Shown here: positions 1 to 64,000 of the stretch, in pieces
Numbering within the stretch: position 1 is the stretch's first letter
Layout of the letters: each line of letters opens with the position of its first letter
Source of the DNA: an uncultured delta proteobacterium
Lineage (GTDB): Bacteria > Desulfobacterota > Desulfobacteria > Desulfobacterales > UBA2156
NCBI GenBank assembly: GCA_963736855.1
Contig: CAVTQK010000021.1
Location: 480,001-544,000, forward strand
Reading direction: 5' to 3'
Length of the DNA stretch: 64,000 nt
Program-made: the position numbers and the translations under genes
The notes under the pieces: model-generated
The model's database searches: none
What the model saw: only the letters and a program-made list of their open reading frames with translations
Told to the model about the DNA's origin: nothing

Positions 1-508
1 CAATACGCCGGGCAATGAGACCTGCCACCTGGACCACCGAGATCCATTTTCCGCCTCTTGTCTCCACCAGGATCGCATTGCGCTCATTCAGACCCGATGC
101 CTGGCTTCGATCGGCCGCCATGAAGGACCCCGTATTGTGTCGGATTCCTGCAATACGCCCCGCAAACGGCATCCGATTGACATGCACGTCTAATAACGAC
201 ATGAAAATGCCGATCTTCTTGCACGGCTCTGCGGAAAAAGGGCCTTTCGCAGCGTCTTCAATGGAGACAACACGTCCATCCGCCGGAGCAACGATCGCCT
301 CCGACTCGATGGGATCTTTCCGATCCGGATCCCGGAAAAAATAGACGATAAAAAGTGTCGTCATCAATCCCAGAATCGCCAAAATCCAGAACCCGATGAG
401 AGCAAAACCTCCCGTCAGCAGTGCCGCGATCAGGATAAACGGATAACCGGAGCGGGCGATGGGAATGCGATTGCTTCGGATTCGATTTTGAGTCGGTTGA
501 TCCCCCAT
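1..508 (-). CDS. psd: phosphatidylserine decarboxylase proenzyme (5' part; runs off window)
   Basis: Manual translation of the minus strand from ATG at 508 (alternative 514): hydrophobic N-terminus, then FFRDPDR, KIGIFMSLLDVHVNRMP and VVQVAGLIARRI, typical of the short bacterial Psd family. Not in the ORF track because it has no stop inside the window. Confidence 0.9.
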   Translation of the reverse strand, partial: MGDQPTQNRIRSNRIPIARSGYPFILIAALLTGGFALIGFWILAILGLMTTLFIVYFFRDPDRKDPIESEAIVAPADGRVVSIEDAAKGPFSAEPCKKIGIFMSLLDVHVNRMPFAGRIAGIRHNTGSFMAADRSQASGLNERNAILVETRGGKWISVVQVAGLIARRI

Positions 509-533
509 TTCATTATATTATATCTGAATCATT

Positions 534-1265
534 TTATAGATTCAATCCTTTTTTTGATCTCACGTTCATTTTCGGAATGCCTAAATTGCCCGGCACTTTT
601 CTCACCTCGGCACCGCGAATATATAACGGAATGATGAGACTCGGATCGGCCGTCTGGTTTTGTCTAAGGGCCGCAAGCCCAAGACGACCGAGGGCTGAGG
701 CCCGAATGGCATGGTCTTCAGATTTCGGAAAATGAGCGATATCACCCTTCAATTCAAGGATCTTTTTCCTGTAACGGGATGCCCCTTCCCCGATAAAAAT
801 ACAGGGCTCTTGGATGCCCGCGACTGCCGTTTCCGGTTCCCCAACCGATTCTTTCATCTCTCGGATTAGACTTCCTGTCGCAAACCGGCAGCGGGAAAAA
901 TAGACCTCTCCTTTCCGGGCATCCAGCATGGGGCTGATCAAGATTCCCGTCTCTTGTAGCTGAAAGGCAAGGACGTCAAGGGTCGATATCGTTACAACCG
1001 GTTTTCCGGCAGCTACTGCCAATCCCTTGGCCGTACTTAGGCCGATCCTCAACCCGGTAAAACTCCCCGGACCATGCGTTACCGCAAAACCATCGATTTC
1101 CGATAAGCATAAACGGCAATCGGAAAGCACCTGGTGGATCCTCTCCATGAGATGTCGGGAGTGGGTTTCCGTATCAGCCGACGATATTTCCCCGAGCACC
1201 GTTTCCGGAGTCACCACGGCGGCGCTGCAATGACTTGCCGCTGAATCAAATGCCAGAATCCGCAT
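534..1265 (-). CDS. tsaB: tRNA threonylcarbamoyladenosine biosynthesis protein TsaB
   Basis: MRILAFDSA start, HS..LM, GPGSFTGLRIG, DARKGEVY and P.YIR motifs. Start placed at ATG 1265, overlapping the lon 3' end. Confidence 0.93.
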   Translation of the reverse strand: MRILAFDSAASHCSAAVVTPETVLGEISSADTETHSRHLMERIHQVLSDCRLCLSEIDGFAVTHGPGSFTGLRIGLSTAKGLAVAAGKPVVTISTLDVLAFQLQETGILISPMLDARKGEVYFSRCRFATGSLIREMKESVGEPETAVAGIQEPCIFIGEGASRYRKKILELKGDIAHFPKSEDHAIRASALGRLGLAALRQNQTADPSLIIPLYIRGAEVRKVPGNLGIPKMNVRSKKGLNL

Positions 1266-3669
1266 ACATATTATTTTTCTTGGGCCGTTCCTGACCGCCT
1301 TTTCCAAAAGCGATGGAAAGGACCTCGTCCATGTGCCCAACCGGTGCAAAGTGAATCCTGCGTTTGACGCTTGCGGGCATTTCTTTCAGCTCTTTTCGAT
1401 TTTTATCAGGCATGATGATGGTTCGAATCCCGGTCCGCAGAGCACCGAGCGCCTTTTCCTTTAGTCCTCCTACCGGAAGAACCCGGCCCAACAAGGTGAT
1501 CTCACCGGTCATAGCGACGGTATTGTCCACAGGAGTTTTCCTGATGGCCGAGATCAGAGCCGCAGCCATGGCGATGCCTGCGGACGGCCCGTCTTTTGGC
1601 GTGGCTCCTGCAGGAACGTGGATATGAATATCCAAATTCTCCAAATATCCCTCCTTCACGCCAAAGGATTTTAGGTTTTTCCGGGCATAGCTCGCTGCCG
1701 CACGCGCAGATTCCTGCATGACCTCGCCCAGTTGCCCTGTTAGGATCAGTTCTCCTTTGCCGGGAATCAGGGTAGCCTCTACGTACATCACTTCTCCACC
1801 AACCTGAGTCCATGCTAGGCCGGCAGCCAGTCCCACCTGTTCCGGTTCACCTTCCATCTCTGGAATAAATTTCGACACCCCAAGAAAACGGGCAAGGTTG
1901 CCTCTGGTGACCCTGAACAGCCCTTCCTTCCCTTCTGCAATCTGCCTGGCCACTTTTCGGAAGATGGCCTGTATTTCCCGCTCAAGATTGCGTAGACCGG
2001 CTTCTAAAGTATATTCCCGAATTATCAGGGAAAGCGCAGCAGGGCTGATGACGACCGTATCCGGTGTCAATCCGTTTTCTTTGAGCTGTCGCGGGATCAG
2101 ATGCTTAAAGGCGATGACCCTTTTTTCTTCCTCGGAATAGCCGGAAAGCGAAATGATTTCCATCCGATCTAAAAGTGCGGGAGGGATAGAGTCGGTCAAG
2201 TTGGCGGTGAGGATGAACATGACATTTGAAAGATTAAAGGGAATGTTGAGATAGTGATCGCTAAAAGCATAATTTTGTTCCGGATCTAAGGCTTCCAGAA
2301 GAGCGGAAGACGGATCCCCCCTGAAATCGGATTCGAGTTTATCGATTTCATCCATCATGAAGACCGGGTTATTTGTACCGCACTGCTTCAACCCCTGTAA
2401 AATTCTACCGGGAAGCGCCCCGATATAAGTCCGACGATGCCCCCGGATTTCCGCTTCGTCTCGCAGGCCCCCCAGCGAAACCCGGATAAATTTTCGGTTC
2501 AAGGCCCGGGCGATGGCCTGTCCCAGGGAGGTTTTTCCAACCCCTGGCGGTCCGACAAAACACAAGATGGGCCCTTTCATTTTCGGGTTCAGTTTCCGGA
2601 CGCTCAGGTACTCCAGAACCCGGTCCTTCACGGTTTTCAATCCATAATGATCGGTGTCCAGAATTGTCTTGGCGGCCTGGATATCTATGACGTCCTTAGT
2701 GAATTTATTCCAGGGAAGTTCGGTAAGCCAATCCAGATAGGTCCGGACAATGGCGGCCTCTGCGGAGTCGGGATACATCTGCTCGAGTCGTTTGAGCTGC
2801 TTTTTCGCCTCTTTCTCCGCTTCCCGATGCATCCGTGACCGTCTGATTTTCTTCCGATATTCCGCCAGTTCAACGGCCCTCTCATCATATTCTCCGAGCT
2901 CCCGATGAATCGCCCGTACCTGCTCCCGCAGGAAGTAATCCCTCTGAGATTTGGAGATCTCGTCTTTGACATCCGACTGGATCTTTGCCTGCATGGCAGA
3001 AAGGTCCACTTCCCGAGATAAAAGATCGTTGATCCTCCGAAGACGATCGACGGGGTCAATGAGTTCCAAGATCATCTGGGACTCACCGATTTTCAGCTTG
3101 AGGTTCGAGGCAGCGATATCTGCCAGTTTTCCGGGATCTTCGATGCTGGTAAGGATTGCCTTGACATCCGCTGTCAACTCTCCCCTGAGGGCCAGTACCT
3201 TTTCCGACTGCTCCCGGACGTTTCGCATCAGGGCCTCGGTTTCAAGGCTGACCTTTTCGATGACCTGTTCAGGGAGCGTTTCGATCTTTACACGAAACAG
3301 GTGCGAAGTTTTATCGTATTTGAGAATCCTTCCCCGTACAATCCCCTGGGCCAATACCTTGACGCTGCCATCGGGGAGCTTGAGCACTCTCAGTACCCTG
3401 CCAACGGTTCCGACCATATAGATGTCCGCCGGTTTTGGGTTCTCCGTTCCAGGATCTTTCTGTGTTGCTAAAAACAAGAAGCCTTCCTTTGAAACAGCCT
3501 CCTCCACCGCCTGCACCGACTTTTCCCTGCTGACGAAAAGGGGCAGGACCATATCGATGAAAATCACCGCATCCCTTACCGGGAGAAGCGGCAAGGTTGT
3601 GGGAACCTCTGCTCCTTTTTCGTGCTCTTCTAAAATACTGATGAGGTCGTCTTTATCCGCTTCTGCCAT
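1246..3669 (-). CDS. lon: ATP-dependent Lon protease (endopeptidase La)
   Basis: LON N-domain (LPLLPVRD), Walker A GPPGVGKT, DEIDK, catalytic PKDGPSAG and GGLKEK; 807 aa. Confidence 0.97.
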   Translation of the reverse strand: MAEADKDDLISILEEHEKGAEVPTTLPLLPVRDAVIFIDMVLPLFVSREKSVQAVEEAVSKEGFLFLATQKDPGTENPKPADIYMVGTVGRVLRVLKLPDGSVKVLAQGIVRGRILKYDKTSHLFRVKIETLPEQVIEKVSLETEALMRNVREQSEKVLALRGELTADVKAILTSIEDPGKLADIAASNLKLKIGESQMILELIDPVDRLRRINDLLSREVDLSAMQAKIQSDVKDEISKSQRDYFLREQVRAIHRELGEYDERAVELAEYRKKIRRSRMHREAEKEAKKQLKRLEQMYPDSAEAAIVRTYLDWLTELPWNKFTKDVIDIQAAKTILDTDHYGLKTVKDRVLEYLSVRKLNPKMKGPILCFVGPPGVGKTSLGQAIARALNRKFIRVSLGGLRDEAEIRGHRRTYIGALPGRILQGLKQCGTNNPVFMMDEIDKLESDFRGDPSSALLEALDPEQNYAFSDHYLNIPFNLSNVMFILTANLTDSIPPALLDRMEIISLSGYSEEEKRVIAFKHLIPRQLKENGLTPDTVVISPAALSLIIREYTLEAGLRNLEREIQAIFRKVARQIAEGKEGLFRVTRGNLARFLGVSKFIPEMEGEPEQVGLAAGLAWTQVGGEVMYVEATLIPGKGELILTGQLGEVMQESARAAASYARKNLKSFGVKEGYLENLDIHIHVPAGATPKDGPSAGIAMAAALISAIRKTPVDNTVAMTGEITLLGRVLPVGGLKEKALGALRTGIRTIIMPDKNRKELKEMPASVKRRIHFAPVGHMDEVLSIAFGKGGQERPKKNNMYADSGI

Positions 3670-4124
3670 ATGTTCTGGTTGCCTTCGAATAAATATTTTT
3701 TATGGATAATCGAAAATTGAAAAAACGATTCAATCCCTTGTGTTAAAAGCTTATTTGGTGACCGCTACCAACAATGTAGCCTGATTTCCATCTTTCATTA
3801 TAACCGCAAGGTCTTTTTAGTGCATAGCCCTTATAAAAACATGTTGACGGCTCGGTGCCACAAGCCGTCAGGGATTGAAACAACTAAGTCTGCTTTCCAT
3901 GAAACGCATTAACGGTCCAAACTGAAATGGCCTGACTCCTATTATATCCAATTCCATTTCTTTAAGAAAATGCACTCCCTGTAGCAAAAGCCTATTTTTT
4001 TTAATATATAACTTAATGAAAATATATCAAGAATAATATGCTTGAATATTGATTTTCTTGGGTAACTTCTATATTGTTTTTTTAAATATGGGCGTCAACA
4101 ACGTTTTCAGAAAAGAGGAGTGGT

Positions 4125-4901
4125 ATGCTGGAGAGAGTTTTGCTTTATGGGGTCATTTTTGTTTTCGGAACCTGTGTCGGGAGTTTTTTAAACGTCTGTA
4201 TTTACCGGATACCCAAAGGGCTGTCCGTGGTTCATCCCCGCTCCATATGTCCGTCATGCGGAAATCTCATTCGCTTTTACGACAACATCCCCATACTCAG
4301 TTTTTTTCTGTTAAAAAGACGTTGTCGGTTTTGTAAGATTGTCATTCCTTCTCGGTATCCGTTGGTGGAGTTTTTGGCCGGCCTGTTGGCTTTTTCCATC
4401 TGTATCCGATATGGAGTGTCTTTGTATGGGCTTGTGCTTTTTATTTTTGTCTCAGCTTTATTGACAATTGTTTTCATCGATATCGATCATCAGATTATCC
4501 CGGATACCATCACCCTGCCGGGAATAGTATTGGGATTGGCGGTTTCGGTCCTTGTCCCTGAAATGCAGGTAATCAATTCCCTGATCGGAATCGCTTCCGG
4601 CGGCGGCATCCTGTTGGCCATCGCCCTGGCGTATCATGCCTTGACTAAAAAAGAGGGGATGGGGGGCGGCGATATCAAATTATTGGCCATGATCGGCGCC
4701 GTGATCGGCTGGAAGGGCGTTCTCTTCACCGTTTTCATCGCATCCGTTACCGGAGCACTGGTGGGAATTCTCGTGATGTTCCGGTCGCAAAAAGGACTCC
4801 AAACCCCCCTCCCATTCGGCCCCTTTCTATCCATAGGCGCCATGGCCTATGTCCACCTGGGGACCGAAATGATTTCATGGTACTTTCAACTTGCTTCCTA
4901 A
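4125..4901 (+). CDS. pilD: type IV prepilin peptidase
   Basis: GSFLNVCIYRIP, two CxxC pairs (CPSC, CRFC), FIDID..IIPD, GMGGGDIKL, PFGPFL. Confidence 0.95.
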   Translation: MLERVLLYGVIFVFGTCVGSFLNVCIYRIPKGLSVVHPRSICPSCGNLIRFYDNIPILSFFLLKRRCRFCKIVIPSRYPLVEFLAGLLAFSICIRYGVSLYGLVLFIFVSALLTIVFIDIDHQIIPDTITLPGIVLGLAVSVLVPEMQVINSLIGIASGGGILLAIALAYHALTKKEGMGGGDIKLLAMIGAVIGWKGVLFTVFIASVTGALVGILVMFRSQKGLQTPLPFGPFLSIGAMAYVHLGTEMISWYFQLAS

Positions 4902-4932
4902 GCCGGGTGGAATCGGGGCTTAGCAGACTTCT

Positions 4933-5664
4933 ATGAAATATGCCGTTTTATCCGATATTCACGGAAATTTTGATGCCTTTGAAAGGGTTCTCTCGGACAT
5001 CCATCCCATCGGAGTCGACCGGATCATCAGTCTGGGAGACATGATCGGATACGGCCCGCAACCTGAAGAGGTGGTCACCGAAATTCGGAGACGCTCCGTT
5101 CTGTCAATTATGGGAAATCATGAACTTGCGGTGGTCGACAGAAGCTATCTAAACTGGTTCAACCCCCAGGCCCGTAGATCCCTGGTCCAAACCATCGCGA
5201 TGCTCAGTCCGGATTCCTTGGCTTTTATCGAAAAACTCAAGGCTTTTTTAAGATTCGATCCATGTCATTTCGTGCATGGGTATCCGCCGGATTCGCCTTT
5301 GATCTACCTTTTTGAAGTCGGTGAAGAGACTTTGGTTCAAACCTTTTTGACCAAGAATTTTTGGATCTGCTTCGTGGGACATACCCATAATCTTGAAATC
5401 ATCTCTTTCGGCCGGGACGGGCTTTCCCGGTTACCGCTGCAACGGGGAAAAACGAAGCTCCAAAAAACGAATCAATATATCCTCAATATCGGGAGTGTGG
5501 GGCAACCCCGGGACGGCAATGTGGATGCCAAGTATATTATCTGGGATCCCGAAGAAAACACCGTCGATCTGCGGTTTGTTCCCTATGATTTTAAGGCCGC
5601 AGCGGACAAGATCCTCGCCGCCGGGCTTCCCGAAGTGCATGCCAGGAGGCTTTTGCCGAAATGA
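4933..5664 (+). CDS. metallophosphoesterase (calcineurin-like, YfcE/PPP-type)
   Basis: SDIHGN, LGDMIGYGP, GNHE, HG, GHTH and NIGSVGQPRDG motifs. Confidence 0.9.
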   Translation: MKYAVLSDIHGNFDAFERVLSDIHPIGVDRIISLGDMIGYGPQPEEVVTEIRRRSVLSIMGNHELAVVDRSYLNWFNPQARRSLVQTIAMLSPDSLAFIEKLKAFLRFDPCHFVHGYPPDSPLIYLFEVGEETLVQTFLTKNFWICFVGHTHNLEIISFGRDGLSRLPLQRGKTKLQKTNQYILNIGSVGQPRDGNVDAKYIIWDPEENTVDLRFVPYDFKAAADKILAAGLPEVHARRLLPK

Positions 5665-7052
5665 AACAAATCGGCCGATACCGGGTTTGCGGGCTTTTGG
5701 GAAAAGGGGGCATGAGCAAGGTTTACGTCGTGTTGCTCCCGGTCATTGACCGGATCGGTGCGCTGAAGCTCTTGAGCCCTCACCCTCACCTCGTTGAACT
5801 TTTGGGAAAAAAAACGCTTCGCGCCTTATTTATCTCAGAAGCCCGGACACTTGCCGGGCTGCGACACCCCAATATTGTGGATATCCTGGATTTTGACGAG
5901 GCCGGCGGGAAGCTTTTTTATGTCATGGATTATTACGCCAACAACCTCGGCGTCATGATCGGTGAAACCTACCAGAGCGAGAAACCTTCCCGGATCATTC
6001 GCCTCGACAGGGCCATCCACTATGCGCGTTTAACCCTTGAAGGCCTGAGTCGACTTCACCATGCCGGCATCATTCATCGCGACATCAAGCCTTTTAACAT
6101 CCTGCTCACCGAAAACGAGGGAGTAAAGATCAGCGACTTCGGGTTATCCAAGATCCGGGGTGAAGTCTTCGAGGGTCCGCCCAACCTCAAAGTCGGGTCT
6201 CCCTATTATGCCGCGCCTGAGCAGGAAGCCCATCCGGACGCTGTTGATTTTTCCGCCGATATTTATTCGATGGGGGTCATCATGTATCGGATGCTCACAG
6301 GATACCTTCCGGGACATTCTGAAAATACTCCTCAGCAGATCCCGAAACCCAGCCGGTTGAATCCCGATCTTGCTGAAGACTGGGATACGTTTCTGATGCG
6401 GACCATGGCGGAAAACCCCCGGGACCGTTACCCGGACGCCGCCTTCATGCTCGAAGATCTGAACCGGCTGGCCGCGGAATGGGAAATACGTCGGGATCGT
6501 GTCTGTGTTTTAAATCCGGTTCCGCAAGAATCACAAGTAAAAATGAGCCAAAAACGCACCCTCCTGAGCGAGGGCCGTAAAATTTCCATCCGGAATGCTC
6601 CCAAGGTTTTCGGCCTCGACCCGCTTTGGCGCCCACAGTCGTATACTCTAAACACCTTTGTCATGGAAAACGAATCCACGGTTCTTGATCTTGCCACAGG
6701 TTTGATCTGGCAGAAGGGGGGGTCCGAGTATCCCATTCCCTGGAGGCAGACCGCAGAATACGTTTCATCACTGAATCGAATCCGTTTCGGCGGATATAAC
6801 TGCTGGCGCCTTCCAACCATCGAGGAACTCATGTCCCTGCTCACCCCCATGCCCCAAGGCACGGATTTTTGCATAAAGCCGATTTTTGACCCCAAATGCC
6901 GGTGGTTGTGGAGCATCGACCGATGCACATTCACCTCAGCCTGGTATGTCTCTTTTGACCTGGGGTTTGTTTTCCATCAGGAAATCAACGCCCGTTTTTA
7001 TGTCAAAGCGGTTTGCTCGGCTCCGACGATTACCCAGGATAACGCGGTTTAA
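5661..7052 (+). CDS. Hanks-type Ser/Thr protein kinase with C-terminal DUF1566 (Lcl-like) domain
   Basis: GKGGMSKVY, ALK, HRDIKPFN, DFG and APE; C-terminal TVLDLATGLIWQK...WRLPTIEELMSL. ATGA overlap with the upstream phosphoesterase. Confidence 0.88.
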   Translation: MKQIGRYRVCGLLGKGGMSKVYVVLLPVIDRIGALKLLSPHPHLVELLGKKTLRALFISEARTLAGLRHPNIVDILDFDEAGGKLFYVMDYYANNLGVMIGETYQSEKPSRIIRLDRAIHYARLTLEGLSRLHHAGIIHRDIKPFNILLTENEGVKISDFGLSKIRGEVFEGPPNLKVGSPYYAAPEQEAHPDAVDFSADIYSMGVIMYRMLTGYLPGHSENTPQQIPKPSRLNPDLAEDWDTFLMRTMAENPRDRYPDAAFMLEDLNRLAAEWEIRRDRVCVLNPVPQESQVKMSQKRTLLSEGRKISIRNAPKVFGLDPLWRPQSYTLNTFVMENESTVLDLATGLIWQKGGSEYPIPWRQTAEYVSSLNRIRFGGYNCWRLPTIEELMSLLTPMPQGTDFCIKPIFDPKCRWLWSIDRCTFTSAWYVSFDLGFVFHQEINARFYVKAVCSAPTITQDNAV

Positions 7053-7060
7053 AGATTCTG

Positions 7061-8309
7061 TTACAAGGGATCAAATTTTCCCAAAGAAGCCGGGTCCGCC
7101 TGGATATCATATCCGGCCTGCCCTAAGGCCGCCAGGATCTCCTGGATATGATTAAAACCCCGGGTTTCAAGTTCCATGCCCACCCGGCTCATATTGATGG
7201 GCAGGTCACCGATGTTGCGGTCATGCCGGATGTGAAGAACATTGGCTTTCAGGCTCGCCACATGGGAAAGGAGCATGGCCAGAGACCCCGGCACATCATC
7301 TAAAGCGACGGTCATCCGAATTACTCGCGCGTTCCGAATCAATCCCTGATTGATGATCCGTCCGATGAGCGGGCTGTCCATGTTCCCGCCGCTGATTACC
7401 AAAACAACCTTCTCCCCCGGCTTCGTCCGGACACTTCCTTCAAGAAGTGCCGCCAAGGGGGTCGCCCCTGCCCCTTCGGCCAGAATCTTCTTCTTCTCCA
7501 GGAGCATTAGTACAGCACTCGCGATGGATTCTTCATTTACCGTTGCAAAGGCATCCACATGTTTTTCAAGGATTCGAAATGTCCGTTTACCGATCTGCCG
7601 AACCGCAATGCCGTCGGCCAGAGTGGGGCCGGCCTCCACGACAATCCGTGTCCCCAATTGCCGAGACCGCAGAGCCGATGGACATGCCGCTGCTTGTATG
7701 CCGATCACTTGGGTGGCCGGGTTTTTGGACTTGACTGCGATGCCGATGCCCGCCGACTAGCCCACCTCCTCCGACCGGGACGAGGATCTTATCCGGCGCG
7801 TCGATATCTTCCAATATTTCCAGTCCCACGGTCCCCTGACCGGCAATGATCCAGGGATCATCAAAGGGGTGTATGAACAAGATGTCTTCCCCGGCCAGCT
7901 TCCGGGCTTCCTTGAGGCTTTCGCTCATGTTTTTTCCGGAAATGATGACGGTTCCTCCGTAAGCGCGGGTGGCTTCCTGTTTGCTTATGGACGCCCATTC
8001 CGGCATGACCACGGTGGCCTTTACCCCGGCCTGCCGGGCGGCCAAGGCCACTCCTTGGGCATGGTTTCCCGCCGAGGCCGCAACCACTTCCCGGAGGTTC
8101 CTTTTACGCTTCTCGGAAAGGAGCTTGAAGGTGGCTCCCCGGACCTTGAAAGAGCCGGTGTTCTGGAGGTTTTCCAGCTTCAGATAAATATCCGCTCCGA
8201 AAAGACGCGACAGATACGGGGAGTTCACTAGGGGGGTATGCAGCACTATGCCTTTGAGGATATCGGCTGCAGATTGGATTTGTCGGACGGTTGGCATGTA
8301 TTCTTTCAC
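7061..8309 (-). CDS. ilvA: threonine ammonia-lyase with C-terminal ACT domain (one frameshift near 7750)
   Basis: ORF 7587..8309 has the PLP site KLENLQNTGSFKVRG, SAGNHAQG and PVGGGGL. ORF 7061..7708 continues with TLADGIAV, EGAGA, SGGN and an ACT domain. One extra G in GGCGGGCATC joins the frames. Could equally be the catabolic TdcB type. Confidence 0.85.
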
Positions 8310-8397
8310 CTTGACTTGATGGAGAAAGTCATTAAGATTTCTTACAGTTTTTCATATTTTACTCAAATAGCAATACATTTTCAATCCCGGGTTTTCC

Positions 8398-9207
8398 ATG
8401 ATTCAAAAAAATGCTCCATGCCGAATTTCATTAATGCCCAGGCCTCGCTTGTATGAAGTTCTATGGTTTGTGTTCATTTGCGGTCTCGGCGTTTATCTGG
8501 TGGCAAGGGGTGCGGCTCAAGGCGGATATCCGTGGCAATGGTATAGAATCCCCCGGTATTTCGGAATATTCGACGGTTCGAGTTTTGTCCCCGGCCCGAT
8601 CCTTAAGGGACTGATAGTCACCCTGCAGATCACCCTGGCCGGTCTCATCCTGTCGATGTCCGTCGGCCTTTCAACGGCCTTGTTGAGGCTTTCCCGCTCC
8701 TTCATCGGCAGGGCGTTGGCCAGAGCGTATCTCGAAATCATCCGCAACACGCCTCTTTTGGTGCAATTGTTTTTCATCTATTTCGTGCTGGCCCCTATCC
8801 TGGATTTAGGGCGCTTCGCCTCTGCAGTTTTAGCATTGAGCATTTTTGAAGGAGCCTATGCCTCAGAAATTTTTCGTGCCGCCATCTTGTCCATCCATAA
8901 AGGACAATGGGAGGCAGCCTTCAGCCTGGGATTGACCCGTTACCAAAGCTATCGTCATATCATCCTCCCCCAGGGGATCCGGAAAATGTTACCCCCGCTT
9001 GCCGGACAATCGGTATCCCTGATCAAGGATTCGGCCTTGGTAAGTACCATCGCCGTTTATGACTTGACGATGCAGGCCCAGGCGATCATCTCAGAAACCT
9101 ACCTGGCATTCGAGATTTGGTTTACGGTGGCGGCAGTCTATCTGGTACTGACACTAACCCTTTCCGCCGGCGTTTTCTTCATGGAGAGGAGATTGAAAGA
9201 TTTTTAA
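8398..9207 (+). CDS. polar amino-acid ABC transporter permease
   Basis: IRNTPLLVQL, AYASEIFRA, GQWEAA.SLG, ILPQ, LIKDSAL (HisM/GlnP family). Confidence 0.92.
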   Translation: MIQKNAPCRISLMPRPRLYEVLWFVFICGLGVYLVARGAAQGGYPWQWYRIPRYFGIFDGSSFVPGPILKGLIVTLQITLAGLILSMSVGLSTALLRLSRSFIGRALARAYLEIIRNTPLLVQLFFIYFVLAPILDLGRFASAVLALSIFEGAYASEIFRAAILSIHKGQWEAAFSLGLTRYQSYRHIILPQGIRKMLPPLAGQSVSLIKDSALVSTIAVYDLTMQAQAIISETYLAFEIWFTVAAVYLVLTLTLSAGVFFMERRLKDF

Positions 9208-9228
9208 CCAGGAAAAAAAGGAGGCACA

Positions 9229-10062
9229 ATGAAGAGTAACAAAGGTTTCTGGACGGTTACCGGGATCTTTTTGTTGATCGCCATGATAGGAACCCCTGTC
9301 GCCGCCGGCGATCTCCAGCAGAAGCTGGCCGAAGAAAGCACCGTGGAGCAGATCCTGAAGCGAGGCGTCATGAGGGTGGGAATGTCCACCTTCGTTCCAT
9401 GGGCCATGAAGGACAAAACCGGGAAACTTATCGGTTTTGAAATCGATGTCGCCACGCGGCTGGCCCAGGACATGGGCGTCAAAGTAGACTTCATCCCCAC
9501 CAAATGGGCGGGAATCATCCCGGCGCTGGTTACCGGGAAATTCGATGTGATCATCGGCGGCATGGGAGTTTTGCCCCAGCGGAACCTCAAAATTAATTTC
9601 AGCATTCCTTACGACTATACGGGGATGTCGATGGTGGCCCACAAGGAGCTTGCCAAAGGGTTTTCTGGAGTCGAAGCGTTCAACCGCCCCGAAGTGACTT
9701 TGGCCGTAAGACTGGGCTCCACTGCCGTCACCGCCGCACAAAAGCATATACCACGCGCCGGACTCCGGATGTTCGATGACGAGGCGCAAGCCTACCAGGA
9801 GCTGATCAACGGGAGGGTCCACGCCGTGGTGGGATCGGCTCCTACCCCGGCTTCTTTCGCCTTGAAATATCCGGACAAGCTCTTTTTGCCCCTCACTGAA
9901 ACTTTCACTAAGGAGCCTATCGGTTTTGCCGTGAGGAAAGGGGATTTCGATACGTTGAATTTCTTTAACAACTGGATCACATTCGTGGGCGCCGAAGGGT
10001 GGCTGAAAGAACGGAAGCACTTCTGGTTCGAAACCAGAGAATGGGAATCCCTCGTCCAATAG
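9229..10062 (+). CDS. amino-acid ABC transporter substrate-binding protein (family 3)
   Basis: Signal peptide, GFEIDVA, W.GIIPAL.TGKFD, EPIGFAVRKGD. Confidence 0.92.
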   Translation: MKSNKGFWTVTGIFLLIAMIGTPVAAGDLQQKLAEESTVEQILKRGVMRVGMSTFVPWAMKDKTGKLIGFEIDVATRLAQDMGVKVDFIPTKWAGIIPALVTGKFDVIIGGMGVLPQRNLKINFSIPYDYTGMSMVAHKELAKGFSGVEAFNRPEVTLAVRLGSTAVTAAQKHIPRAGLRMFDDEAQAYQELINGRVHAVVGSAPTPASFALKYPDKLFLPLTETFTKEPIGFAVRKGDFDTLNFFNNWITFVGAEGWLKERKHFWFETREWESLVQ

Positions 10063-10107
10063 AATTGATCCTTTCCTTCCAAGCATCTGACAGACCGGGA
10101 TCGCTGC

Positions 10108-11010
10108 ATGCATTTTAAACCGAAGATAACGAGAATGGATATCATCATCGGAATGCTGATGGCATCCGTCGCATTTTACCTTGCGTTTCGGATCCATTTC
10201 CGAATCCATTACCATTGGAACTGGGAAGCGATTCCCCAATATCTGTTTCGATACGATGCGACGGCTCGACGCTGGATACCCAACATCCTCATCCAGGGGC
10301 TCTTCACTACCCTGAAGTTGAGCCTTTGGGCCACCCTTTTTGCGACCCTGATCGGCGTGATTATGGGCCTCTTTCGGGTGAGCGGTAGCTTTTTCAAGAG
10401 AATGGCGGGGGCAACCTATGTGCAGTCGATTCGAAACCTTCCCCCGCTGGTTCTGATTTTTATCTTCTATTATTTTGCTTCCGACCAGATCCTTCCGGCT
10501 CTAGGTATCCCTGACCTCATTAACGATACCGAAGGTAATTCTTTGCGAATCTTTTCTTTTTTTTTCGCGCCGCCCTCCCTGCTTGCCCCTTTCCTTTCCG
10601 GGATGATCGCCCTGGCGGTTTTCGAAGGATCTTACATCACGGAAATCGTCCGGGCCGGCATCCAATCCATCGACCGTGGACAGTGGGAGGCTTCATGCGC
10701 GCTGGGCCTCAACCGCCGGCAACAACTGCGACATGTAGTTTTACCCCAGGCCGTCTCACGCATCCTACCCCCCCTGGCCGGACAGTTTATTTCCACCATC
10801 AAGGACTCGGCCATCGTGTCGGTGGTCTCTATTCAGGAACTCACATTCCAGGGTCTGGAACTGATGGCGGCAACCTACATGACCTTCGAGATCTGGATCA
10901 CGATCACGGGGATGTACCTGATGATGACGCTATCCTGCAGCCTGGCCTTGTCCAAGATCGAAAAGCGAATCTCCATCAATACAGTCCAGCACGAATCGTG
11001 CAAGAATTAG
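10108..11010 (+). CDS. polar amino-acid ABC transporter permease
   Basis: IRNLPPLV, SYITEIVRAGI, GQWEA, VLPQA, IKDSAI. Confidence 0.92.
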   Translation: MHFKPKITRMDIIIGMLMASVAFYLAFRIHFRIHYHWNWEAIPQYLFRYDATARRWIPNILIQGLFTTLKLSLWATLFATLIGVIMGLFRVSGSFFKRMAGATYVQSIRNLPPLVLIFIFYYFASDQILPALGIPDLINDTEGNSLRIFSFFFAPPSLLAPFLSGMIALAVFEGSYITEIVRAGIQSIDRGQWEASCALGLNRRQQLRHVVLPQAVSRILPPLAGQFISTIKDSAIVSVVSIQELTFQGLELMAATYMTFEIWITITGMYLMMTLSCSLALSKIEKRISINTVQHESCKN

Positions 11011-11014
11011 GACT

Positions 11015-11167
11015 CATGGCATCGTAAAAACTCAATATTGGGATGGCAAAGTAAAAAGCTTCAGATGCAAGGCGAGCAAATCCTGAGGAATGAGGCGTAC
11101 TTATGGGTACGCCGCAATGACGAAGGATGCAGCGCAACGCAGTAGATGGACTTTTTACGAAGCCATC
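11015..11167 (+). mobile_element. 153-bp MITE-like repeat, subfamily A, copy 1
   Basis: Near-identical to 28127-28279 and 56248-56400. Ends CATGGCATCGTAAAAACT / ACTTTTTACGAAGCCATC; flanks AGGACT / AAGACT (5/6 duplication). Confidence 0.85.
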
Positions 11168-11216
11168 AAGACTCATGGACACAGCGCATCGATGAGAAGA
11201 GTGCCCGATGATTCAT

Positions 11217-12557
11217 TTACCGTATCAAGGAACCGAAAGCGATTCGATTCATGTGGGAAATGAGAACCTCCTCCAGGGTCGGTGAACCGTGATCTTTGTA
11301 TTCGTAACGGATTCGCAAAGACTCTTTATTCAAGGTTAGGATCCTGGAAAGATGAATGGGGGTAGCGAACAGGACAAGGTCGCACGGCGTGCGGTTGATG
11401 GTTTCCTGCAGGTCTTCGATCTGACGGCTGCCGTATCCCATGGCCGGAAGAACAGGGCCCATGTGCGGGTATTGATGAAAGGCTTTTTCAATGCTTCCGA
11501 CCGCATAGGGACGCGGGTCCACAACGGACGCCGCGTGGTAAAAAGTTGCGGCAAGGTAACCTGCTCCGTGCGCCATGCCGCCGTGAGTCAGTGTGGGGCC
11601 GTCCTCAACCACCAGAACCCTCTTTCCCGTGATCCTTTCGGGTTGATTTATGAGCAAGGGGGATTCCGCCATGATGATCCGCGCCCGGGGTGCGTGTTTC
11701 TCGATATTGGTTTTTACCTGCAAAACCCGGGAAAATTCGGCGGTATCCACTTTGTTGATGATCGCCACATCTGCCATAAGCAGATTGGTCTCACCGGGAT
11801 AATAGGTCAGTTCATGTCCGGCCCGATGGGGATCCAGCAAAACGATGTGAATATCGGGCCTGAAAAACGGTGTATCGTTGTTTCCGCCGTCCCAGATGAC
11901 GATATCGGCTTCTTCTTCGGCGGCTTTCAGAATGGCTTTGTAATCCACACCGGCATACACCACGATCCCCATGTCCACCAGCGGTTCATATTCTTCACGT
12001 TCTTCCAGGGTGCACCGGTGGGTTTTAAAATCCTGGTAATCGGAAAAACGCTGCACCACCTGTTGCAGAAGGTCTCCGTATGGCATGGGATGTCGGACCA
12101 CCACCACCCGATTCCCGCGTTTCCGTAAGATTTCAGCCACTTTTCGGGTAGTCTGAGATTTTCCGCATCCGGTACGAACGGCGCACACCGCAATAACGGG
12201 CTTTTTAGATGTCAACATGGTGTACGTGGCGCCGATGAGAATGAAATCGGCGCCTGCGGCCATCACGGCGGAAGCCTTATGCATCACCGTTTCGTGGGAG
12301 ACATCGCTGTAAGAAAAGGCGACCAGATCGATCTGGTGCTCGCTGATCAATGCCGTCAGTTGTTCTTCCGGGTAAATCGGGATCCCTTCGGGATATCCGG
12401 GTCCCGCCAACCGTGGCGGATAGAAGCGATTGTCTACATTGGGTATCTGTGCGGCAGTAAAAGCGATAACCCGGTACCGGGGATTTTCTCTAAAGTAGAT
12501 GTTGAAGTTGTGGAAATCCCTTCCAGCGGCTCCCATGATGATCACTTTTTCCACCAT
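11217..12557 (-). CDS. predicted P-loop GTPase / cyclic 2,3-diphosphoglycerate synthetase-like protein (COG2403-type)
   Basis: IMGAAGRDFHNF N-terminus, P-loop AVRTGCGKSQT, RHPMPYG, WDGGNNDTPF, EDGPTLTHG. RBS AAGGAG precedes ATG 12557. Confidence 0.8.
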   Translation of the reverse strand: MVEKVIIMGAAGRDFHNFNIYFRENPRYRVIAFTAAQIPNVDNRFYPPRLAGPGYPEGIPIYPEEQLTALISEHQIDLVAFSYSDVSHETVMHKASAVMAAGADFILIGATYTMLTSKKPVIAVCAVRTGCGKSQTTRKVAEILRKRGNRVVVVRHPMPYGDLLQQVVQRFSDYQDFKTHRCTLEEREEYEPLVDMGIVVYAGVDYKAILKAAEEEADIVIWDGGNNDTPFFRPDIHIVLLDPHRAGHELTYYPGETNLLMADVAIINKVDTAEFSRVLQVKTNIEKHAPRARIIMAESPLLINQPERITGKRVLVVEDGPTLTHGGMAHGAGYLAATFYHAASVVDPRPYAVGSIEKAFHQYPHMGPVLPAMGYGSRQIEDLQETINRTPCDLVLFATPIHLSRILTLNKESLRIRYEYKDHGSPTLEEVLISHMNRIAFGSLIR

Positions 12558-12663
12558 GCATGTTCTCCTTTCCAATGTTTACCGTGCTAAAGGCTTGCTT
12601 CCATACCACACCTGGAGTATCTATCATATTGAGCCGGACAGATCAAAAAAATCGGACGAGGCG

Positions 12664-13308
12664 ATGACGCTTTGGGTCAATGAAATATTTTTCAGCATTC
12701 AAGGAGAATCCACTTACACCGGCCTTCCCTGTGCCTTTGTCAGGCTTTCCGGATGCAACTTGAGGTGTACATACTGCGATACGACATATGCCTATGATCG
12801 AGGAAAGCATATGACCATTCCGGAAATCCTGACAGAAGTGAAAAAACGGGATCCTCTATGGGTGGAAGTCACAGGAGGAGAACCATTGCTTCAGGACCTC
12901 ACGCCGGAATTGATCCGATCCCTCATCGGGGAAGGGTACCGTGTCCTTTTGGAAACCAACGGGAGCTTCGATATCGGCCGTATCGATCCGGAATGCATCC
13001 GTATCGTCGATCTCAAATGTCCTTCAAGCGGCGAGAGTAACCGGATCTTTTGGCAAAACATTGATCGTCTGACCCAGAAGGACCAGATCAAGTTCGTAAT
13101 CCAGGATCGGGAGGACTATGCTTTTGCAAAAGCAACGCTGGAAAAAATCGGAAGCAGAATCCCTTACGATCACCGGCTTTTTTCTCCGGTTCAATCCGTG
13201 CTCCCGGCTCGAGATTTGGCCGAGTGGATCCTTCAAGACGGAATCCGGGTCCGATTGCACCTGCAGCTCCATAAAATCCTTTGGCCCGAAAATCCCCGCG
13301 GCCGCTGA
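12664..13308 (+). CDS. queE: 7-carboxy-7-deazaguanine synthase (radical SAM)
   Basis: EIFFSIQGE, CNLRCTYCD, TGGEP, ETNG, QLHK; adjacent to queC. Confidence 0.92.
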   Translation: MTLWVNEIFFSIQGESTYTGLPCAFVRLSGCNLRCTYCDTTYAYDRGKHMTIPEILTEVKKRDPLWVEVTGGEPLLQDLTPELIRSLIGEGYRVLLETNGSFDIGRIDPECIRIVDLKCPSSGESNRIFWQNIDRLTQKDQIKFVIQDREDYAFAKATLEKIGSRIPYDHRLFSPVQSVLPARDLAEWILQDGIRVRLHLQLHKILWPENPRGR

Positions 13309-13381
13309 GTCAATAAACCTAAAATTATCATTTAATCTATAGGTTATAACTAGTTATCTCTAGAAATGTTGAGGATACGCC

Positions 13382-14071
13382 ATGAAGCCGAAAGCCGTGG
13401 TCCTGCTGAGCGGAGGGCTCGATTCCGCCGTTACCCTGGCAATTGCCCAAGCAGAAGGATTTTCCGCATATGCCTTAAGTTTTTCGTATGGACAGCGCCA
13501 TGTCATGGAGCTTGAGGCCGCCGGTCGGATAGCAGAATCCTTGGACGTGGAAAAGCACCTGGTGCTTGCGATCGAGCTGGGGAAGATCGGCGGAAGCGCT
13601 TTAACGGATCGTATCGAAGTACCCAAAGATCGGTTTACGAATCAGTCCCCTAAGGAAATTCCGGCGACCTACGTACCGGCAAGAAATACCATTTTTTTAT
13701 CGTTTGCTCTGGGATGGGCGGAGGTTCTAAAAGCCGAAACGATTTTCATCGGAGCCAATGCCGTAGATTTCAGCGGTTATCCCGACTGCCGACCTGAATA
13801 CTTCCAAGCATTCGAAACGATGGCAAACCTGGCAACCAGGGCAGCAGTGGAAAAAAATATTCGAATCCACATCAAAACCCCCCTGATCCGGATGTCAAAA
13901 GCCCAAATCATCCAAAAGGGTATGGTTCTCGGGGTCGATTTTTCTTTGACACATAGTTGCTACGATCCCTCGAGAGAAGGCATTTCATGCGGGAGGTGCG
14001 ACAGCTGCATATTAAGACGCAAAGGATTCCGGGAGGCCGGACTTATCGACCCGATTCCCTATGCCGGTTAA
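13382..14071 (+). CDS. queC: 7-cyano-7-deazaguanine synthase
   Basis: SGGLDS, YGQRH, TYVPARN, SGYPDCR, SCY...CGRCDSC. Confidence 0.96.
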
Positions 14072-14101
14072 TAAAATGGACGGTTGATGACGCCGGATTT
14101 T

Positions 14102-14353
14102 CTATTTTTGAACAATGGCGCCGATGATTAGAAAAATAACCCCGAGGCCCACAAAAAGGAGGTAAAGCGGTGTCGTAGTCAAAAAGGAAAAGTACGCGCT
14201 GCTTTCCAGGAAACCGGTATTCATGAAATCGGAGAGGTAAAAGCTTGCCTCGGCTCCTTCCTTTTCCATCAGCTTTCCTAGGGCTTGATATCCCCAGACC
14301 AGAAATGCAGCCACCAGGCTGATCAGGCCGATGATGATGGGTTTATTTGCCAT
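14102..14353 (-). CDS. small two-TM membrane protein, unknown function
   Basis: 83 aa with two hydrophobic segments; purine-rich RBS-like AGAGAAAGGA upstream. Confidence 0.65.
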   Translation of the reverse strand: MANKPIIIGLISLVAAFLVWGYQALGKLMEKEGAEASFYLSDFMNTGFLESSAYFSFLTTTPLYLLFVGLGVIFLIIGAIVQK

Positions 14354-14440
14354 CTGATTCCTTTCTCTAAAAAAATGGCCTATGCCCCAGTCGTAAATCT
14401 AAGCCGCAATGCTTTCCCCGTATTTTCCTCGACAGTGATC

Positions 14441-14986
14441 CTAAACGATACGCAAAGAGGTCAGCGGTACCATCCCCTGTTTCTTTTCCTTTAAAGTTGA
14501 ATTCTTCAGACCTTCGATCAGCGAAGCGAGAACGGCCTGCTGCTTTTCGTCATCGAATTTGAATCTTAAACCGACACCTTCCGATGTGATTCTGACGACT
14601 TCGGATAGAATCTTGAACGGGTAGACTTCGTGGGGAAAATTGATCCGCAAGAATAGCTCTTCCCCCACCTGAAAAGGCCTCCTGGAAATCATGAAAACAC
14701 CGCTGACACTGATGTCCTGAAGATAATCGGTGAAGGCCCGGCTGACATCTGCATAATCCACGGCAAGGGTATATCGTTTTCTTTCATTACTCCGCCCCTG
14801 ATCCTTTTCCCGGCGCGATGGATCCTTCTCGATCTCTTTGAGAAGTCCCAAGCGCTCTTCAGGCGTCATCTGCTGAATGAGTCTCATAAGGCGGCCTAAA
14901 ACGATATACTGATTTTTTTGAGCATTACCGTATTTCAAGATCCACCCCCTATGAAAAAGCCCGATAAAAAACCCCTCTTTTTTCAT
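14441..14986 (-). CDS. PilZ-domain (c-di-GMP receptor) protein; true start probably downstream of 14986
   Basis: RxxxR (RSNERKR) and D/NxSxxG (DISVSG) motifs, followed by a beta-barrel-like segment (VVRIT..GVGLRF). Confidence 0.82.
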   Translation of the reverse strand: MKKEGFFIGLFHRGWILKYGNAQKNQYIVLGRLMRLIQQMTPEERLGLLKEIEKDPSRREKDQGRSNERKRYTLAVDYADVSRAFTDYLQDISVSGVFMISRRPFQVGEELFLRINFPHEVYPFKILSEVVRITSEGVGLRFKFDDEKQQAVLASLIEGLKNSTLKEKKQGMVPLTSLRIV

Positions 14987-15403
14987 ATTTCAACAGATTG
15001 GAAAAGTCAATGACCATTTTTTGATCGTTCTGACAATCGATTATAAACCGATTAACAAGGTGAAATATCGGGATTTCGAGGTTCAAGCGTCAAACTTTGC
15101 TTTGAATCGAGTATCTGTTTGGTTCGCGAGGACAACGCCAAACCTCCTGACCGATTTGTTGAAAAAGGGATCTCCTCCTATCAGACTATGTAAACGGTGT
15201 AAAGCCTTGGAATTTTCTTTTTTTGTGTTTATATTATTGAGATTAAATTAATGGGGTATTCATGGGCGATATCGATAAGGCTTATCCGTTTCGATGTTAA
15301 CTGAGTTTCGGGCCGCTTTTGAATTACCTGAAAATCAACTGCCAAACTTTACACGGAACATGGGTTTTCCGAAAACAAGAGTTACCCGTTAAGGTAACAG
15401 TGG

Positions 15404-18400
15404 ATGCAAACTGATCAAAATTCCGAAAGGATAAAACCCCCCCGAAAGATCCCTCGTTGGATCCTTTGGATCGTATCGGGCCTTTTGATCGGTATCGTCC
15501 TTATCGGCGCGGTCATTTTCTTTATCATCCCCTATGTGGCATCCACTTCCCATTTTCGGGAATTGATCGAATCCCGCGCGTCCAGGATGCTGCATCGAAG
15601 CGTTTCTATTGAGTCGATCGACTTCGGATGGAAAAAAGGCCTTCGGGTGGAGTCGATTCAGATCTCAGACGATCCTAAGCTTCACGAGACACCGATGGGG
15701 TCTATCGGCCTTTTAAAGGTCATCGTCGATTTCCCGAAACTGGTTAAAAGCGGCCGGTTGGCATGCGATATCTTCCTTGATGCCGTAGCGGTTCATATCA
15801 TTCGGGGAAAAGATGGAAAAACCAACCTGCAGCAGTTTTTAGCCGGCTTGTCTGCTCCGAAAGAAAGCCGACCGGCCGCTGCGGATGAAAAAAAAGGGTC
15901 CTATGCCATTCCTGTGACCGACTTTGACGCGCTATTAATTATCCGTCATATGAATATCCTTTATGAAGATCGGATTCAAAACCAAACAGCCGGTCTATAC
16001 GACGCGTCCTTGGACATCCATGTTCCATCGCTTATTGCCCAACCTCTTTCCATGAAAGTATCCGCCGAAGTCCGATCCCAGGGAAAGCCTCTCTCCCCTT
16101 TGAATGCCTTTCTGAAAATCCAGGACCTTTTCGATGAATCCGCAAATATTCAGCCCGACCGGATGTCCATCGACATGGAACTTTCAGCCCCGGGGGTTCA
16201 GATGACCCTAAAAGGTAACTTATCTCAAAAAAATTTGGCCGGTACAGGATATGCGGATCTTGAAAAGGTTCAGCCCGTTCTTTTTTCCGTGTTGCCGGAA
16301 CAATTGCTTCCGACGGTGAAAACCGGCCGATTCGAGTTCACCGCGACAGCGACCCAGCTCGATGATTCCCGCGCCGCCTTTGACACGCGCATCCGGCTCA
16401 AAGGGATCGAAATCCAGGCATTCTCCGATAAAGAATCGCCGGCGGGTCCCCTTTCACTGGACCTGAGTCAAAAAGGCACCATCAACATTCCAAAGGGGGA
16501 CCTGATCATCGAAACAGGAGGACTTTCCTTGAATTCCAGCCGGATGGAATGGCATGGAGAAGTGAACGGTCTTTCAACCTCCAGTCCCGACATGCGATTC
16601 AACATGGGTCCGTCGAAATTTAATCTTTACGAATTGTTGACTGCGGCCGAATCTTTTTTGCAAACCTCTTTTCCTTTCAAGCTCCTGGACCCATCTTCAC
16701 CATTGCTTGAAATCCATGGAATGGAAATTTCAGGGCATCCCCTTCAGGGTCGGCTTTTTATCGATATCCGCGGGATATCCGGTTCGATTAGGCGGTTTCG
16801 GGTTCCGTTTCAGGAAGACACGGCCTTTGCCGATGTCGGCAAGTTGGCGATATCTCTTCCTCAGTTAAGAGGAAGCCTCGCAGACTTTGTCCCGGCTGAA
16901 ATCCTTGCTAATGGATCGCTGACCGTCGCGGATCTCAACCTACATGGACATAGCGGTTTGAAAATCGATTCTTTGACAATCCCCGCATTCCGACTGGAAA
17001 CCCGAGGGCTTCGAGTCGACAAGCGTGCCCCTTTTGGATTTACCCTCCCCTTCTCCTTTACCACCTCCCTTGAGGCGAATGGAATTCAGGGTCCGGATCT
17101 CGAACACGCTCACCTGAATTTGTTATCCTTCCAGATTCAAGGAAACCTCGGATCCAATCCTTTTGCAGAGGCTGCTCTGAAAGGGTTTCGACTGCATGTG
17201 CCTGACTTCAAATGGCGGCATGAAGCACTCGGAACGCTTCGTGGCAATGTCTTAATGGAGGCAGAGGCGCCTCATATCCGTATCCAAGGACTGAATCCCC
17301 TTAAAGGCGATGTCGAGCGGTTTCATTTGAGGCTTCTCGTCGATAAAGGAATTGAGGCAACGCTTAATGCCGATGTTCTCGATATGGGGCGCCAATATTT
17401 TAAAACCGATACAAAGGTTGCGATGGATCTGGGATTTCTGGATTCGATATTGCCGGCTTTTTTTGATGACCGGCATCGGTTTTCTGGCAAGGCCCAGGTA
17501 ACCTGCAACCTGTCCGGCCATATTCCGCCGTCTTTCACGTTGTCGTCACTGTCGTCATCGCCGATGGAATGGATTCTCGAACCCAAATCGTCCGTCATCG
17601 AATCAGCAGGGCTTTCCTTGAATTTTTCCCGTGTGGGCGGATCCTGGCCGATTAACGCAGGGACTGTGTTGGAGGTCAAAAGCATAACGACCCCAACACC
17701 TGTGGCATATGCGTTCGATGGGAAAAACGCTTCCGGAACCCTCAAAGGGGATATTCAAATCGAAGGAATCCGGTCCTCCGTGCTCCCCGTTCCGGACGCG
17801 TCACAGAAGCCTTCTCCAGTCTCCATTTACCTGGCCGTCACCGGGGACCACAACCGGCTCAGTTCGACTTCACTTTCAGCCTCGCTGGATATCCAACCCC
17901 TGGGCATCAAAGGGGAAACCTCCTTTTCCGTCGAGGGAATCGACGCTCTTCTCAAGTCATCCAAAGTCGGAAATCCCTCGGGGTGGTCCCAATTCTTAAG
18001 CGGCAAAGCCAGGATCACGGCGGATTTGCCCGAAACCGGAAAAATTTTTCTGGATCCAAAAACAATACTTCAGGGAGGATTTAAAGCAGGAGCTGAAATC
18101 GAATCAAACGCAGATCAAGGGATGCGCGTGAAGATGTGGGCAGACACAAAGAATTTTGATATCGAAAAAGAGAAAACTCTTTCCATCAAAAACCTCAACA
18201 CAGCCTTGTCTTTTGAAAAACGGTATCGGCCCATGCATCAGATGCATCCGGAAAAGGCGATGACGGATCGCCTCTCCGATTTGGTGATCCAGGATCGCAC
18301 TTTCCGGCAAACGGATTCGTTTGAACCCGATATGTTCGGCACGCCGGCTGGTGGATTACAGTCCCGGCTGAACCCAAAACCGTCAATCGATCTCGGGCCT

Positions 18401-19078
18401 GCGCGATTGTTCCTTTCACCCCACGTAGTCCCGATTCGCCACGCCGCATTGGACCTCAATTTCAACGACGGCCTCCCTCAGATTCGACGCTTGGAAGCCC
18501 ATCTTCTTGAAGGGGCGATCATGGGCTCGGCAATGGTATCCCGAGAAGACGATGATTTGAATTTCGGGGCACGCCTGCTTTTTTCCGACATCGACTTAAA
18601 AAAAATGCTCGAAAGAGAAAAACAAACCCCCGGGGAGGAGGACTCAACCATCGGGGGGCAACTGGAAATCGCGTTTCCTCTGGTATCTTCCCTGCGTCAA
18701 CTGATTGAAAATCTCCAGCTCAGTCTCCAGTTCAACCATATCGGTTCCCGCGCATTCGGACGAGTGCTCTATCTTTTGGATCCCTATGAAAGCAATGAGA
18801 CCATTGCCTCCCAGCGGAAACTCCTGCACAGCGGAGTGCCCCGCTGGATCGATGTCAACGTATCAAACGGGATCCTCTCCCTGGATGGGGAAGTCATCGT
18901 CAAAGGCGTTCCCATCAAGATCCCGCATCTGGAGCGATTGAACCTTGCCGCTGTTTCCGGTTTGGAGACCTATGAACCGTATCTTTCATCCTTGAATACA
19001 TGGGTTCCTATTCTTAAAATCGTATCGGATTCATCCTCGCCGTTCGGCTGGATGAAAAAAATTAAAACAAAGAGGTGA
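15404..19078 (+). CDS. AsmA-like / YdbH-type inner-membrane-anchored periplasmic bridge protein (1224 aa)
   Basis: Single N-terminal TM helix, an AsmA-type N-terminus (IESRASRMLHRSVSIESIDFGW...HIIRGKDGKTNLQQFL), then ~1,100 aa of alternating hydrophobic beta-strand pattern. Immediately upstream of a DUF1318 lipoprotein. Confidence 0.72.
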   Translation: MQTDQNSERIKPPRKIPRWILWIVSGLLIGIVLIGAVIFFIIPYVASTSHFRELIESRASRMLHRSVSIESIDFGWKKGLRVESIQISDDPKLHETPMGSIGLLKVIVDFPKLVKSGRLACDIFLDAVAVHIIRGKDGKTNLQQFLAGLSAPKESRPAAADEKKGSYAIPVTDFDALLIIRHMNILYEDRIQNQTAGLYDASLDIHVPSLIAQPLSMKVSAEVRSQGKPLSPLNAFLKIQDLFDESANIQPDRMSIDMELSAPGVQMTLKGNLSQKNLAGTGYADLEKVQPVLFSVLPEQLLPTVKTGRFEFTATATQLDDSRAAFDTRIRLKGIEIQAFSDKESPAGPLSLDLSQKGTINIPKGDLIIETGGLSLNSSRMEWHGEVNGLSTSSPDMRFNMGPSKFNLYELLTAAESFLQTSFPFKLLDPSSPLLEIHGMEISGHPLQGRLFIDIRGISGSIRRFRVPFQEDTAFADVGKLAISLPQLRGSLADFVPAEILANGSLTVADLNLHGHSGLKIDSLTIPAFRLETRGLRVDKRAPFGFTLPFSFTTSLEANGIQGPDLEHAHLNLLSFQIQGNLGSNPFAEAALKGFRLHVPDFKWRHEALGTLRGNVLMEAEAPHIRIQGLNPLKGDVERFHLRLLVDKGIEATLNADVLDMGRQYFKTDTKVAMDLGFLDSILPAFFDDRHRFSGKAQVTCNLSGHIPPSFTLSSLSSSPMEWILEPKSSVIESAGLSLNFSRVGGSWPINAGTVLEVKSITTPTPVAYAFDGKNASGTLKGDIQIEGIRSSVLPVPDASQKPSPVSIYLAVTGDHNRLSSTSLSASLDIQPLGIKGETSFSVEGIDALLKSSKVGNPSGWSQFLSGKARITADLPETGKIFLDPKTILQGGFKAGAEIESNADQGMRVKMWADTKNFDIEKEKTLSIKNLNTALSFEKRYRPMHQMHPEKAMTDRLSDLVIQDRTFRQTDSFEPDMFGTPAGGLQSRLNPKPSIDLGPARLFLSPHVVPIRHAALDLNFNDGLPQIRRLEAHLLEGAIMGSAMVSREDDDLNFGARLLFSDIDLKKMLEREKQTPGEEDSTIGGQLEIAFPLVSSLRQLIENLQLSLQFNHIGSRAFGRVLYLLDPYESNETIASQRKLLHSGVPRWIDVNVSNGILSLDGEVIVKGVPIKIPHLERLNLAAVSGLETYEPYLSSLNTWVPILKIVSDSSSPFGWMKKIKTKR

Positions 19079-19080
19079 GC

Positions 19081-19662
19081 ATGAAATCCTTTTGGATTAT
19101 CCCGGTGTTTCTTTTTGTCGGATGCACGCTGGCTCAGGTGAATGTGGAGGTTTTAAGCGAACGAACCGCACTGGAAAACCAGATCCTGGGCACCTACAAC
19201 GCTTTGGACAATGAAATGCTTCTGCTGGCTTCCGTGAGGGCCGTGGATGCCACCGGTGCTTTTCAGGATACGCCTCCGAAAAGCCGGGAACAGCAGGATG
19301 CGGTCACCGCCCTGCAGGTTTTGGCGTTTCATGCGGACGATCTTACGGCATTTAAAAAGCTGCAGTGGGTGGGTGAAAACAACCAGGGGCTCCTGAGCGC
19401 TTTTCCTATGCAAAAAAAACGTGTTCCGGAGGACCTGGGAGCCTTTGCCGAGCGGTATTCCCAGAAGGAACTTGACTCAGTGGTCTCTCAGATCAACACC
19501 GCCCGTGAAACGCTTATGCGCCGAGTTATCGACCTGAACGAGAATCTCACCGAAGCCGATTGGCCCAGCGTCCGTGCGATCTTCGGTAAGCTCAACGCGG
19601 ATAACGCCCTTCCGGGAGAAAAGATCCAGGACGAGAACGGAACATGGAGAATCAAATCATGA
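19081..19662 (+). CDS. lipoprotein with YnbE-like N-terminus and DUF1318 (YdbL-like) domain
   Basis: Lipobox FVGC after a short signal peptide; beta strand VNVEV + ERTALENQILG; DUF1318-like K..WVGENNQGLL...VVSQINTAR...PGEKIQDENGTW. RBS GAGGTG. Confidence 0.72.
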   Translation: MKSFWIIPVFLFVGCTLAQVNVEVLSERTALENQILGTYNALDNEMLLLASVRAVDATGAFQDTPPKSREQQDAVTALQVLAFHADDLTAFKKLQWVGENNQGLLSAFPMQKKRVPEDLGAFAERYSQKELDSVVSQINTARETLMRRVIDLNENLTEADWPSVRAIFGKLNADNALPGEKIQDENGTWRIKS

Positions 19663-22600
19663 ACTCGGTTAATGCCCTCCGCAAATATTGCTCTTGTCTC
19701 GGTGTCGCACTGGCTGTCCTTTTATGGAGTCGAGGGACCCTGGGGACACAAACCGAGCCTTTTTCGACCAATCAGCCCATACAGATCACTGCAGAGGCGG
19801 ATCCGGTGTTGTCATTTTCAGTATCTTCGGATGGAAAAAAGATTGCATTTGTTTCGAAAAAAAAGCGGTTTCCCGATCTATGGCTCCGAAGCATAGATCC
19901 GGCTGCCCACTTTTCCATGCGCCAGCTTACCGACACTCCGGCTTTGGAATCCGATCCGGCCTTCTCCGAAAACGGCCGCTACATCACTTTCGTTAGCACG
20001 CAAGATGACGCCAAAGGTGATATCTTTGTCATCGACTTAAATCAAAAAACCCCGGCACCGGTCCGGATCACGGGCAAGGAGACCGAAGACGGCGCACCGA
20101 GTTTCGGTCCGGGTGAAACTTTGTTTTTTCATCGCAAGGGCCCCGAGATGCGGGACTATGAACTGGTAGTTGTAAGCATCGGTGCATATGTCCGGGGAAC
20201 GAACGAAAAACAGAAGCCCGTCGTGCTTCCCACACAAGGAGACGCTGCTTTACCGTCCGTTTCTCCAGATGGTCTGGAGGTCGCTTTTGTCAGCACCCGG
20301 AACACCGATTCCTCGGATATTTTCGTCATGAACCTGAAGACCCGGGCGCTCCGGCAGTTGACCACCGGCCTCTTCAGAAACCTTTTCCCCCGATGGTCCT
20401 TGGACGGCCGTTACATCCTTTTTTCGCGATGGTCATGGAATACCAACGGTGACGAGACTGTCGACGAACGGGATCATGCCGTCCTGTTTCGCGTCCCTGC
20501 AAGCGGCGGAGATCCATATCCGCTGACTTCGGCACGCTTTTCATCGATCCGCCCTGCTCCGGCTGAAAACGGAATCTATTTTCTCTCGGATTCAAAGGGG
20601 ATCCCCAACTGCCTACGTATCCCATCGGATGGACAGATTCCCCGGATGGAAAATCCGGAAACACAGCTTGAATTGGCCCGCAACATGTCCCTGAAGCTTC
20701 CCCGTGATCCATATCTTTCGCTCCTGGCTTACCACAAAGTTCTCGAAACGTATTCCCATGTTCCGGCTATTGCAGTTCAAGCCCTCTATTCGATCGGGCT
20801 GACAAGCCTGGAAGAAAAGATGCCGATTCATGCCATACAGGCCTTCGAAAAGATACTGAGCAGATATCCTGACCAGGAGCCCGAGGCCTCTTTAGCGCGG
20901 ATTCAACAAGTTCTCTTAAAAGCTGAAACGGCACTTCAGAGATCCAAAAGCCCCCAAATCCGCATGCAGATCGTTGAAAATGCAAACCGGGAACTGGATC
21001 ATATAGCTGAGGGCAAGGCACTGGATATCCGCCTTTTTTCAGACATCGAAAGAGCCCGACTTCTGAGTCGCACCGAAAGCTCGAGCGCAAACTTGTTGCA
21101 GGCGATCCGCATGCTGGACATGGTCATCGCCGAACCTTCCGCTCAATCCGAACGGGTGGTGGAAGCCATGGTTCTCAAGGGAGATATTTACCGTAAAATC
21201 GGAAATTACGAAGCCGTCTATCCGGTATATCTCGCCGTCATCCAGCGATTTCCCGATGTTCCCGTATGGGCAGACGCCGCCCTGGAACGCATGCTCGATC
21301 TCATCCTCTCTCAAAAAGGGTCCACTCTGCCTGAGGACCGTATCCAACTGCTGAAATCCCTTTCCGATCAGCATCGAACTGATACGCAGAAGCTGGCTAT
21401 GGGCGCCCTCAACCGGGTCGGAGACATCCTTTATGCCGCCGGTGAATGGTCCAAGGCCAAGGCGGCCTATCGCCAGGTGATAGATCAATTCCCGGTTCGC
21501 ACCACCCAGACCGCGGCCGCACGGTTCGCGCTGGCTGAAATCCTGTATCAGGAACAACGGTTTCGAGAAGCACTGGATCTGTATGAAAACGAGATCCACC
21601 TGAGAGAAAAAGAAGATCGTATCCGAAAATTGGCCAGAGCAGGCTTCATCCAAAAATCGATCGACGCCGCCGAATATTTTTTCGATCTCGGGGAAATCGA
21701 CGCCGCCCGGAGTCTTTTTAAGGAGATCATCGATTTCGACGGAAGCTTTGTCGAGGCCCATCGGGGATATATCAAGTGCGCCGCCGCCCAGATGGACATG
21801 GATAAGGTTATTTTAACCTACCGAACCCAGACGATACAAGCCCCTGCGGATCCAATCGCAACATACGCTCTTGGCCTTGGCCTCTCGTATCGGGAGGACA
21901 AAAAAAGCCTCAAGGAAGCCCGAGGGCTCCTCGAGCGGGCGATTCTTCTCAACGGCCAGATCAGCCATTTCCACCGAACTCTGGGGTATGTCCTGGAAGT
22001 CCTCGAAACGGTGTATGGTGAAAAAGGGGGGCTGGAAGGTGCGCTGGAATCATACCAAAAGGCGTTTTTCCTGACCGATCCGGAGGGCGACCCGAACAGC
22101 CACGCCGAACTCAACCTCAATTTGGGAAATGTTTACTTCCTCCTGGGCCAATACGCCAAGGCGTTTCATCATTACGACAAGCGCCTGGCTTCGAAAAAAT
22201 CGATTCCCAGCCTCAAGGCCGCTATTTTATTTTACAAGAGACTGGGAACGGCTGCATTCCAGATTCGCAAAATGGAGGAGACCATCAACGCCTTTTCCGA
22301 GGCCGTCCGACGGATCGATTCCGGGATCGACACCCAAGACCCTTCGACCTATCTGAACAGAGACCACCGGTGCGTCATGGATCGGATCGTGAGTCCTGCC
22401 TTGCGCATCCGGTCCCTGGAAAAAGAGGCTTCAAGGATCGCCGAAGCCCAGGCTGACGCGAACCGTGCTCTCTCCGATATTCAGGCCAGGCGGCAGCAGC
22501 CGCCCAGTCCCGCCTGGAAAGAATACCGCGAAAAGATCCAGCAGCAAATTAAGCTCCAGGAAACGCTGAATCAGAAGGCCCTGTCCCTGGCCAGGACCTC

Positions 22601-25600
22601 TATGAAGTCCGGTCTGCACAGCCAGGCAGATTGGAATGGCTTCAAGGGCACCCTGTCCCTGATGCTTTCAAAAGCCAGAGAAGCTGTCTTGCTTCCGGAA
22701 CAACTCATCGAATTGAAGGTCGAGATGTTGGACAGGCTCGGTCTGGCCTATCAGGAAGCCGGCAGATACCCGGAATCCATCCAATCCTTTGAGCAGGCCT
22801 TTGCTTTGAATGAGAAGCTCGGTTTTAAGAAAAATCTTGCCCTAAACCTGAGATCCATCGCATTCAACCGATATCTTCTGGCGGAAAGACAATCCGGCGA
22901 GGCACGCATCCGGACCCTTCAACTGGCATCCAAAGAGTTTGCTCGTGTCATCGGACTGGTGGATGCCTACGGTGTTCCATCACCTGCCTCGGAATCCGCG
23001 GATGCCTTGATCCGCATCGATGTCCAAACGGCGCTGGATGAGCCTGGCGCAACCCAAAGCGGAAAGGGGTTTTCAAAGACCCAGGAAAAGCGATTGGCGG
23101 AAGCGTTCATGAGCAGAATCTCCATTGAACTGGGAGAAATTGAAACCGCCAGTGAGAGCATGAACAGCCAGACGGCCTCTTATGCAGAAGGGCAAGCGGT
23201 ATCCGATGCAGATGCTTACGGGGTGGCCCTCCTGTTCCATCGGGCCGGTCACCTGGCTGCCTCCCAAAAGGATTGGAAGAAAGCCTACGATAATTTCCTG
23301 CGTTCCGGGGAACTGACCCTGCGTGCCGACATTCCCCTGGGCTCCTATTATAACGCCGTCAATCTGTCTAAAGCGGTCACCCAGGTTCAACCTGATGATC
23401 CCGATAGACGTCGAATGGCCTCAGCCCTGGAAACCTTCGACGCCAAAACACTCAGTCTTCTAACCCGGAATTCTACCGCGGCAACCCCGAAGCTTTTGGC
23501 AGGGTATCACAACGCCATGGGCGTCTACCTGGTTTCGATCCCGGCAAGCCCGAAAAAAGACATCCGGGAAACCATTGAAAAATCCCGACGGTTCCAACGC
23601 GCCATGCTGCATTTTTCCAGGGGGATCCGGATACTGGAGGAACCTAACGTTAAAACCCTTAACCGGGAAGAAGCGTCGCTGCTTTCCACTCTACACCTGA
23701 ATCTGGGCCGAGCAGCCCTTGAACTCAAAGAAGATTCGGCGGCAGCCGACCATTTTCAAAAGGCCCTTAATCTGGCTGAAAGCTCCATCCTGCCTGATAT
23801 CCAATGGCGTACCCTGATCGCTCTCGGACGTCACGAAGAAGCACTCAAGGTCCTGGAATCGGTGACTGCCTTGCGGGCCGGTTGTACCAAAGGCGAAATC
23901 CTGGATGGATTTTTTAGCTCCGTAAGAACCCTCATTGAAAGGCAAGAAACGGAAAGCGCTTTGAACCTTTTGGAAAAGGCGGCGGAATTGGAGCGATACC
24001 ATCGACTGGCTCCGTTGATCCTTAGATTTTCCCATCATGAAAAGCGCTTTTTCATCGAGGCCCTTTCACGGCTGGATCGAATTGATGCATTGCAAGTACA
24101 CCTTTCAGGTGCCGATCCTTTCCGGAAAAAGGACTTGGAATCGGAATTGACCCTTGAAAAAACCCGACTGGCCGACCAGATGGGCGAAAACAATCAAAAC
24201 CTTCCGGATTTCATCCGCCTGATTCCAGATGATGAATCTCGAATATCGGCGATTCGTTTGGTGGGGCTTTCCGCAATTGCCGAATCGATGGCCGATGAGG
24301 CGGTCCGAAACCCAGCCGATGCGGATTTTCGTAAAAAATACACTGAAGCGGTGGACCGATATAAAGCGATCTTCAAAAAGACGCTCAGCCGCCGCTCACC
24401 GGATATGCCGTCCAATCCCCTGGTGCTGTTCGGCCCCGAATCGTATGAGGCCATCGATATTATGGAAACCCTACCGGAAGGTGGCCGGTTTGTCCGCATC
24501 TTCAAGACCTCCCGGGCCTCCGACCCCGTCATTTCATTCATCCTCAAGAAGGATCAGCTTTCAGGCAGCCTCCATGGATCTCTGGAAACTGCACTGAAAA
24601 CCGTGCAGTCGCCCGATCCATCCTCAACTTATCTTGCTTTCGATTACCCGGATGAACTCCCGGTAAACGACCCCATCCTTGAAAGGGGCTATAATCTCGT
24701 TTTAAGCGCGGCCCATTTCATGCGCTCTTTTCATCATAAAAAATTGTTTAAAAGAATCGTGGTCCGCATCCCTTCCCCTGCTTCTAGAAAGGAAGAGACC
24801 TCCCTATCCTCCCCTGATCTCTTACCGTCCCTTTCGGGGAAAGATCCCTCGGGGTTTCATGTCCTGGTGGTGGACACTCCGGTATTTTTGGCTCAGCAGG
24901 TCCCGACAAGGCCCGGGGCGTTTTCCACTCCGTTTGCCGCCGTGGATCTGAAAAACGGGGAACGTTTTCCCCTTTTGCACATATTGAATCGACTCGGCCA
25001 TGCTTCCATCGCACTCCTGGAAAAAGCATCGCCTGAGGATGCCTTTTGGATCGGGCATTTGTTCTCCATCTATGGATGTCCGACACTGGTCCTTCCTGCT
25101 CAATCAGGCTCCGATGATCGGTTTGCCGACGCGTTTCTTAAAGCCTTCCGCACCCATACCGCCGGCGAATCCCTGAAATTGGCCCGTTCGGAGGTTGTCG
25201 GCGCCGGGAAATGGATGCTCGTCGGTTTCCCCGGTATGACTCTGGAGGAATCCAAAGCTTTTGCCCGATCCCATTTCGAATCGTACATCACCCGCGCAAA
25301 ACGCGCCTTTGATCGCAAGCAATTCGGCGAAGCCTTGATCCTTTTTGAAAACGCCATCGATATCGCCTCTGAAACCGATGTGTTCCGATCTCATCTTTTA
25401 GACCTCTACCCTTATGCCCGCGAGAGCGCCTATTTGGCCGGGGATCGAAATAAGGCTCTGGATTTTTCCCAGCGCTTGGTCAAGATTCTGGAAACGGAGC
25501 AACCGGCCTCTAAAGCCCATGCCGAGGCCCTATTAAGGCTCGGGCTTGTGCAGGCCCATTTGGAAATGTACGCTCCGGCCACTGAAACGATGAACCAGGC

Positions 25601-28121
25601 CTTGAAAATCTATCAGGCCCTTCATTTATCTCCCCAACAGGCGGAAACGCTTACAGAAATGGCTTGGGTAGCCGAACAGACTACGGATTATGAGACAGCC
25701 CTGACTTATTTTGAATCCTCGGTTTCGCTGACAAAAGATTCGGATCCCCGGTGGCGTTTGGGTGACCGGTTCCACAGCATCGGCCGTATCTTTGATTTGC
25801 GTTTGAGTCAGTATGCCAAAGCCATTACCAACTATCAGAAGGCAGCCTCCCTCTATCGTCAAGGGGAGCAAAGTTCCGAATCCACGGCACGAATCGCGCA
25901 GACTCTATTGGATGTGGGTCGATGCTATCGGCTCATGGGAAATCTTTCCGAGGCCGAAAAGCACTACGAACAGGCCTTGAAATTGTTATCCTCTGAGCCG
26001 GCCCAGGATACGCTGCGGTCCAAGATCCTCATCGAGCAGGCTAACAATGCCTGGTATCAGGCCCGATATGAACCGGCTTTTCGCTTACAGCAAAAGGCTT
26101 GGGCTATCGCCCTAGAACAGGGTCTCTTGCCCATGCAGGTCATCGCCCTCAACACCTCCGGACCGTTGTGGTGGGCACTCGGGGACAACGAAAAGGCTTT
26201 AGCGGAACTGAATCAGGCCCTTGAGATCGCAAAACGCTTACCCCATCGGGAAGATGAGGTCGCTACCACCCTGAACAACATCGGGATGATCCTCCGGGAA
26301 ACCGGACGGTTCCCGGAAGCACTGGATGCTTTCGAAAAGGCGCTGTCCATCGATAAGCGTCTTAGATCCCGTTGGGCCATGGCATACGACTACCGGCATA
26401 TCGGGGTGACCCACCTGAAGATGGGCCTTCCTCAAAAAGCCATCCCCTTATTGACCACGGCTCTCAATGAAGCCCGTGCCATCGGAAACCGCATCCACGA
26501 GGCAAAAGCCCTCTTAGACCTGGCCGACGCCCATTTGGCCGCCAACAATCCGTCGGATGCCGGTCGTATGTATCAGGAATCGCTTGCCCTATCCGATTCC
26601 CTTGCCATCCAGGAGATTCAATGGCGCGCCCTGTACGGACTGGCACGCATCAAGGAAAAGGCACAACCGGATGAGGCCATACGGCTTCTGAAAGAGGCGG
26701 TAAAGATCATCGAATCCATCCGGTCCAACATCCGGATCAGCCGGCTCAAGGACGGGTTCTTGTCCAACAAGTTAATGGTTTACGAAATCCTCTGCCGACT
26801 CCTGGCCGACTCCGGTAATCCGGTGGAAGCCTTCGAGATGGCTGAGCGATCCCGTTCGAGAAACTTCATCGATCTTTTGGGAAGCCAGTCTTTCTCCCTG
26901 GATCCTGCCGTGGATCGACGCCTTTATGATCGATATCATGCACTCAAAGAACGGATCGAAACCATTAAACAACAGATAATCCAGGATACTGATGCCGAAG
27001 AACGTAAAAGGCAGGAGGCTCTCCTGAAAAAAGCGACATCCGACCTTGAAACAGTGATGATTGAGATTCAGGCATCCAACCCCAGACTTTCCTCGCTGGT
27101 CGCCGTCGAACCCCTTCGAGCGACGGAACTTCAGCAGATGATAGAACCGGGAGTCGCCCTTCTCTCCTACTATATATTGGAAAATGAGCTTTTCTGCTGG
27201 CGTATCCTTCCCCAGGAAATTCGCCTTTTTCGTCAAAAAATCAACCGAAAAGAACTGGAAGAAACCCTTCTGGACTTTCGGCGACGCATCCAAAATCTGG
27301 AGCCGTTCGAAAAGCCGTCCCATGAACTTTACGACATCCTGGTTAAACCTGTTCTTTCCGGCCTGGAGCATATCAAACATCTGGGTATTGTCCCCCATGG
27401 ACATCTTCATTATCTTTCCTTCGCCACCTTATCTGATGGAACGGATTTTCTCATCGACCACTTCCCCATCTTTTATCTTCCCTCTGCCTCCGTCCTGAAA
27501 TATACGAAGGAAAAGCGCATTTCGGGAAAAAACCTCGATGTCCTGGCTATCGGAAACCCGGATTTGGGGAACCTCAACCTGGATTTGCCCTTTTCGGAGC
27601 ATGAAGTCCATTCCATCCAGTGGAACTTCCCGAAAATCACGATCCTGACAAAGGAAAGGGCCACGGAGAAATGGGTTGTTGACAATATCGATCGCTTTGG
27701 AATAATCCATCTGGCATCACACGGCGAGTTTGATCCCGTCAATCCGCTTCTTTCCGCAATCAAACTGTCTAAGGAAGGGGAAAGTGATGGAAACCTGGAG
27801 GCTGCCGAAATCTTCGGACTGAAACTTTCGGCGGATCTCGTGGTCTTAAGCGCCTGCCAGACCGGACTCGGAAAGATCACGGCAGGCGACGATGTGATCG
27901 GGCTCAACCGGGCCTTTCTTTACGCAGGCACCCATGCCATCATCTCCAGCTTGTGGAGAGTCAGTGATATCTCAACGGCCATGCTGATCAAGGCATTCTA
28001 TCGTGAATATGTTGATAAAAACAAAGCAGAAAGCCTTCGCCTGGCTGCCTTGCACGTCAAGAACCGCTACCCCCATCCGGGATACTGGGGAGCCTTTACC
28101 CTGGTCGGAGATTACGAATAA
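19659..28121 (+). CDS. giant putatively exported PD40/TolB-propeller + TPR + CHAT (caspase-like) protease, ~2820 aa
   Basis: Signal-like N-terminus (LRKYCSCLGVALAVLLWSRGTLG); PD40 repeats (SSDGKKIAFVS, FSENGRYITFVS, SPDGLEVAFVS, WSLDGRYILFS); many TPRs (e.g. TTLNNIGMILRETGRFPEALDAFEKAL); CHAT catalytic IHLASHG and VLSACQTG, plus SLWRVSD and HPGYWGAF. ATGA overlap with the lipoprotein gene. Confidence 0.9.
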   Translation: MNSVNALRKYCSCLGVALAVLLWSRGTLGTQTEPFSTNQPIQITAEADPVLSFSVSSDGKKIAFVSKKKRFPDLWLRSIDPAAHFSMRQLTDTPALESDPAFSENGRYITFVSTQDDAKGDIFVIDLNQKTPAPVRITGKETEDGAPSFGPGETLFFHRKGPEMRDYELVVVSIGAYVRGTNEKQKPVVLPTQGDAALPSVSPDGLEVAFVSTRNTDSSDIFVMNLKTRALRQLTTGLFRNLFPRWSLDGRYILFSRWSWNTNGDETVDERDHAVLFRVPASGGDPYPLTSARFSSIRPAPAENGIYFLSDSKGIPNCLRIPSDGQIPRMENPETQLELARNMSLKLPRDPYLSLLAYHKVLETYSHVPAIAVQALYSIGLTSLEEKMPIHAIQAFEKILSRYPDQEPEASLARIQQVLLKAETALQRSKSPQIRMQIVENANRELDHIAEGKALDIRLFSDIERARLLSRTESSSANLLQAIRMLDMVIAEPSAQSERVVEAMVLKGDIYRKIGNYEAVYPVYLAVIQRFPDVPVWADAALERMLDLILSQKGSTLPEDRIQLLKSLSDQHRTDTQKLAMGALNRVGDILYAAGEWSKAKAAYRQVIDQFPVRTTQTAAARFALAEILYQEQRFREALDLYENEIHLREKEDRIRKLARAGFIQKSIDAAEYFFDLGEIDAARSLFKEIIDFDGSFVEAHRGYIKCAAAQMDMDKVILTYRTQTIQAPADPIATYALGLGLSYREDKKSLKEARGLLERAILLNGQISHFHRTLGYVLEVLETVYGEKGGLEGALESYQKAFFLTDPEGDPNSHAELNLNLGNVYFLLGQYAKAFHHYDKRLASKKSIPSLKAAILFYKRLGTAAFQIRKMEETINAFSEAVRRIDSGIDTQDPSTYLNRDHRCVMDRIVSPALRIRSLEKEASRIAEAQADANRALSDIQARRQQPPSPAWKEYREKIQQQIKLQETLNQKALSLARTSMKSGLHSQADWNGFKGTLSLMLSKAREAVLLPEQLIELKVEMLDRLGLAYQEAGRYPESIQSFEQAFALNEKLGFKKNLALNLRSIAFNRYLLAERQSGEARIRTLQLASKEFARVIGLVDAYGVPSPASESADALIRIDVQTALDEPGATQSGKGFSKTQEKRLAEAFMSRISIELGEIETASESMNSQTASYAEGQAVSDADAYGVALLFHRAGHLAASQKDWKKAYDNFLRSGELTLRADIPLGSYYNAVNLSKAVTQVQPDDPDRRRMASALETFDAKTLSLLTRNSTAATPKLLAGYHNAMGVYLVSIPASPKKDIRETIEKSRRFQRAMLHFSRGIRILEEPNVKTLNREEASLLSTLHLNLGRAALELKEDSAAADHFQKALNLAESSILPDIQWRTLIALGRHEEALKVLESVTALRAGCTKGEILDGFFSSVRTLIERQETESALNLLEKAAELERYHRLAPLILRFSHHEKRFFIEALSRLDRIDALQVHLSGADPFRKKDLESELTLEKTRLADQMGENNQNLPDFIRLIPDDESRISAIRLVGLSAIAESMADEAVRNPADADFRKKYTEAVDRYKAIFKKTLSRRSPDMPSNPLVLFGPESYEAIDIMETLPEGGRFVRIFKTSRASDPVISFILKKDQLSGSLHGSLETALKTVQSPDPSSTYLAFDYPDELPVNDPILERGYNLVLSAAHFMRSFHHKKLFKRIVVRIPSPASRKEETSLSSPDLLPSLSGKDPSGFHVLVVDTPVFLAQQVPTRPGAFSTPFAAVDLKNGERFPLLHILNRLGHASIALLEKASPEDAFWIGHLFSIYGCPTLVLPAQSGSDDRFADAFLKAFRTHTAGESLKLARSEVVGAGKWMLVGFPGMTLEESKAFARSHFESYITRAKRAFDRKQFGEALILFENAIDIASETDVFRSHLLDLYPYARESAYLAGDRNKALDFSQRLVKILETEQPASKAHAEALLRLGLVQAHLEMYAPATETMNQALKIYQALHLSPQQAETLTEMAWVAEQTTDYETALTYFESSVSLTKDSDPRWRLGDRFHSIGRIFDLRLSQYAKAITNYQKAASLYRQGEQSSESTARIAQTLLDVGRCYRLMGNLSEAEKHYEQALKLLSSEPAQDTLRSKILIEQANNAWYQARYEPAFRLQQKAWAIALEQGLLPMQVIALNTSGPLWWALGDNEKALAELNQALEIAKRLPHREDEVATTLNNIGMILRETGRFPEALDAFEKALSIDKRLRSRWAMAYDYRHIGVTHLKMGLPQKAIPLLTTALNEARAIGNRIHEAKALLDLADAHLAANNPSDAGRMYQESLALSDSLAIQEIQWRALYGLARIKEKAQPDEAIRLLKEAVKIIESIRSNIRISRLKDGFLSNKLMVYEILCRLLADSGNPVEAFEMAERSRSRNFIDLLGSQSFSLDPAVDRRLYDRYHALKERIETIKQQIIQDTDAEERKRQEALLKKATSDLETVMIEIQASNPRLSSLVAVEPLRATELQQMIEPGVALLSYYILENELFCWRILPQEIRLFRQKINRKELEETLLDFRRRIQNLEPFEKPSHELYDILVKPVLSGLEHIKHLGIVPHGHLHYLSFATLSDGTDFLIDHFPIFYLPSASVLKYTKEKRISGKNLDVLAIGNPDLGNLNLDLPFSEHEVHSIQWNFPKITILTKERATEKWVVDNIDRFGIIHLASHGEFDPVNPLLSAIKLSKEGESDGNLEAAEIFGLKLSADLVVLSACQTGLGKITAGDDVIGLNRAFLYAGTHAIISSLWRVSDISTAMLIKAFYREYVDKNKAESLRLAALHVKNRYPHPGYWGAFTLVGDYE

Positions 28122-28126
28122 CATTT

Positions 28127-28279
28127 GATGAAATCGTAAAAACTCAAGATTAGGATGGCAAAGTAAAAAGCTTCAGATGCAAGGCGCGCAAATCCTGAGG
28201 AATGAGGCGTACATATGGGTACGCCGCAATGACGAAGGATGCAGTGCAACGCAGCAGATGGACTTTTTACGAAGCCATC
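28127..28279 (+). mobile_element. 153-bp MITE-like repeat, subfamily A, copy 2
   Basis: Ends GATGAAATCGTAAAAACT / ACTTTTTACGAAGCCATC; perfect 6-bp flanking duplication ACATTT (28121-28126 and 28280-28285). Confidence 0.9.
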
Positions 28280-28297
28280 ACATTTAAAGGAACGGAT

Positions 28298-28825
28298 ATG
28301 TTGTTACGACGGGTCATCATCACGATTTTTCTTTCAATGATACTGGCCGGAGCTCACCTCAGCCACTCGGCCGAACGGGTCTGGGTCTCTTCTTTCGACG
28401 CCAAACTCAAGGCCGACAAAACCGCATCATCTCAAACCCTCGCCGTCCTGACGGTGGGAGCCGAACTGACCGTAAACAGCGAGGATGAGCGATGGTATCT
28501 TGTCACCGCTCAAGACGGGAAAAAGGGGTGGATCTATCGAGGCAAAGTCTCTTCAGAGCCTCCACAGCCTTCCGGCGAAAAAACCGAAGGCGATTCGGTG
28601 GGAAAGCTCCTGACAGGGCTTACCGGCAGCCGGATCGGATCCGGTGAAGCCGATACCTCGAGAAGCATGCGCATGCTCTCTGTGGAAAAAAAGAAAAAAA
28701 AGGACGGGTCTCAACCCGATCAGAATTACGAGGAAGCCCTTGAATCGGTTCTGTCGCGCCGGATTCCAGACGTTCGTGTCGATCAATTCCTGGAAGCCGC
28801 CAAAATCGGTGAATATGCGCCATAA
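28298..28825 (+). CDS. exported SH3b-domain protein
   Basis: ATG 28298 with RBS AAAGGA; signal peptide ending HLSHSA; SH3b pattern LAVLTVGAELTV...WYLV...GKKGWIY. Confidence 0.82.
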   Translation: MLLRRVIITIFLSMILAGAHLSHSAERVWVSSFDAKLKADKTASSQTLAVLTVGAELTVNSEDERWYLVTAQDGKKGWIYRGKVSSEPPQPSGEKTEGDSVGKLLTGLTGSRIGSGEADTSRSMRMLSVEKKKKKDGSQPDQNYEEALESVLSRRIPDVRVDQFLEAAKIGEYAP

Positions 28826-29787
28826 TGGAAGGATTTTTCATGTTTAAATCAGGCATCACCCAGACGGGTTTTAAAACAATCTCCAGAAAACGGCGCACCT
28901 TAGTCAAAATATTGGGAATGGCGCCGCTGATAGTGGCCCAACCGGCCATGGCCATTGACTTTTTAAAACTTCTGGAGCCCAAGAAGGATTCAACCGGCAA
29001 GGAAGGTCCTACAGACCTTGAAAAGGCGCTTCAGATCCTTCAGGGGGCCACCGACATTATCGGAAGCAGCGTGGAATTGGACTACGAATCCGAAATGATC
29101 ATCGGGAAAAGCGTTGCCCTGGAAGGATTCAAACGATACGGGCTTCCCGTGAAAGAAGATTCCCTGCAGAACTATGTCAATCTGGTCGGACAGGCTGTCG
29201 CCCGCAATTTCAAACCCCAGGATAGAACCTATTTCTTTGTCGCCGTTCAAAGCGAAGTGTTCAACGCCTTCTCCTGTCCCGGAGGAATCATCTTCATCAC
29301 CTCCACCCTGATCCGAAATCTTCGGGATGAATCCCAGTTGGCGGGAGTCCTGGCCCATGAGGTGGCCCATGTGAATCTCAAACACGCCCTTCAATCCATC
29401 CGCAGGGCCAAGTTTTTCGAAGGAGTCGGAAAAATCACCGTGGCCACAACTAAAGTGGACAAAAAGGAACAGTACCAGAACATGATTAACGACCTTCAGA
29501 CAGTCCTGTTTGACAAGGGGCTCGATCAGAACATGGAGTACGAAGCGGACCGATACGGAATGGAGATCGCCTATCGAACCGGGTATCAGCCGGCCGGCTT
29601 TATCGGGGTCCTGGAGATGTTGAAACAAAACGAAGCCGGCGCAGTTAAAAAGGGTTCCTGGTTTTCCACCCACCCGCCTCTTTCCCAGCGGATCCAACGA
29701 TGTCAGGTAAAGTTTCAGGATTATCCGGATGCCGGTTCCATGGCAACGGTGGCCCATCGTTTCCTGGAGTATCGGAATCGATTTTAA
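28825..29787 (+). CDS. M48-family zinc metalloprotease (BepA/LoiP-like) with Tat-like signal
   Basis: KRRTLVK...AQPAMA N-terminus; NAFSCPGG, HEVAH, EYEAD..G, STHP. TAATG overlap with the SH3 gene. Confidence 0.9.
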   Translation: MEGFFMFKSGITQTGFKTISRKRRTLVKILGMAPLIVAQPAMAIDFLKLLEPKKDSTGKEGPTDLEKALQILQGATDIIGSSVELDYESEMIIGKSVALEGFKRYGLPVKEDSLQNYVNLVGQAVARNFKPQDRTYFFVAVQSEVFNAFSCPGGIIFITSTLIRNLRDESQLAGVLAHEVAHVNLKHALQSIRRAKFFEGVGKITVATTKVDKKEQYQNMINDLQTVLFDKGLDQNMEYEADRYGMEIAYRTGYQPAGFIGVLEMLKQNEAGAVKKGSWFSTHPPLSQRIQRCQVKFQDYPDAGSMATVAHRFLEYRNRF

Positions 29788-29807
29788 ACTCTCAGAAAAT
29801 ACCTCCG

Positions 29808-30932
29808 ATGAACGCTGATACCCGAAAGATGCTTTATCGCACCCGGATCCGGCGCCTTCAAAAGGCGATGAAAAAAGAAAACATCGATACCCTGATGGTC
29901 TCAATCCAGGAAAACCGGCGGTATATCAGCGGATTCACCGGCGAGGACACCCAGTTTGACGAATCGGCCGGCGCTCTTCTTATCACCGAGAATCGCCTGG
30001 TTCTTGCCACCGATTCCCGGTACGAAACCCAGGCCCGATCCGAAGCCCCCCTTTTCGAAGTCTTTTGTTACCGGGAGGGATTGCCAAAATCACTCCCGGA
30101 GATCCTGAAATCCTTCAAAACCGAAAGACTCGGATTTGAAAGCGTGAGGCTGTCTGTCCAGGAACTGCACAAGATCGAGGATCAGCTGAAAAAGGAAAAA
30201 ATCCGAGCGGTATTGGTCCCTGTCGCGGACCTGGTGGAAAAACAACGTGAAATCAAGTCCGCTGCAGAAATTGCGGCGATCCAAAGGGCTCTCAGGCTTG
30301 CAGAAGAGGCATTTCAGCGCACCCTTCCGATTCTCAAACCGGGAATCACTGAAAAGGAGGCGGCTTGGGGTCTGGAAAAAGAGATGCGGGAAGCCGGAGC
30401 CGAAGGCGTGTCGTTTCCCGTCATCGTAGCCTTCGGGGAAAACAGCGCCCTTCCCCATGCCGTGCCGGGAGGCCGGAGCCTCAAACCCGGCGAACCCATT
30501 CTTTTCGACTGGGGAGCCCGCCTTGACGGCTATTGCTCCGATATCTCCAGAAGCTTTTGCATCGGAAAACCGAATGCGTTTTTTAAAAAGGTGTATCAGG
30601 CGGCACGCGATGCCCAGGAAAAAGCCGTCGAGGCGATCCGACCCGGCGCAAATACCAAGGACATCGATCACATCGCCCGATCCCTCATCAACCGGCGAAA
30701 ATTCAAGGGTTGTTTCGGACACGGCCTCGGGCACGGAGTCGGCCTTGCCATCCATGAAGCCCCGAGACTCGGCCCCATCAAGGACGATACGCTGTTGCCG
30801 GGTATGGTTTTTACCGTGGAACCGGGGATCTACATCCCTGAATGGGGCGGTATCCGCCTGGAAAACATGGTCGTCGTTAAAAAGGACCATGCCCAAGTGC
30901 TCAATCGGCTGCCCACCGATATTGAATTGTAA
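29808..30932 (+). CDS. Xaa-Pro aminopeptidase / M24 family peptidase
   Basis: Creatinase-like N-domain (YISGFTG, TDSRY), [41 protein letters not shown]. Confidence 0.92.
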
Positions 30933-31029
30933 AGAAAACAGTGTCTGTAAGGGGTCATCTTACATATCGCCGAAACCCATACCCACTGCAGGACGATATT
31001 TTTTTCGCCGCATCCCCCTGAAGTCCTAA

Positions 31030-31104
31030 AAGCGTGGAGCGGTCTCCACCCGGCGTTTTTCCTTGGCAGCAACCTCTTCCTCCAGCAGATGATACAGAAA
31101 GGCC
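31030..31104 (-). pseudogene. possible IS21-family IstB N-terminal fragment
   Basis: The minus strand reads AFLYHLLEEEVAAKEKRRVETA, resembling the helical N-terminus of IstB helper ATPases; only ~25 codons. Confidence 0.4.
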
Positions 31105-31491
31105 CGTCGCCCATGCCCCGCCTCTGATTGAGACACCAACATATGATGACCCCGTTGCACCTTCCACAGAGGATTACGTCGCCGACCCGGTTTATCCCAT
31201 GGATTCTTATTTCTGAAAAATCCGTCCGGAGTTGACCTGCCCTGCCTGTGCGATGCACCTGTCTGCGTCGCGAACGCGACAGGCAGGCGCAGACAGGCGG
31301 CCTATGCCCGAACCAGCCGGGAAAATGGCCTCTTGCAGATAATATTCGTATTGACAGCGGATTTCCCTTCAGTTAATCGAGAATTTACACGCCACGTCAA
31401 ATGTGTGTTCCCATATCTTGGGATGCAGACGATGGTAAAGCACAATTCATGCTCGTGCTTAATCCGTCCGCAAAAAAGCGACTTCTTATCA
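31100..31491 (+). mobile_element. IS91/ISCR-family remnant A: transposase C-terminal tail plus putative oriIS end
   Basis: Encodes RPVAHAPP...EDYVADPVYPMDSYF*; homologous over ~300 bp to 34293-34591; homology stops sharply at CAAAAAAGCGACTTCTTATC. Confidence 0.7.
31241..31297. repeat. nested REP-like palindromic elements
   Basis: CCTGCCTGTGCGATGCA[CCTGTCTGCGTCGCGAACGCGACAGGCAGG]CGCAGACAGG; absent at the equivalent position of remnant B. Confidence 0.65.
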
Positions 31492-31565
31492 CCGGCCATC
31501 TGTGTCAAAAGTGAGGACTGACCCCTTGTCCTTTTTGGGTAGTTCTAGATTTTGGAGCAGGTAAA

Positions 31566-32195
31566 ATGCCGAACCGACATACCGTGAGCCAGGGCGAATG
31601 CATCTCGTCCATCGCCGCTCGTTACGGCTTCTTCCCGGCGACGATCTGGGATAATACGGGTAATTCCCGGCTCAAGGCCGAGAGGGGGGACCCTAACGTG
31701 CTCTACGAGGGTGATGTGGTCGTTATTCCCGATAGGCGGGTTCGCTCGGAACCTTCAGCTACTGAGCAGCGGCACCGGTTTCGCCGCAAAGGCGTCCCGG
31801 AGAGATTGCTGTTTCAAATCCTCGATGAGGAGCAACCCAGGGCCAACCAACCCTACGTCCTGGATGTCGACGGGCGATTGACCCAGGGGACCACGGATGC
31901 CGAGGGGGCGGTCGTGGAATTCATCCCACCCGACGCCCGGAAAGCTCGCCTGCTGATCGGCGAGGAACGACAGGAGTACGTGCTCGACCTTGGATGCCTC
32001 GATCCCATTGACCAGTTATCCGGGGTTCAGGCTCGCCTGAATAACCTTGGCTACGACTGTGGCGCTGTCGATGGCGCCCTGGGACCCAGAACCACGGCGG
32101 CGTTGAGGCGCTTCCAACAAGACCACTCCCTGCCGGAATCCGGAACCGCTGATCAACAGACCCAACAAAAGCTCCGCGAGGTATACGGGCGCTAA
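31566..32195 (+). CDS. LysM + linker + peptidoglycan-binding (PG_binding_1) protein
   Basis: HTVSQGECISSIAARYG...DPNVLYEGDVVVIP (LysM); RANQPYVL...GTTDAEG; VQARLNNLGY..GAVDGALGPRTTAALRRFQ (PG-binding). No signal peptide. Confidence 0.88.
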   Translation: MPNRHTVSQGECISSIAARYGFFPATIWDNTGNSRLKAERGDPNVLYEGDVVVIPDRRVRSEPSATEQRHRFRRKGVPERLLFQILDEEQPRANQPYVLDVDGRLTQGTTDAEGAVVEFIPPDARKARLLIGEERQEYVLDLGCLDPIDQLSGVQARLNNLGYDCGAVDGALGPRTTAALRRFQQDHSLPESGTADQQTQQKLREVYGR

Positions 32196-32205
32196 CTCTC
32201 CTGCG

Positions 32206-33727
32206 ATGAGTCTCTACGTCAAGATCATAGACGAACCAACCGGCCAAGTGGTCGCGCCCCTGGAGGTCCTCAAGAATTGGAATGGTAGTTGCTGGGATTC
32301 CACCCCAGAGAAGCGGATACTCGTCAAGATCGTTGAAGAGGTTACCGACAATAATGGTGTCGTCAAGACGGAGGTCCGGTTCACGCCCGAATCGTTTCGC
32401 GACGACGGCTACTATTTCTTCCCTCAGCGCTTCCCCCACGAACCATTGCGCAGATTCATGATCTACCATCCCAGATACCCTAAATGCACCCTCAGGGTGT
32501 TGCCCGGCGGCAAAACCTTGTACGTAGCCCGATCTGCTCCGCAACAACTGATCCATCAAGTCGGAGGCAATCGAATTGAACTTCAGTTAACTCCGCATCA
32601 TCTCGTGCCCTTCTCCGGCCGCGACCGATTCGTATTCGGAGCGAATCTGGCCTGGCTCGATGGCCAGTATGATCACGATTTTGGACCCAACTTTTTACCC
32701 AAGCCCACCCAACCTGGCCAACCTCCCCAACCTCCCCCACCTTACCCCACTTATCTCGATCCCAATCACTGGGATTACCAGAGACGGCTGGGCAATCTCG
32801 AAGCGTACTTTCAGCACATGAGCACGGTATTCAACTGCCGGGTAGTCCGCGTTTGGGTTTTTGAGGGGTGCGAAGGGCTGGACTTCATTAACAATCCCGT
32901 GAGCATGAATCCCGCCATCGGAACAAGTGTTAAGACGATCTTGCAACTGGCCGAAAAATACGACTTATACATCTATTGGTGCCTGCTGACCTCCAAGCCT
33001 CCAAAGCCGCCTAACCCTGCACACCCTGGCTTCGCCAAGGACGTGGGAATCATTCGCAGTGCTAGCAATCCGAGATCGAGTCCGTTTCTCAATAACGCCT
33101 TGAGGTCATTTTGCGGTGCCATAACACAAGGTCCTGCCCGGACATTCGCCATTGATGTCATGAACGAGCCGGAGAAGTACGTCGCCCGCGGTAATGTGAA
33201 CTGGGATCAGATACGCACGTACGTCAGGGAATGTTGCCGGAAGATTAAAGGCTATTTAGGACAGTCAGTCCTCGTCTCATGTGGAAGTAAGGGGACGGGA
33301 TGGGTGAATCATAATCCGCCGTTTGTCGAAACCATGAGCAACTATGTGGGGCTGGGATTGGATTTCTACGACTTTCATATCTATAACGATACGGGCGAAT
33401 TGCCTATGAGTTACGACGAAACTCTATGAGGAACTGCTCAAGAAAGGGCAAGTGCTTGACAAGCCCTGCATCGTGGGGGAGTTCGGCCAGGAGCGCACGG
33501 GCTTCCTTGACGACTTTCAGAAGGGAGTCGTCACGAATTTCATGCAGCAGGCATGGCGCCTAGGATTCGGCGGGTGCCTGATCTGGAATTACAATTATCA
33601 GAACTTCCCCTACAACTTGAGAAATACGGATCACTACCACTCGCTCATCTATCGCAATGGCTCCTCCAGACCGGTCGTCGGGCCGATGAGCGCCTTCGCC
33701 GGGGATTACAGCACCTATATGCCATAG
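32206..33727 (+). CDS. clan GH-A (GH5-like) glycoside hydrolase with N-terminal extra domain; one frameshift at ~33420
   Basis: GANLAW...DFG, RVWVF, acid/base VMNEPE, LDFYDFHIY. Removing one A from GACGAAACTC gives ...ELYEELLKKGQVLDKPCIVGEFG (nucleophile) ...G.LIW. Confidence 0.78.
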
Positions 33728-34043
33728 GGGAACTGAAGAACAGGGGGTGGCCAGTGTGGTTTAAGGGATCAGCTTTTGAGTTAGTAGTTAGCAAAAGGGC
33801 AAGCATGTGAGATGGTTTTTGCATGGTGAGACAAAATAGAGTGGGGCTTTGTTATTCCTCAGATCGTAAAAATTGGCAATGCTGTAAGGCCATAGCCGTA
33901 AGCTTCGGTTTCAATAGGGCCGGATCGATGGGAACTCCTGAACAAAAGAGCCTTCGGTCGAGGACCTGGATATTGCCCACAATCGACAATTTTTACCTCT
34001 ATTCACCAAAATTTGGCAGGCTTTCGTCGTATATTGGGATCAT

Positions 34044-34591
34044 TTGGAGAACATACACCAAGATGTAGCATCGGCACGGATATTGCTGCTGTTACTGTTT
34101 GACCGAAAGTTGTTATCCGAGCTCTGCCGCTGCGGCTGGGAAAGCCTGAAGGCCTATTTCAGTTTGTCCTCACGAAATTCAAGGGCAGTTCCCGGCGCCG
34201 CCATCGCCATTCAAACCTTCGGGGATTTCCTGGGGTTCAATCCCCACCTTCATGTGCTGATTTCTGACGGATGTTTCCACGAGAATTGAATTACCAACAT
34301 ATGAAGGTGACTCTCGGCCTCCCATCGAGGATTACGTCGCCGACCCGGTTTATCCCATGGATGCTCACTCCTAAAAGCCGGTCGGCGCTGCTCCGTTGGA
34401 CTATGCCCAAATAGGCCGAGATAATGGCCTTTTGCCGATGAAAACCCGTTTGACAGAGCACCCGCCTTTTGTTAATCAAAAATACATCCGCCACGTCAAT
34501 TGTAGGTTCCCATATCTTGGGGTACAGACGACAGCAAAACACAATTCGTGATCGCTCTTGAGTCCATCCGCAAAAAAGCGACTCCTTATCA
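34044..34591 (+). mobile_element. IS91/ISCR-family remnant B: HUH transposase fragment, internal deletion, C-terminal tail and putative oriIS end
   Basis: LLSELCRCGWESLKAYF...PGAAIAIQTFGDFLGFNPHLHVLISDGCF (HUH motif); 36-bp identity with remnant A (GAGGATTACGTCGCCGACCCGGTTTATCCCATGGAT); ends CAAAAAAGCGACTCCTTATC. Confidence 0.8.
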
Positions 34592-34728
34592 AATCAAATC
34601 AAATAATCCGGTTAAATCGTTAAAGCTTTTTCTGTATTTTAAAAGCCGCCTGTCTTTTCGATAAATTATAGATGTTATCCAGACAGATGTGAAAAAAACA
34701 ATAACTTAAAAGAAGCAAAGCATTTTCC

Positions 34729-34870
34729 AAAGGATGGGGACAATTTGTCCCCATCCTTTTGCTTCATCCTTACCTGAGAAGTGGCAAACAGATAGAATCA
34801 GGAAGCGAAGAATGTCCAAGATAGAAATCAAATGAGATTAAAGGGTGTGGACAGATTGTCCATACCCTTT
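34729..34870. promoter_or_regulatory. pair of related 31-bp palindromes upstream of the SNF2 helicase gene
   Basis: AAAGGATGGGGACAA-T-TTGTCCCCATCCTTT (34729-34759) and AAAGGGTGTGGACA-GAT-TGTCCATACCCTTT (34840-34870). Function not shown by the sequence. Confidence 0.45.
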
Positions 34871-35026
34871 CAGTCAATCTCTTGGAAACTGTTACCCTAC
34901 TCCATTCACGCTATCTATTAAAAACACAGAACCTTTAAAGAATATTGCAGATTGTCGTTTGTTTTGATAGAGGAATCAGCTATATATTCTCTGTAGCTTT
35001 CTTTTACTCCGGATGGATACTGCAAA

Positions 35027-37944
35027 ATGACGAGCATCACCGGATATCATGCAAAATATTTTGCGTATGAGCTGACCAAACGAAGCTCGTCAAACAGTCT
35101 TCAAAAACTTGCTTCATCTCTGCTTGATGCCCAGGTTGACTTGAATCCCCATCAGGTCGAAGCTGCTCTGTTCGCTTTCAAATCTCCTCTTTCAAAAGGC
35201 GCTATCCTTGCCGATGAGGTCGGGCTTGGAAAAACCATAGAAGCCGGAATTGTCATTTCTCAAAAGTGGGCCGAAAGAAAAAAGAAAATTCTGATCATCG
35301 TGCCTTCAAACCTCAGAAAGCAATGGAATCAGGAACTGCTGGATAAGTTTTTTCTATCTTCCATTATTCTTGAAACCCCATCCTTTAATCAGGAAATCAA
35401 AAAAGGAAATCTCAACCCTTTTGAACAGGAACAAATCGTTATCTGCTCGTATCATTTTGCGCGGACGAAAGAACCATATATAACCCGGATCAACTGGGAT
35501 CTGGTCGTAATTGACGAAGCCCATAGATTGCGCAATGTCTATAAACCGACCAATAAAATTTCAAATGCCGTCAAAAGAGCCGTCTCTCACGCTCCGAAAA
35601 TTCTTCTTACGGCCACACCGTTGCAGAATTCACTCCTTGAGTTGTATGGTCTTGTCAGCATCATTGATGATTATACATTCGGTGATCTGCAAAGTTATAA
35701 GCATCAGTTTTCACGTCTGACCGGTGAAGACAGTTTTGACGATCTGAAAGACCGCCTGAAACCTGTCTGTAAAAGAACGCTTCGCCGGCAGGTGCTGGAA
35801 TATATAAAATTTACAAATCGTCTGGCAATTACGCAGGAATTTATTCCTTCCCCGGAAGAACAAAAACTTTATGATCTGGTATCATCCTATTTACAGCGGA
35901 ATAATCTATATGCTCTTCCGGCAAGCCAGCGTCAATTGATGACCCTGATTCTGCGACGGCTCCTTGCCTCATCAACTTTTGCGATTGCAGGCACACTTGA
36001 GGCGTTGGCGTCAAAGCTTGAGACACTTAAAAACCTTCAGGAAAAACAGGAAGAGATAGAATCCGTTATTTCGCAGGATTTTGAAGCTTATGATGAAGTC
36101 ACGCGATGAATGGACGGGCGAGTGGATTGATGAAGAGGAAACAGACGGTGAAACCGAATCGCCTCTTTTTGAAAAACAGGAGAAACAATATACTCCTGAA
36201 GATATCGAAAATATCAAAAAGGAAATAAACGACTTAAACGTTTTTAAGCAGCTTGCTAAGTCCATCACCAAAAATTCAAAAGGAGAGGTTCTTCTTACCG
36301 CGTTAAAAAAAGGATTTGCAGAAATCGAGCGGCTGGGAGGCAGAAAAAAAGCGATTATTTTTACTGAATCCTGCAGAACGCAGGCTTACCTCTACAACAT
36401 TCTTGAACAGACGGAATTTAAGGGCAGGATTGTATTATTTAACGGCACAAACAGCGATCCCCTTTCCCGCGAAATTTACCGGAAATGGCTCATTAAGAAT
36501 CAGAATACGGACAGAATCTCCGGATCTCAAACGGCAGATAAGCGGGCGGCTATTGTGGATTACTTCAGAGACGAAGCGGTTATCATGATAGCTACCGAGG
36601 CCGCAGCCGAGGGTATCAATCTCCAGTTCTGTTCAATTGTGGTTAATTATGATCTTCCATGGAATCCCCAGCGGATTGAGCAGCGAATCGGAAGGTGTCA
36701 CCGTTACGGACAGCAGCATGATGTCGTGGTAGTCAATTTTCTCAACAAAAACAACGCGGCCGACCAGCGTGTCTATGAGCTTTTGGCGGAAAAATTCAAG
36801 CTTTTTTCCGGTGTTTTCGGCGTAAGCGATGAGGTGCTGGGCAGTATTGAATCCGGTGTTGATTTTGAAAAGAGGATTGTTCAGATTTATCAGAACTGCA
36901 GAACTCCTGACGAGATACAAATTGCTTTTGATGCGCTGCAAAAAGAACTGGAAGACCAGATTGAAGACCGCCTGAAAAACACGCGTCAGCAGCTTCTTGA
37001 AACCTTTGATGAAGAAGTCCATGAAAAACTTCGGGTGAATCTGCAGGAAAGCAGGGATTATATTTCAAAATACGAAAACTGGCTCTGGCAGGTTACCCGA
37101 TATTATCTTGAACCCTATGCCTGCTTTGATAATGACGGCCACTCTTTTACCTTAATTCAAAATCCATTCCCCAATGAAAAAATACATCCCGGCCCTTACA
37201 GAATCGGTAAGAATATTGAAGACGCAAATATTTACAGAATCGGTCATCCTTTAGCTCAGCAAATCATTGAACAATGCAAGATGAAATCATTGCCGACCCA
37301 GGGAACTTATTTTCAATTATACGGATGCCGGTGTAAAGATTTCTATTCTTGAACCGCTCATCAAAAAATCAGGATGGCTCAGTGTATCCAACCTGACAAT
37401 TCATTCTTTTGAAACAGAGGATTATGTTTTACTGTCCGGTATTTCTGATGATGGTTTGGAATTGGATGCTGAACAGTGCCGGAGATTTTTTTCACTTCCG
37501 GCTTCAGTGTCAGAGACTGTTCCGTCCAATGGCATATCAACGGTTAAGGAAATATTGCAGCAAACCACCAACGTGATGCAGGCGGAAATTTTACAGGAAA
37601 ATGCCGAGCGGAATTCCGAGTTTTTTGATATCGAAATGGGAAAACTGGAAAAGTGGGCGGATGATGTAAAAGGCAGCCTTGAAATTGAGCTTAAGGCATT
37701 GGACAAGGAAATAAAGTTCCGGAAAACCGAAGCCAAAAAAATTCTGAATTTAGAAGATAAGGTTAAGGCCCAGCGTCATATCAAGGAGATGGAAAAGAAG
37801 CGAAACGCCCTGCGCATGAACCTGTTTCAGTCTCAGGATGAAGTTGATGTTCGCAAGGAAAAGCTGATTGATGAGATAGAAGCCCGCTTGCAGCAGAGGC
37901 TTGAAAAAACTGAGCTGTTTTTGATACGATGGCGATTAGCTTGA
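35027..37944 (+). CDS. SNF2-family (SF2) helicase of the type III R-M-associated kind; two frameshifts (~36100, ~37301)
   Basis: ILADEVGLGKT, DEAH, LTATP, EGINLQ, YDLPWNPQRIEQRIGRCHRYGQ and a C-terminal coiled coil. Three track ORFs join into one by single-base corrections. Confidence 0.88.
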
Positions 37945-38027
37945 TGTCTTAACAAGGAAAGTGATCAATGTATTACAGAACAAGTATAATCGTCAGGGAG
38001 AAAAAATATTTGGCAAGAAACTCATTT

Positions 38028-38087
38028 AGGCAATAAAAAAGGCCCTTTCGGGCCCGATGGCTTTCGCCATCCACCTCCGGATTGCCT
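38028..38087 (-). ncRNA. candidate small structured RNA (multi-hairpin) / intrinsic terminator
   Basis: Minus strand: AGGCAAT-CCGGAGGTG-GATGGC(GAAA)GCCATC-G-GGCCC(GAAA)GGGCC-TTTTTT-ATTGCCT, with a TTGTGA-N16-TAAAAT promoter-like sequence immediately 5'. Confidence 0.45.
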
Positions 38088-38358
38088 GATTCATTTTATT
38101 TAAACAAAATTGGATCACAATGTTAAGAAAAGTTTTGAAAAGTTTTGAATTTCATCAGGTCAAAGCGGACGTAAAGAGAATATGCATCCATAGAAAAACA
38201 TAGGTGCAGTTTTAATAAAAAAGTGCACCTATGATAATCTATAAGTGCACTTATGGACGAAAACTGTCCATCCCATATGCGATATTAAACGGCGAAAGTA
38301 AAATAAGATGGTTGGTTATTTTACTTTCGGGCATGAAAATAAAATAACGGAGAGGTTA

Positions 38359-38514
38359 ATGTCAAAATCCAAACTTGAACTCACCTGGATCGGTAAGGAT
38401 AAGCAGCCGGTTCTTGAGCCCCGCATCCTCGTTGAAGATCCGGAAAAATCATACGGCGATAAGACCGCTGAAAATATGCTCATCTACGGCGACAACCTGC
38501 TGGCCCTGAAAGCA
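38359..38514 (+). pseudogene. type III R-M methyltransferase (Mod) N-terminal fragment
   Basis: RBS GGAGAGG, then MSKSKLELTWIGKD...LEPRILVED...ENMLIYGDNLLALKA; breaks before the IDPPY motif. Confidence 0.85.
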
Positions 38515-40081
38515 CCGATAACAAAATTGAAATTGTGATCCATGTCAATATGCTCAAAGAAGGCTGGGATGTCACAAACCTTTATACGATTATCCCACTC
38601 CGCTCAGCGGCTTCGCAGACATTGCGGGAGCAGACTATCGGCAGGGGACTCCGTTTACCCTATGGAAAAAGAACGGGCAGCGATAAGGTGGACAAGCTGA
38701 CTATTGTGGCGCATGACCGGTTTCAGGAGATCCTTGATGAGGCCAACAAGCCGGACTCAATCATAAGGCTGGAAAATATCATTCAAATTGACCCGGCGGA
38801 GTTAAGCCAACAAAAGGAGGTTGTCACTTCTGTTTCATCTATTGAGCAGAAAATGCAGGACGAGCAGAAACGGATTGAAAGCATCGCCCGGCCTGAAGAA
38901 AAGGAAAAACTCAGATCAGCCTCGAAGTAAAAAAGGCTGTCTTTTCGGCCTTGCCGGAACTTAACAGAGAGGTAAAAAGCGTTAATGAACTGACAAAATC
39001 GGAAATCAAGGAGATTGCCGTAGAAAAGATAAAGCAGGCCATTTTCAAGTCCCCTCAGCAGTCTTTATTTGCCGGTCAGATGATTAAGGAAGTTGAAAAG
39101 GTTTATGAGAAACTGGTGGCTGAATTTACCCGGAATATAATTGAGATTCCTCGGATCACTATCCAGCAGAGCGGTGATGTGCGGTCAGGCTTCAGGGATT
39201 TTGACCTTGATGTTAAAAATTTGAACTTTCAACCGGTGTCGGAAGAAATCCTTGTGAAAAAGCTTCGTGAGCAGGAAAACAGCATCGATATTGTAATCGG
39301 CAAAGGCAGGATTGTTCCGGACAGCCTTGATAAGATAATCGTCAACGAACTGATGAACTTTCCGGAAATCGATTATGATGTTCAGGCTGAACTTCTTTTT
39401 AAATTGGCCGGGCAGGTAATTGATAAATTTGAATCATACCTTAACGACGAACAGATGATGAACGTGGTCCAGTATCATAAAAAAGAAATAGGGAAATATA
39501 TTTACGCTCAAATGATGGAGCATTTTTATTGCGAGACACCGGGTTTTCTAAAGCCCGCAGTAAGGCCGTTTACCAAAATCGAGGAGCACAATTTTTCGAA
39601 ATATACTATAGATAAAATTCATGATTACACAGATACCATCACACCGACCGGGGCAATTCCGGGCAAAGTATTCTCCGGTTTTAAAAAAGCCTGTCATAAC
39701 CTGTATAAATTTGATTCAAAAACGGAAAAAGACTTTGCCTGTATCTTAGAGCAGGATAAAGAAGTGCTGAAATGGCTGCGCCCGGCCGCCAATCAGTTTC
39801 ATATCTACTGGAAACATAATTCCAGGCAGTATCATCCGGACTTCGTTGCGGAAACGGCAGATGCAATCTATATGATTGAAACAAAAAAAGAAGGCGATAT
39901 TGACTCAGCCGATGTGCAGGAAAAATCCCAGGCAGCCCTTACATATTGCACACATGCAACTGAATTTACCTCACAAAACACCGGGAAGCCCTGGAAATAT
40001 GTCCTGATTCCACATGATGTAGTCAAACTGAATATGGGGTTTGATACACTAACAAAGCATTATGAATTTAGAAATGCTTAA
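38515..40081 (+). pseudogene. type III restriction endonuclease (Res) C-terminal half, N-terminus deleted
   Basis: DNKIEIVIHVNMLKEGWDVTNLYTIIPLR...EQTIGRGLRLPYG; C-terminal PD-(D/E)xK YHPDFVAET...MIETK. Walker A and DEAH absent; additional 1-bp indel in an A-run near 38908. Confidence 0.85.
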
Positions 40082-40139
40082 GCGGTGATGCATGGGGTTG
40101 TCGACAATTTGTTGACAACTGAAATGGTAAGCGGACAAT

Positions 40140-40462
40140 GGTCGCGCATCGGATCGATTGCCGGACTCTGGAGCGCCTCTTCAGACATCGCGTGCTCAAG
40201 ATGCTCTTGAAAAAGGCAAAATCACCCGGGATATGAATGTTCAGTTCCGAAAAAACTGGTCCCGCCTGATCCAAAAAATTTACCCAGTTGAATTTCCCGA
40301 AGGGAACCCTATTCAACCGGGTGAATGAGGTCGATCCCCTGACCTGCCCCAAGTGCCAGGGTAGGATGTGAGTGATCGCGTTTATCGAAAATCCGAATGT
40401 GATTAAAAAAATACTCAAACACCTGAACTTATAGGACCTGAAACGACCACCCAGGCCCGTCG
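40140..40462 (+). mobile_element. IS91-family remnant C: degraded transposase C-terminal region
   Basis: Fragments LERLFRHRVLKMLL, RKNWSRLIQKI and EVDPLTCPKCQGRM*VIAFIENPNVIKKILKHLNL*DLKRPPRPV, with in-frame stops. Confidence 0.8.
40282..40322. repeat. REP-like palindrome inserted in the IS91 remnant
   Basis: ACCCAGTTGAAT-TTCCCGAAGGGAA-CCCT-ATTCAACCGGGT interrupts the conserved ..IQKIY|EVDPL.. reading frame. Confidence 0.6.
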
Positions 40463-40538
40463 TCTCGATCGTTGCGAGATCAGGGTCAAGCATGGGAATC
40501 GTTCTCTGCTTAGCACTGAAATGAGTACCGAGTCGGCA

Positions 40539-41756
40539 TCAAATCTTGATCCACCCTCTTCTCAACGAGTTATCCAAAATGACCCCGACAAGGAAAGCCG
40601 CTCCCATGTTCCACATGGCGAAGGCAGCCACGATGAGCATCACGTAGAAATCGGCTTTCTTGTCTCCGATGTCCTTGACCACAATAGCCAGTTCAGAGCC
40701 CGCGAAGAACAATATTACGCCCAGGATCGCATTGGGGAATATCTTGAAGATGATAGCTACGGAATCGCTGAAAAAGAGGGCGATGAAAACGAGGATGCTT
40801 CCCAGTATGACCAGCGCCCCGCCGGTCTTGGCCCCGAAGCGAACGTGTCCGGCCATCCCGCCGGCCCCATGACACATGGGAATGCCGCCAAAAAGGGGCG
40901 AAACCAGGTTCATGATTCCTTGAGAAATGGCAATCTTCTTCTCCGTCACCTGCCTGTCGGGAAAAAGCTCGTTGTTCTCCGCAACAATGGCAATCACTGC
41001 ATTGCCGAGTGTTAATGGTATCTGGGGCAGAGTGAAAAGCAGTGTGCCGACGACGATGTCATTCCAGCTGATCATGGGAAGATGAAAAACCGGAAACTTG
41101 AAGCCGATATGGATCTTGGCCAGCTCGGATATCAGTTGAGGGTTCATGATCACCGAAGAAGCAACCCCGATGATCAAGAGCATGAACATCGCCGGAACCT
41201 TGGGGTTCGTCAAAAGAACGTAAGTGACCACTAGAGCGAAACCTGCAAGGACCGGCGCCGTCTTCATACGATTGACTCCATCGACCATAAAAGAGAGCCC
41301 CAGACCCAGCATGATCCCTCGCACCACCGGTTTGGTTGCCAGTTTGGCTATCGGTCTGATAGCTCCGGTCGTGCCGGCGAAAAACCAAAAAATCCCCGTG
41401 GTGATACCTGATCCGAAAAGGGCTGCCGGGCTAATACCCCCGGCGATGGCTGCTGCTCCAATGGCTTTCATCGGTTGGATCGGAATAGGAGTCCTGTAAT
41501 AGAATCCGGCCACCAACAGACAAATCCCAAACATGAAGAGAAGCCCTAGAGGTTCCACCTTCACAATCGTGATGTAGGCAACCACAAACGGGATCAAGGT
41601 GCCGATGTCGCCGAACGCCCCTGCCCACTCCATCTTGTTATAAAGGTTTTTTGTTCTCTCTGTTTTCGCACTCACAGTGTCGGCAAGCTCCTTGTTCTCA
41701 AGCGCAAGCTCTTCGCCTTGACCATCGGGTGACATTACTCCGCATCCTTTTCGCAA
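40539..41756 (-). CDS. MOT1-family molybdate/sulfate transporter
   Basis: EWAGAFGDIGT, PIPIQPMKAI, PQIPLTLGNA, GGIPMCHGAGG; ~10 TM helices. Confidence 0.88.
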   Translation of the reverse strand: MRKGCGVMSPDGQGEELALENKELADTVSAKTERTKNLYNKMEWAGAFGDIGTLIPFVVAYITIVKVEPLGLLFMFGICLLVAGFYYRTPIPIQPMKAIGAAAIAGGISPAALFGSGITTGIFWFFAGTTGAIRPIAKLATKPVVRGIMLGLGLSFMVDGVNRMKTAPVLAGFALVVTYVLLTNPKVPAMFMLLIIGVASSVIMNPQLISELAKIHIGFKFPVFHLPMISWNDIVVGTLLFTLPQIPLTLGNAVIAIVAENNELFPDRQVTEKKIAISQGIMNLVSPLFGGIPMCHGAGGMAGHVRFGAKTGGALVILGSILVFIALFFSDSVAIIFKIFPNAILGVILFFAGSELAIVVKDIGDKKADFYVMLIVAAFAMWNMGAAFLVGVILDNSLRRGWIKI

Positions 41757-41875
41757 ACCAGACCCGCGTTGGACGTATAATTTGCTCCACCATTTTCCGT
41801 TTCATCTGTTAAACCACGGGGAAATGAAAAACTTGCGGTCGAAAGTGAAAAAGCAGTTGTTGATGCTTTTTAAGG

Positions 41876-42373
41876 CTAAACCTTGTATTTTCCGAAATCA
41901 TCCGGAGAGAGCTTTTCCAGGTACTCGGCCCACTTTTTCCCCTCTTCGCTTTTATCCAAGACTTCCGCTTCTGAAAATCCCTTTTTCGATTTCTCGATCA
42001 CTTGATCGTCCACGTAGATGGGAGCCTTGAAACGGAGCGCTACCGCAATGGCATCGCTGGGCCGAGCATCCATGACGAACGTTTTTTCCGGAGAGGTGAA
42101 ATAGATCTTGGCAAAAAAAGTATTATCCTTCAGGTCGCAAACCTCCACCTTCGATACCTCGATACTCTGGACATCCAGGACATTCTTGAAAAGATCGTGG
42201 GTCATGGGCCTTTCGAACTGTATGTTCTGCAAAACCGACGCAATGGCCGTGGCTTCCAAAAGACCGATCCAGATGGGAATCGCCTGGTCGTCCTCCTGGG
42301 ATTTCAAGATCAGTATGGGCGTATTGGTCGCGGGATCCAGCGTCAAACCCGCTATATTCACTTTATGCAACAT
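41876..42373 (-). CDS. bifunctional nuclease family protein (DUF151)
   Basis: IPIWIGLLEATAI, RPMTHDL, DARPSDAIAVALR. Confidence 0.92.
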   Translation of the reverse strand: MLHKVNIAGLTLDPATNTPILILKSQEDDQAIPIWIGLLEATAIASVLQNIQFERPMTHDLFKNVLDVQSIEVSKVEVCDLKDNTFFAKIYFTSPEKTFVMDARPSDAIAVALRFKAPIYVDDQVIEKSKKGFSEAEVLDKSEEGKKWAEYLEKLSPDDFGKYKV

Positions 42374-43794
42374 GAGTGCTTTCTCCTTATTTCTTCAAAC
42401 CGGCCGGGTCGGCATTCCGGCGCTTCTCCCTCGAGGGAGTTCGCAAAGGCTTGTTTTATATGGACACAAACCAGTGCGCCCGGATAGACAACATCATGGA
42501 AAGGCGATTCTCCATTCACCCTGAAGTTGACGATTTTATTACCCAAAGTCCGGCCGGTCCACTGGATCCCTTTCGGCCCACCCGAATCGGTCTGTTTTTG
42601 CGTCTTCTTGCTCGGACCATCCACGAGAACTTCCTGAAAGGTTCCCACGAGGGCCCGGTATTTTTTCAGGGTAACGTCCCGCTGGAATTCGAAAAGCGTT
42701 TTGAGCCGTTCTGTCTTGATGCTCTCCGGAACCTTTTCCATCAACCCGGCAGCCCGGGTTCCTTTTCTGTCTGAATACTTGAAAGCAAACAGACTGTCAA
42801 ACTCCACCGCTGCCATCATACTGAGGGTTTCCTGAAAATCGTCTTCGCTTTCCCCTGGAAAACCGACGATGAAGTCCGTGGTTATGGAGATATCCGGGCA
42901 GATCGATCTCAGAGCCTTGACCCGGTCGATATAGTGTGCCCGGGTATACCGGCGATGCATCCTCGACAAAACACGATCCGAGCCGCTCTGTACCGGAAGA
43001 TGGATATGCCGGCACAATTTGTCAAACCGACCGAAGGCGGCAACCAGATCATCGGAAAGGTCTTTGGGGTGTGAGGTTGTAAAGCGTATCCTCTCCAATC
43101 CCTCGATCTTGTTAATTCCGGCGAGCAGCTCCGAAAATGAGGCAATTCCTTCTTTTTTACCAAAGCTGTTGACATTTTGCCCCAAAAGAGTGACTTCGCG
43201 AACGCCCGCAGCCACCAGGTACTGTATTTCAAATACGATTTCCTCCGGATCCCTGCTCCTCTCCCTCCCCCGGACAAACGGGACGACGCAATAGGCGCAA
43301 TAATTGTCGCATCCTTGCATGATGGTGACGAAACGGGAAACGCCAGGGGCCTTTTCTGCCGTCTTCTGGGAGAAAAAGGTCCGTATTTCTTCCAGGGTCT
43401 CACCGACATCCACGTCCACAATGCGACGCCGGTTCCTGTGAATCTCCTCGATGATCTTCGGAAGCCGCCCGTAAGAATGGGTTCCCAACACCAGATCCAC
43501 GTGGGCCATTCTTTCGAGGATTCGGTCCGCTTCCTGCTGGGCAACGCATCCGCATGCGGCGATGATGAGATCGGGGTTCCTTTTCTTCAAAGCCGCCAGC
43601 CTTCCTAAAAAACTAAAGACTTTCTGCTCTGCCTTTTCCCGGATGGCGCAGGTGTTGAGAAATATCAAATCGGCGCCTTCGGGAAAAGGGGTCTGGCGAT
43701 ATCCGCATCCCTGCATCAACGCCGCGATCCTTTCGGAATCATGGACGTTCATCTGGCATCCGATGGTGTTGATGTAAAACCGTTTTTCTCTCAT
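42358..43794 (-). CDS. miaB: tRNA-2-methylthio-N6-dimethylallyladenosine synthase
   Basis: GCQMN.HDSE, NTCAIREKAEQK, GCVAQ, CDNYCAYCVVP, LLGQNVN, HLPVQSGS and a TRAM domain. Confidence 0.96.
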   Translation of the reverse strand: MREKRFYINTIGCQMNVHDSERIAALMQGCGYRQTPFPEGADLIFLNTCAIREKAEQKVFSFLGRLAALKKRNPDLIIAACGCVAQQEADRILERMAHVDLVLGTHSYGRLPKIIEEIHRNRRRIVDVDVGETLEEIRTFFSQKTAEKAPGVSRFVTIMQGCDNYCAYCVVPFVRGRERSRDPEEIVFEIQYLVAAGVREVTLLGQNVNSFGKKEGIASFSELLAGINKIEGLERIRFTTSHPKDLSDDLVAAFGRFDKLCRHIHLPVQSGSDRVLSRMHRRYTRAHYIDRVKALRSICPDISITTDFIVGFPGESEDDFQETLSMMAAVEFDSLFAFKYSDRKGTRAAGLMEKVPESIKTERLKTLFEFQRDVTLKKYRALVGTFQEVLVDGPSKKTQKQTDSGGPKGIQWTGRTLGNKIVNFRVNGESPFHDVVYPGALVCVHIKQAFANSLEGEAPECRPGRFEEIRRKHSCCIK

Positions 43795-43996
43795 AATCAA
43801 TAGTAATTTCGGATTGAAGACTATTCAACAAGTCTATCGCCTCCTGCTCGCATCCCGGGGAAACATGGAGGCAGACGATGCCACGAATCGGATCGAGAGT
43901 TCGCATCATCGCTATTCCGTCGTAGCCCTCCAGAATGAACTTAAACAATGCCATTTCATGGGGCTTGATGCGCAATCGCCACAGAACGCTTCTCAA
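43739..43996 (-). CDS. DUF4911-like small protein
   Basis: FKFILEGYDGIAMMRTLDP..G.V.L.VSPGCE; lies directly upstream of miaB. The 3' end is uncertain. Confidence 0.65.
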   Translation of the reverse strand: MRSVLWRLRIKPHEMALFKFILEGYDGIAMMRTLDPIRGIVCLHVSPGCEQEAIDLLNSLQSEITIDYERKTVLHQHHRMPDERP

Positions 43997-44120
43997 TGAG
44001 AAGACTCCTTTTGATATTAGAGGCTACCATCACCCGGATCGCTATTTCAATACCTTTCTCTAAACCCTATGCGAGGAGTTCTCACTTGTGCGGATGCTCG
44101 ATATCCGGTATAGAATTTAC

Positions 44121-45840
44121 ATGAATAAACTCTGGGAAATCCGTCGACCCCAGCCTGATCTCGTCCAACAAGTGGCCCGGAACTCGCGGATCGACCCGAT
44201 TGTGGCTTTTCTCCTGGTCAATCGCGGCATAACCGATCCTGCCGAAGCTGAAAACTTCTTGTCCCCGAGCCTGAATCACCTGCGGTCTCCTTTTACCCTC
44301 AAGGATGTTACAAAAGCCGCCGACCGCATCATCCGTGCCCTTTTAAACCGGGAAAAAATCTTGCTCTTTGGAGACTACGATGTGGATGGTGTCACGGCCG
44401 CCGCCGTGATTCATGATTTTTTGAAACCGCTTCAAGCCGATATCTCCGTTTATATTCCTCACCGAACACGGGAAGGATATGGCCTTCGACCCGAACATGT
44501 CCCACGACACATCGCACCGGGTAAGTTCGACCTGGTCATCACTGTCGATTGCGGATCCGGAAGCCACGAGGCCGTAACAGCCGCCTCTCGTGTCGGCATC
44601 GATACCATCATTACCGATCATCACCGAATCGATTCGAGCCCTTCCAAAAGCTGCTGCGGTGGTCAACCCCAATCGCCCGGATTGCCCTTCGGGTTTCGGA
44701 CACCTCGCAGGAGTCGGGGTGGCCTACTTCCTCGTCGTTGTTTTAAGGAAACGTCTCCGGGAAATCGGTTATTGGAAACAACAACCCGAGCCCAACCTGA
44801 GGGAACTTTGCGATCTCGTGGCGCTGGGAACCGTGGCGGACATGGCGCCCATGGTCATGGAAAACCGAATTCTGACAAAAGAAGGCCTGGGCCTGATTCA
44901 GGCGGGTCGACGCATCCCTATCCGCGCCTTGGCGGAATCGTCGGGCATCGGGTTTGAATCCATCGATGCGGAAGCCGTCGCCTTTCGGCTGTCGCCTCGG
45001 ATCAATGCTGCCGGCCGCATTGATCACGCCGGACTGGCTTTTGATTTGCTGCAGGAAACGGGACTTCACGCGGCGAGGGAAAAGGCGGAACGCCTCAATG
45101 CGATGAATGCAGACAGACAGCGTATAGAAAAACAGATTGTTGACGATATCGACCAGCGCCTCCAAGCGCGACCCGAGATGCTGAAAAATCGAACCCTCGT
45201 GCTTTCCAGTTCAAACTGGCACGAAGGGATTCTCGGTATTGCGGCTTCGAAGGTAGTGGAAAAGTACCATCGGATGGCCGTTTTGATTTCAACCCGAGAT
45301 GGAATAGGCAAAGGATCGGCCCGAGGGGTTGCGGGCATGGACCTTTTCGGGTTTCTGTGCCAGTGCAAAGGATACCTCGAAGATTTCGGCGGCCACCAAA
45401 CCGCTGCAGGGCTAAAGGTCCGGACGGCAAACATCGACACTTTCAGTGAGATTTTCGAAGAAACCGTGCGGCGGCAAAGTCGCCCGGAGGATTTCGTCCC
45501 TAGAATTTTCGTGGACTGCGAACTTGAATTCGATCAGATCAGTTCCGATCTCATCGATGCCCTGGAAGGACTCAAACCCCACGGCGTGGGTAATCCTGCA
45601 CCTTTGTTCATGGCCCGAAACATCCGGGTGCTTTCCTCCCGTTTGGTGGGCAAAACCCACCGGAAGATGCGACTTGCCCAGTTTACAGGCAGCCGTAATC
45701 GTACCCTTGAAGCGATACAGTTTCATATCGATCCGGAAACGCCCCAGAAAACAACCTTTTCGCGGATGGCTTACCGCCTTACATGGAACCATTGGAATGG
45801 GAGGAAAACAGCCCAGGCCGTTGTCGAGGAGGCGGACTGA
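44121..45840 (+). CDS. recJ: single-stranded-DNA exonuclease RecJ (one frameshift near 44640)
   Basis: GDYDVDG, EGYG, TVDCG and TDHH in one frame; AGVGVAY, LGTVAD, PRINAAGR, GSAR and FGGH..AAG in the next. Extra C in GAGCCCTT. Confidence 0.93.
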
Positions 45841-45894
45841 TCGACCCCGTCTTAAGGTTTCGTAAACCAAATGACCGCAGAACAGGTAAATGAC

Positions 45895-46917
45895 ATGCGG
45901 CCCAGTTTTCATCCAAGGCTTATTAACGCGCCTTTCGAAGATCCCGGCCTTTTTATCCCCTTTTTATTTCAAAAGCGGGCGTTTCTTTTCGATCTGGGGG
46001 ATCTTTCATTCCTCTCTTCGAAAGATCTTCTCAAAATCAGCCATGTCTTCGTCACCCATGCCCATATGGATCATTTTATCGGGTTCGATCGGCTGCTGCG
46101 CCTTTTCCTGGGAAGATCCAAGACCTTAAATCTATTCGGTCCAAAAGGATTTTTACGCCATGTGAAAGGAAAGCTTTCCGGGTACTCCTGGGACCTGGTG
46201 AAAAATTACGAAAATCCATTGGTTTTGAAGGTGACGGAAGTTACCGAGGCGCATCTAGTCACCCGCGAGTTTGCCTGCCGGGACGGATTTATTCCGGGTA
46301 AACCCCGTGCCCGCCCTTTTTCCGAGACTCTACTGGAAGAACCCGCCCTTACCGTCTCCGCATCCATCTTTGACCACAGCATCCCCTGCCTCGGTTTTTC
46401 CATGACGGAACGTTTCCATGTCAACGTGAAAAAGGATGCGGTGCGTGCCATGGGCCTGGATATCGGCCCATGGCTGAGGGAATTCAAAGAATCCTTGTTC
46501 GCATCCAAAGAACCCTCGACGTTATTGACGATTCAAAGGGGGCAAAAAACCCTCAGGATTCGTTTAGGAGATTTAACGGACCGGATCGCGATGATCACAC
46601 CGGGACAAAAAATCACCTATATAACCGACATCGGATTTTCTTCCCTCAACGAGGCAAAAGCCGTCACCCTGGCGATGGATGCGGACCACCTTTTTATCGA
46701 GGCTTCTTTTTTGGAAAAGGAAAAAGGGATCGCTTTCCAAAAGCATCACCTTACCGCCTCGCAAGCCGGGACAATCGCGGGAAAGGCCCGGGTCAAGCAA
46801 TTTACACTCTTTCATTTTTCTCCCCGATACACGGGAGAAATCCATGATTTCGAAAAAGAGGCGAAAAAAGCCTATCAGGATTCCCCGGCTTTACGAACCC
46901 ATATCCCGCAAGATTGA
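45895..46917 (+). CDS. ribonuclease Z-like metallo-beta-lactamase
   Basis: THAHMDHFIG, DH.IP.LGF, YITD, IEA, HLT, HFSPRY. Its TGA stop spans the junction with the MITE. Confidence 0.85.
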   Translation: MRPSFHPRLINAPFEDPGLFIPFLFQKRAFLFDLGDLSFLSSKDLLKISHVFVTHAHMDHFIGFDRLLRLFLGRSKTLNLFGPKGFLRHVKGKLSGYSWDLVKNYENPLVLKVTEVTEAHLVTREFACRDGFIPGKPRARPFSETLLEEPALTVSASIFDHSIPCLGFSMTERFHVNVKKDAVRAMGLDIGPWLREFKESLFASKEPSTLLTIQRGQKTLRIRLGDLTDRIAMITPGQKITYITDIGFSSLNEAKAVTLAMDADHLFIEASFLEKEKGIAFQKHHLTASQAGTIAGKARVKQFTLFHFSPRYTGEIHDFEKEAKKAYQDSPALRTHIPQD

Positions 46918-47068
46918 TGGCTTCGTAAAAAGTCCAATTTCCGCGTTGCGCTTCATCCCGTTGCGATTTCGACGTACGATAAGTACGCCTCATCACACGG
47001 GATTCGCGACGCCTTGAACTTGAACTTTTTACTTTGCCATCTGATTTTCGACTTTTTGCGAGTTCGGC
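46916..47068 (-). mobile_element. 153-bp MITE-like repeat, subfamily B, copy 1 (inverted)
   Basis: Reverse complement of 58424-58576 with few differences; perfect flanking duplication AAGATT (46910-46915 and 47069-47074). Confidence 0.9.
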
Positions 47069-47168
47069 AAGATTGAATGTTTTTGCTTGAAATGGGATTT
47101 GTTTCCTCTTATAATACGCCCTAAAAAATGGCGGGGGATTAAACCTTTCGCTGGAAAAGGACATCAGA

Positions 47169-47615
47169 ATGTCGAAGGTATTCCGGAAAAGTACGCGTGA
47201 AACGAGCATTTTATCCAAAATCGAATCATCCAAGGAACATGCCCGGAGAATGGCCATCAACGGGGTGAAGGACTGTACCGAATCGCTGAGCAATGCCATT
47301 GCCATGAAGCTGGTGGAAACCGGTTTAGTGGAAACGACCAGTAAAAACAGCCTCGAGGATCAGATCAAAGGGTCCCTTATCAAATTGACGCGGGCTGAAG
47401 ACTTTGACGTCGATTACCAAGTCGCCCCTTTTCGCAACATGGTTCCGCAGCCCCATGTGGTGAGCATGTACTTGACGGCCTTTGTCCTCGAGCATCTGAT
47501 CCACAACAAGGATGTCGTGGATATATTCGGGGAGGACATCGAAATTTACTCCTGCATCAACCAGCAGGTGGTCAAATTTTTATCCCGAGAAAAACTGCCC
47601 GATGAATTCACTTAG
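47169..47615 (+). CDS. hypothetical helical protein
   Basis: 148-aa ORF with RBS AAAGGA and host-like codon use; fills the gap and converges on the helicase gene. Confidence 0.7.
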   Translation: MSKVFRKSTRETSILSKIESSKEHARRMAINGVKDCTESLSNAIAMKLVETGLVETTSKNSLEDQIKGSLIKLTRAEDFDVDYQVAPFRNMVPQPHVVSMYLTAFVLEHLIHNKDVVDIFGEDIEIYSCINQQVVKFLSREKLPDEFT

Positions 47616-50535
47616 ACGCTTTTTTCAAGATGCCGTCCCATCCTACCGGGATGCGGACAATATTTCCTTGTTTATTTTTAAATAGAAGGTATTCGTTTTC
47701 CATCCCGAACAGCAGCAAATCCCGGGTAATCTCGACATCCTGACGGCAGTATCTCAGAATGTCTTGTATCCGTCCTTCCTTCCACCATGTTAAAGCTTGC
47801 AACCCATCCGCACTTTTGCTTTTCCCCAATGTGATCTTCGCCAGATGATCCAGGGAGAGTCGGTATCCGAGGCGGTGATGGATCTCTTCCAAAATATCCA
47901 ACGTAGGAAGTGTCTCAAAGTCGAAATTCGAATATCCCCTTAAAACACCATAATCGAAGCGCCTGATATTGAAGCCCACCACAAGCTCCAGGCGTTTGAG
48001 CTTTTCGATGAGCGCCGGAACTTCATCTTCCCGATAGGGGATATAGGCATCCTCTTTGGAATCGAAAAGGACGGCACAGCTGATCCGCATGAGATCATTT
48101 CGTTGCCACCCACCCACCTCTTCCGCCGAAAGCTGAGTCTCCAGATCCAGCACTCCGTAGTGCAGAGGGGATACCGGTTTTGTGACACGAATGCGACCAT
48201 GATCTTCACCGGTTTGAGGTTTCTCCATTTTAACGGTCGGCACGGCTGTTGAGGAACGGATCGCATCCAGAATGAAAAGGGCCCCGGCCTTGTCGATGGG
48301 TCGGTTCCCGGACCCGCATTTGGGAGAATGAACGCAAGAAGGACACCCGATTTCACAGGGGCATGTGGCGATGACCTTATGGGTGAGTCTCAGCAGCTCC
48401 TCGGCCCGGATGAAGGCCTGACGGGTGAGACCCGCACCGCCTGGAACCCCATCATAAATAAACACAGCCGGCCCTTTCACCTGGGGATGAAACGGCATGG
48501 CGATGCCTCCCAAGTCGTTTCGATCCGTCATCACGAGCAAAGGGAAAATACCGATACCGGCGTGCTCAATAGCATGGATTCCCCCCATGAAGTGCAAAAA
48601 TGCCTGGTCGGTCTTGATCTGCACTTCTGGAGGAATCCGATACCACAATCCTTCAGTCTCGAAGATGAGGGGAGGCAAGTCCAATGGAACGATGCCGATC
48701 CTTTTTCCACCATGAATCCGCAGTTTTTCATACCCCGTGACCTGGTCGGTCACCTTCAGGCGCCCGGAATAGACATGAGCGCCCCACACCGGTTTTTCCT
48801 CATAGATATCTAAGATCTCTGTATTTTTATGACCCCGGACACGGGTATAATAATCGACTTTGGCTGAAACGGCGTGGGCGGTCCGGGTGGAAAGATCCAG
48901 ATGCTTGATCAAAAAAGACTCCCCCCGGTGGAGATAGACGGCCCCCGGGTGGGTCTCCCTAAAAGCTCGAAAACCATCAACCTCTCCGATCGTTGCACCG
49001 TTTTCCCCTGAGATGATGAAGCGATCCCCTGCCCCGCGGAGATCCACTTCCCGGTGGGGAGACCGTCTTTTCGAGTAAAGCACTTCTCCATCCGCGCTGC
49101 GCAACAATTCTCCGATTTCTTCAAGACCTGCCACCGCATATTGAACCGGTTTTTCAGATAAAAAGGGTTCTCTCAACTTCAGGGGAAGTTCCGCCGCCGC
49201 ACAAACCAAATGCTTGGATAAAATGGCCGGATTGTAAGGGTTGATGACTGCGGCCTCCGGTTCCCGGTTCACAAAATCTTCCGGGTTCCTCATGAAATAC
49301 TGATCGAGGGCATCCTCACCGGCAACCAGGATCATGGCACTGTTCTGACCGGTTCGACCCACTCTTCCGCCCCGCTGCCATGTAGCGATAACGGAACCCG
49401 GATAACCCACCAGGATGCACAGATCCAGGTTCCCGATGTCGATCCCCAGTTCCAGTGCGCTGGTGGACACCACCGCCAAAAGGTCGCCGGTGGAAAGCCT
49501 GTGTTCGATCTCCCGGCGTTCCTCAGGTAAAAATCCAGCCCGGTAGGCGCTGATTTTCTCCGAATATGGACCGGCCTGAGTGGACGCCCAGAGGGCGATG
49601 AGTTCGGTGAGCTTTCGTGACTGGGTATATACGATCGTCCTGAGGCCGCGGACGAGAGCGGCTTTCAGAAGCAAGATAGCCATCTGGGCTGCGCTTTCCG
49701 TGGGATTGATAAACAGGAGGTGTCGTTTTCCTCGTCCCGCCCCGCTTTCAGTGATGGGCTCAGCCCGGACCCCGGTAAGTTGACTGGAAAGCTGAGAAGG
49801 ATTGGAAATCGTTGCGGAACTGAACAAATAGGACGGGGAAACCCCGTAGTTGGCGCACACCCGGTTAAACCGCCGGAAAACCTGTGCCATATGGGATCCC
49901 ATGATCCCCCGATACGTATGTACCTCATCCACCACCACGATCTCGAGGTGCCTTAAAAACCCTGCCCATTTGAGGTGGTGTGGAAGGATGGAAAGATGCA
50001 ACATCTCCGGATTCGTCAATAGGATGTTGGGAGGACGCTCCCGGATTTTTTTGCGCTGCCATGCCGTCGTATCCCCATCATAGATAGCCGCCGTGGGAAG
50101 GATTCCCTCGAGATGGCTGGTTGTCTCTTGAAAAACCCGCAATTGATCCTGGGCCAAAGCTTTGAGCGGAAAGAGGAACAAAGCCCTGAATTGCGGGTTT
50201 TGAAAAAACTTTTCCAAGACGGGGAGCGTGTAGACCAATGTTTTTCCGCTGGCGGTAGGTGTTGCGATCACAACGGATCGGTTCGACCTGAGGTGGTCCA
50301 TTGCCTGAGCCTGATGGGAATAAAGACGCGCAATACCCGTCTTTTCCAGTATACGGTTAATGGAATCCGGCCATGCTTTTTTGGACCGGGTCCAATAGGG
50401 TGTTATCGCCGGAAAGATCTTATGATAAACCGCCTGCCCCGCCAGCCGTGGAGAGGATTTCAACGAATGAACGTATTCGTCGATCGGGGAACTGAGGCTT
50501 TTATTCATACAGATGGCCTGAAATTCCAAGTTCAC
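47608..50535 (-). CDS. MrfA/SftH/Hrq1-type SF2 helicase (DUF1998) fused to a C-terminal DEDD/RNase H-like exonuclease domain
   Basis: TPTASGKT, DEVH, SAT, QRGGRVGR, DUF1998 CPCEIGCPSC; C-terminal VLDLETQ, VGFNIRRFD, YCRQDV. Confidence 0.88.
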   Translation of the reverse strand: MNLEFQAICMNKSLSSPIDEYVHSLKSSPRLAGQAVYHKIFPAITPYWTRSKKAWPDSINRILEKTGIARLYSHQAQAMDHLRSNRSVVIATPTASGKTLVYTLPVLEKFFQNPQFRALFLFPLKALAQDQLRVFQETTSHLEGILPTAAIYDGDTTAWQRKKIRERPPNILLTNPEMLHLSILPHHLKWAGFLRHLEIVVVDEVHTYRGIMGSHMAQVFRRFNRVCANYGVSPSYLFSSATISNPSQLSSQLTGVRAEPITESGAGRGKRHLLFINPTESAAQMAILLLKAALVRGLRTIVYTQSRKLTELIALWASTQAGPYSEKISAYRAGFLPEERREIEHRLSTGDLLAVVSTSALELGIDIGNLDLCILVGYPGSVIATWQRGGRVGRTGQNSAMILVAGEDALDQYFMRNPEDFVNREPEAAVINPYNPAILSKHLVCAAAELPLKLREPFLSEKPVQYAVAGLEEIGELLRSADGEVLYSKRRSPHREVDLRGAGDRFIISGENGATIGEVDGFRAFRETHPGAVYLHRGESFLIKHLDLSTRTAHAVSAKVDYYTRVRGHKNTEILDIYEEKPVWGAHVYSGRLKVTDQVTGYEKLRIHGGKRIGIVPLDLPPLIFETEGLWYRIPPEVQIKTDQAFLHFMGGIHAIEHAGIGIFPLLVMTDRNDLGGIAMPFHPQVKGPAVFIYDGVPGGAGLTRQAFIRAEELLRLTHKVIATCPCEIGCPSCVHSPKCGSGNRPIDKAGALFILDAIRSSTAVPTVKMEKPQTGEDHGRIRVTKPVSPLHYGVLDLETQLSAEEVGGWQRNDLMRISCAVLFDSKEDAYIPYREDEVPALIEKLKRLELVVGFNIRRFDYGVLRGYSNFDFETLPTLDILEEIHHRLGYRLSLDHLAKITLGKSKSADGLQALTWWKEGRIQDILRYCRQDVEITRDLLLFGMENEYLLFKNKQGNIVRIPVGWDGILKKASK

Positions 50536-50869
50536 GTTATTTAGTTGAGTTCAAAGTATTTTTGTTATATTAGAGTATGAAAGGATGCAAGTACACTCTC
50601 ATAAACCGCAAACCAACCTTTTTCCGGATACCGACCGTCCGGCCATATACCTATCGATTCGGAGGTTCGATCGCTGTCACTTCGGCCTATTACATGGAAA
50701 AAGGTTCAACCAAAGGGCCCGATAGGGTGGAAGACCCGCTCACTAAAAACTTTAGTCCTCGCCAAGTTTCATTTACATACCGCTTTATGACAAAACGTTC
50801 CGGTGTCTCGGCGTTTCCCAGTCGCATCGGCGGCATTGGGGACTTCTATAGTGCGGCAGCGGAGCGATA

Positions 50870-52144
50870 ATGATCCTGCAAATCATTATTCTCGTGGTTT
50901 TGATTCTTTTCTCAGGCTTTTTTTCTTCGGCAGAAACAGCCTTTTTTTCCATCGGTCGCACCCGGGCACGACATCTGGCAAAAAATGAAGGGCCGCCCTT
51001 TGAACTGATTTTGAAAATGAAGGAAAACCCGCACAGACTATTGAGCACCGTCCTTGTGGGAAATAACCTGGTCAACATTTCAGCCGCTGCCTTGGCCACT
51101 TCCATCACCATGGATGTCTTTCCCAACTACGCCGTGAGTGCGGCCACCGGTATCATGACGCTTGTGATTCTGGTTTTCGGCGAGGTACTTCCAAAATCCA
51201 TTGCTGCCCGAAACAACGTCCTCATCGCCCGGCTGACGATCTATCCTATCTACTGGTTTTCTTTCCTCTTTTACCCGATTCTGCTGGTTTTAAATTTCAT
51301 TCCCAAACTCACCGGAAAAATGACCAAATCGCCCGGTCTTACGGAAGAGGAACTCATCACATTTGTTGAAGCCGTGGAAGAGGAGGGTCGGATCAAGGAA
51401 CAGGAAAAAGAGCTGATCCATAACATTTTTGAACTCGACGACACCAATGCCTCGGAAATCATGACGCCTAGGGCCGACATGTTCGTCATCGATGCGAAAA
51501 AGCCGCTTGAGTTGGAAAAAATACTCCAGTCCGGATACACCCGTATTCCGGTCATCGAAGGTTCCATCGATCAAGTGATCGGAATTCTCAATATCAAGGA
51601 TCTGTTCCTGTATCAGGCTCGCTGTGATGCGTCCATCGACATCCGAAAAATCATGAGGGCTCCCTACTTTGTCCCTGAGCATAAAAAGCTGGACCGATTG
51701 TTGCAGCAGTTCCGGAAGCGCAAAGACCATATGGCCATCGTCGTGGATGAATATGGCGGGGTGGCCGGGCTTGTTACGTTGGAAGACGCCCTTGAGGAAC
51801 TCGTGGGAGAAATCAGCGATGAGACAGACGTTGAAGACACCCATGTCCTGAAGCTGGGTGAAAACGAATGGATCGTCATGGGAAAAACCGAGGTGGACGA
51901 GGTCAATGATGCAGTCGGCATGAAAATCCCCGACTCCAGCGAATATGACACCTTCTCCGGGTTCATCCTGAATCTGACCGGCAGAATACCCAAAGAAAAA
52001 GAAGAGATCGTGTTCAACGAATACCGCATCATCATCAGAAAGATGGCCGGTAATCGGATCAAGGAGCTTGGCGTTAAAAAGGCTACGGAAAACCAAGTCT
52101 CGCTCATTCAAAATGGAATAAAAACGGCCCCTCGTATTGGATAA
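50870..52144 (+). CDS. CNNM/HlyC-CorC family membrane protein (DUF21 + CBS pair + CorC domain)
   Basis: FFSSAETA, GNNLVN, FGEVLPKS, IMTPR, SGYTRIPV, VVDEYGG, LEDALEELVGEI.DETD. Confidence 0.92.
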   Translation: MILQIIILVVLILFSGFFSSAETAFFSIGRTRARHLAKNEGPPFELILKMKENPHRLLSTVLVGNNLVNISAAALATSITMDVFPNYAVSAATGIMTLVILVFGEVLPKSIAARNNVLIARLTIYPIYWFSFLFYPILLVLNFIPKLTGKMTKSPGLTEEELITFVEAVEEEGRIKEQEKELIHNIFELDDTNASEIMTPRADMFVIDAKKPLELEKILQSGYTRIPVIEGSIDQVIGILNIKDLFLYQARCDASIDIRKIMRAPYFVPEHKKLDRLLQQFRKRKDHMAIVVDEYGGVAGLVTLEDALEELVGEISDETDVEDTHVLKLGENEWIVMGKTEVDEVNDAVGMKIPDSSEYDTFSGFILNLTGRIPKEKEEIVFNEYRIIIRKMAGNRIKELGVKKATENQVSLIQNGIKTAPRIG

Positions 52145-52251
52145 TACAAAAGCGCAATGGTTATTGAAGATCTTTTATCTCGCAAGGTTCATCGTGTCGC
52201 CGGGTGAGTTACAGGAAGTTGCTCACGTCGGGCATGGAAGGAATGCAAGCG

Positions 52252-52785
52252 ATGCAACTGACCGATCTGTTGCCACTGGAAAAGTGGATTGAAATCGAAA
52301 AAGAGATTTACCGACGCTCGGGTCTGGACGCTTCGGTTTTCGATACAAAGGGGTACCGCATCACCAGTTATAAAGAATGGGCCAATCGCCTTTGTCCGGC
52401 CATAAAAGCCAACGACAAGGGGCAAAGTTACATTTGTGCGGTAGCGCACATGAACGTGGCTTCCCAAGCCCAACAGACCCGAAAACCGGTCATCGAAGAA
52501 TGCGATACCGGCCTGGTTAAAGCCTGTGTCCCCATCATCGTCGGGGATGAGTATATCGGCACCCTGTGCGGATGCGGGATGATCCGGGATGCCGGTGAAG
52601 TGGAAATCTTTCTGGTCAATAAAATAACCGGGATCGATGAACAAATCCTTGAAACGCTCTCCGAGGATATCCCCAGTATTTCAACCGAAGATATCCAAAA
52701 ACTTCTGTTATATATGTCGAATACTATTGATGAAGCCATAGCCAACTATGAAAATCAGGGGACAAAAATGGAAAATGTCTCTTAA
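52252..52785 (+). CDS. stand-alone PocR ligand-binding domain protein
   Basis: Conserved cysteines: LCPAIK...ICA...EECDTGL...PIIVGDEYIG. Confidence 0.8.
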   Translation: MQLTDLLPLEKWIEIEKEIYRRSGLDASVFDTKGYRITSYKEWANRLCPAIKANDKGQSYICAVAHMNVASQAQQTRKPVIEECDTGLVKACVPIIVGDEYIGTLCGCGMIRDAGEVEIFLVNKITGIDEQILETLSEDIPSISTEDIQKLLLYMSNTIDEAIANYENQGTKMENVS

Positions 52786-52915
52786 AACATATCGACTGAT
52801 CGATTGATTGGATCATTTTTTCAGGAGTCAAAGAACGGTTTGCGTTTGGGTAAACTATGGCAACGGATAATTCGAAATCCGGAAACCGGATCAATCGCTA
52901 AGGAAAGAAAATCCC

Positions 52916-53338
52916 ATGAAACTGTCGACTCGAAGCCGATATGGCGTCAGAATCCTTGTGGAACTTGCCCAACAGGCAGATAGCGGACCCGTAAAAGTGG
53001 GAAAGATCTCCAATAATCAGAAAATCACCATCAAATACCTGGAACAGCTCATTCAGCCCCTGAAGAAAGCCGGTCTTGTGAAAAGCTTTCGAGGGCCAAA
53101 AGGCGGTCATCAACTTGCCAAGAAGCCCGGAGAGATTATGTTGAGTCAGGTTGTTCGAATCCTTGAGGGGAAAACCGACCTGTTGGATTGTATCCTCAAA
53201 CCGGAAACATGTACATTTTCTGAAAGGTGCCGGGCTCGTTTGGCCTGGAAGGAAGCCTCGGACGCCCTGTACGAAAAATTAAATTCCATCTCCATCGCCG
53301 ATCTGATCCAAGACGATGCCGCCGTCACCTGCCCCTGA
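52916..53338 (+). CDS. Rrf2-family transcriptional regulator (three-Cys, IscR/CymR-like)
   Basis: LSTRSRYG, YLEQL, S.RGPKGG, C.....TC....C. Confidence 0.92.
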   Translation: MKLSTRSRYGVRILVELAQQADSGPVKVGKISNNQKITIKYLEQLIQPLKKAGLVKSFRGPKGGHQLAKKPGEIMLSQVVRILEGKTDLLDCILKPETCTFSERCRARLAWKEASDALYEKLNSISIADLIQDDAAVTCP

Positions 53339-53464
53339 TCCGAGGGCCCGAAGATCTTTTCAAAACAGGTCCTATCAAAATTGACACCGGATTCGGAATC
53401 GCATATAGAATATGCAGAGTCGAAATGAATTCAATACCCTTTCACGGTCCGTAGAGCCGGCATT

Positions 53465-54019
53465 ATGCAAAAATTGATTATTTCCGTGATCGGCTACGAT
53501 CGGCCGGGTATCATCGCTGCCATCAGCCGTGCCCTTTTCGAACAGGGATGCAACATTGAAAATGTCTCTCAAACGATCCTGCAATCGCAGTTTGCCGGCG
53601 TCTTCATCGCTTCCATACCCTCTGAATTCACGGTGGAAAGTCTTTCCCGACAACTGGAAAAAGATATGACTGCAATGGGCCTGCAAGTGCACCTCATGCC
53701 GTTTTCCCTCCAACCACCCTGTTTTCAAAACATAAATAGCCAACCCTTCGTGATCACCACTCAGGGACCCGACCGGAAAGGCCTTGTGGCCGGGATCACC
53801 GAGGTTATCGCCCGGCATGGCGCCAACGTCACCAACCTACAGGCTGTTTTTAAGGGGGGGGAAATTCCCGGTGACAACATCATGATCTACGAAGTGGACA
53901 TCCCCGAATCCACGGACTGGCAGGCCTTCAACGTGGACCTAAGAGCGCGTGCATCCGATTTGAACCTTCAGATCAGCATCCAGCACCGAAACATCTTTGA
54001 AGCCATTAACCGGATTTAG
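53465..54019 (+). CDS. tandem ACT-domain protein (GcvR-like)
   Basis: Two ACT motifs, GYDRPGII and GPDRKGLV; ends QHRNIFEAINRI. Confidence 0.88.
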   Translation: MQKLIISVIGYDRPGIIAAISRALFEQGCNIENVSQTILQSQFAGVFIASIPSEFTVESLSRQLEKDMTAMGLQVHLMPFSLQPPCFQNINSQPFVITTQGPDRKGLVAGITEVIARHGANVTNLQAVFKGGEIPGDNIMIYEVDIPESTDWQAFNVDLRARASDLNLQISIQHRNIFEAINRI

Positions 54020-54031
54020 ACGGGGAAAACC

Positions 54032-55406
54032 ATGCTAAGCGACCGCGAGATCCTTTCCACTCTGGAGATGTTGACGAAACGAACATCTGGACGTGCGCAC
54101 GGTGACTCTGGGTATCAACCTTTTCACTTGTGTATCCCATAGTCTGAAGCGACTGAGAGCCAATATCCGTAAAAAAATCTTCTCCCATGCCAAAAATTTG
54201 GTTGTAACCTGTAACGCAATAGAGGACAAATACGGCATCCCGGTGGTGAACAAAAGGATCGCCGTCAGCCCCATCGCAGCCGTCGGAGCCCCGTTTGCTG
54301 CCGATGAATTGGTTGAAGTCGCCAAAACCCTGGATGCAGTCGCCGTCGAGGTTAATGTCGACTTCATCGGCGGTTTCAGCGCGCTGGTGGAAAAAGGGCT
54401 GGCCTCAGGCGATCGCAGCCTCATTCATGCCATCCCCAAAGCGCTTTGTGAAACCGAGCGGGTATGTGCCTCTGTGAATGTGGCTTCCACCCGGGCGGGC
54501 ATCAACATCGACGCCGTTTTGATGATGGGAGACGTGATCCGTAAAACGGCGGAATTATCCGCCCATCGGGACGGTATCGGCTGTGCCAAGTTGTGCGTTT
54601 TTGCAAATATCCCTCAGGATATCCCTTTCATGGCCGGTGCGTATTTAGGCATCGGGGAAGCCGAGGCGGTTATTAATGTGGGGGTAAGCGGGCCGGGCGT
54701 GGTTAAAAAGGCCATCGATCGCGCATTGGAATCGAATCCGCGCCTGGATTTGGGACAGCTTTCGGATCTGATTAAAAAAACCGCTTACAAGGTAACCCGG
54801 GTGGGGGAGCTTATCGGCCGGGAAGTCGCAGAAAAACTTGGGATTCCCTTTGGAGTAGTGGATCTTTCCCTGGCTCCGACGCCTAATGTCGGCGACAGTG
54901 TCGGCGAAATCTTTCAGAGTCTGGGACTCGCCGCCATCGGCGTTCCCGGAACCACGGCCGCTCTGGCTCTTGTGACCGACGCAGTCAAGAAGGGTGGGGC
55001 ATTTGCCAGTTCCAAGGTCGGAGGATTGAGCGGCGCCTTCATACCGGTGAGCGAGGATCTCAACATTGCCGAAGCAGCCGGTTCCGGCTTCCTGAATATC
55101 GAGAAGCTCGAGGCCCTCACCAGCGTCTGCTCGGTGGGATTGGACATGATCGCCATCCCCGGGGATACGCCGGAAGCGTGTATCGCCGCCATCATCGCCG
55201 ATGAAATGGCCATAGGCGTCATCAATAAAAAAACCACTGCCGCCAGGCTGATCCCGGTCCCAGGGAAAAAAGCCGGGGACCGTGCCTATTTCGGCGGTCT
55301 TTTGGGGGAGGCTGTCATCATTCCCATCAATAACGCCGGAATCCCCAATCGATTCATCCTGCGCGGAGGACTCATCCCGGCTCCTATTCACAGCTTAACC
55401 AATTGA
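54032..55406 (+). CDS. DUF711 / UPF0210 (PFL-like) protein; frameshift near 54075
   Basis: ATG 54032 MLSDREILSTLEM...EHLDVRTVTLGINL, NKRIAVSP, DFIGGFSALV, NVGVSGPGVV, DLSLAPTP, CSVGLDM; known partner of the upstream ACT gene. Confidence 0.9.
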
Positions 55407-55422
55407 CGGAAAGGAACCCGAC

Positions 55423-56202
55423 ATGAACTACGACCATCTCATCGTTTCTGCCGAGAATGATCACGTGGCCACCATTACCCTCAATCGTCCGGACCAATTG
55501 AATACCTTCAATACGGCGATGGCCATTGAACTGACTTCCGCCCTCGATGCCCTCGATGCCGATGCCGATACGTGCGTCATCATCATCAAAGGAGCCGGAA
55601 AAGCCTTTTGTGCCGGTATCGATGTCAAGGAACTTTCGGGAAAAACTACCCTTGAATATCGGGATTGGGTGGAACGCATGGAGAATCCGCTTCTAGCCAT
55701 CAGCCGCCTAAAGAAACCGGTCATCGCCCAGGTACATGGGGTGGCGGCGGCCAACGGCGCGGGCCTTGTGGCGGCTGCCGACTTGGCCACGGCCGCAGAA
55801 AACGCCCGAATGGGGTTGACCGCCATCAATGTGGGGCTCAACTGTGTCGGCCCGGTGCTCCCGGTCAGTCGTTCCGTCGGAAGAAAACGAGCCCTTGAAC
55901 TACTCTTTTCCGGTGATCTGATCCCGGCCCCGAAGGCTTTGGAGTGGGGCCTGATTAATCGCGTATTTCCCGCGGCCGACTTGGAAAAAGAAACACGAAG
56001 CTGGGCAAGAGCATTGGCGGGAAAAAGCCCCATCGCCCTTCAGATCGCCAAGAAAGCCTTTTACACAGCCGAGGGTCTGGAGTATCATAAAGCCTTTGAC
56101 TACATGAACGAGGCGTTTGCCCGGTTATGTTCCACAGAGGATGCTAAAGAGGGCGTCAGCGCGTTTTTCGAAAAACGACAACCCCACTGGAAACTTCGAT
56201 AA
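55423..56202 (+). CDS. enoyl-CoA hydratase/isomerase family protein
   Basis: ITLNRP, AFCAGID, KPVIAQVHG, A.EWGLIN, TEDAKEG..AF.EKR.P.W. Confidence 0.93.
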   Translation: MNYDHLIVSAENDHVATITLNRPDQLNTFNTAMAIELTSALDALDADADTCVIIIKGAGKAFCAGIDVKELSGKTTLEYRDWVERMENPLLAISRLKKPVIAQVHGVAAANGAGLVAAADLATAAENARMGLTAINVGLNCVGPVLPVSRSVGRKRALELLFSGDLIPAPKALEWGLINRVFPAADLEKETRSWARALAGKSPIALQIAKKAFYTAEGLEYHKAFDYMNEAFARLCSTEDAKEGVSAFFEKRQPHWKLR

Positions 56203-56247
56203 ACGCTTCAGAAACCGGAAACGCTTTAAAACCGATTCGTAAATATT

Positions 56248-56400
56248 GATGAAATCGTAAAAACTCAAAATTAGGATGGCAAAGGAAAAAGCTTCAGATG
56301 CAAGGCGCGCAAATCCTGAGGAATGAGGCGTACATATGAGTACGCCGCAATGACGAAGGATGCAGTGCAACGCAGGAGATGGACTTTTTACGAAGCCATC
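56248..56400 (+). mobile_element. 153-bp MITE-like repeat, subfamily A, copy 3
   Basis: Near-identical to 28127-28279; perfect flanking duplication AATATT (56242-56247 and 56401-56406). Confidence 0.9.
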
Positions 56401-56404
56401 AATA

Positions 56405-56803
56405 TTATCGTATTGTCACCACAGGGCAATCGGCCTTCAAGATAACGTGCTGGGCCGTGGAGCCGAATATCAGTTTTCCCACTTTCGATTTTCTTCGAAC
56501 GCCGATGAGGATCTCTTCTATCCCGTTTTCCTTTGCAAATCGAACCAGGTCCTCGCCGGGAGTCATCCCGCGGATTAACAGGTGGGTGTTGCATGCGACT
56601 CCCGCGGTTTCGACCTTTTTCTTTCGATTGTTCAAGAGTTCTTCGGCCTTTCGAATGGCCTCCTGCTCGCTTTCATCTCCTTTTTCCATGGAAATGACGA
56701 GTTCCAGATTTCCGCGAAAGGCCTTTGCGTGTCGAACGGCTAAATCCAAAACCTTTTCGGAAATCTCGGAATCATCAATGCCCGCCATGATTTTCATTGT
56801 CAT
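56405..56803 (-). CDS. universal stress protein (UspA family)
   Basis: IMAGIDDS N-terminus; IG.R..S..GKLIFGSTAQ.VIL.A.CPVV. Confidence 0.92.
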   Translation of the reverse strand: MTMKIMAGIDDSEISEKVLDLAVRHAKAFRGNLELVISMEKGDESEQEAIRKAEELLNNRKKKVETAGVACNTHLLIRGMTPGEDLVRFAKENGIEEILIGVRRKSKVGKLIFGSTAQHVILKADCPVVTIR

Positions 56804-56862
56804 TCTTTATCTCCTTTTATTTTCAACCCCGCTTCTCAAATCGACCCCTCTATCGCGTAAGC

Positions 56863-57780
56863 TCAATTCACAGGAAACAGCCATTTCTCAAACGCCTGAT
56901 CTTCTCCTTCGATGATCTTTTGCATCGTGTCGGAAAGTGTCTTCACAACCGGTCCGGATGCACCCGGCAGAAATCGATCATCGATACGCATCAGTGGGAG
57001 GACCTTGAACGGCGTGCAGGAAAGAAACACTTCATCAGCCTCTAAAAACAGTTGAGGCAGGATGCGCATTTCTCTGGTCTCGATTCCTTTTGCCGATGAC
57101 ACCTCCAGCAGGGACTTCCGGGTGATGCTTTGCAAGATGGTACCGCCGATCGGCGTCATTAAAACCCCGTCTTTGACCATGAAAACCGATTCCGTCCCTC
57201 CTTCGGCGACAAATCCCTGGGTATCCAGCAGGATCGCCTGATCGAATCCTCTTTTTTTGGCTTCCATCCTGGCCATCATCCCGTTTAAATAATTGGCTGA
57301 AGCTTTTGCTTCTATAGGAACAGTCCGGGGATCCAGCTTTCGCCACCTGGAAATACAGGCTGAGGCTTCCGGTACCTCCGCGGCCTTGAACTCGGGCAAA
57401 TCCTCTTCGGGGTTCACCGCAAAGATAATCACGGTCAACGGCGCAGACGGAGGCAGAATATCCAGGGCGATTTCCGGATAGCAAGAAATAATTTTGATCA
57501 CCCCTTTTTTCATCCCATTTTTTCTCACTGTCTCCTTGACCCTTTCCTGAAGAAATTCGGGAGTCACCGGCATTTTCATTTCGAGAAATCGGGCGCTTTT
57601 AAAAAGACGAGTGACATGTTCGTCCAGCCTGAAAATCATAGGTTCAAATCGAGTTTCATGCAGGCTCAGCACCTCGAAGATGGCGGATCCTCGTGCAAAG
57701 CTGTGGCTGGCCACATGCACCTTAGCCTGTTCCCACGGAATAAACACATCATTGAAATATACCCACCGTTCTTTCAGCAT
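56863..57780 (-). CDS. class IV aminotransferase (branched-chain amino-acid aminotransferase-like)
   Basis: FE..., FRL.EH..RL, AKASANY, EG....F, IL.SITR, ADEVFL. Confidence 0.9.
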   Translation of the reverse strand: MLKERWVYFNDVFIPWEQAKVHVASHSFARGSAIFEVLSLHETRFEPMIFRLDEHVTRLFKSARFLEMKMPVTPEFLQERVKETVRKNGMKKGVIKIISCYPEIALDILPPSAPLTVIIFAVNPEEDLPEFKAAEVPEASACISRWRKLDPRTVPIEAKASANYLNGMMARMEAKKRGFDQAILLDTQGFVAEGGTESVFMVKDGVLMTPIGGTILQSITRKSLLEVSSAKGIETREMRILPQLFLEADEVFLSCTPFKVLPLMRIDDRFLPGASGPVVKTLSDTMQKIIEGEDQAFEKWLFPVN

Positions 57781-57858
57781 AGTTCTTTCCTTTAGGGATC
57801 ATTACGTTTGTCCGTCGATGTATTTGCCATCCGATTTCGCAACCCATGTAAGTTTTCT

Positions 57859-58377
57859 CTACCGCATGGCTTTGATGACAGCGCGCATGAAGGCCGGAAG
57901 GTCATCGGGAGTACGGCTGGTGATAAGGTTTCCATCAATAACCACTTCCTCGTCCACCCAGGTCGCTCCTGCGTGAATGAGGTCATCCTTGATCGCAAAA
58001 AAGGATGTGACGATTTTTCCTTTCAGGACCTTGGCGGATGCGAGCATCCACCCCGCATGGCAGATGGCGGCCACGACCTTTCCGGCTAAAAAAAGGTCCC
58101 GGACAAGGGCCACCATCTCCGGATGCCGCCGCATATGATCCGGTGCGTATCCTCCGGGAATGATGATACCGTCATAATCTTTGGCCGAAACATCAACGGC
58201 GGCGACATCAACTTTGGCGAGAGTGCCGTCTTTACCGTGATACCGGTCTGCGCTTCCGGATCCCACCACACAAACCCTTGCTCCGGCTTCTTTCAGCCGG
58301 TAATACGGATACCAGAACTCGAAGACGTTAAACATCTCCTCCACGAAAAGAATCACTTTTTTACCTTCCAGTTCCAT
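57859..58377 (-). CDS. PfpI/DJ-1 family protein (type 1 glutamine amidotransferase-like)
   Basis: E.WYP, IPGGYAPD, AAICHAG, ITSRTPDDL. Confidence 0.93.
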   Translation of the reverse strand: MELEGKKVILFVEEMFNVFEFWYPYYRLKEAGARVCVVGSGSADRYHGKDGTLAKVDVAAVDVSAKDYDGIIIPGGYAPDHMRRHPEMVALVRDLFLAGKVVAAICHAGWMLASAKVLKGKIVTSFFAIKDDLIHAGATWVDEEVVIDGNLITSRTPDDLPAFMRAVIKAMR

Positions 58378-58423
58378 GAAAAGCCACCTTTCTTTAACAG
58401 CATTTTATCGACGCATCATTTTT

Positions 58424-58576
58424 GATGAACTCGTAAAAAGTCGAAAATCAGATGGCAAAGTAAAAAGTTCAAGTTCAAGGCGTCGCGAATCCCGTGTGAT
58501 GAGGCGTACTTATCATACGTCGAAATCGCAACGGGATGAAGCGCAACGCAGAAATTGGACTTTTTACGAAGCCATC
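58424..58576 (+). mobile_element. 153-bp MITE-like repeat, subfamily B, copy 2
   Basis: Ends GATGAACTCGTAAAAAGT / ACTTTTTACGAAGCCATC; flanks ATTTTT / ATTTTC (5/6 duplication). Confidence 0.88.
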
Positions 58577-58699
58577 ATTTTCGATCATACCCGATCTATA
58601 TGATTTTCTGCAAGCCTGGGAATACGCCATATTTTGAATACTGCCTGGTTTGGATCCCCTGCCCGGTCGCTCCAAAACATGTCGCATTCGGCCGTGTCC

Positions 58700-60508
58700 T
58701 TAATCCCTTAACCTGACGATGAGTTCCTTTTTTCTACCATCTTTGAAATGAACGAGGCCTTCCTCGCAGATGCGAAGGAAGGGAATCGAAGCACCGGTGA
58801 GGATCACCAGAGTGAGCAAAGGATTCGCAAAGGGGATCCCCAGTGCCGATGCCGCTTTATGAATCAAGGACAGTTTACGCTGAAGAGATTTCAGGGGTAA
58901 TTCATTGATGAGTCCAAAGATTGGAAGCGGCAGCTCAGCCCGAATTTTCCCCCGGGAACAGATCACCGCACCTCCCTGCAGTTCGTAAATCCGATTGACC
59001 GCAAGCGCCATATCGGATTCATCAGCACCCACAACGACGATATCTGATGTATCCCAAGCCGCACTTGACGCAAATGCGCCGCTCTTCATGTAAAAGCCCT
59101 TGATGAATCCGACGAACATTTTTCCCGGATGTTTCGTTCGATCTATGGCGGCCACCTTGAGAATGTCCCGAGATAAATCGGAAACCAGCCGTCCGTCTTT
59201 TACTTCCAGTGAAACTTCCCGCTCCTGGGTGATCAGCCCGGTAACCTGCTCAATCACCCTGACATCGGCAAAGCGTCCTCTTTTTCGCGTTGAAACAACA
59301 AAATCCTCCGGCGACAGGAGGCGCTTCAGGTGTACGCTGTGCAGGCTTGCATCCGAGAAAACGTGGGTTCTGGGAGTCGCCAGAAGCTTTCCGTTTCGTG
59401 CGATCATCTTGCCGTTGCTGATAACCATCTCGGGCCGGATGGTTTTAATATCCGGTATGATCAGGAGGTCTGCATATCGCCCTGGTGCAATTCCCCCAAC
59501 CCGATGATCAATTGAAAAATGCTCTGCCACATTCAGGGTAGCCATTTGGACGGCAGTCACCGGATCGAATCCGCAATCGATGGCTTTTTGGACCACGTTC
59601 TCCATATACCCCTTTTCCAGAAGATCCTGGGGCGTGATCCCATCCGTTACCAGGATCAGCCTTCTCGTTTCGACCCCTGCATCTTTTATCTTCGAAACTG
59701 CTGCCAAGTCGTGTCGGATACTCCCTTCCCGAATCATGACCCATAGCCCCAGCCTGAGTCTTTCCAGCGCCTCTTGTGAGGTTATCGGTTCATGACAGGA
59801 AGAAGGTCCCATGGCAGCGTAGGCATTCAGCTTCATTCCACGAGCACCGGCAGTGTGCCCTTCGATGGCTTTATTAAAGCGAAGCGTCTCTAAAAAAGCG
59901 GGCAAAAACTTCCCGGGATTTTGAAGCACGCCCTGCCAGTAGGATTCCCCGAGCCCAACCACCGAAGGATGAGATAACAACCTTTTGAGTATCGTTTGGG
60001 ATATCCCCTGCGTACTCTTGCTTATGGATCCCATGGCAGGTGCTGTGACGAATATTTTGACGGGCTGATCTTCAGTCGATGCTATAAAATCCATTACTCC
60101 TTTTAAACCAGCCACCGGAAACGGCTCCATAGTCTCCGTAACCAGGGTGGTGGTGCCTCCGACCATGGCCTTTCTCAGGAATTCCGTAATACTGAAAATC
60201 CAAGCCAGATGGGCGTGCCCGTCGATAAGGCCGGGGATCACCGTTTTTTTCCGCGCATTGATGACTACAGTTTTATTACCGATGGTATGTCCCAGATCTT
60301 CTCCTATACAAGCGATTTTTTCTCCATGTACAGCAATAGACCATCCGTCCAGGATCTCTCCTGTATAGACATTGACAACCCGACCTCCATGAATAACCAA
60401 GGTTGCTTTTTGATCTCCCATCGCCACCCGTATCAAGTCTGAAGCGGCTTCTTGGATTGATGAAGACTTCGGTATCCTAACGCATCGTTTCCCCTTTTTC
60501 ATTTTCAA
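58700..60508 (-). CDS. ade: adenine deaminase (AdeC-type amidohydrolase)
   Basis: PGLIDGHAH, GTTT, EGH, CHE, IREGS, LVTD, QMATLN.A, GIAPG..AD and an AdeC C-terminal domain. Confidence 0.85.
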   Translation of the reverse strand: MKMKKGKRCVRIPKSSSIQEAASDLIRVAMGDQKATLVIHGGRVVNVYTGEILDGWSIAVHGEKIACIGEDLGHTIGNKTVVINARKKTVIPGLIDGHAHLAWIFSITEFLRKAMVGGTTTLVTETMEPFPVAGLKGVMDFIASTEDQPVKIFVTAPAMGSISKSTQGISQTILKRLLSHPSVVGLGESYWQGVLQNPGKFLPAFLETLRFNKAIEGHTAGARGMKLNAYAAMGPSSCHEPITSQEALERLRLGLWVMIREGSIRHDLAAVSKIKDAGVETRRLILVTDGITPQDLLEKGYMENVVQKAIDCGFDPVTAVQMATLNVAEHFSIDHRVGGIAPGRYADLLIIPDIKTIRPEMVISNGKMIARNGKLLATPRTHVFSDASLHSVHLKRLLSPEDFVVSTRKRGRFADVRVIEQVTGLITQEREVSLEVKDGRLVSDLSRDILKVAAIDRTKHPGKMFVGFIKGFYMKSGAFASSAAWDTSDIVVVGADESDMALAVNRIYELQGGAVICSRGKIRAELPLPIFGLINELPLKSLQRKLSLIHKAASALGIPFANPLLTLVILTGASIPFLRICEEGLVHFKDGRKKELIVRLRD

Positions 60509-60686
60509 GCCCTCTCAGCTCGAGCCACGAATCCGATTTTTAAGAAAAAAAACAAACCGCGATCTCTTTATCTTCAATCTGACGATCGATCAAGTACCGT
60601 CTGGATTATCCTGTTGCATCACCCGACACCTCGTATTATGAACCGACGATCGGCAATAAACCTCAAAAATATTTTCGGGAGATCGA

Positions 60687-61556
60687 TTGAAAACTGGAAT
60701 CATCCTGATTTCCGTCGGCGCTTTTCTGATCAGTTTTTCTGCCGTGTTTGTAAAACTCGCCCACATCAGTCCGACCATGGCGGGTTTTTATCGGATGTTC
60801 TTCGGGGGTTGCACCTTGTCGCTGATTCTATTTATCAGGAGAGAAAATCCCTTTTACAGCTTTGGGATTTTGGGAATCCAGATTGTCTGCGGTTTTTTCT
60901 TCGCCTTAGATCTATTCCTCTGGCACCGGTCCATCCATTACGTGGGGCCCGGGATAGCCACCATACTCGCCAATTTTCAGGTCTTTGTCATGGCAGTATA
61001 CGGCTTGGTCGCCCTCAGGGAGCGAATCACTTTAGGGCTGGCCTTTTCCATGCCCATGGCTATCCTAGGGCTTTTTCTTCTTGCGGGGATCGGCCGGAAA
61101 GATCTGCCGTCCGATGCACATGTTGGGATTGAATTGGGGCTGGCGACGGCTGCCAGTTACGCCTGCTATCTAATCTTTCTGCAGAAGCTGCAGCGACGCC
61201 CGAAAGTCCCATCCCCCATTGCGAATCTGGCGGTGATTTCTCTCGTGACGGCCGGGTTGCTGGCCGTGACTTCTGTCGCTGAACAAGTCGAATTCACCAT
61301 CCCGGACCTTCACACATTTTTCTACATGCTGGGATACGGTATCCTATGCCAGGTGTTAGGGTGGGTTTTCATCACGAAGGGATTACCGAGAATCAGATCG
61401 TCCCTGGCGGGATTGCTCCTGCTGATCCAGCCCGCATTTTCCTTTATTTGGGACATCCTCTTCTTTCAACGACCCACGACTCCCGTGGAATTATTCGGAG
61501 CGATCCTCGCCATTAGCGCCATCTATTTCGGGACTGTATCCCGATCCTCAGGATAG
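60687..61556 (+). CDS. DMT/EamA-family transporter
   Basis: Ten hydrophobic helices in two EamA repeats (ISFSAVFVK, FYR, GIATILAN.Q, LLLIQP). Confidence 0.9.
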   Translation: MKTGIILISVGAFLISFSAVFVKLAHISPTMAGFYRMFFGGCTLSLILFIRRENPFYSFGILGIQIVCGFFFALDLFLWHRSIHYVGPGIATILANFQVFVMAVYGLVALRERITLGLAFSMPMAILGLFLLAGIGRKDLPSDAHVGIELGLATAASYACYLIFLQKLQRRPKVPSPIANLAVISLVTAGLLAVTSVAEQVEFTIPDLHTFFYMLGYGILCQVLGWVFITKGLPRIRSSLAGLLLLIQPAFSFIWDILFFQRPTTPVELFGAILAISAIYFGTVSRSSG

Positions 61557-61577
61557 CTTTAGCCTGGGATCTGTCTG

Positions 61578-62532
61578 CTAGAGCTCAACCATAATGCCCA
61601 GACCTTTTTCGTTGGCGGCTTTCAAAACTGCGGCTGCCGCTGCCGCATCCTGAACCGCCAGGCCTACGGACTTGAAAAAGGTAATTTCCTCGTCGTCCCT
61701 TCTCCCGGGCTTTTTTCCGTTGACGATTTCTCCGATTTCAGACTCGATGGATGCTCTGGAAAGAATAATATCCCCGGCTTCGGCCATGCAAGCTTCTTTT
61801 GAGTCCACGACAACCCTCGCACGCCGGACGGTCTTCTCGTCGATCTCCTGCATCTGAGGGGTAAATGATCCCACCCCGGTGACATGGGTGCCGGGTTCAA
61901 GGTCGTCCCCGTTAAAAACAGGAGACTTCGAAGTGGTGGCGGCAATCACAATATCCGCACCTGAAACAGCTTCCTTAGGAGAGTCAACCACACTCACAGT
62001 GGAAATAATCCCCTGGATCTCTGCGGCTAATTTTTCCGCCGTGGTCTGAACCCGATCAAAGATCTTTACATTTGAAATGGAACGAACGGTCAGAACGCTA
62101 TCTAATTGCGCGCGGGCCTGAACACCGGCACCGAAAAGGGCTAACGTTTTAGAGTCTTTCCGCGACAAGAGATCCGCAGCCAAGACCACCGGCAGCACCG
62201 GTGCGCAGCGCCGTGAGGCTCTCGCCGTTTATTACGGCAAGTGGAAAACCCGTATCCGGATTGATAACTATGACTATCGCCCCAATAACCGGAAGACCAA
62301 GAGAAGCATTCTTTTCGAAGACCGATACCACTTTGATTCCCATGGCTTTAATCGACGGCAGGAAAGCCGGCATCAACAGGGTCACGCCATCGGGCACATG
62401 AAAACGTGACCTCAGCGGCATAATGGCCTTTCCGGAAGAAAACTCTCCGAAAGCGACACGCATCGCCTCAATGGCTTCCTTCATGCTGAGTGCTTCTTTG
62501 ACATCTTTTGCGGTCAGAATCCTAAGCTTCAT
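61578..62532 (-). CDS. ornithine cyclodeaminase / mu-crystallin family protein; frameshift near 62183
   Basis: [21 protein letters not shown] in one frame; [28 protein letters not shown] and [11 protein letters not shown] in the next. Confidence 0.9.
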
Positions 62533-63106
62533 ACAATATTTTATCTCCCTCTCCCCATCGTTGAAACAGTTGATGCGGGATGCCCAGATAATCGAAGACC
62601 TTGCCGATGGTCTGGTGAATGATGTCGTCGATCGTCTTGGGCCTGTGATAAAAAGATGGGATCGGGGGCAGGATATGGGCTCCCATGTCGGCAGCTAAGG
62701 TCATCAATCTTAAGTGACCCTTATGCAGTGGTGTCTCCCGTACCACGAGGACCAGCTTCCGCTTTTCCTTAAGGGTCACATCGGCGGCGCGGACCATTAG
62801 GTTGCTGTCATACGAATTAGCGATGGCAGACAAGGTTTTGATCGTGCAGGGGACAACCACCATCCCTTCCGTCAAGAAGGAACCGCTGGCAAGGGGGGCG
62901 GTCAGGTCCTTGTCATCATGAATGAAATCGGCCATGGAAGCAACTTGATCCGGCGTATGTCCGGTTTCGATCCGAATGTTGATCTTTCCCGTATCGGATA
63001 TGATAAGATGGGTTTCGTAATCCGTTTCCTTGAGCAACGAAAGCATCCGCACCCCATAAATGACGCCGGAAGCTCCGGATATTCCTATGACGATGCGTTT
63101 GGGCAT
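62522..63106 (-). CDS. ubiX: flavin prenyltransferase
   Basis: GISGASG, ASGS, PCTIKTLS, RAADVTLKE.R, RETP, P.FY. Confidence 0.95.
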   Translation of the reverse strand: MPKRIVIGISGASGVIYGVRMLSLLKETDYETHLIISDTGKINIRIETGHTPDQVASMADFIHDDKDLTAPLASGSFLTEGMVVVPCTIKTLSAIANSYDSNLMVRAADVTLKEKRKLVLVVRETPLHKGHLRLMTLAADMGAHILPPIPSFYHRPKTIDDIIHQTIGKVFDYLGIPHQLFQRWGEGDKILYEA

Positions 63107-63109
63107 CTT

Positions 63110-63556
63110 CTACCCTTTCATTCCTTGCCGTTTAATGCTTTTAACCCGGCTTTTGCTTTTCAGCCGGGCGATTCTTTTTAAAATCAATTCCGTCAATACT
63201 TCGCTGTTTCGAATGACTCGTAAAATCCCTTCCGGCGAAAGTCTATCCCAATGGATCCCTGCGGTCACCACCACCCGAGTATTCAGAGTTGCCGACAGGA
63301 TTTCGGAAATAGCTTTGGCCATTTCGTCTTCCTTATGTCCGAGTACACAAAACACCGAAGCCGTGCTGCTGATCGTTTGGGGATCTTTTAAGCTCGGCCT
63401 TGGCTGAGCGATGGCCACCGCCCCAACATGGGGCGCATCCCCGCCCCAGATGGAAATTACAAAATCCTCACCGACTTGCCTCACGCTTGCCTCAAGATCA
63501 TAAGATCGGGTTCGGGTCTTGAGGGTGAAAACGGCGGCCTTTTTCTTGATACTCAT
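63110..63556 (-). CDS. LpdD-like prenylated-flavin chaperone
   Basis: GGD.PHVGAV, GHKED and VVVTAGIHWD motifs; directly upstream of ubiX. Confidence 0.75.
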   Translation of the reverse strand: MSIKKKAAVFTLKTRTRSYDLEASVRQVGEDFVISIWGGDAPHVGAVAIAQPRPSLKDPQTISSTASVFCVLGHKEDEMAKAISEILSATLNTRVVVTAGIHWDRLSPEGILRVIRNSEVLTELILKRIARLKSKSRVKSIKRQGMKG

Positions 63557-63619
63557 GAAATCAATCCCAATTTCCTTAATAAAAGTTCTGCCTCATTCTT
63601 GATACGCTTTTCCAAAATT

Positions 63620-64000
63620 TCATTCATTAAAAAGTGTCTCGGCCTCCCTGAGGATCGCCTCGGCAAAACCGGCATCCTCCATGTTGGCCTCTACTTCCAG
63701 AAAACGGATCTCCGGTTTAAGCCGAGCTTTAAGGGTTTCCGAAAAGACCCGATCCGTTTCCGGATCGTGGGTGGGATTCCCCGGGGCATCCACTGCCGAC
63801 CATCCCCGCGTGGGGATGACGACCGTCACAAGACCCTCGGCGACATTGAGTTTGTCGGCAAATGCACAGGCGACCTGGATGAGTTCCTCAGGGGAGAGCC
63901 GGATCCATGTTCGATGTTTATCCAGATCATATTTGGGTCGTTTAAGGTATTCGGACTTGTATTTGGACTTGGACGGCGTCATGTGATTGACGCTGCAGGT
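63620..64000 (-). CDS. UPF0261 / Tm-1-like ATP-binding domain protein (3' part; starts outside the window)
   Basis: R....E....A..FA.KLN.A...V.V.IP..GWS..D.PG....DPE.D..F...L and E..ANMED..FA. Confidence 0.75.
   Translation of the reverse strand, partial: TCSVNHMTPSKSKYKSEYLKRPKYDLDKHRTWIRLSPEELIQVACAFADKLNVAEGLVTVVIPTRGWSAVDAPGNPTHDPETDRVFSETLKARLKPEIRFLEVEANMEDAGFAEAILREAETLFNE

Follow-up and report, generated by a model that had tools for sequence, protein, structure and literature searches.

The window, a 64,000-nt stretch of contig CAVTQK010000021.1 from an uncultured delta proteobacterium of the sulfate-reducer type, carries five plus-strand open reading frames at 15404..29787, and the ORF listing of the window returned the same coordinates as given previously. 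The gene order is asmA-like, YdbL-type lipoprotein, giant propeller-TPR-CHAT, MITE, SH3b and M48. Residue numbers of the giant count from the first ATG of its ORF, at 19644.

15404..19078, plus strand: AsmA-like repeating beta-groove protein, 1224 aa (Pfam, hydropathy, ESM, AF2, Foldseek)
19081..19662, plus strand: lipoprotein, 193 aa, with lipobox Cys15, amphipathic strand, helix, then YdbL/DUF1318 domain
19659..28121, plus strand: giant protein, 2820 aa, predicted to be exported, with signal peptide, propeller, TPR arm, dead CHAT, TPR arm, active CHAT
19761..20633, plus strand: TolB-like PD40 propeller, about residues 40-330 (PD40 E 2.3e-24; TIGR02800 E 4e-22)
23796..25238, plus strand: second, degenerate CHAT module (internal, about residues 1385-1865) without the catalytic His and Cys
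26751..28118, plus strand: active-type CHAT (caspase-like) module (Pfam CHAT E 2e-62)
27720-27722, plus strand: catalytic His2693 (CHAT alignment)
27855-27857, plus strand: catalytic Cys2738 (CHAT alignment)
about 28126..28280, no strand: MITE, 155 bp (terminal inverted repeats; target duplication of 4-5 nt)
28298..28825, plus strand: SH3b protein, 175 aa, predicted to be exported (SH3_3 above cut-off)
28840..29787, plus strand: M48 zinc protease, HEVAH at 29356-29370, signal of twin-arginine type (its reading frame is open from 28825)

Inspection of the DNA confirmed the five co-oriented genes of the first-pass annotation, with 2 bp between the asmA-like and lipoprotein genes (TGA-gc-ATG) and an ATGA overlap between lipoprotein and giant at 19659-19662. 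The letters of the TAATG given there as the SH3b/M48 junction are present at 28823-28827, but as a gene junction it is probably incidental, because ATG 28840 is the likelier start of M48: it is preceded by GGAAGGA and fits the 14-nt gap of the closest relative, L027. A promoter scan stayed at chance level, with 10 found vs 10.8. The gap after the giant had been attributed to a MITE, and indeed the element has 107 BLAST matches in the genome, 50 of them near full length at no less than 90% identity, with a 4-5 nt duplication flanking 36 of these 50, while the relative L030 presents an empty site with identical spacing. Excision in silico leaves TAA-cattt-AAAGGA-acggat-ATG, and the MITE is a passenger outside the system. 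Two candidates were discarded: a 207-aa SH3 ORF starting at 28202, because its N-terminus is MITE-derived, and, as an operon member, the Xaa-Pro peptidase at 29809-30932, which is of a cytoplasmic family and absent after M48 or giant in the flanks listed.

The 1224-aa protein has a single N-terminal membrane anchor by hydropathy (residues 23-41) and an AsmA/Chorein-N-like start, followed by a long run of beta-strand repeats, as in the AsmA-like/repeating beta-groove superfamily. At its N-terminus, Pfam DUF748 reaches E 1.7e-12 and YhdP and AsmA match weakly, all below cut-off, and its ESM features lie closest to AsmA clusters (0.97). The AF2 model of residues 41-1224 (pLDDT 81.9) consists almost entirely of beta strands, and Foldseek places LPD-3 on top (E 1.5e-5), with an N-terminal fragment of Vps13 also matched (E 5.8e-4, probability 1.0), at TM-scores that are low by query length (0.09-0.13). 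VIA-align ranked beta-barrels over LPD-3 (Z 9.9, rmsd 13.7, 251 aligned), at rmsd 7-25 a match of common arrangement; TamB/YhdP structures do not appear in its listing, an absence that excludes nothing. A beta-taco bridge fold, on which the first-pass annotation had staked its proposal, thus withstood modelling in the shape of a long all-beta model with LPD-3 and Vps13 matches, and we regard the protein as a predicted bridge-type fold with a putative lipid-carrying groove. By sequence, the bridge profile found no match in the PDB at E 1, and hhalign against the single E. coli YdbH sequence, a weak test, gave a probability <2; homology to E. coli YdbH or YnbE went undetected with these single-sequence templates. 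Genome G000 also encodes, elsewhere, TamB adjoining an Omp85 protein, and the operon bridge is therefore additional to TamB there.

In the lipoprotein, DUF1318 exceeds the Pfam cut-off, the domain being present in all 24 family members, and Foldseek aligns the model with E. coli YdbL 28oj (probability 1.0, TM 0.83 by target length, E 1.4e-3). The lipobox Cys is kept in 55 of 56 aligned rows, and positions 18-24 alternate between hydrophobic and polar residues. Strand and helix appear YnbE-like by this pattern, but there is no Pfam YnbE-type match and in hhalign the match to E. coli YnbE is confined to the signal peptide (probability 6).

The giant shares with TolB, as judged from profile scores, a propeller domain only: TIGR02800 reaches 78.7 bits vs a cut-off of 343, and the locus has no tol-pal context. 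The C-terminal CHAT module is the best conserved part of the protein, and its His-Cys dyad, behind TPRs as in the CHAT protease family, is invariant in 53/53 aligned sequences; proteolysis is predicted only. A second CHAT module in the giant is predicted to be catalytically dead. It aligns with the C-terminal module by hhalign (probability 90, E 1.4e-6), its ESM features are closest to CHAT clusters (0.94), an HMM of the active module recognises the corresponding region of G023 and G064 at E 7e-20, and other residues stand at the His-Gly and Ser-Ala-Cys positions when G064 is aligned. Pairwise hhalign restricted to the caspase part of the dead module is weak (probability 3.6, E 0.012, with seven control segments at 0.04-0.65). 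All five products had been credited with export or membrane signals. For the giant, this holds better for the family than for the window protein: relatives carry N-terminal signal or lipoprotein signals without a conserved internal membrane segment, an N-terminal hydrophobic peak >1.7 lies ahead of the propeller in 36 of 44 giants (the 44 counting that of the window), whereas no 19-residue stretch of the window giant exceeds a hydropathy of 1.6, in keeping with a weak signal peptide. Its export is predicted because its relatives carry N-terminal signals, and a cytoplasmic location, which would have spoken against the earlier proposal, is not what these signals suggest.

In three loci (L204, L206 and L207) the giant consists of two overlapping genes, both halves being predicted lipoproteins, and the second encodes a lipobox-strand-helix peptide ahead of TPR, dead CHAT, TPR and CHAT. 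On the giant, the point of attachment corresponds to the region of residues 1250-1450. Six further split-type proteins, at 43-56% identity, bring the total to nine, all metagenomic. An HMM of lipoprotein residues 15-52 scores all nine fusion N-termini over all 49 control N-termini, the three weakest marginally so (E 0.011-0.053, next control 0.16). As the strand-helix peptide is fused to a protease half, the proposed link between bridge and protease gains support, though at the level of sequence. The nine proteins may represent one lineage, and the fused peptide could have no role beyond exporting the split half and giving it a lipid anchor. Complex prediction of the bridge C-terminus, the lipoprotein and the fused N-terminus of L204 gave runs of 0.00, 0.37 and 0.01 against a mark of 0.32, with the score on a different chain, and does not count as evidence.

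The M48 protein (Peptidase_M48 E 3.8e-30) combines the M48 domain with HEXXH as expected for an M48 zinc protease, and 15 of 23 unfused relatives carry an RR-x-[FLI]-[LIMV] motif. The closest solved structure is 3c37, followed by BepA; the BepA model NF052400 yields 79 bits vs a cut-off of 570, and the protein terminates after the M48 domain, lacking a C-terminal TPR domain. The SH3b tail is conserved (alignment n=25), with the consensus D-T-S-R-S-I-R-G-L, an invariant Arg125 and a C-terminal G-x-I-G-E-Y, and loci labelled Desulfovibrionales, like related ones, have SH3b fused to M48. The SH3-M48 pair is portable: G000 itself and other genomes have it next to CHASE2 cyclases; the CHASE2 cassettes place a homologous SH3b with an Arg/Lys-Gly-Leu/Phe tail beside M48, often with a FadL-like barrel. 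In the tree, operon-type M48s (linked, scattered and fused) are split from CHASE2-linked ones by one branch (90/93, not starred). SH3-M48 was not found in G023, a complete genome (100%) that has the other three genes, and in G064 only the CHASE2-linked type was found. Since the Arg motif is retained in CHASE2 cassettes without a giant, it was rejected as a CHAT cut site. When the SH3 alignment served as a profile against 50% clusters, multi-SH3 proteins swamped the result, which carries no gene context, and tblastn of plasmids with M48 as query returned distant M48s only.

Synteny was assessed in the best 80 of 339 GTDB loci. Among these, asmA precedes the lipoprotein in 70 of the 75 loci with room, the giant follows the lipoprotein in 67/77 and SH3 follows the giant in 32/45, so that the gene order, also put up earlier as a test, recurs in other genomes. 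The lipoprotein-giant junction is broken in 10/77, and operon breaks in this sample fall at module borders. Where the operon is split, the giant is kept elsewhere in 5/5 genomes tested and the SH3 protein in 4/5; the single-contig chromosome of Desulfonema magnum (L033) holds all five genes at three distant sites. Across 300 sampled phylum genomes the giant occurs in 9, which include 7/7 with a strong lipoprotein match, and the lipoprotein was found in 14/150 order genomes. The searches gave one copy per genome. The genomic comparison shows that the five proteins, exported or anchored by prediction, are inherited as a set. No relative was found on viral contigs in a close-relative search with the L016 lipoprotein as single query.

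Every part belongs to a known family, and the system as a whole, judged by genomic linkage, appears new, fitting none of the known systems tested. The intermembrane bridge YdbH-YnbE-YdbL of E. coli (PMC11126948; bioRxiv 10.64898/2026.03.16.712125) resembles the operon in having an inner-membrane-anchored beta-groove protein followed, in equal gene order, by a lipoprotein with amphipathic strand and helix (in the operon by pattern) and a YdbL (DUF1318) domain. In the operon, by contrast, the YnbE-like and YdbL parts form one polypeptide, the bridge is 1224 aa as opposed to 879 aa for YdbH with no detectable sequence homology, three protease-related genes accompany it and in some lineages the strand is also protease-fused. 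The beta-taco fold predicted here is that of GspN and TamB as well, but the operon has no type II secretion or Omp85 gene. Analogously, the M48 domain with HEXXH is shared with BepA/LoiP, though not a TPR tail, and the homologous SH3b beside M48 with the CHASE2 cassettes, on which we found no paper; these have a CHASE2 adenylate cyclase as membrane partner, and their M48s lie apart from the operon type in the tree. Csx29/Craspase and separase are cytoplasmic proteases gated by Cas7-11/RNA or securin. The giant has their CHAT fold and dyad behind TPRs, but its family bears signal peptides, neither the operon nor the flanking ORFs scanned showed a Cas gene, and the Csx29 model NF041237 gives 54 bits vs a cut-off of 300. 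A periplasmic TPR-CHAT is itself already known: DdvA of Myxococcus xanthus is a 991-aa single-pass anti-sigma factor with periplasmic TPR-CHAT, proposed to be signal-activated (PMC11506125). Both proteins hold a TPR-CHAT with His-Cys dyad outside the cytoplasm, as predicted for the giant. Unlike DdvA, the giant starts with a signal peptide followed directly by a propeller, holds a dead second CHAT module and lacks a cytoplasmic domain as well as an adjoining sigma factor or defence island; the zinc anti-sigma domain and single membrane helix that precede TPR-CHAT in DdvA-type proteins are missing. The five-gene combination had been called undescribed, and no description was found in the open literature searched, supplements excluded, where a naming table could be missed.

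Tentatively, and at somewhat less than even confidence, we favour an accessory trans-envelope or periplasmic machine, in which a beta-groove bridge has a gated protease docked at its outer end. By analogy with YdbH-YnbE-YdbL, the AsmA-like protein would be anchored in the inner membrane, its last strand would be extended by the amphipathic strand of the lipoprotein, and the lipoprotein's own YdbL domain would hold the helix after that strand. The strand-helix fusion suggests that the giant acts at the bridge-lipoprotein junction, tethered in some lineages by a strand copy that it carries itself and perhaps non-covalently in that of the window. As in other TPR-CHAT proteases, it may stay at rest as long as neither a protein ligand nor damage to the envelope engages its propeller-TPR arm, and the dead CHAT module may serve as scaffold or allosteric partner. 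Our guess is that CHAT would cut one of the module's own proteins, whether bridge, lipoprotein or SH3-M48, and switch bridge assembly or flux, and that the SH3 tail with its invariant Arg might be partner or substrate of M48, not of CHAT. Synteny, co-retention after splitting, the fusions, the fold and the intact dyad support such a machine; a fused peptide that is perhaps a mere anchor, three marginal HMM scores, a possible origin of the nine fusions in one lineage, undetected sequence homology to YdbH or YnbE, low TM-scores, beta-barrels ranked over LPD-3, the 10/77 splits, the missing SH3-M48 in G023 and its CHASE2-linked type only in G064 weaken it. Of the periplasmic proteolytic machine linked to a bridge that had been proposed at the outset, part is supported, the predicted bridge-protease link in particular having gained from the strand-helix fusion. 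A more specific form, which is on balance doubtful, would plug a separase-like protease and its dead twin into the growing end of the bridge by strand augmentation, with a caspase-type cut switching lipid or lipoprotein flow and SH3-M48 as second step.

The main rival, which we consider unlikely, is an envelope-level defence or conflict system in which propeller and TPR arms would sense a periplasmic phage, predator or competitor protein, CHAT would fire, and bridge or SH3-M48 would remodel or sacrifice the envelope. DdvA, the sole described periplasmic TPR-CHAT, does control phage defence (PMC11506125), the closest CHAT domains of solved structure belong to type III-E proteins (Csx29 model E 1.2e-14), and the patchy spread (14/150 and 9/300 genomes, as above) would fit. 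Yet upstream neighbours are ordinary: PADLOC matched 7 of 130 upstream ORFs from 49 loci at 1e-8 (QueC in four cases and, once each, phospholipase D, staphylococcal nuclease and, weakly, a kinase/regulator), these ORFs being picked by a length rule and some in wrong frames. The single copy per genome and the retention of parts once scattered round the chromosome also speak against defence, as does the lack of a membrane segment, anti-sigma domain or CRISPR gene that could relay a signal inward.

Quite improbable is a dedicated, GspN-like route for lipid-anchored protein cargo, in which the bridge would deliver the giant, whole or in halves, through the periplasm to the cell surface or outer membrane, with M48 for quality control. 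GspN, an AsmA-like beta-taco protein needed in type II secretion, is required for lipoprotein surface transport (PMC12802150), and both halves of split giants are predicted lipoproteins. In the best 80 of 339 GTDB loci, a crude pattern, false matches included, assigns a lipobox to 14 of 67 giants, but 53 of 67, the window giant among them, show none; moreover, the operon showed neither a secretin nor an Omp85 gene, and the YdbL-type partner points to a YdbH-type bridge. Slightly less probable still, finally, is a mere co-location, in which a YdbH-type lipid bridge of the ordinary kind and its lipoprotein would work independently of unrelated periplasmic proteases and share only regulation with them. 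The portability of SH3-M48, the operon breaks at module borders and a separate DUF1318 lipoprotein subfamily, which adjoins an AsmA-like gene without a neighbouring giant (L018, L019), would agree with it, whereas the fusion of the strand-helix peptide to protease in nine proteins, the genome-wide co-occurrence of lipoprotein subfamily and giant, and the branch that sets operon-type M48s apart from CHASE2-linked ones speak against it.

The operon joins two topics, the regulation of AsmA-like bridges and the targets of the many exported bacterial CHAT proteins. It offers testable parts in the catalytic Cys, the dead twin module, the protease-fused docking strand and the SH3 tail with its invariant Arg. 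Desulfonema magnum is a cultured carrier with a closed genome.

The five genes form a real and conserved operon that is undescribed as far as our literature search reached. All five reading frames were located on the window as the first-pass annotation had placed them, and the junctions it described (TGA-gc-ATG, ATGA and TAATG) could be read directly from the DNA.

15404-19078, + strand, asmA-like bridge gene, 1224 aa
19081-19662, + strand, YdbL-type lipoprotein gene, 193 aa
19659-28121, + strand, giant propeller-TPR-CHAT gene, 2820 aa
28298-28825, + strand, SH3 gene, 175 aa
28825/28840-29787, + strand, M48 gene, two candidate starts

Residues of the giant are numbered from the first ATG of its ORF, at 19644. 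The M48 start is probably 28840, since a ribosome site is found there and the resulting 14-nt gap matches the relative L027. The sole gap in the operon is indeed a MITE, of 155 bp, with 107 BLAST matches genome-wide, 50 of them near full length. A 4-5 nt duplication flanks 36 of these 50; at the MITE-less site of the relative L030, the stop-to-ribosome-site-to-start spacing is identical. A PilZ gene (14102-15403) is divergent from the operon, and in the close relatives L027, L028 and L034 an EamA gene separates PilZ from asmA, while the window has no intact EamA ORF. On the other flank, a LysM/peptidoglycan-binding protein is followed by a 407-aa ORF without Pfam match (31566-33429), and 5 kb downstream of the operon lies an apparently broken DISARM DrmD-like SNF2 helicase (35027-37944), split across ORFs in different frames near 36081-36109.

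Across 185,579 scanned genomes, 339 stretches that encode the lipoprotein family were found, and linkage was counted in the best 80 of these 339, where the nearest named relatives are Desulfobacterales genomes. Within this set, 75 loci have room upstream of the lipoprotein gene, and asmA adjoins it in 70 of them; of the 77 with room downstream, 67 have the giant next to it. SH3 comes after the giant in 32 of the 45 loci where the end of the giant is visible. All five genes fall within the fetched 20 kb in 27 loci. The proposed linkage recurs in other genomes; related genomes are not independent, and conservation is given as counts with no significance test. One five-gene locus (L038) is labelled NC10, some lipoprotein relatives are named Nitrospinota, and of 32 metagenome loci retrieved with a divergent query, 17 show the giant after the lipoprotein gene. 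When the operon is split, its parts usually remain in the genome (giant in 5/5 and SH3 in 4/5 genomes tested), and in Desulfonema magnum one chromosome carries asmA-lipoprotein at one site, the giant at a second and SH3-M48 at a third, all distant from each other. Of 300 sampled genomes of the phylum, 9 have the giant. A strong lipoprotein match was obtained in 7, every one of them also among these 9, and the other two are 79% and 86% complete; operon-type SH3 was found in 5 of the giant-bearing genomes. Two genomes count against a strict unity of the five genes: neither SH3 nor M48 was matched in G023, which is 100% complete, and the matches in G064 were of the CHASE2-linked type only. In one lineage (L014:6677-7702, L015:6337-7386, L181-L185), a 341-aa gene without Pfam match replaces the giant after the lipoprotein, the giant lying elsewhere.

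The bridge has a single membrane anchor (residues 23-41, by hydropathy), weak N-terminal Pfam matches to DUF748, YhdP and AsmA, each below cut-off, and groups with AsmA clusters at 0.97 by language-model features. An AF2 model of residues 41-1224 (57 sequences, pLDDT 81.9) consists of strands almost throughout. In the Foldseek ranking, LPD-3 came first (E 1.5e-5), ApoB100 and teneurin followed, and the N-terminal fragment of Vps13 was fifth (E 5.8e-4, probability 1.0), TM-scores being low for all matches; a second look at the model by VIA preferred beta-barrels, at high rmsd. The bridge reads as a repeating beta-groove protein with a putative lipid groove. It represents an extra bridge, as the window's own genome has a separate TamB gene, beside an Omp85 gene, elsewhere.

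The C-terminal part of the lipoprotein is YdbL: DUF1318 is found in 24/24 members, and the fold matches the E. coli YdbL structure 28oj. Its N-terminal part displays Cys15 in 55 of 56 aligned rows, hydrophobic residues at positions 18, 20, 22 and 24 alternating with polar ones, and a conserved helix thereafter. By the +2 rule of E. coli lipoprotein sorting, which may fail in this phylum, the protein, with Thr and not Asp at this position, may be located in the outer membrane. According to two papers, strand I30-I38 of YnbE extends the YdbH groove (PMC11126948) and the C-terminal YnbE helix binds YdbL (bioRxiv 10.64898/2026.03.16.712125); the N-terminal strand-helix pattern is the same, and the lipoprotein therefore looks like YnbE-like and YdbL parts fused in a single chain. 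At the sequence level, no homology was detected between the lipoprotein and YnbE of E. coli or between the bridge and YdbH. Another DUF1318 lipoprotein subfamily adjoins a 675-698 aa AsmA-like gene at L018:3883-6575 and L019:5535-8319, with no giant alongside.

For the giant, Pfam recovered PD40, many TPRs and a C-terminal CHAT; this end is the best-conserved part, with His2693 and Cys2738 kept in 53 of 53 aligned C-termini. The first-pass annotation had missed a degenerate second CHAT module at residues ~1385-1865. Its lead-in aligns with the lead-in of the active CHAT (probability 90). In G023 and G064, whose giants are divergent, the equivalent region matches the active-module HMM (E 7e-20), and both catalytic motifs are substituted in the G064 alignment; taken by itself, the window's copy falls nearest to CHAT clusters (0.94). 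The layout is signal, propeller, TPR, dead CHAT, TPR, active CHAT. An N-terminal hydrophobic peak above 1.7 precedes the propeller in 36 of 44 full-length giants, the window's being among the 8 lacking it, and 9 of the 44 show internal peaks, which are marginal (1.71-1.87) and scattered in position. We read the N-termini as probable signal peptides, some with a lipobox (14/67 giants, crude pattern).

In three metagenome loci (L204, L206, L207), which also keep the normal lipoprotein and AsmA-like gene, the giant is split into two overlapping genes. The first encodes a propeller-TPR lipoprotein (1276-1315 aa), and the second (1596-1601 aa) starts with the lipobox, alternating strand and conserved helix of the small lipoprotein, continuing with TPR, dead CHAT, TPR and active CHAT. 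A search with the fused N-terminal region (best 8000 candidates scored) yielded the L204 protein and at least six more at 43-56% identity. With an HMM of lipoprotein residues 15-52, all nine fusion N-termini (E 1.6e-8 to 0.053) outranked all 49 controls (unsplit giants and propeller halves; best control 0.16); the nine may share a single origin. With the strand-helix fused to the protease half, the protease would, on the simplest reading, act at the bridge's outer end, where that strand is proposed to dock; the segment could also be a borrowed export signal.

Co-inheritance, folds, catalytic dyad, dead module and two fusions are the observed basis for our tentative reading, held at a little under an even chance, of a gated protease placed at the outer-membrane end of an accessory bridge. 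By analogy with E. coli, the lipoprotein strand would extend the bridge by strand augmentation, the giant would, judging from the fusion, dock at its outer end, and the CHAT protease may be switched on by a signal, as summarised for DdvA, Craspase and separase in PMC11506125; its substrate is a guess. An envelope defence sensor would have a precedent in DdvA and fit the patchy distribution (14 of 150 genomes of the order), however the upstream neighbours are ordinary, with PADLOC matching 7 of 130 upstream ORFs, all housekeeping families, and we regard this as unlikely. It is rather improbable that the bridge is a GspN-like route for lipidated cargo, for which PMC12802150 provides the precedent, and co-located independent modules appear the least probable.

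Each part is of a known family, and the assembly fits none of the known systems tested; the novelty is the combination of bridge, lipoprotein, giant, SH3 and M48, not the single parts. DdvA is already a periplasmic TPR-CHAT, so this feature of the giant is not new in itself. No publication on the five-gene combination was found in a search of the open-access literature. In their accessible text, the YdbH/YdbL papers (PMC11126948; bioRxiv 10.64898/2026.03.16.712125) make no mention of Desulfo- taxa, nor the latter of CHAT, and a term search of that of PMC8195603 gave neither CHAT nor M48.

The tail of the SH3 protein is conserved and contains an invariant Arg. M48 has HEXXH, and of 23 unfused relatives 15 bear a motif of twin-arginine type. 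In several loci labelled Desulfovibrionales, and in related ones, SH3 and M48 are fused. The pair is portable: weaker full-length SH3 homologues adjoin M48 in 8 other sampled genomes, 5 of these with an adjacent CHASE2 adenylate cyclase (Pfam) and some with a FadL-like barrel. In a tree of 33 M48 sequences, a single branch (support 90/93, not starred) has all 22 of the operon type on the same side, be they linked, scattered or fused. G041 has a fused pair in its operon (L012:3223-4455) and a separate unfused operon-type pair (L167:6430-7837); in the L079 fusion, HESAQ replaces HEXXH. A literature search found no paper on CHASE2-SH3-M48 cassettes. FadL/OmpP1-like barrel genes flank SH3-M48 cassettes in L159, L160, L161, L164, L166 and L211, the cyclase being Pfam-confirmed in L159, L160, L161 and L166. 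The window's own genome holds a second SH3b-M48 pair behind a CHASE2 adenylate cyclase (L240:2155-12695, contig G000:C23), and this cassette converges on tamB and an Omp85 gene. Exported CHAT proteins would seem to pair with CHASE2 receptors too, as at L239:2312-8165 (G000:C13), where consecutive genes encode a TPR-CHAT of 902 aa whose N-terminus is signal-like, an uncharacterised 324-aa exported protein and a CHASE2 cyclase. A third TPR-CHAT gene of this genome extends across several ORFs at G000:C21:672680-676778.
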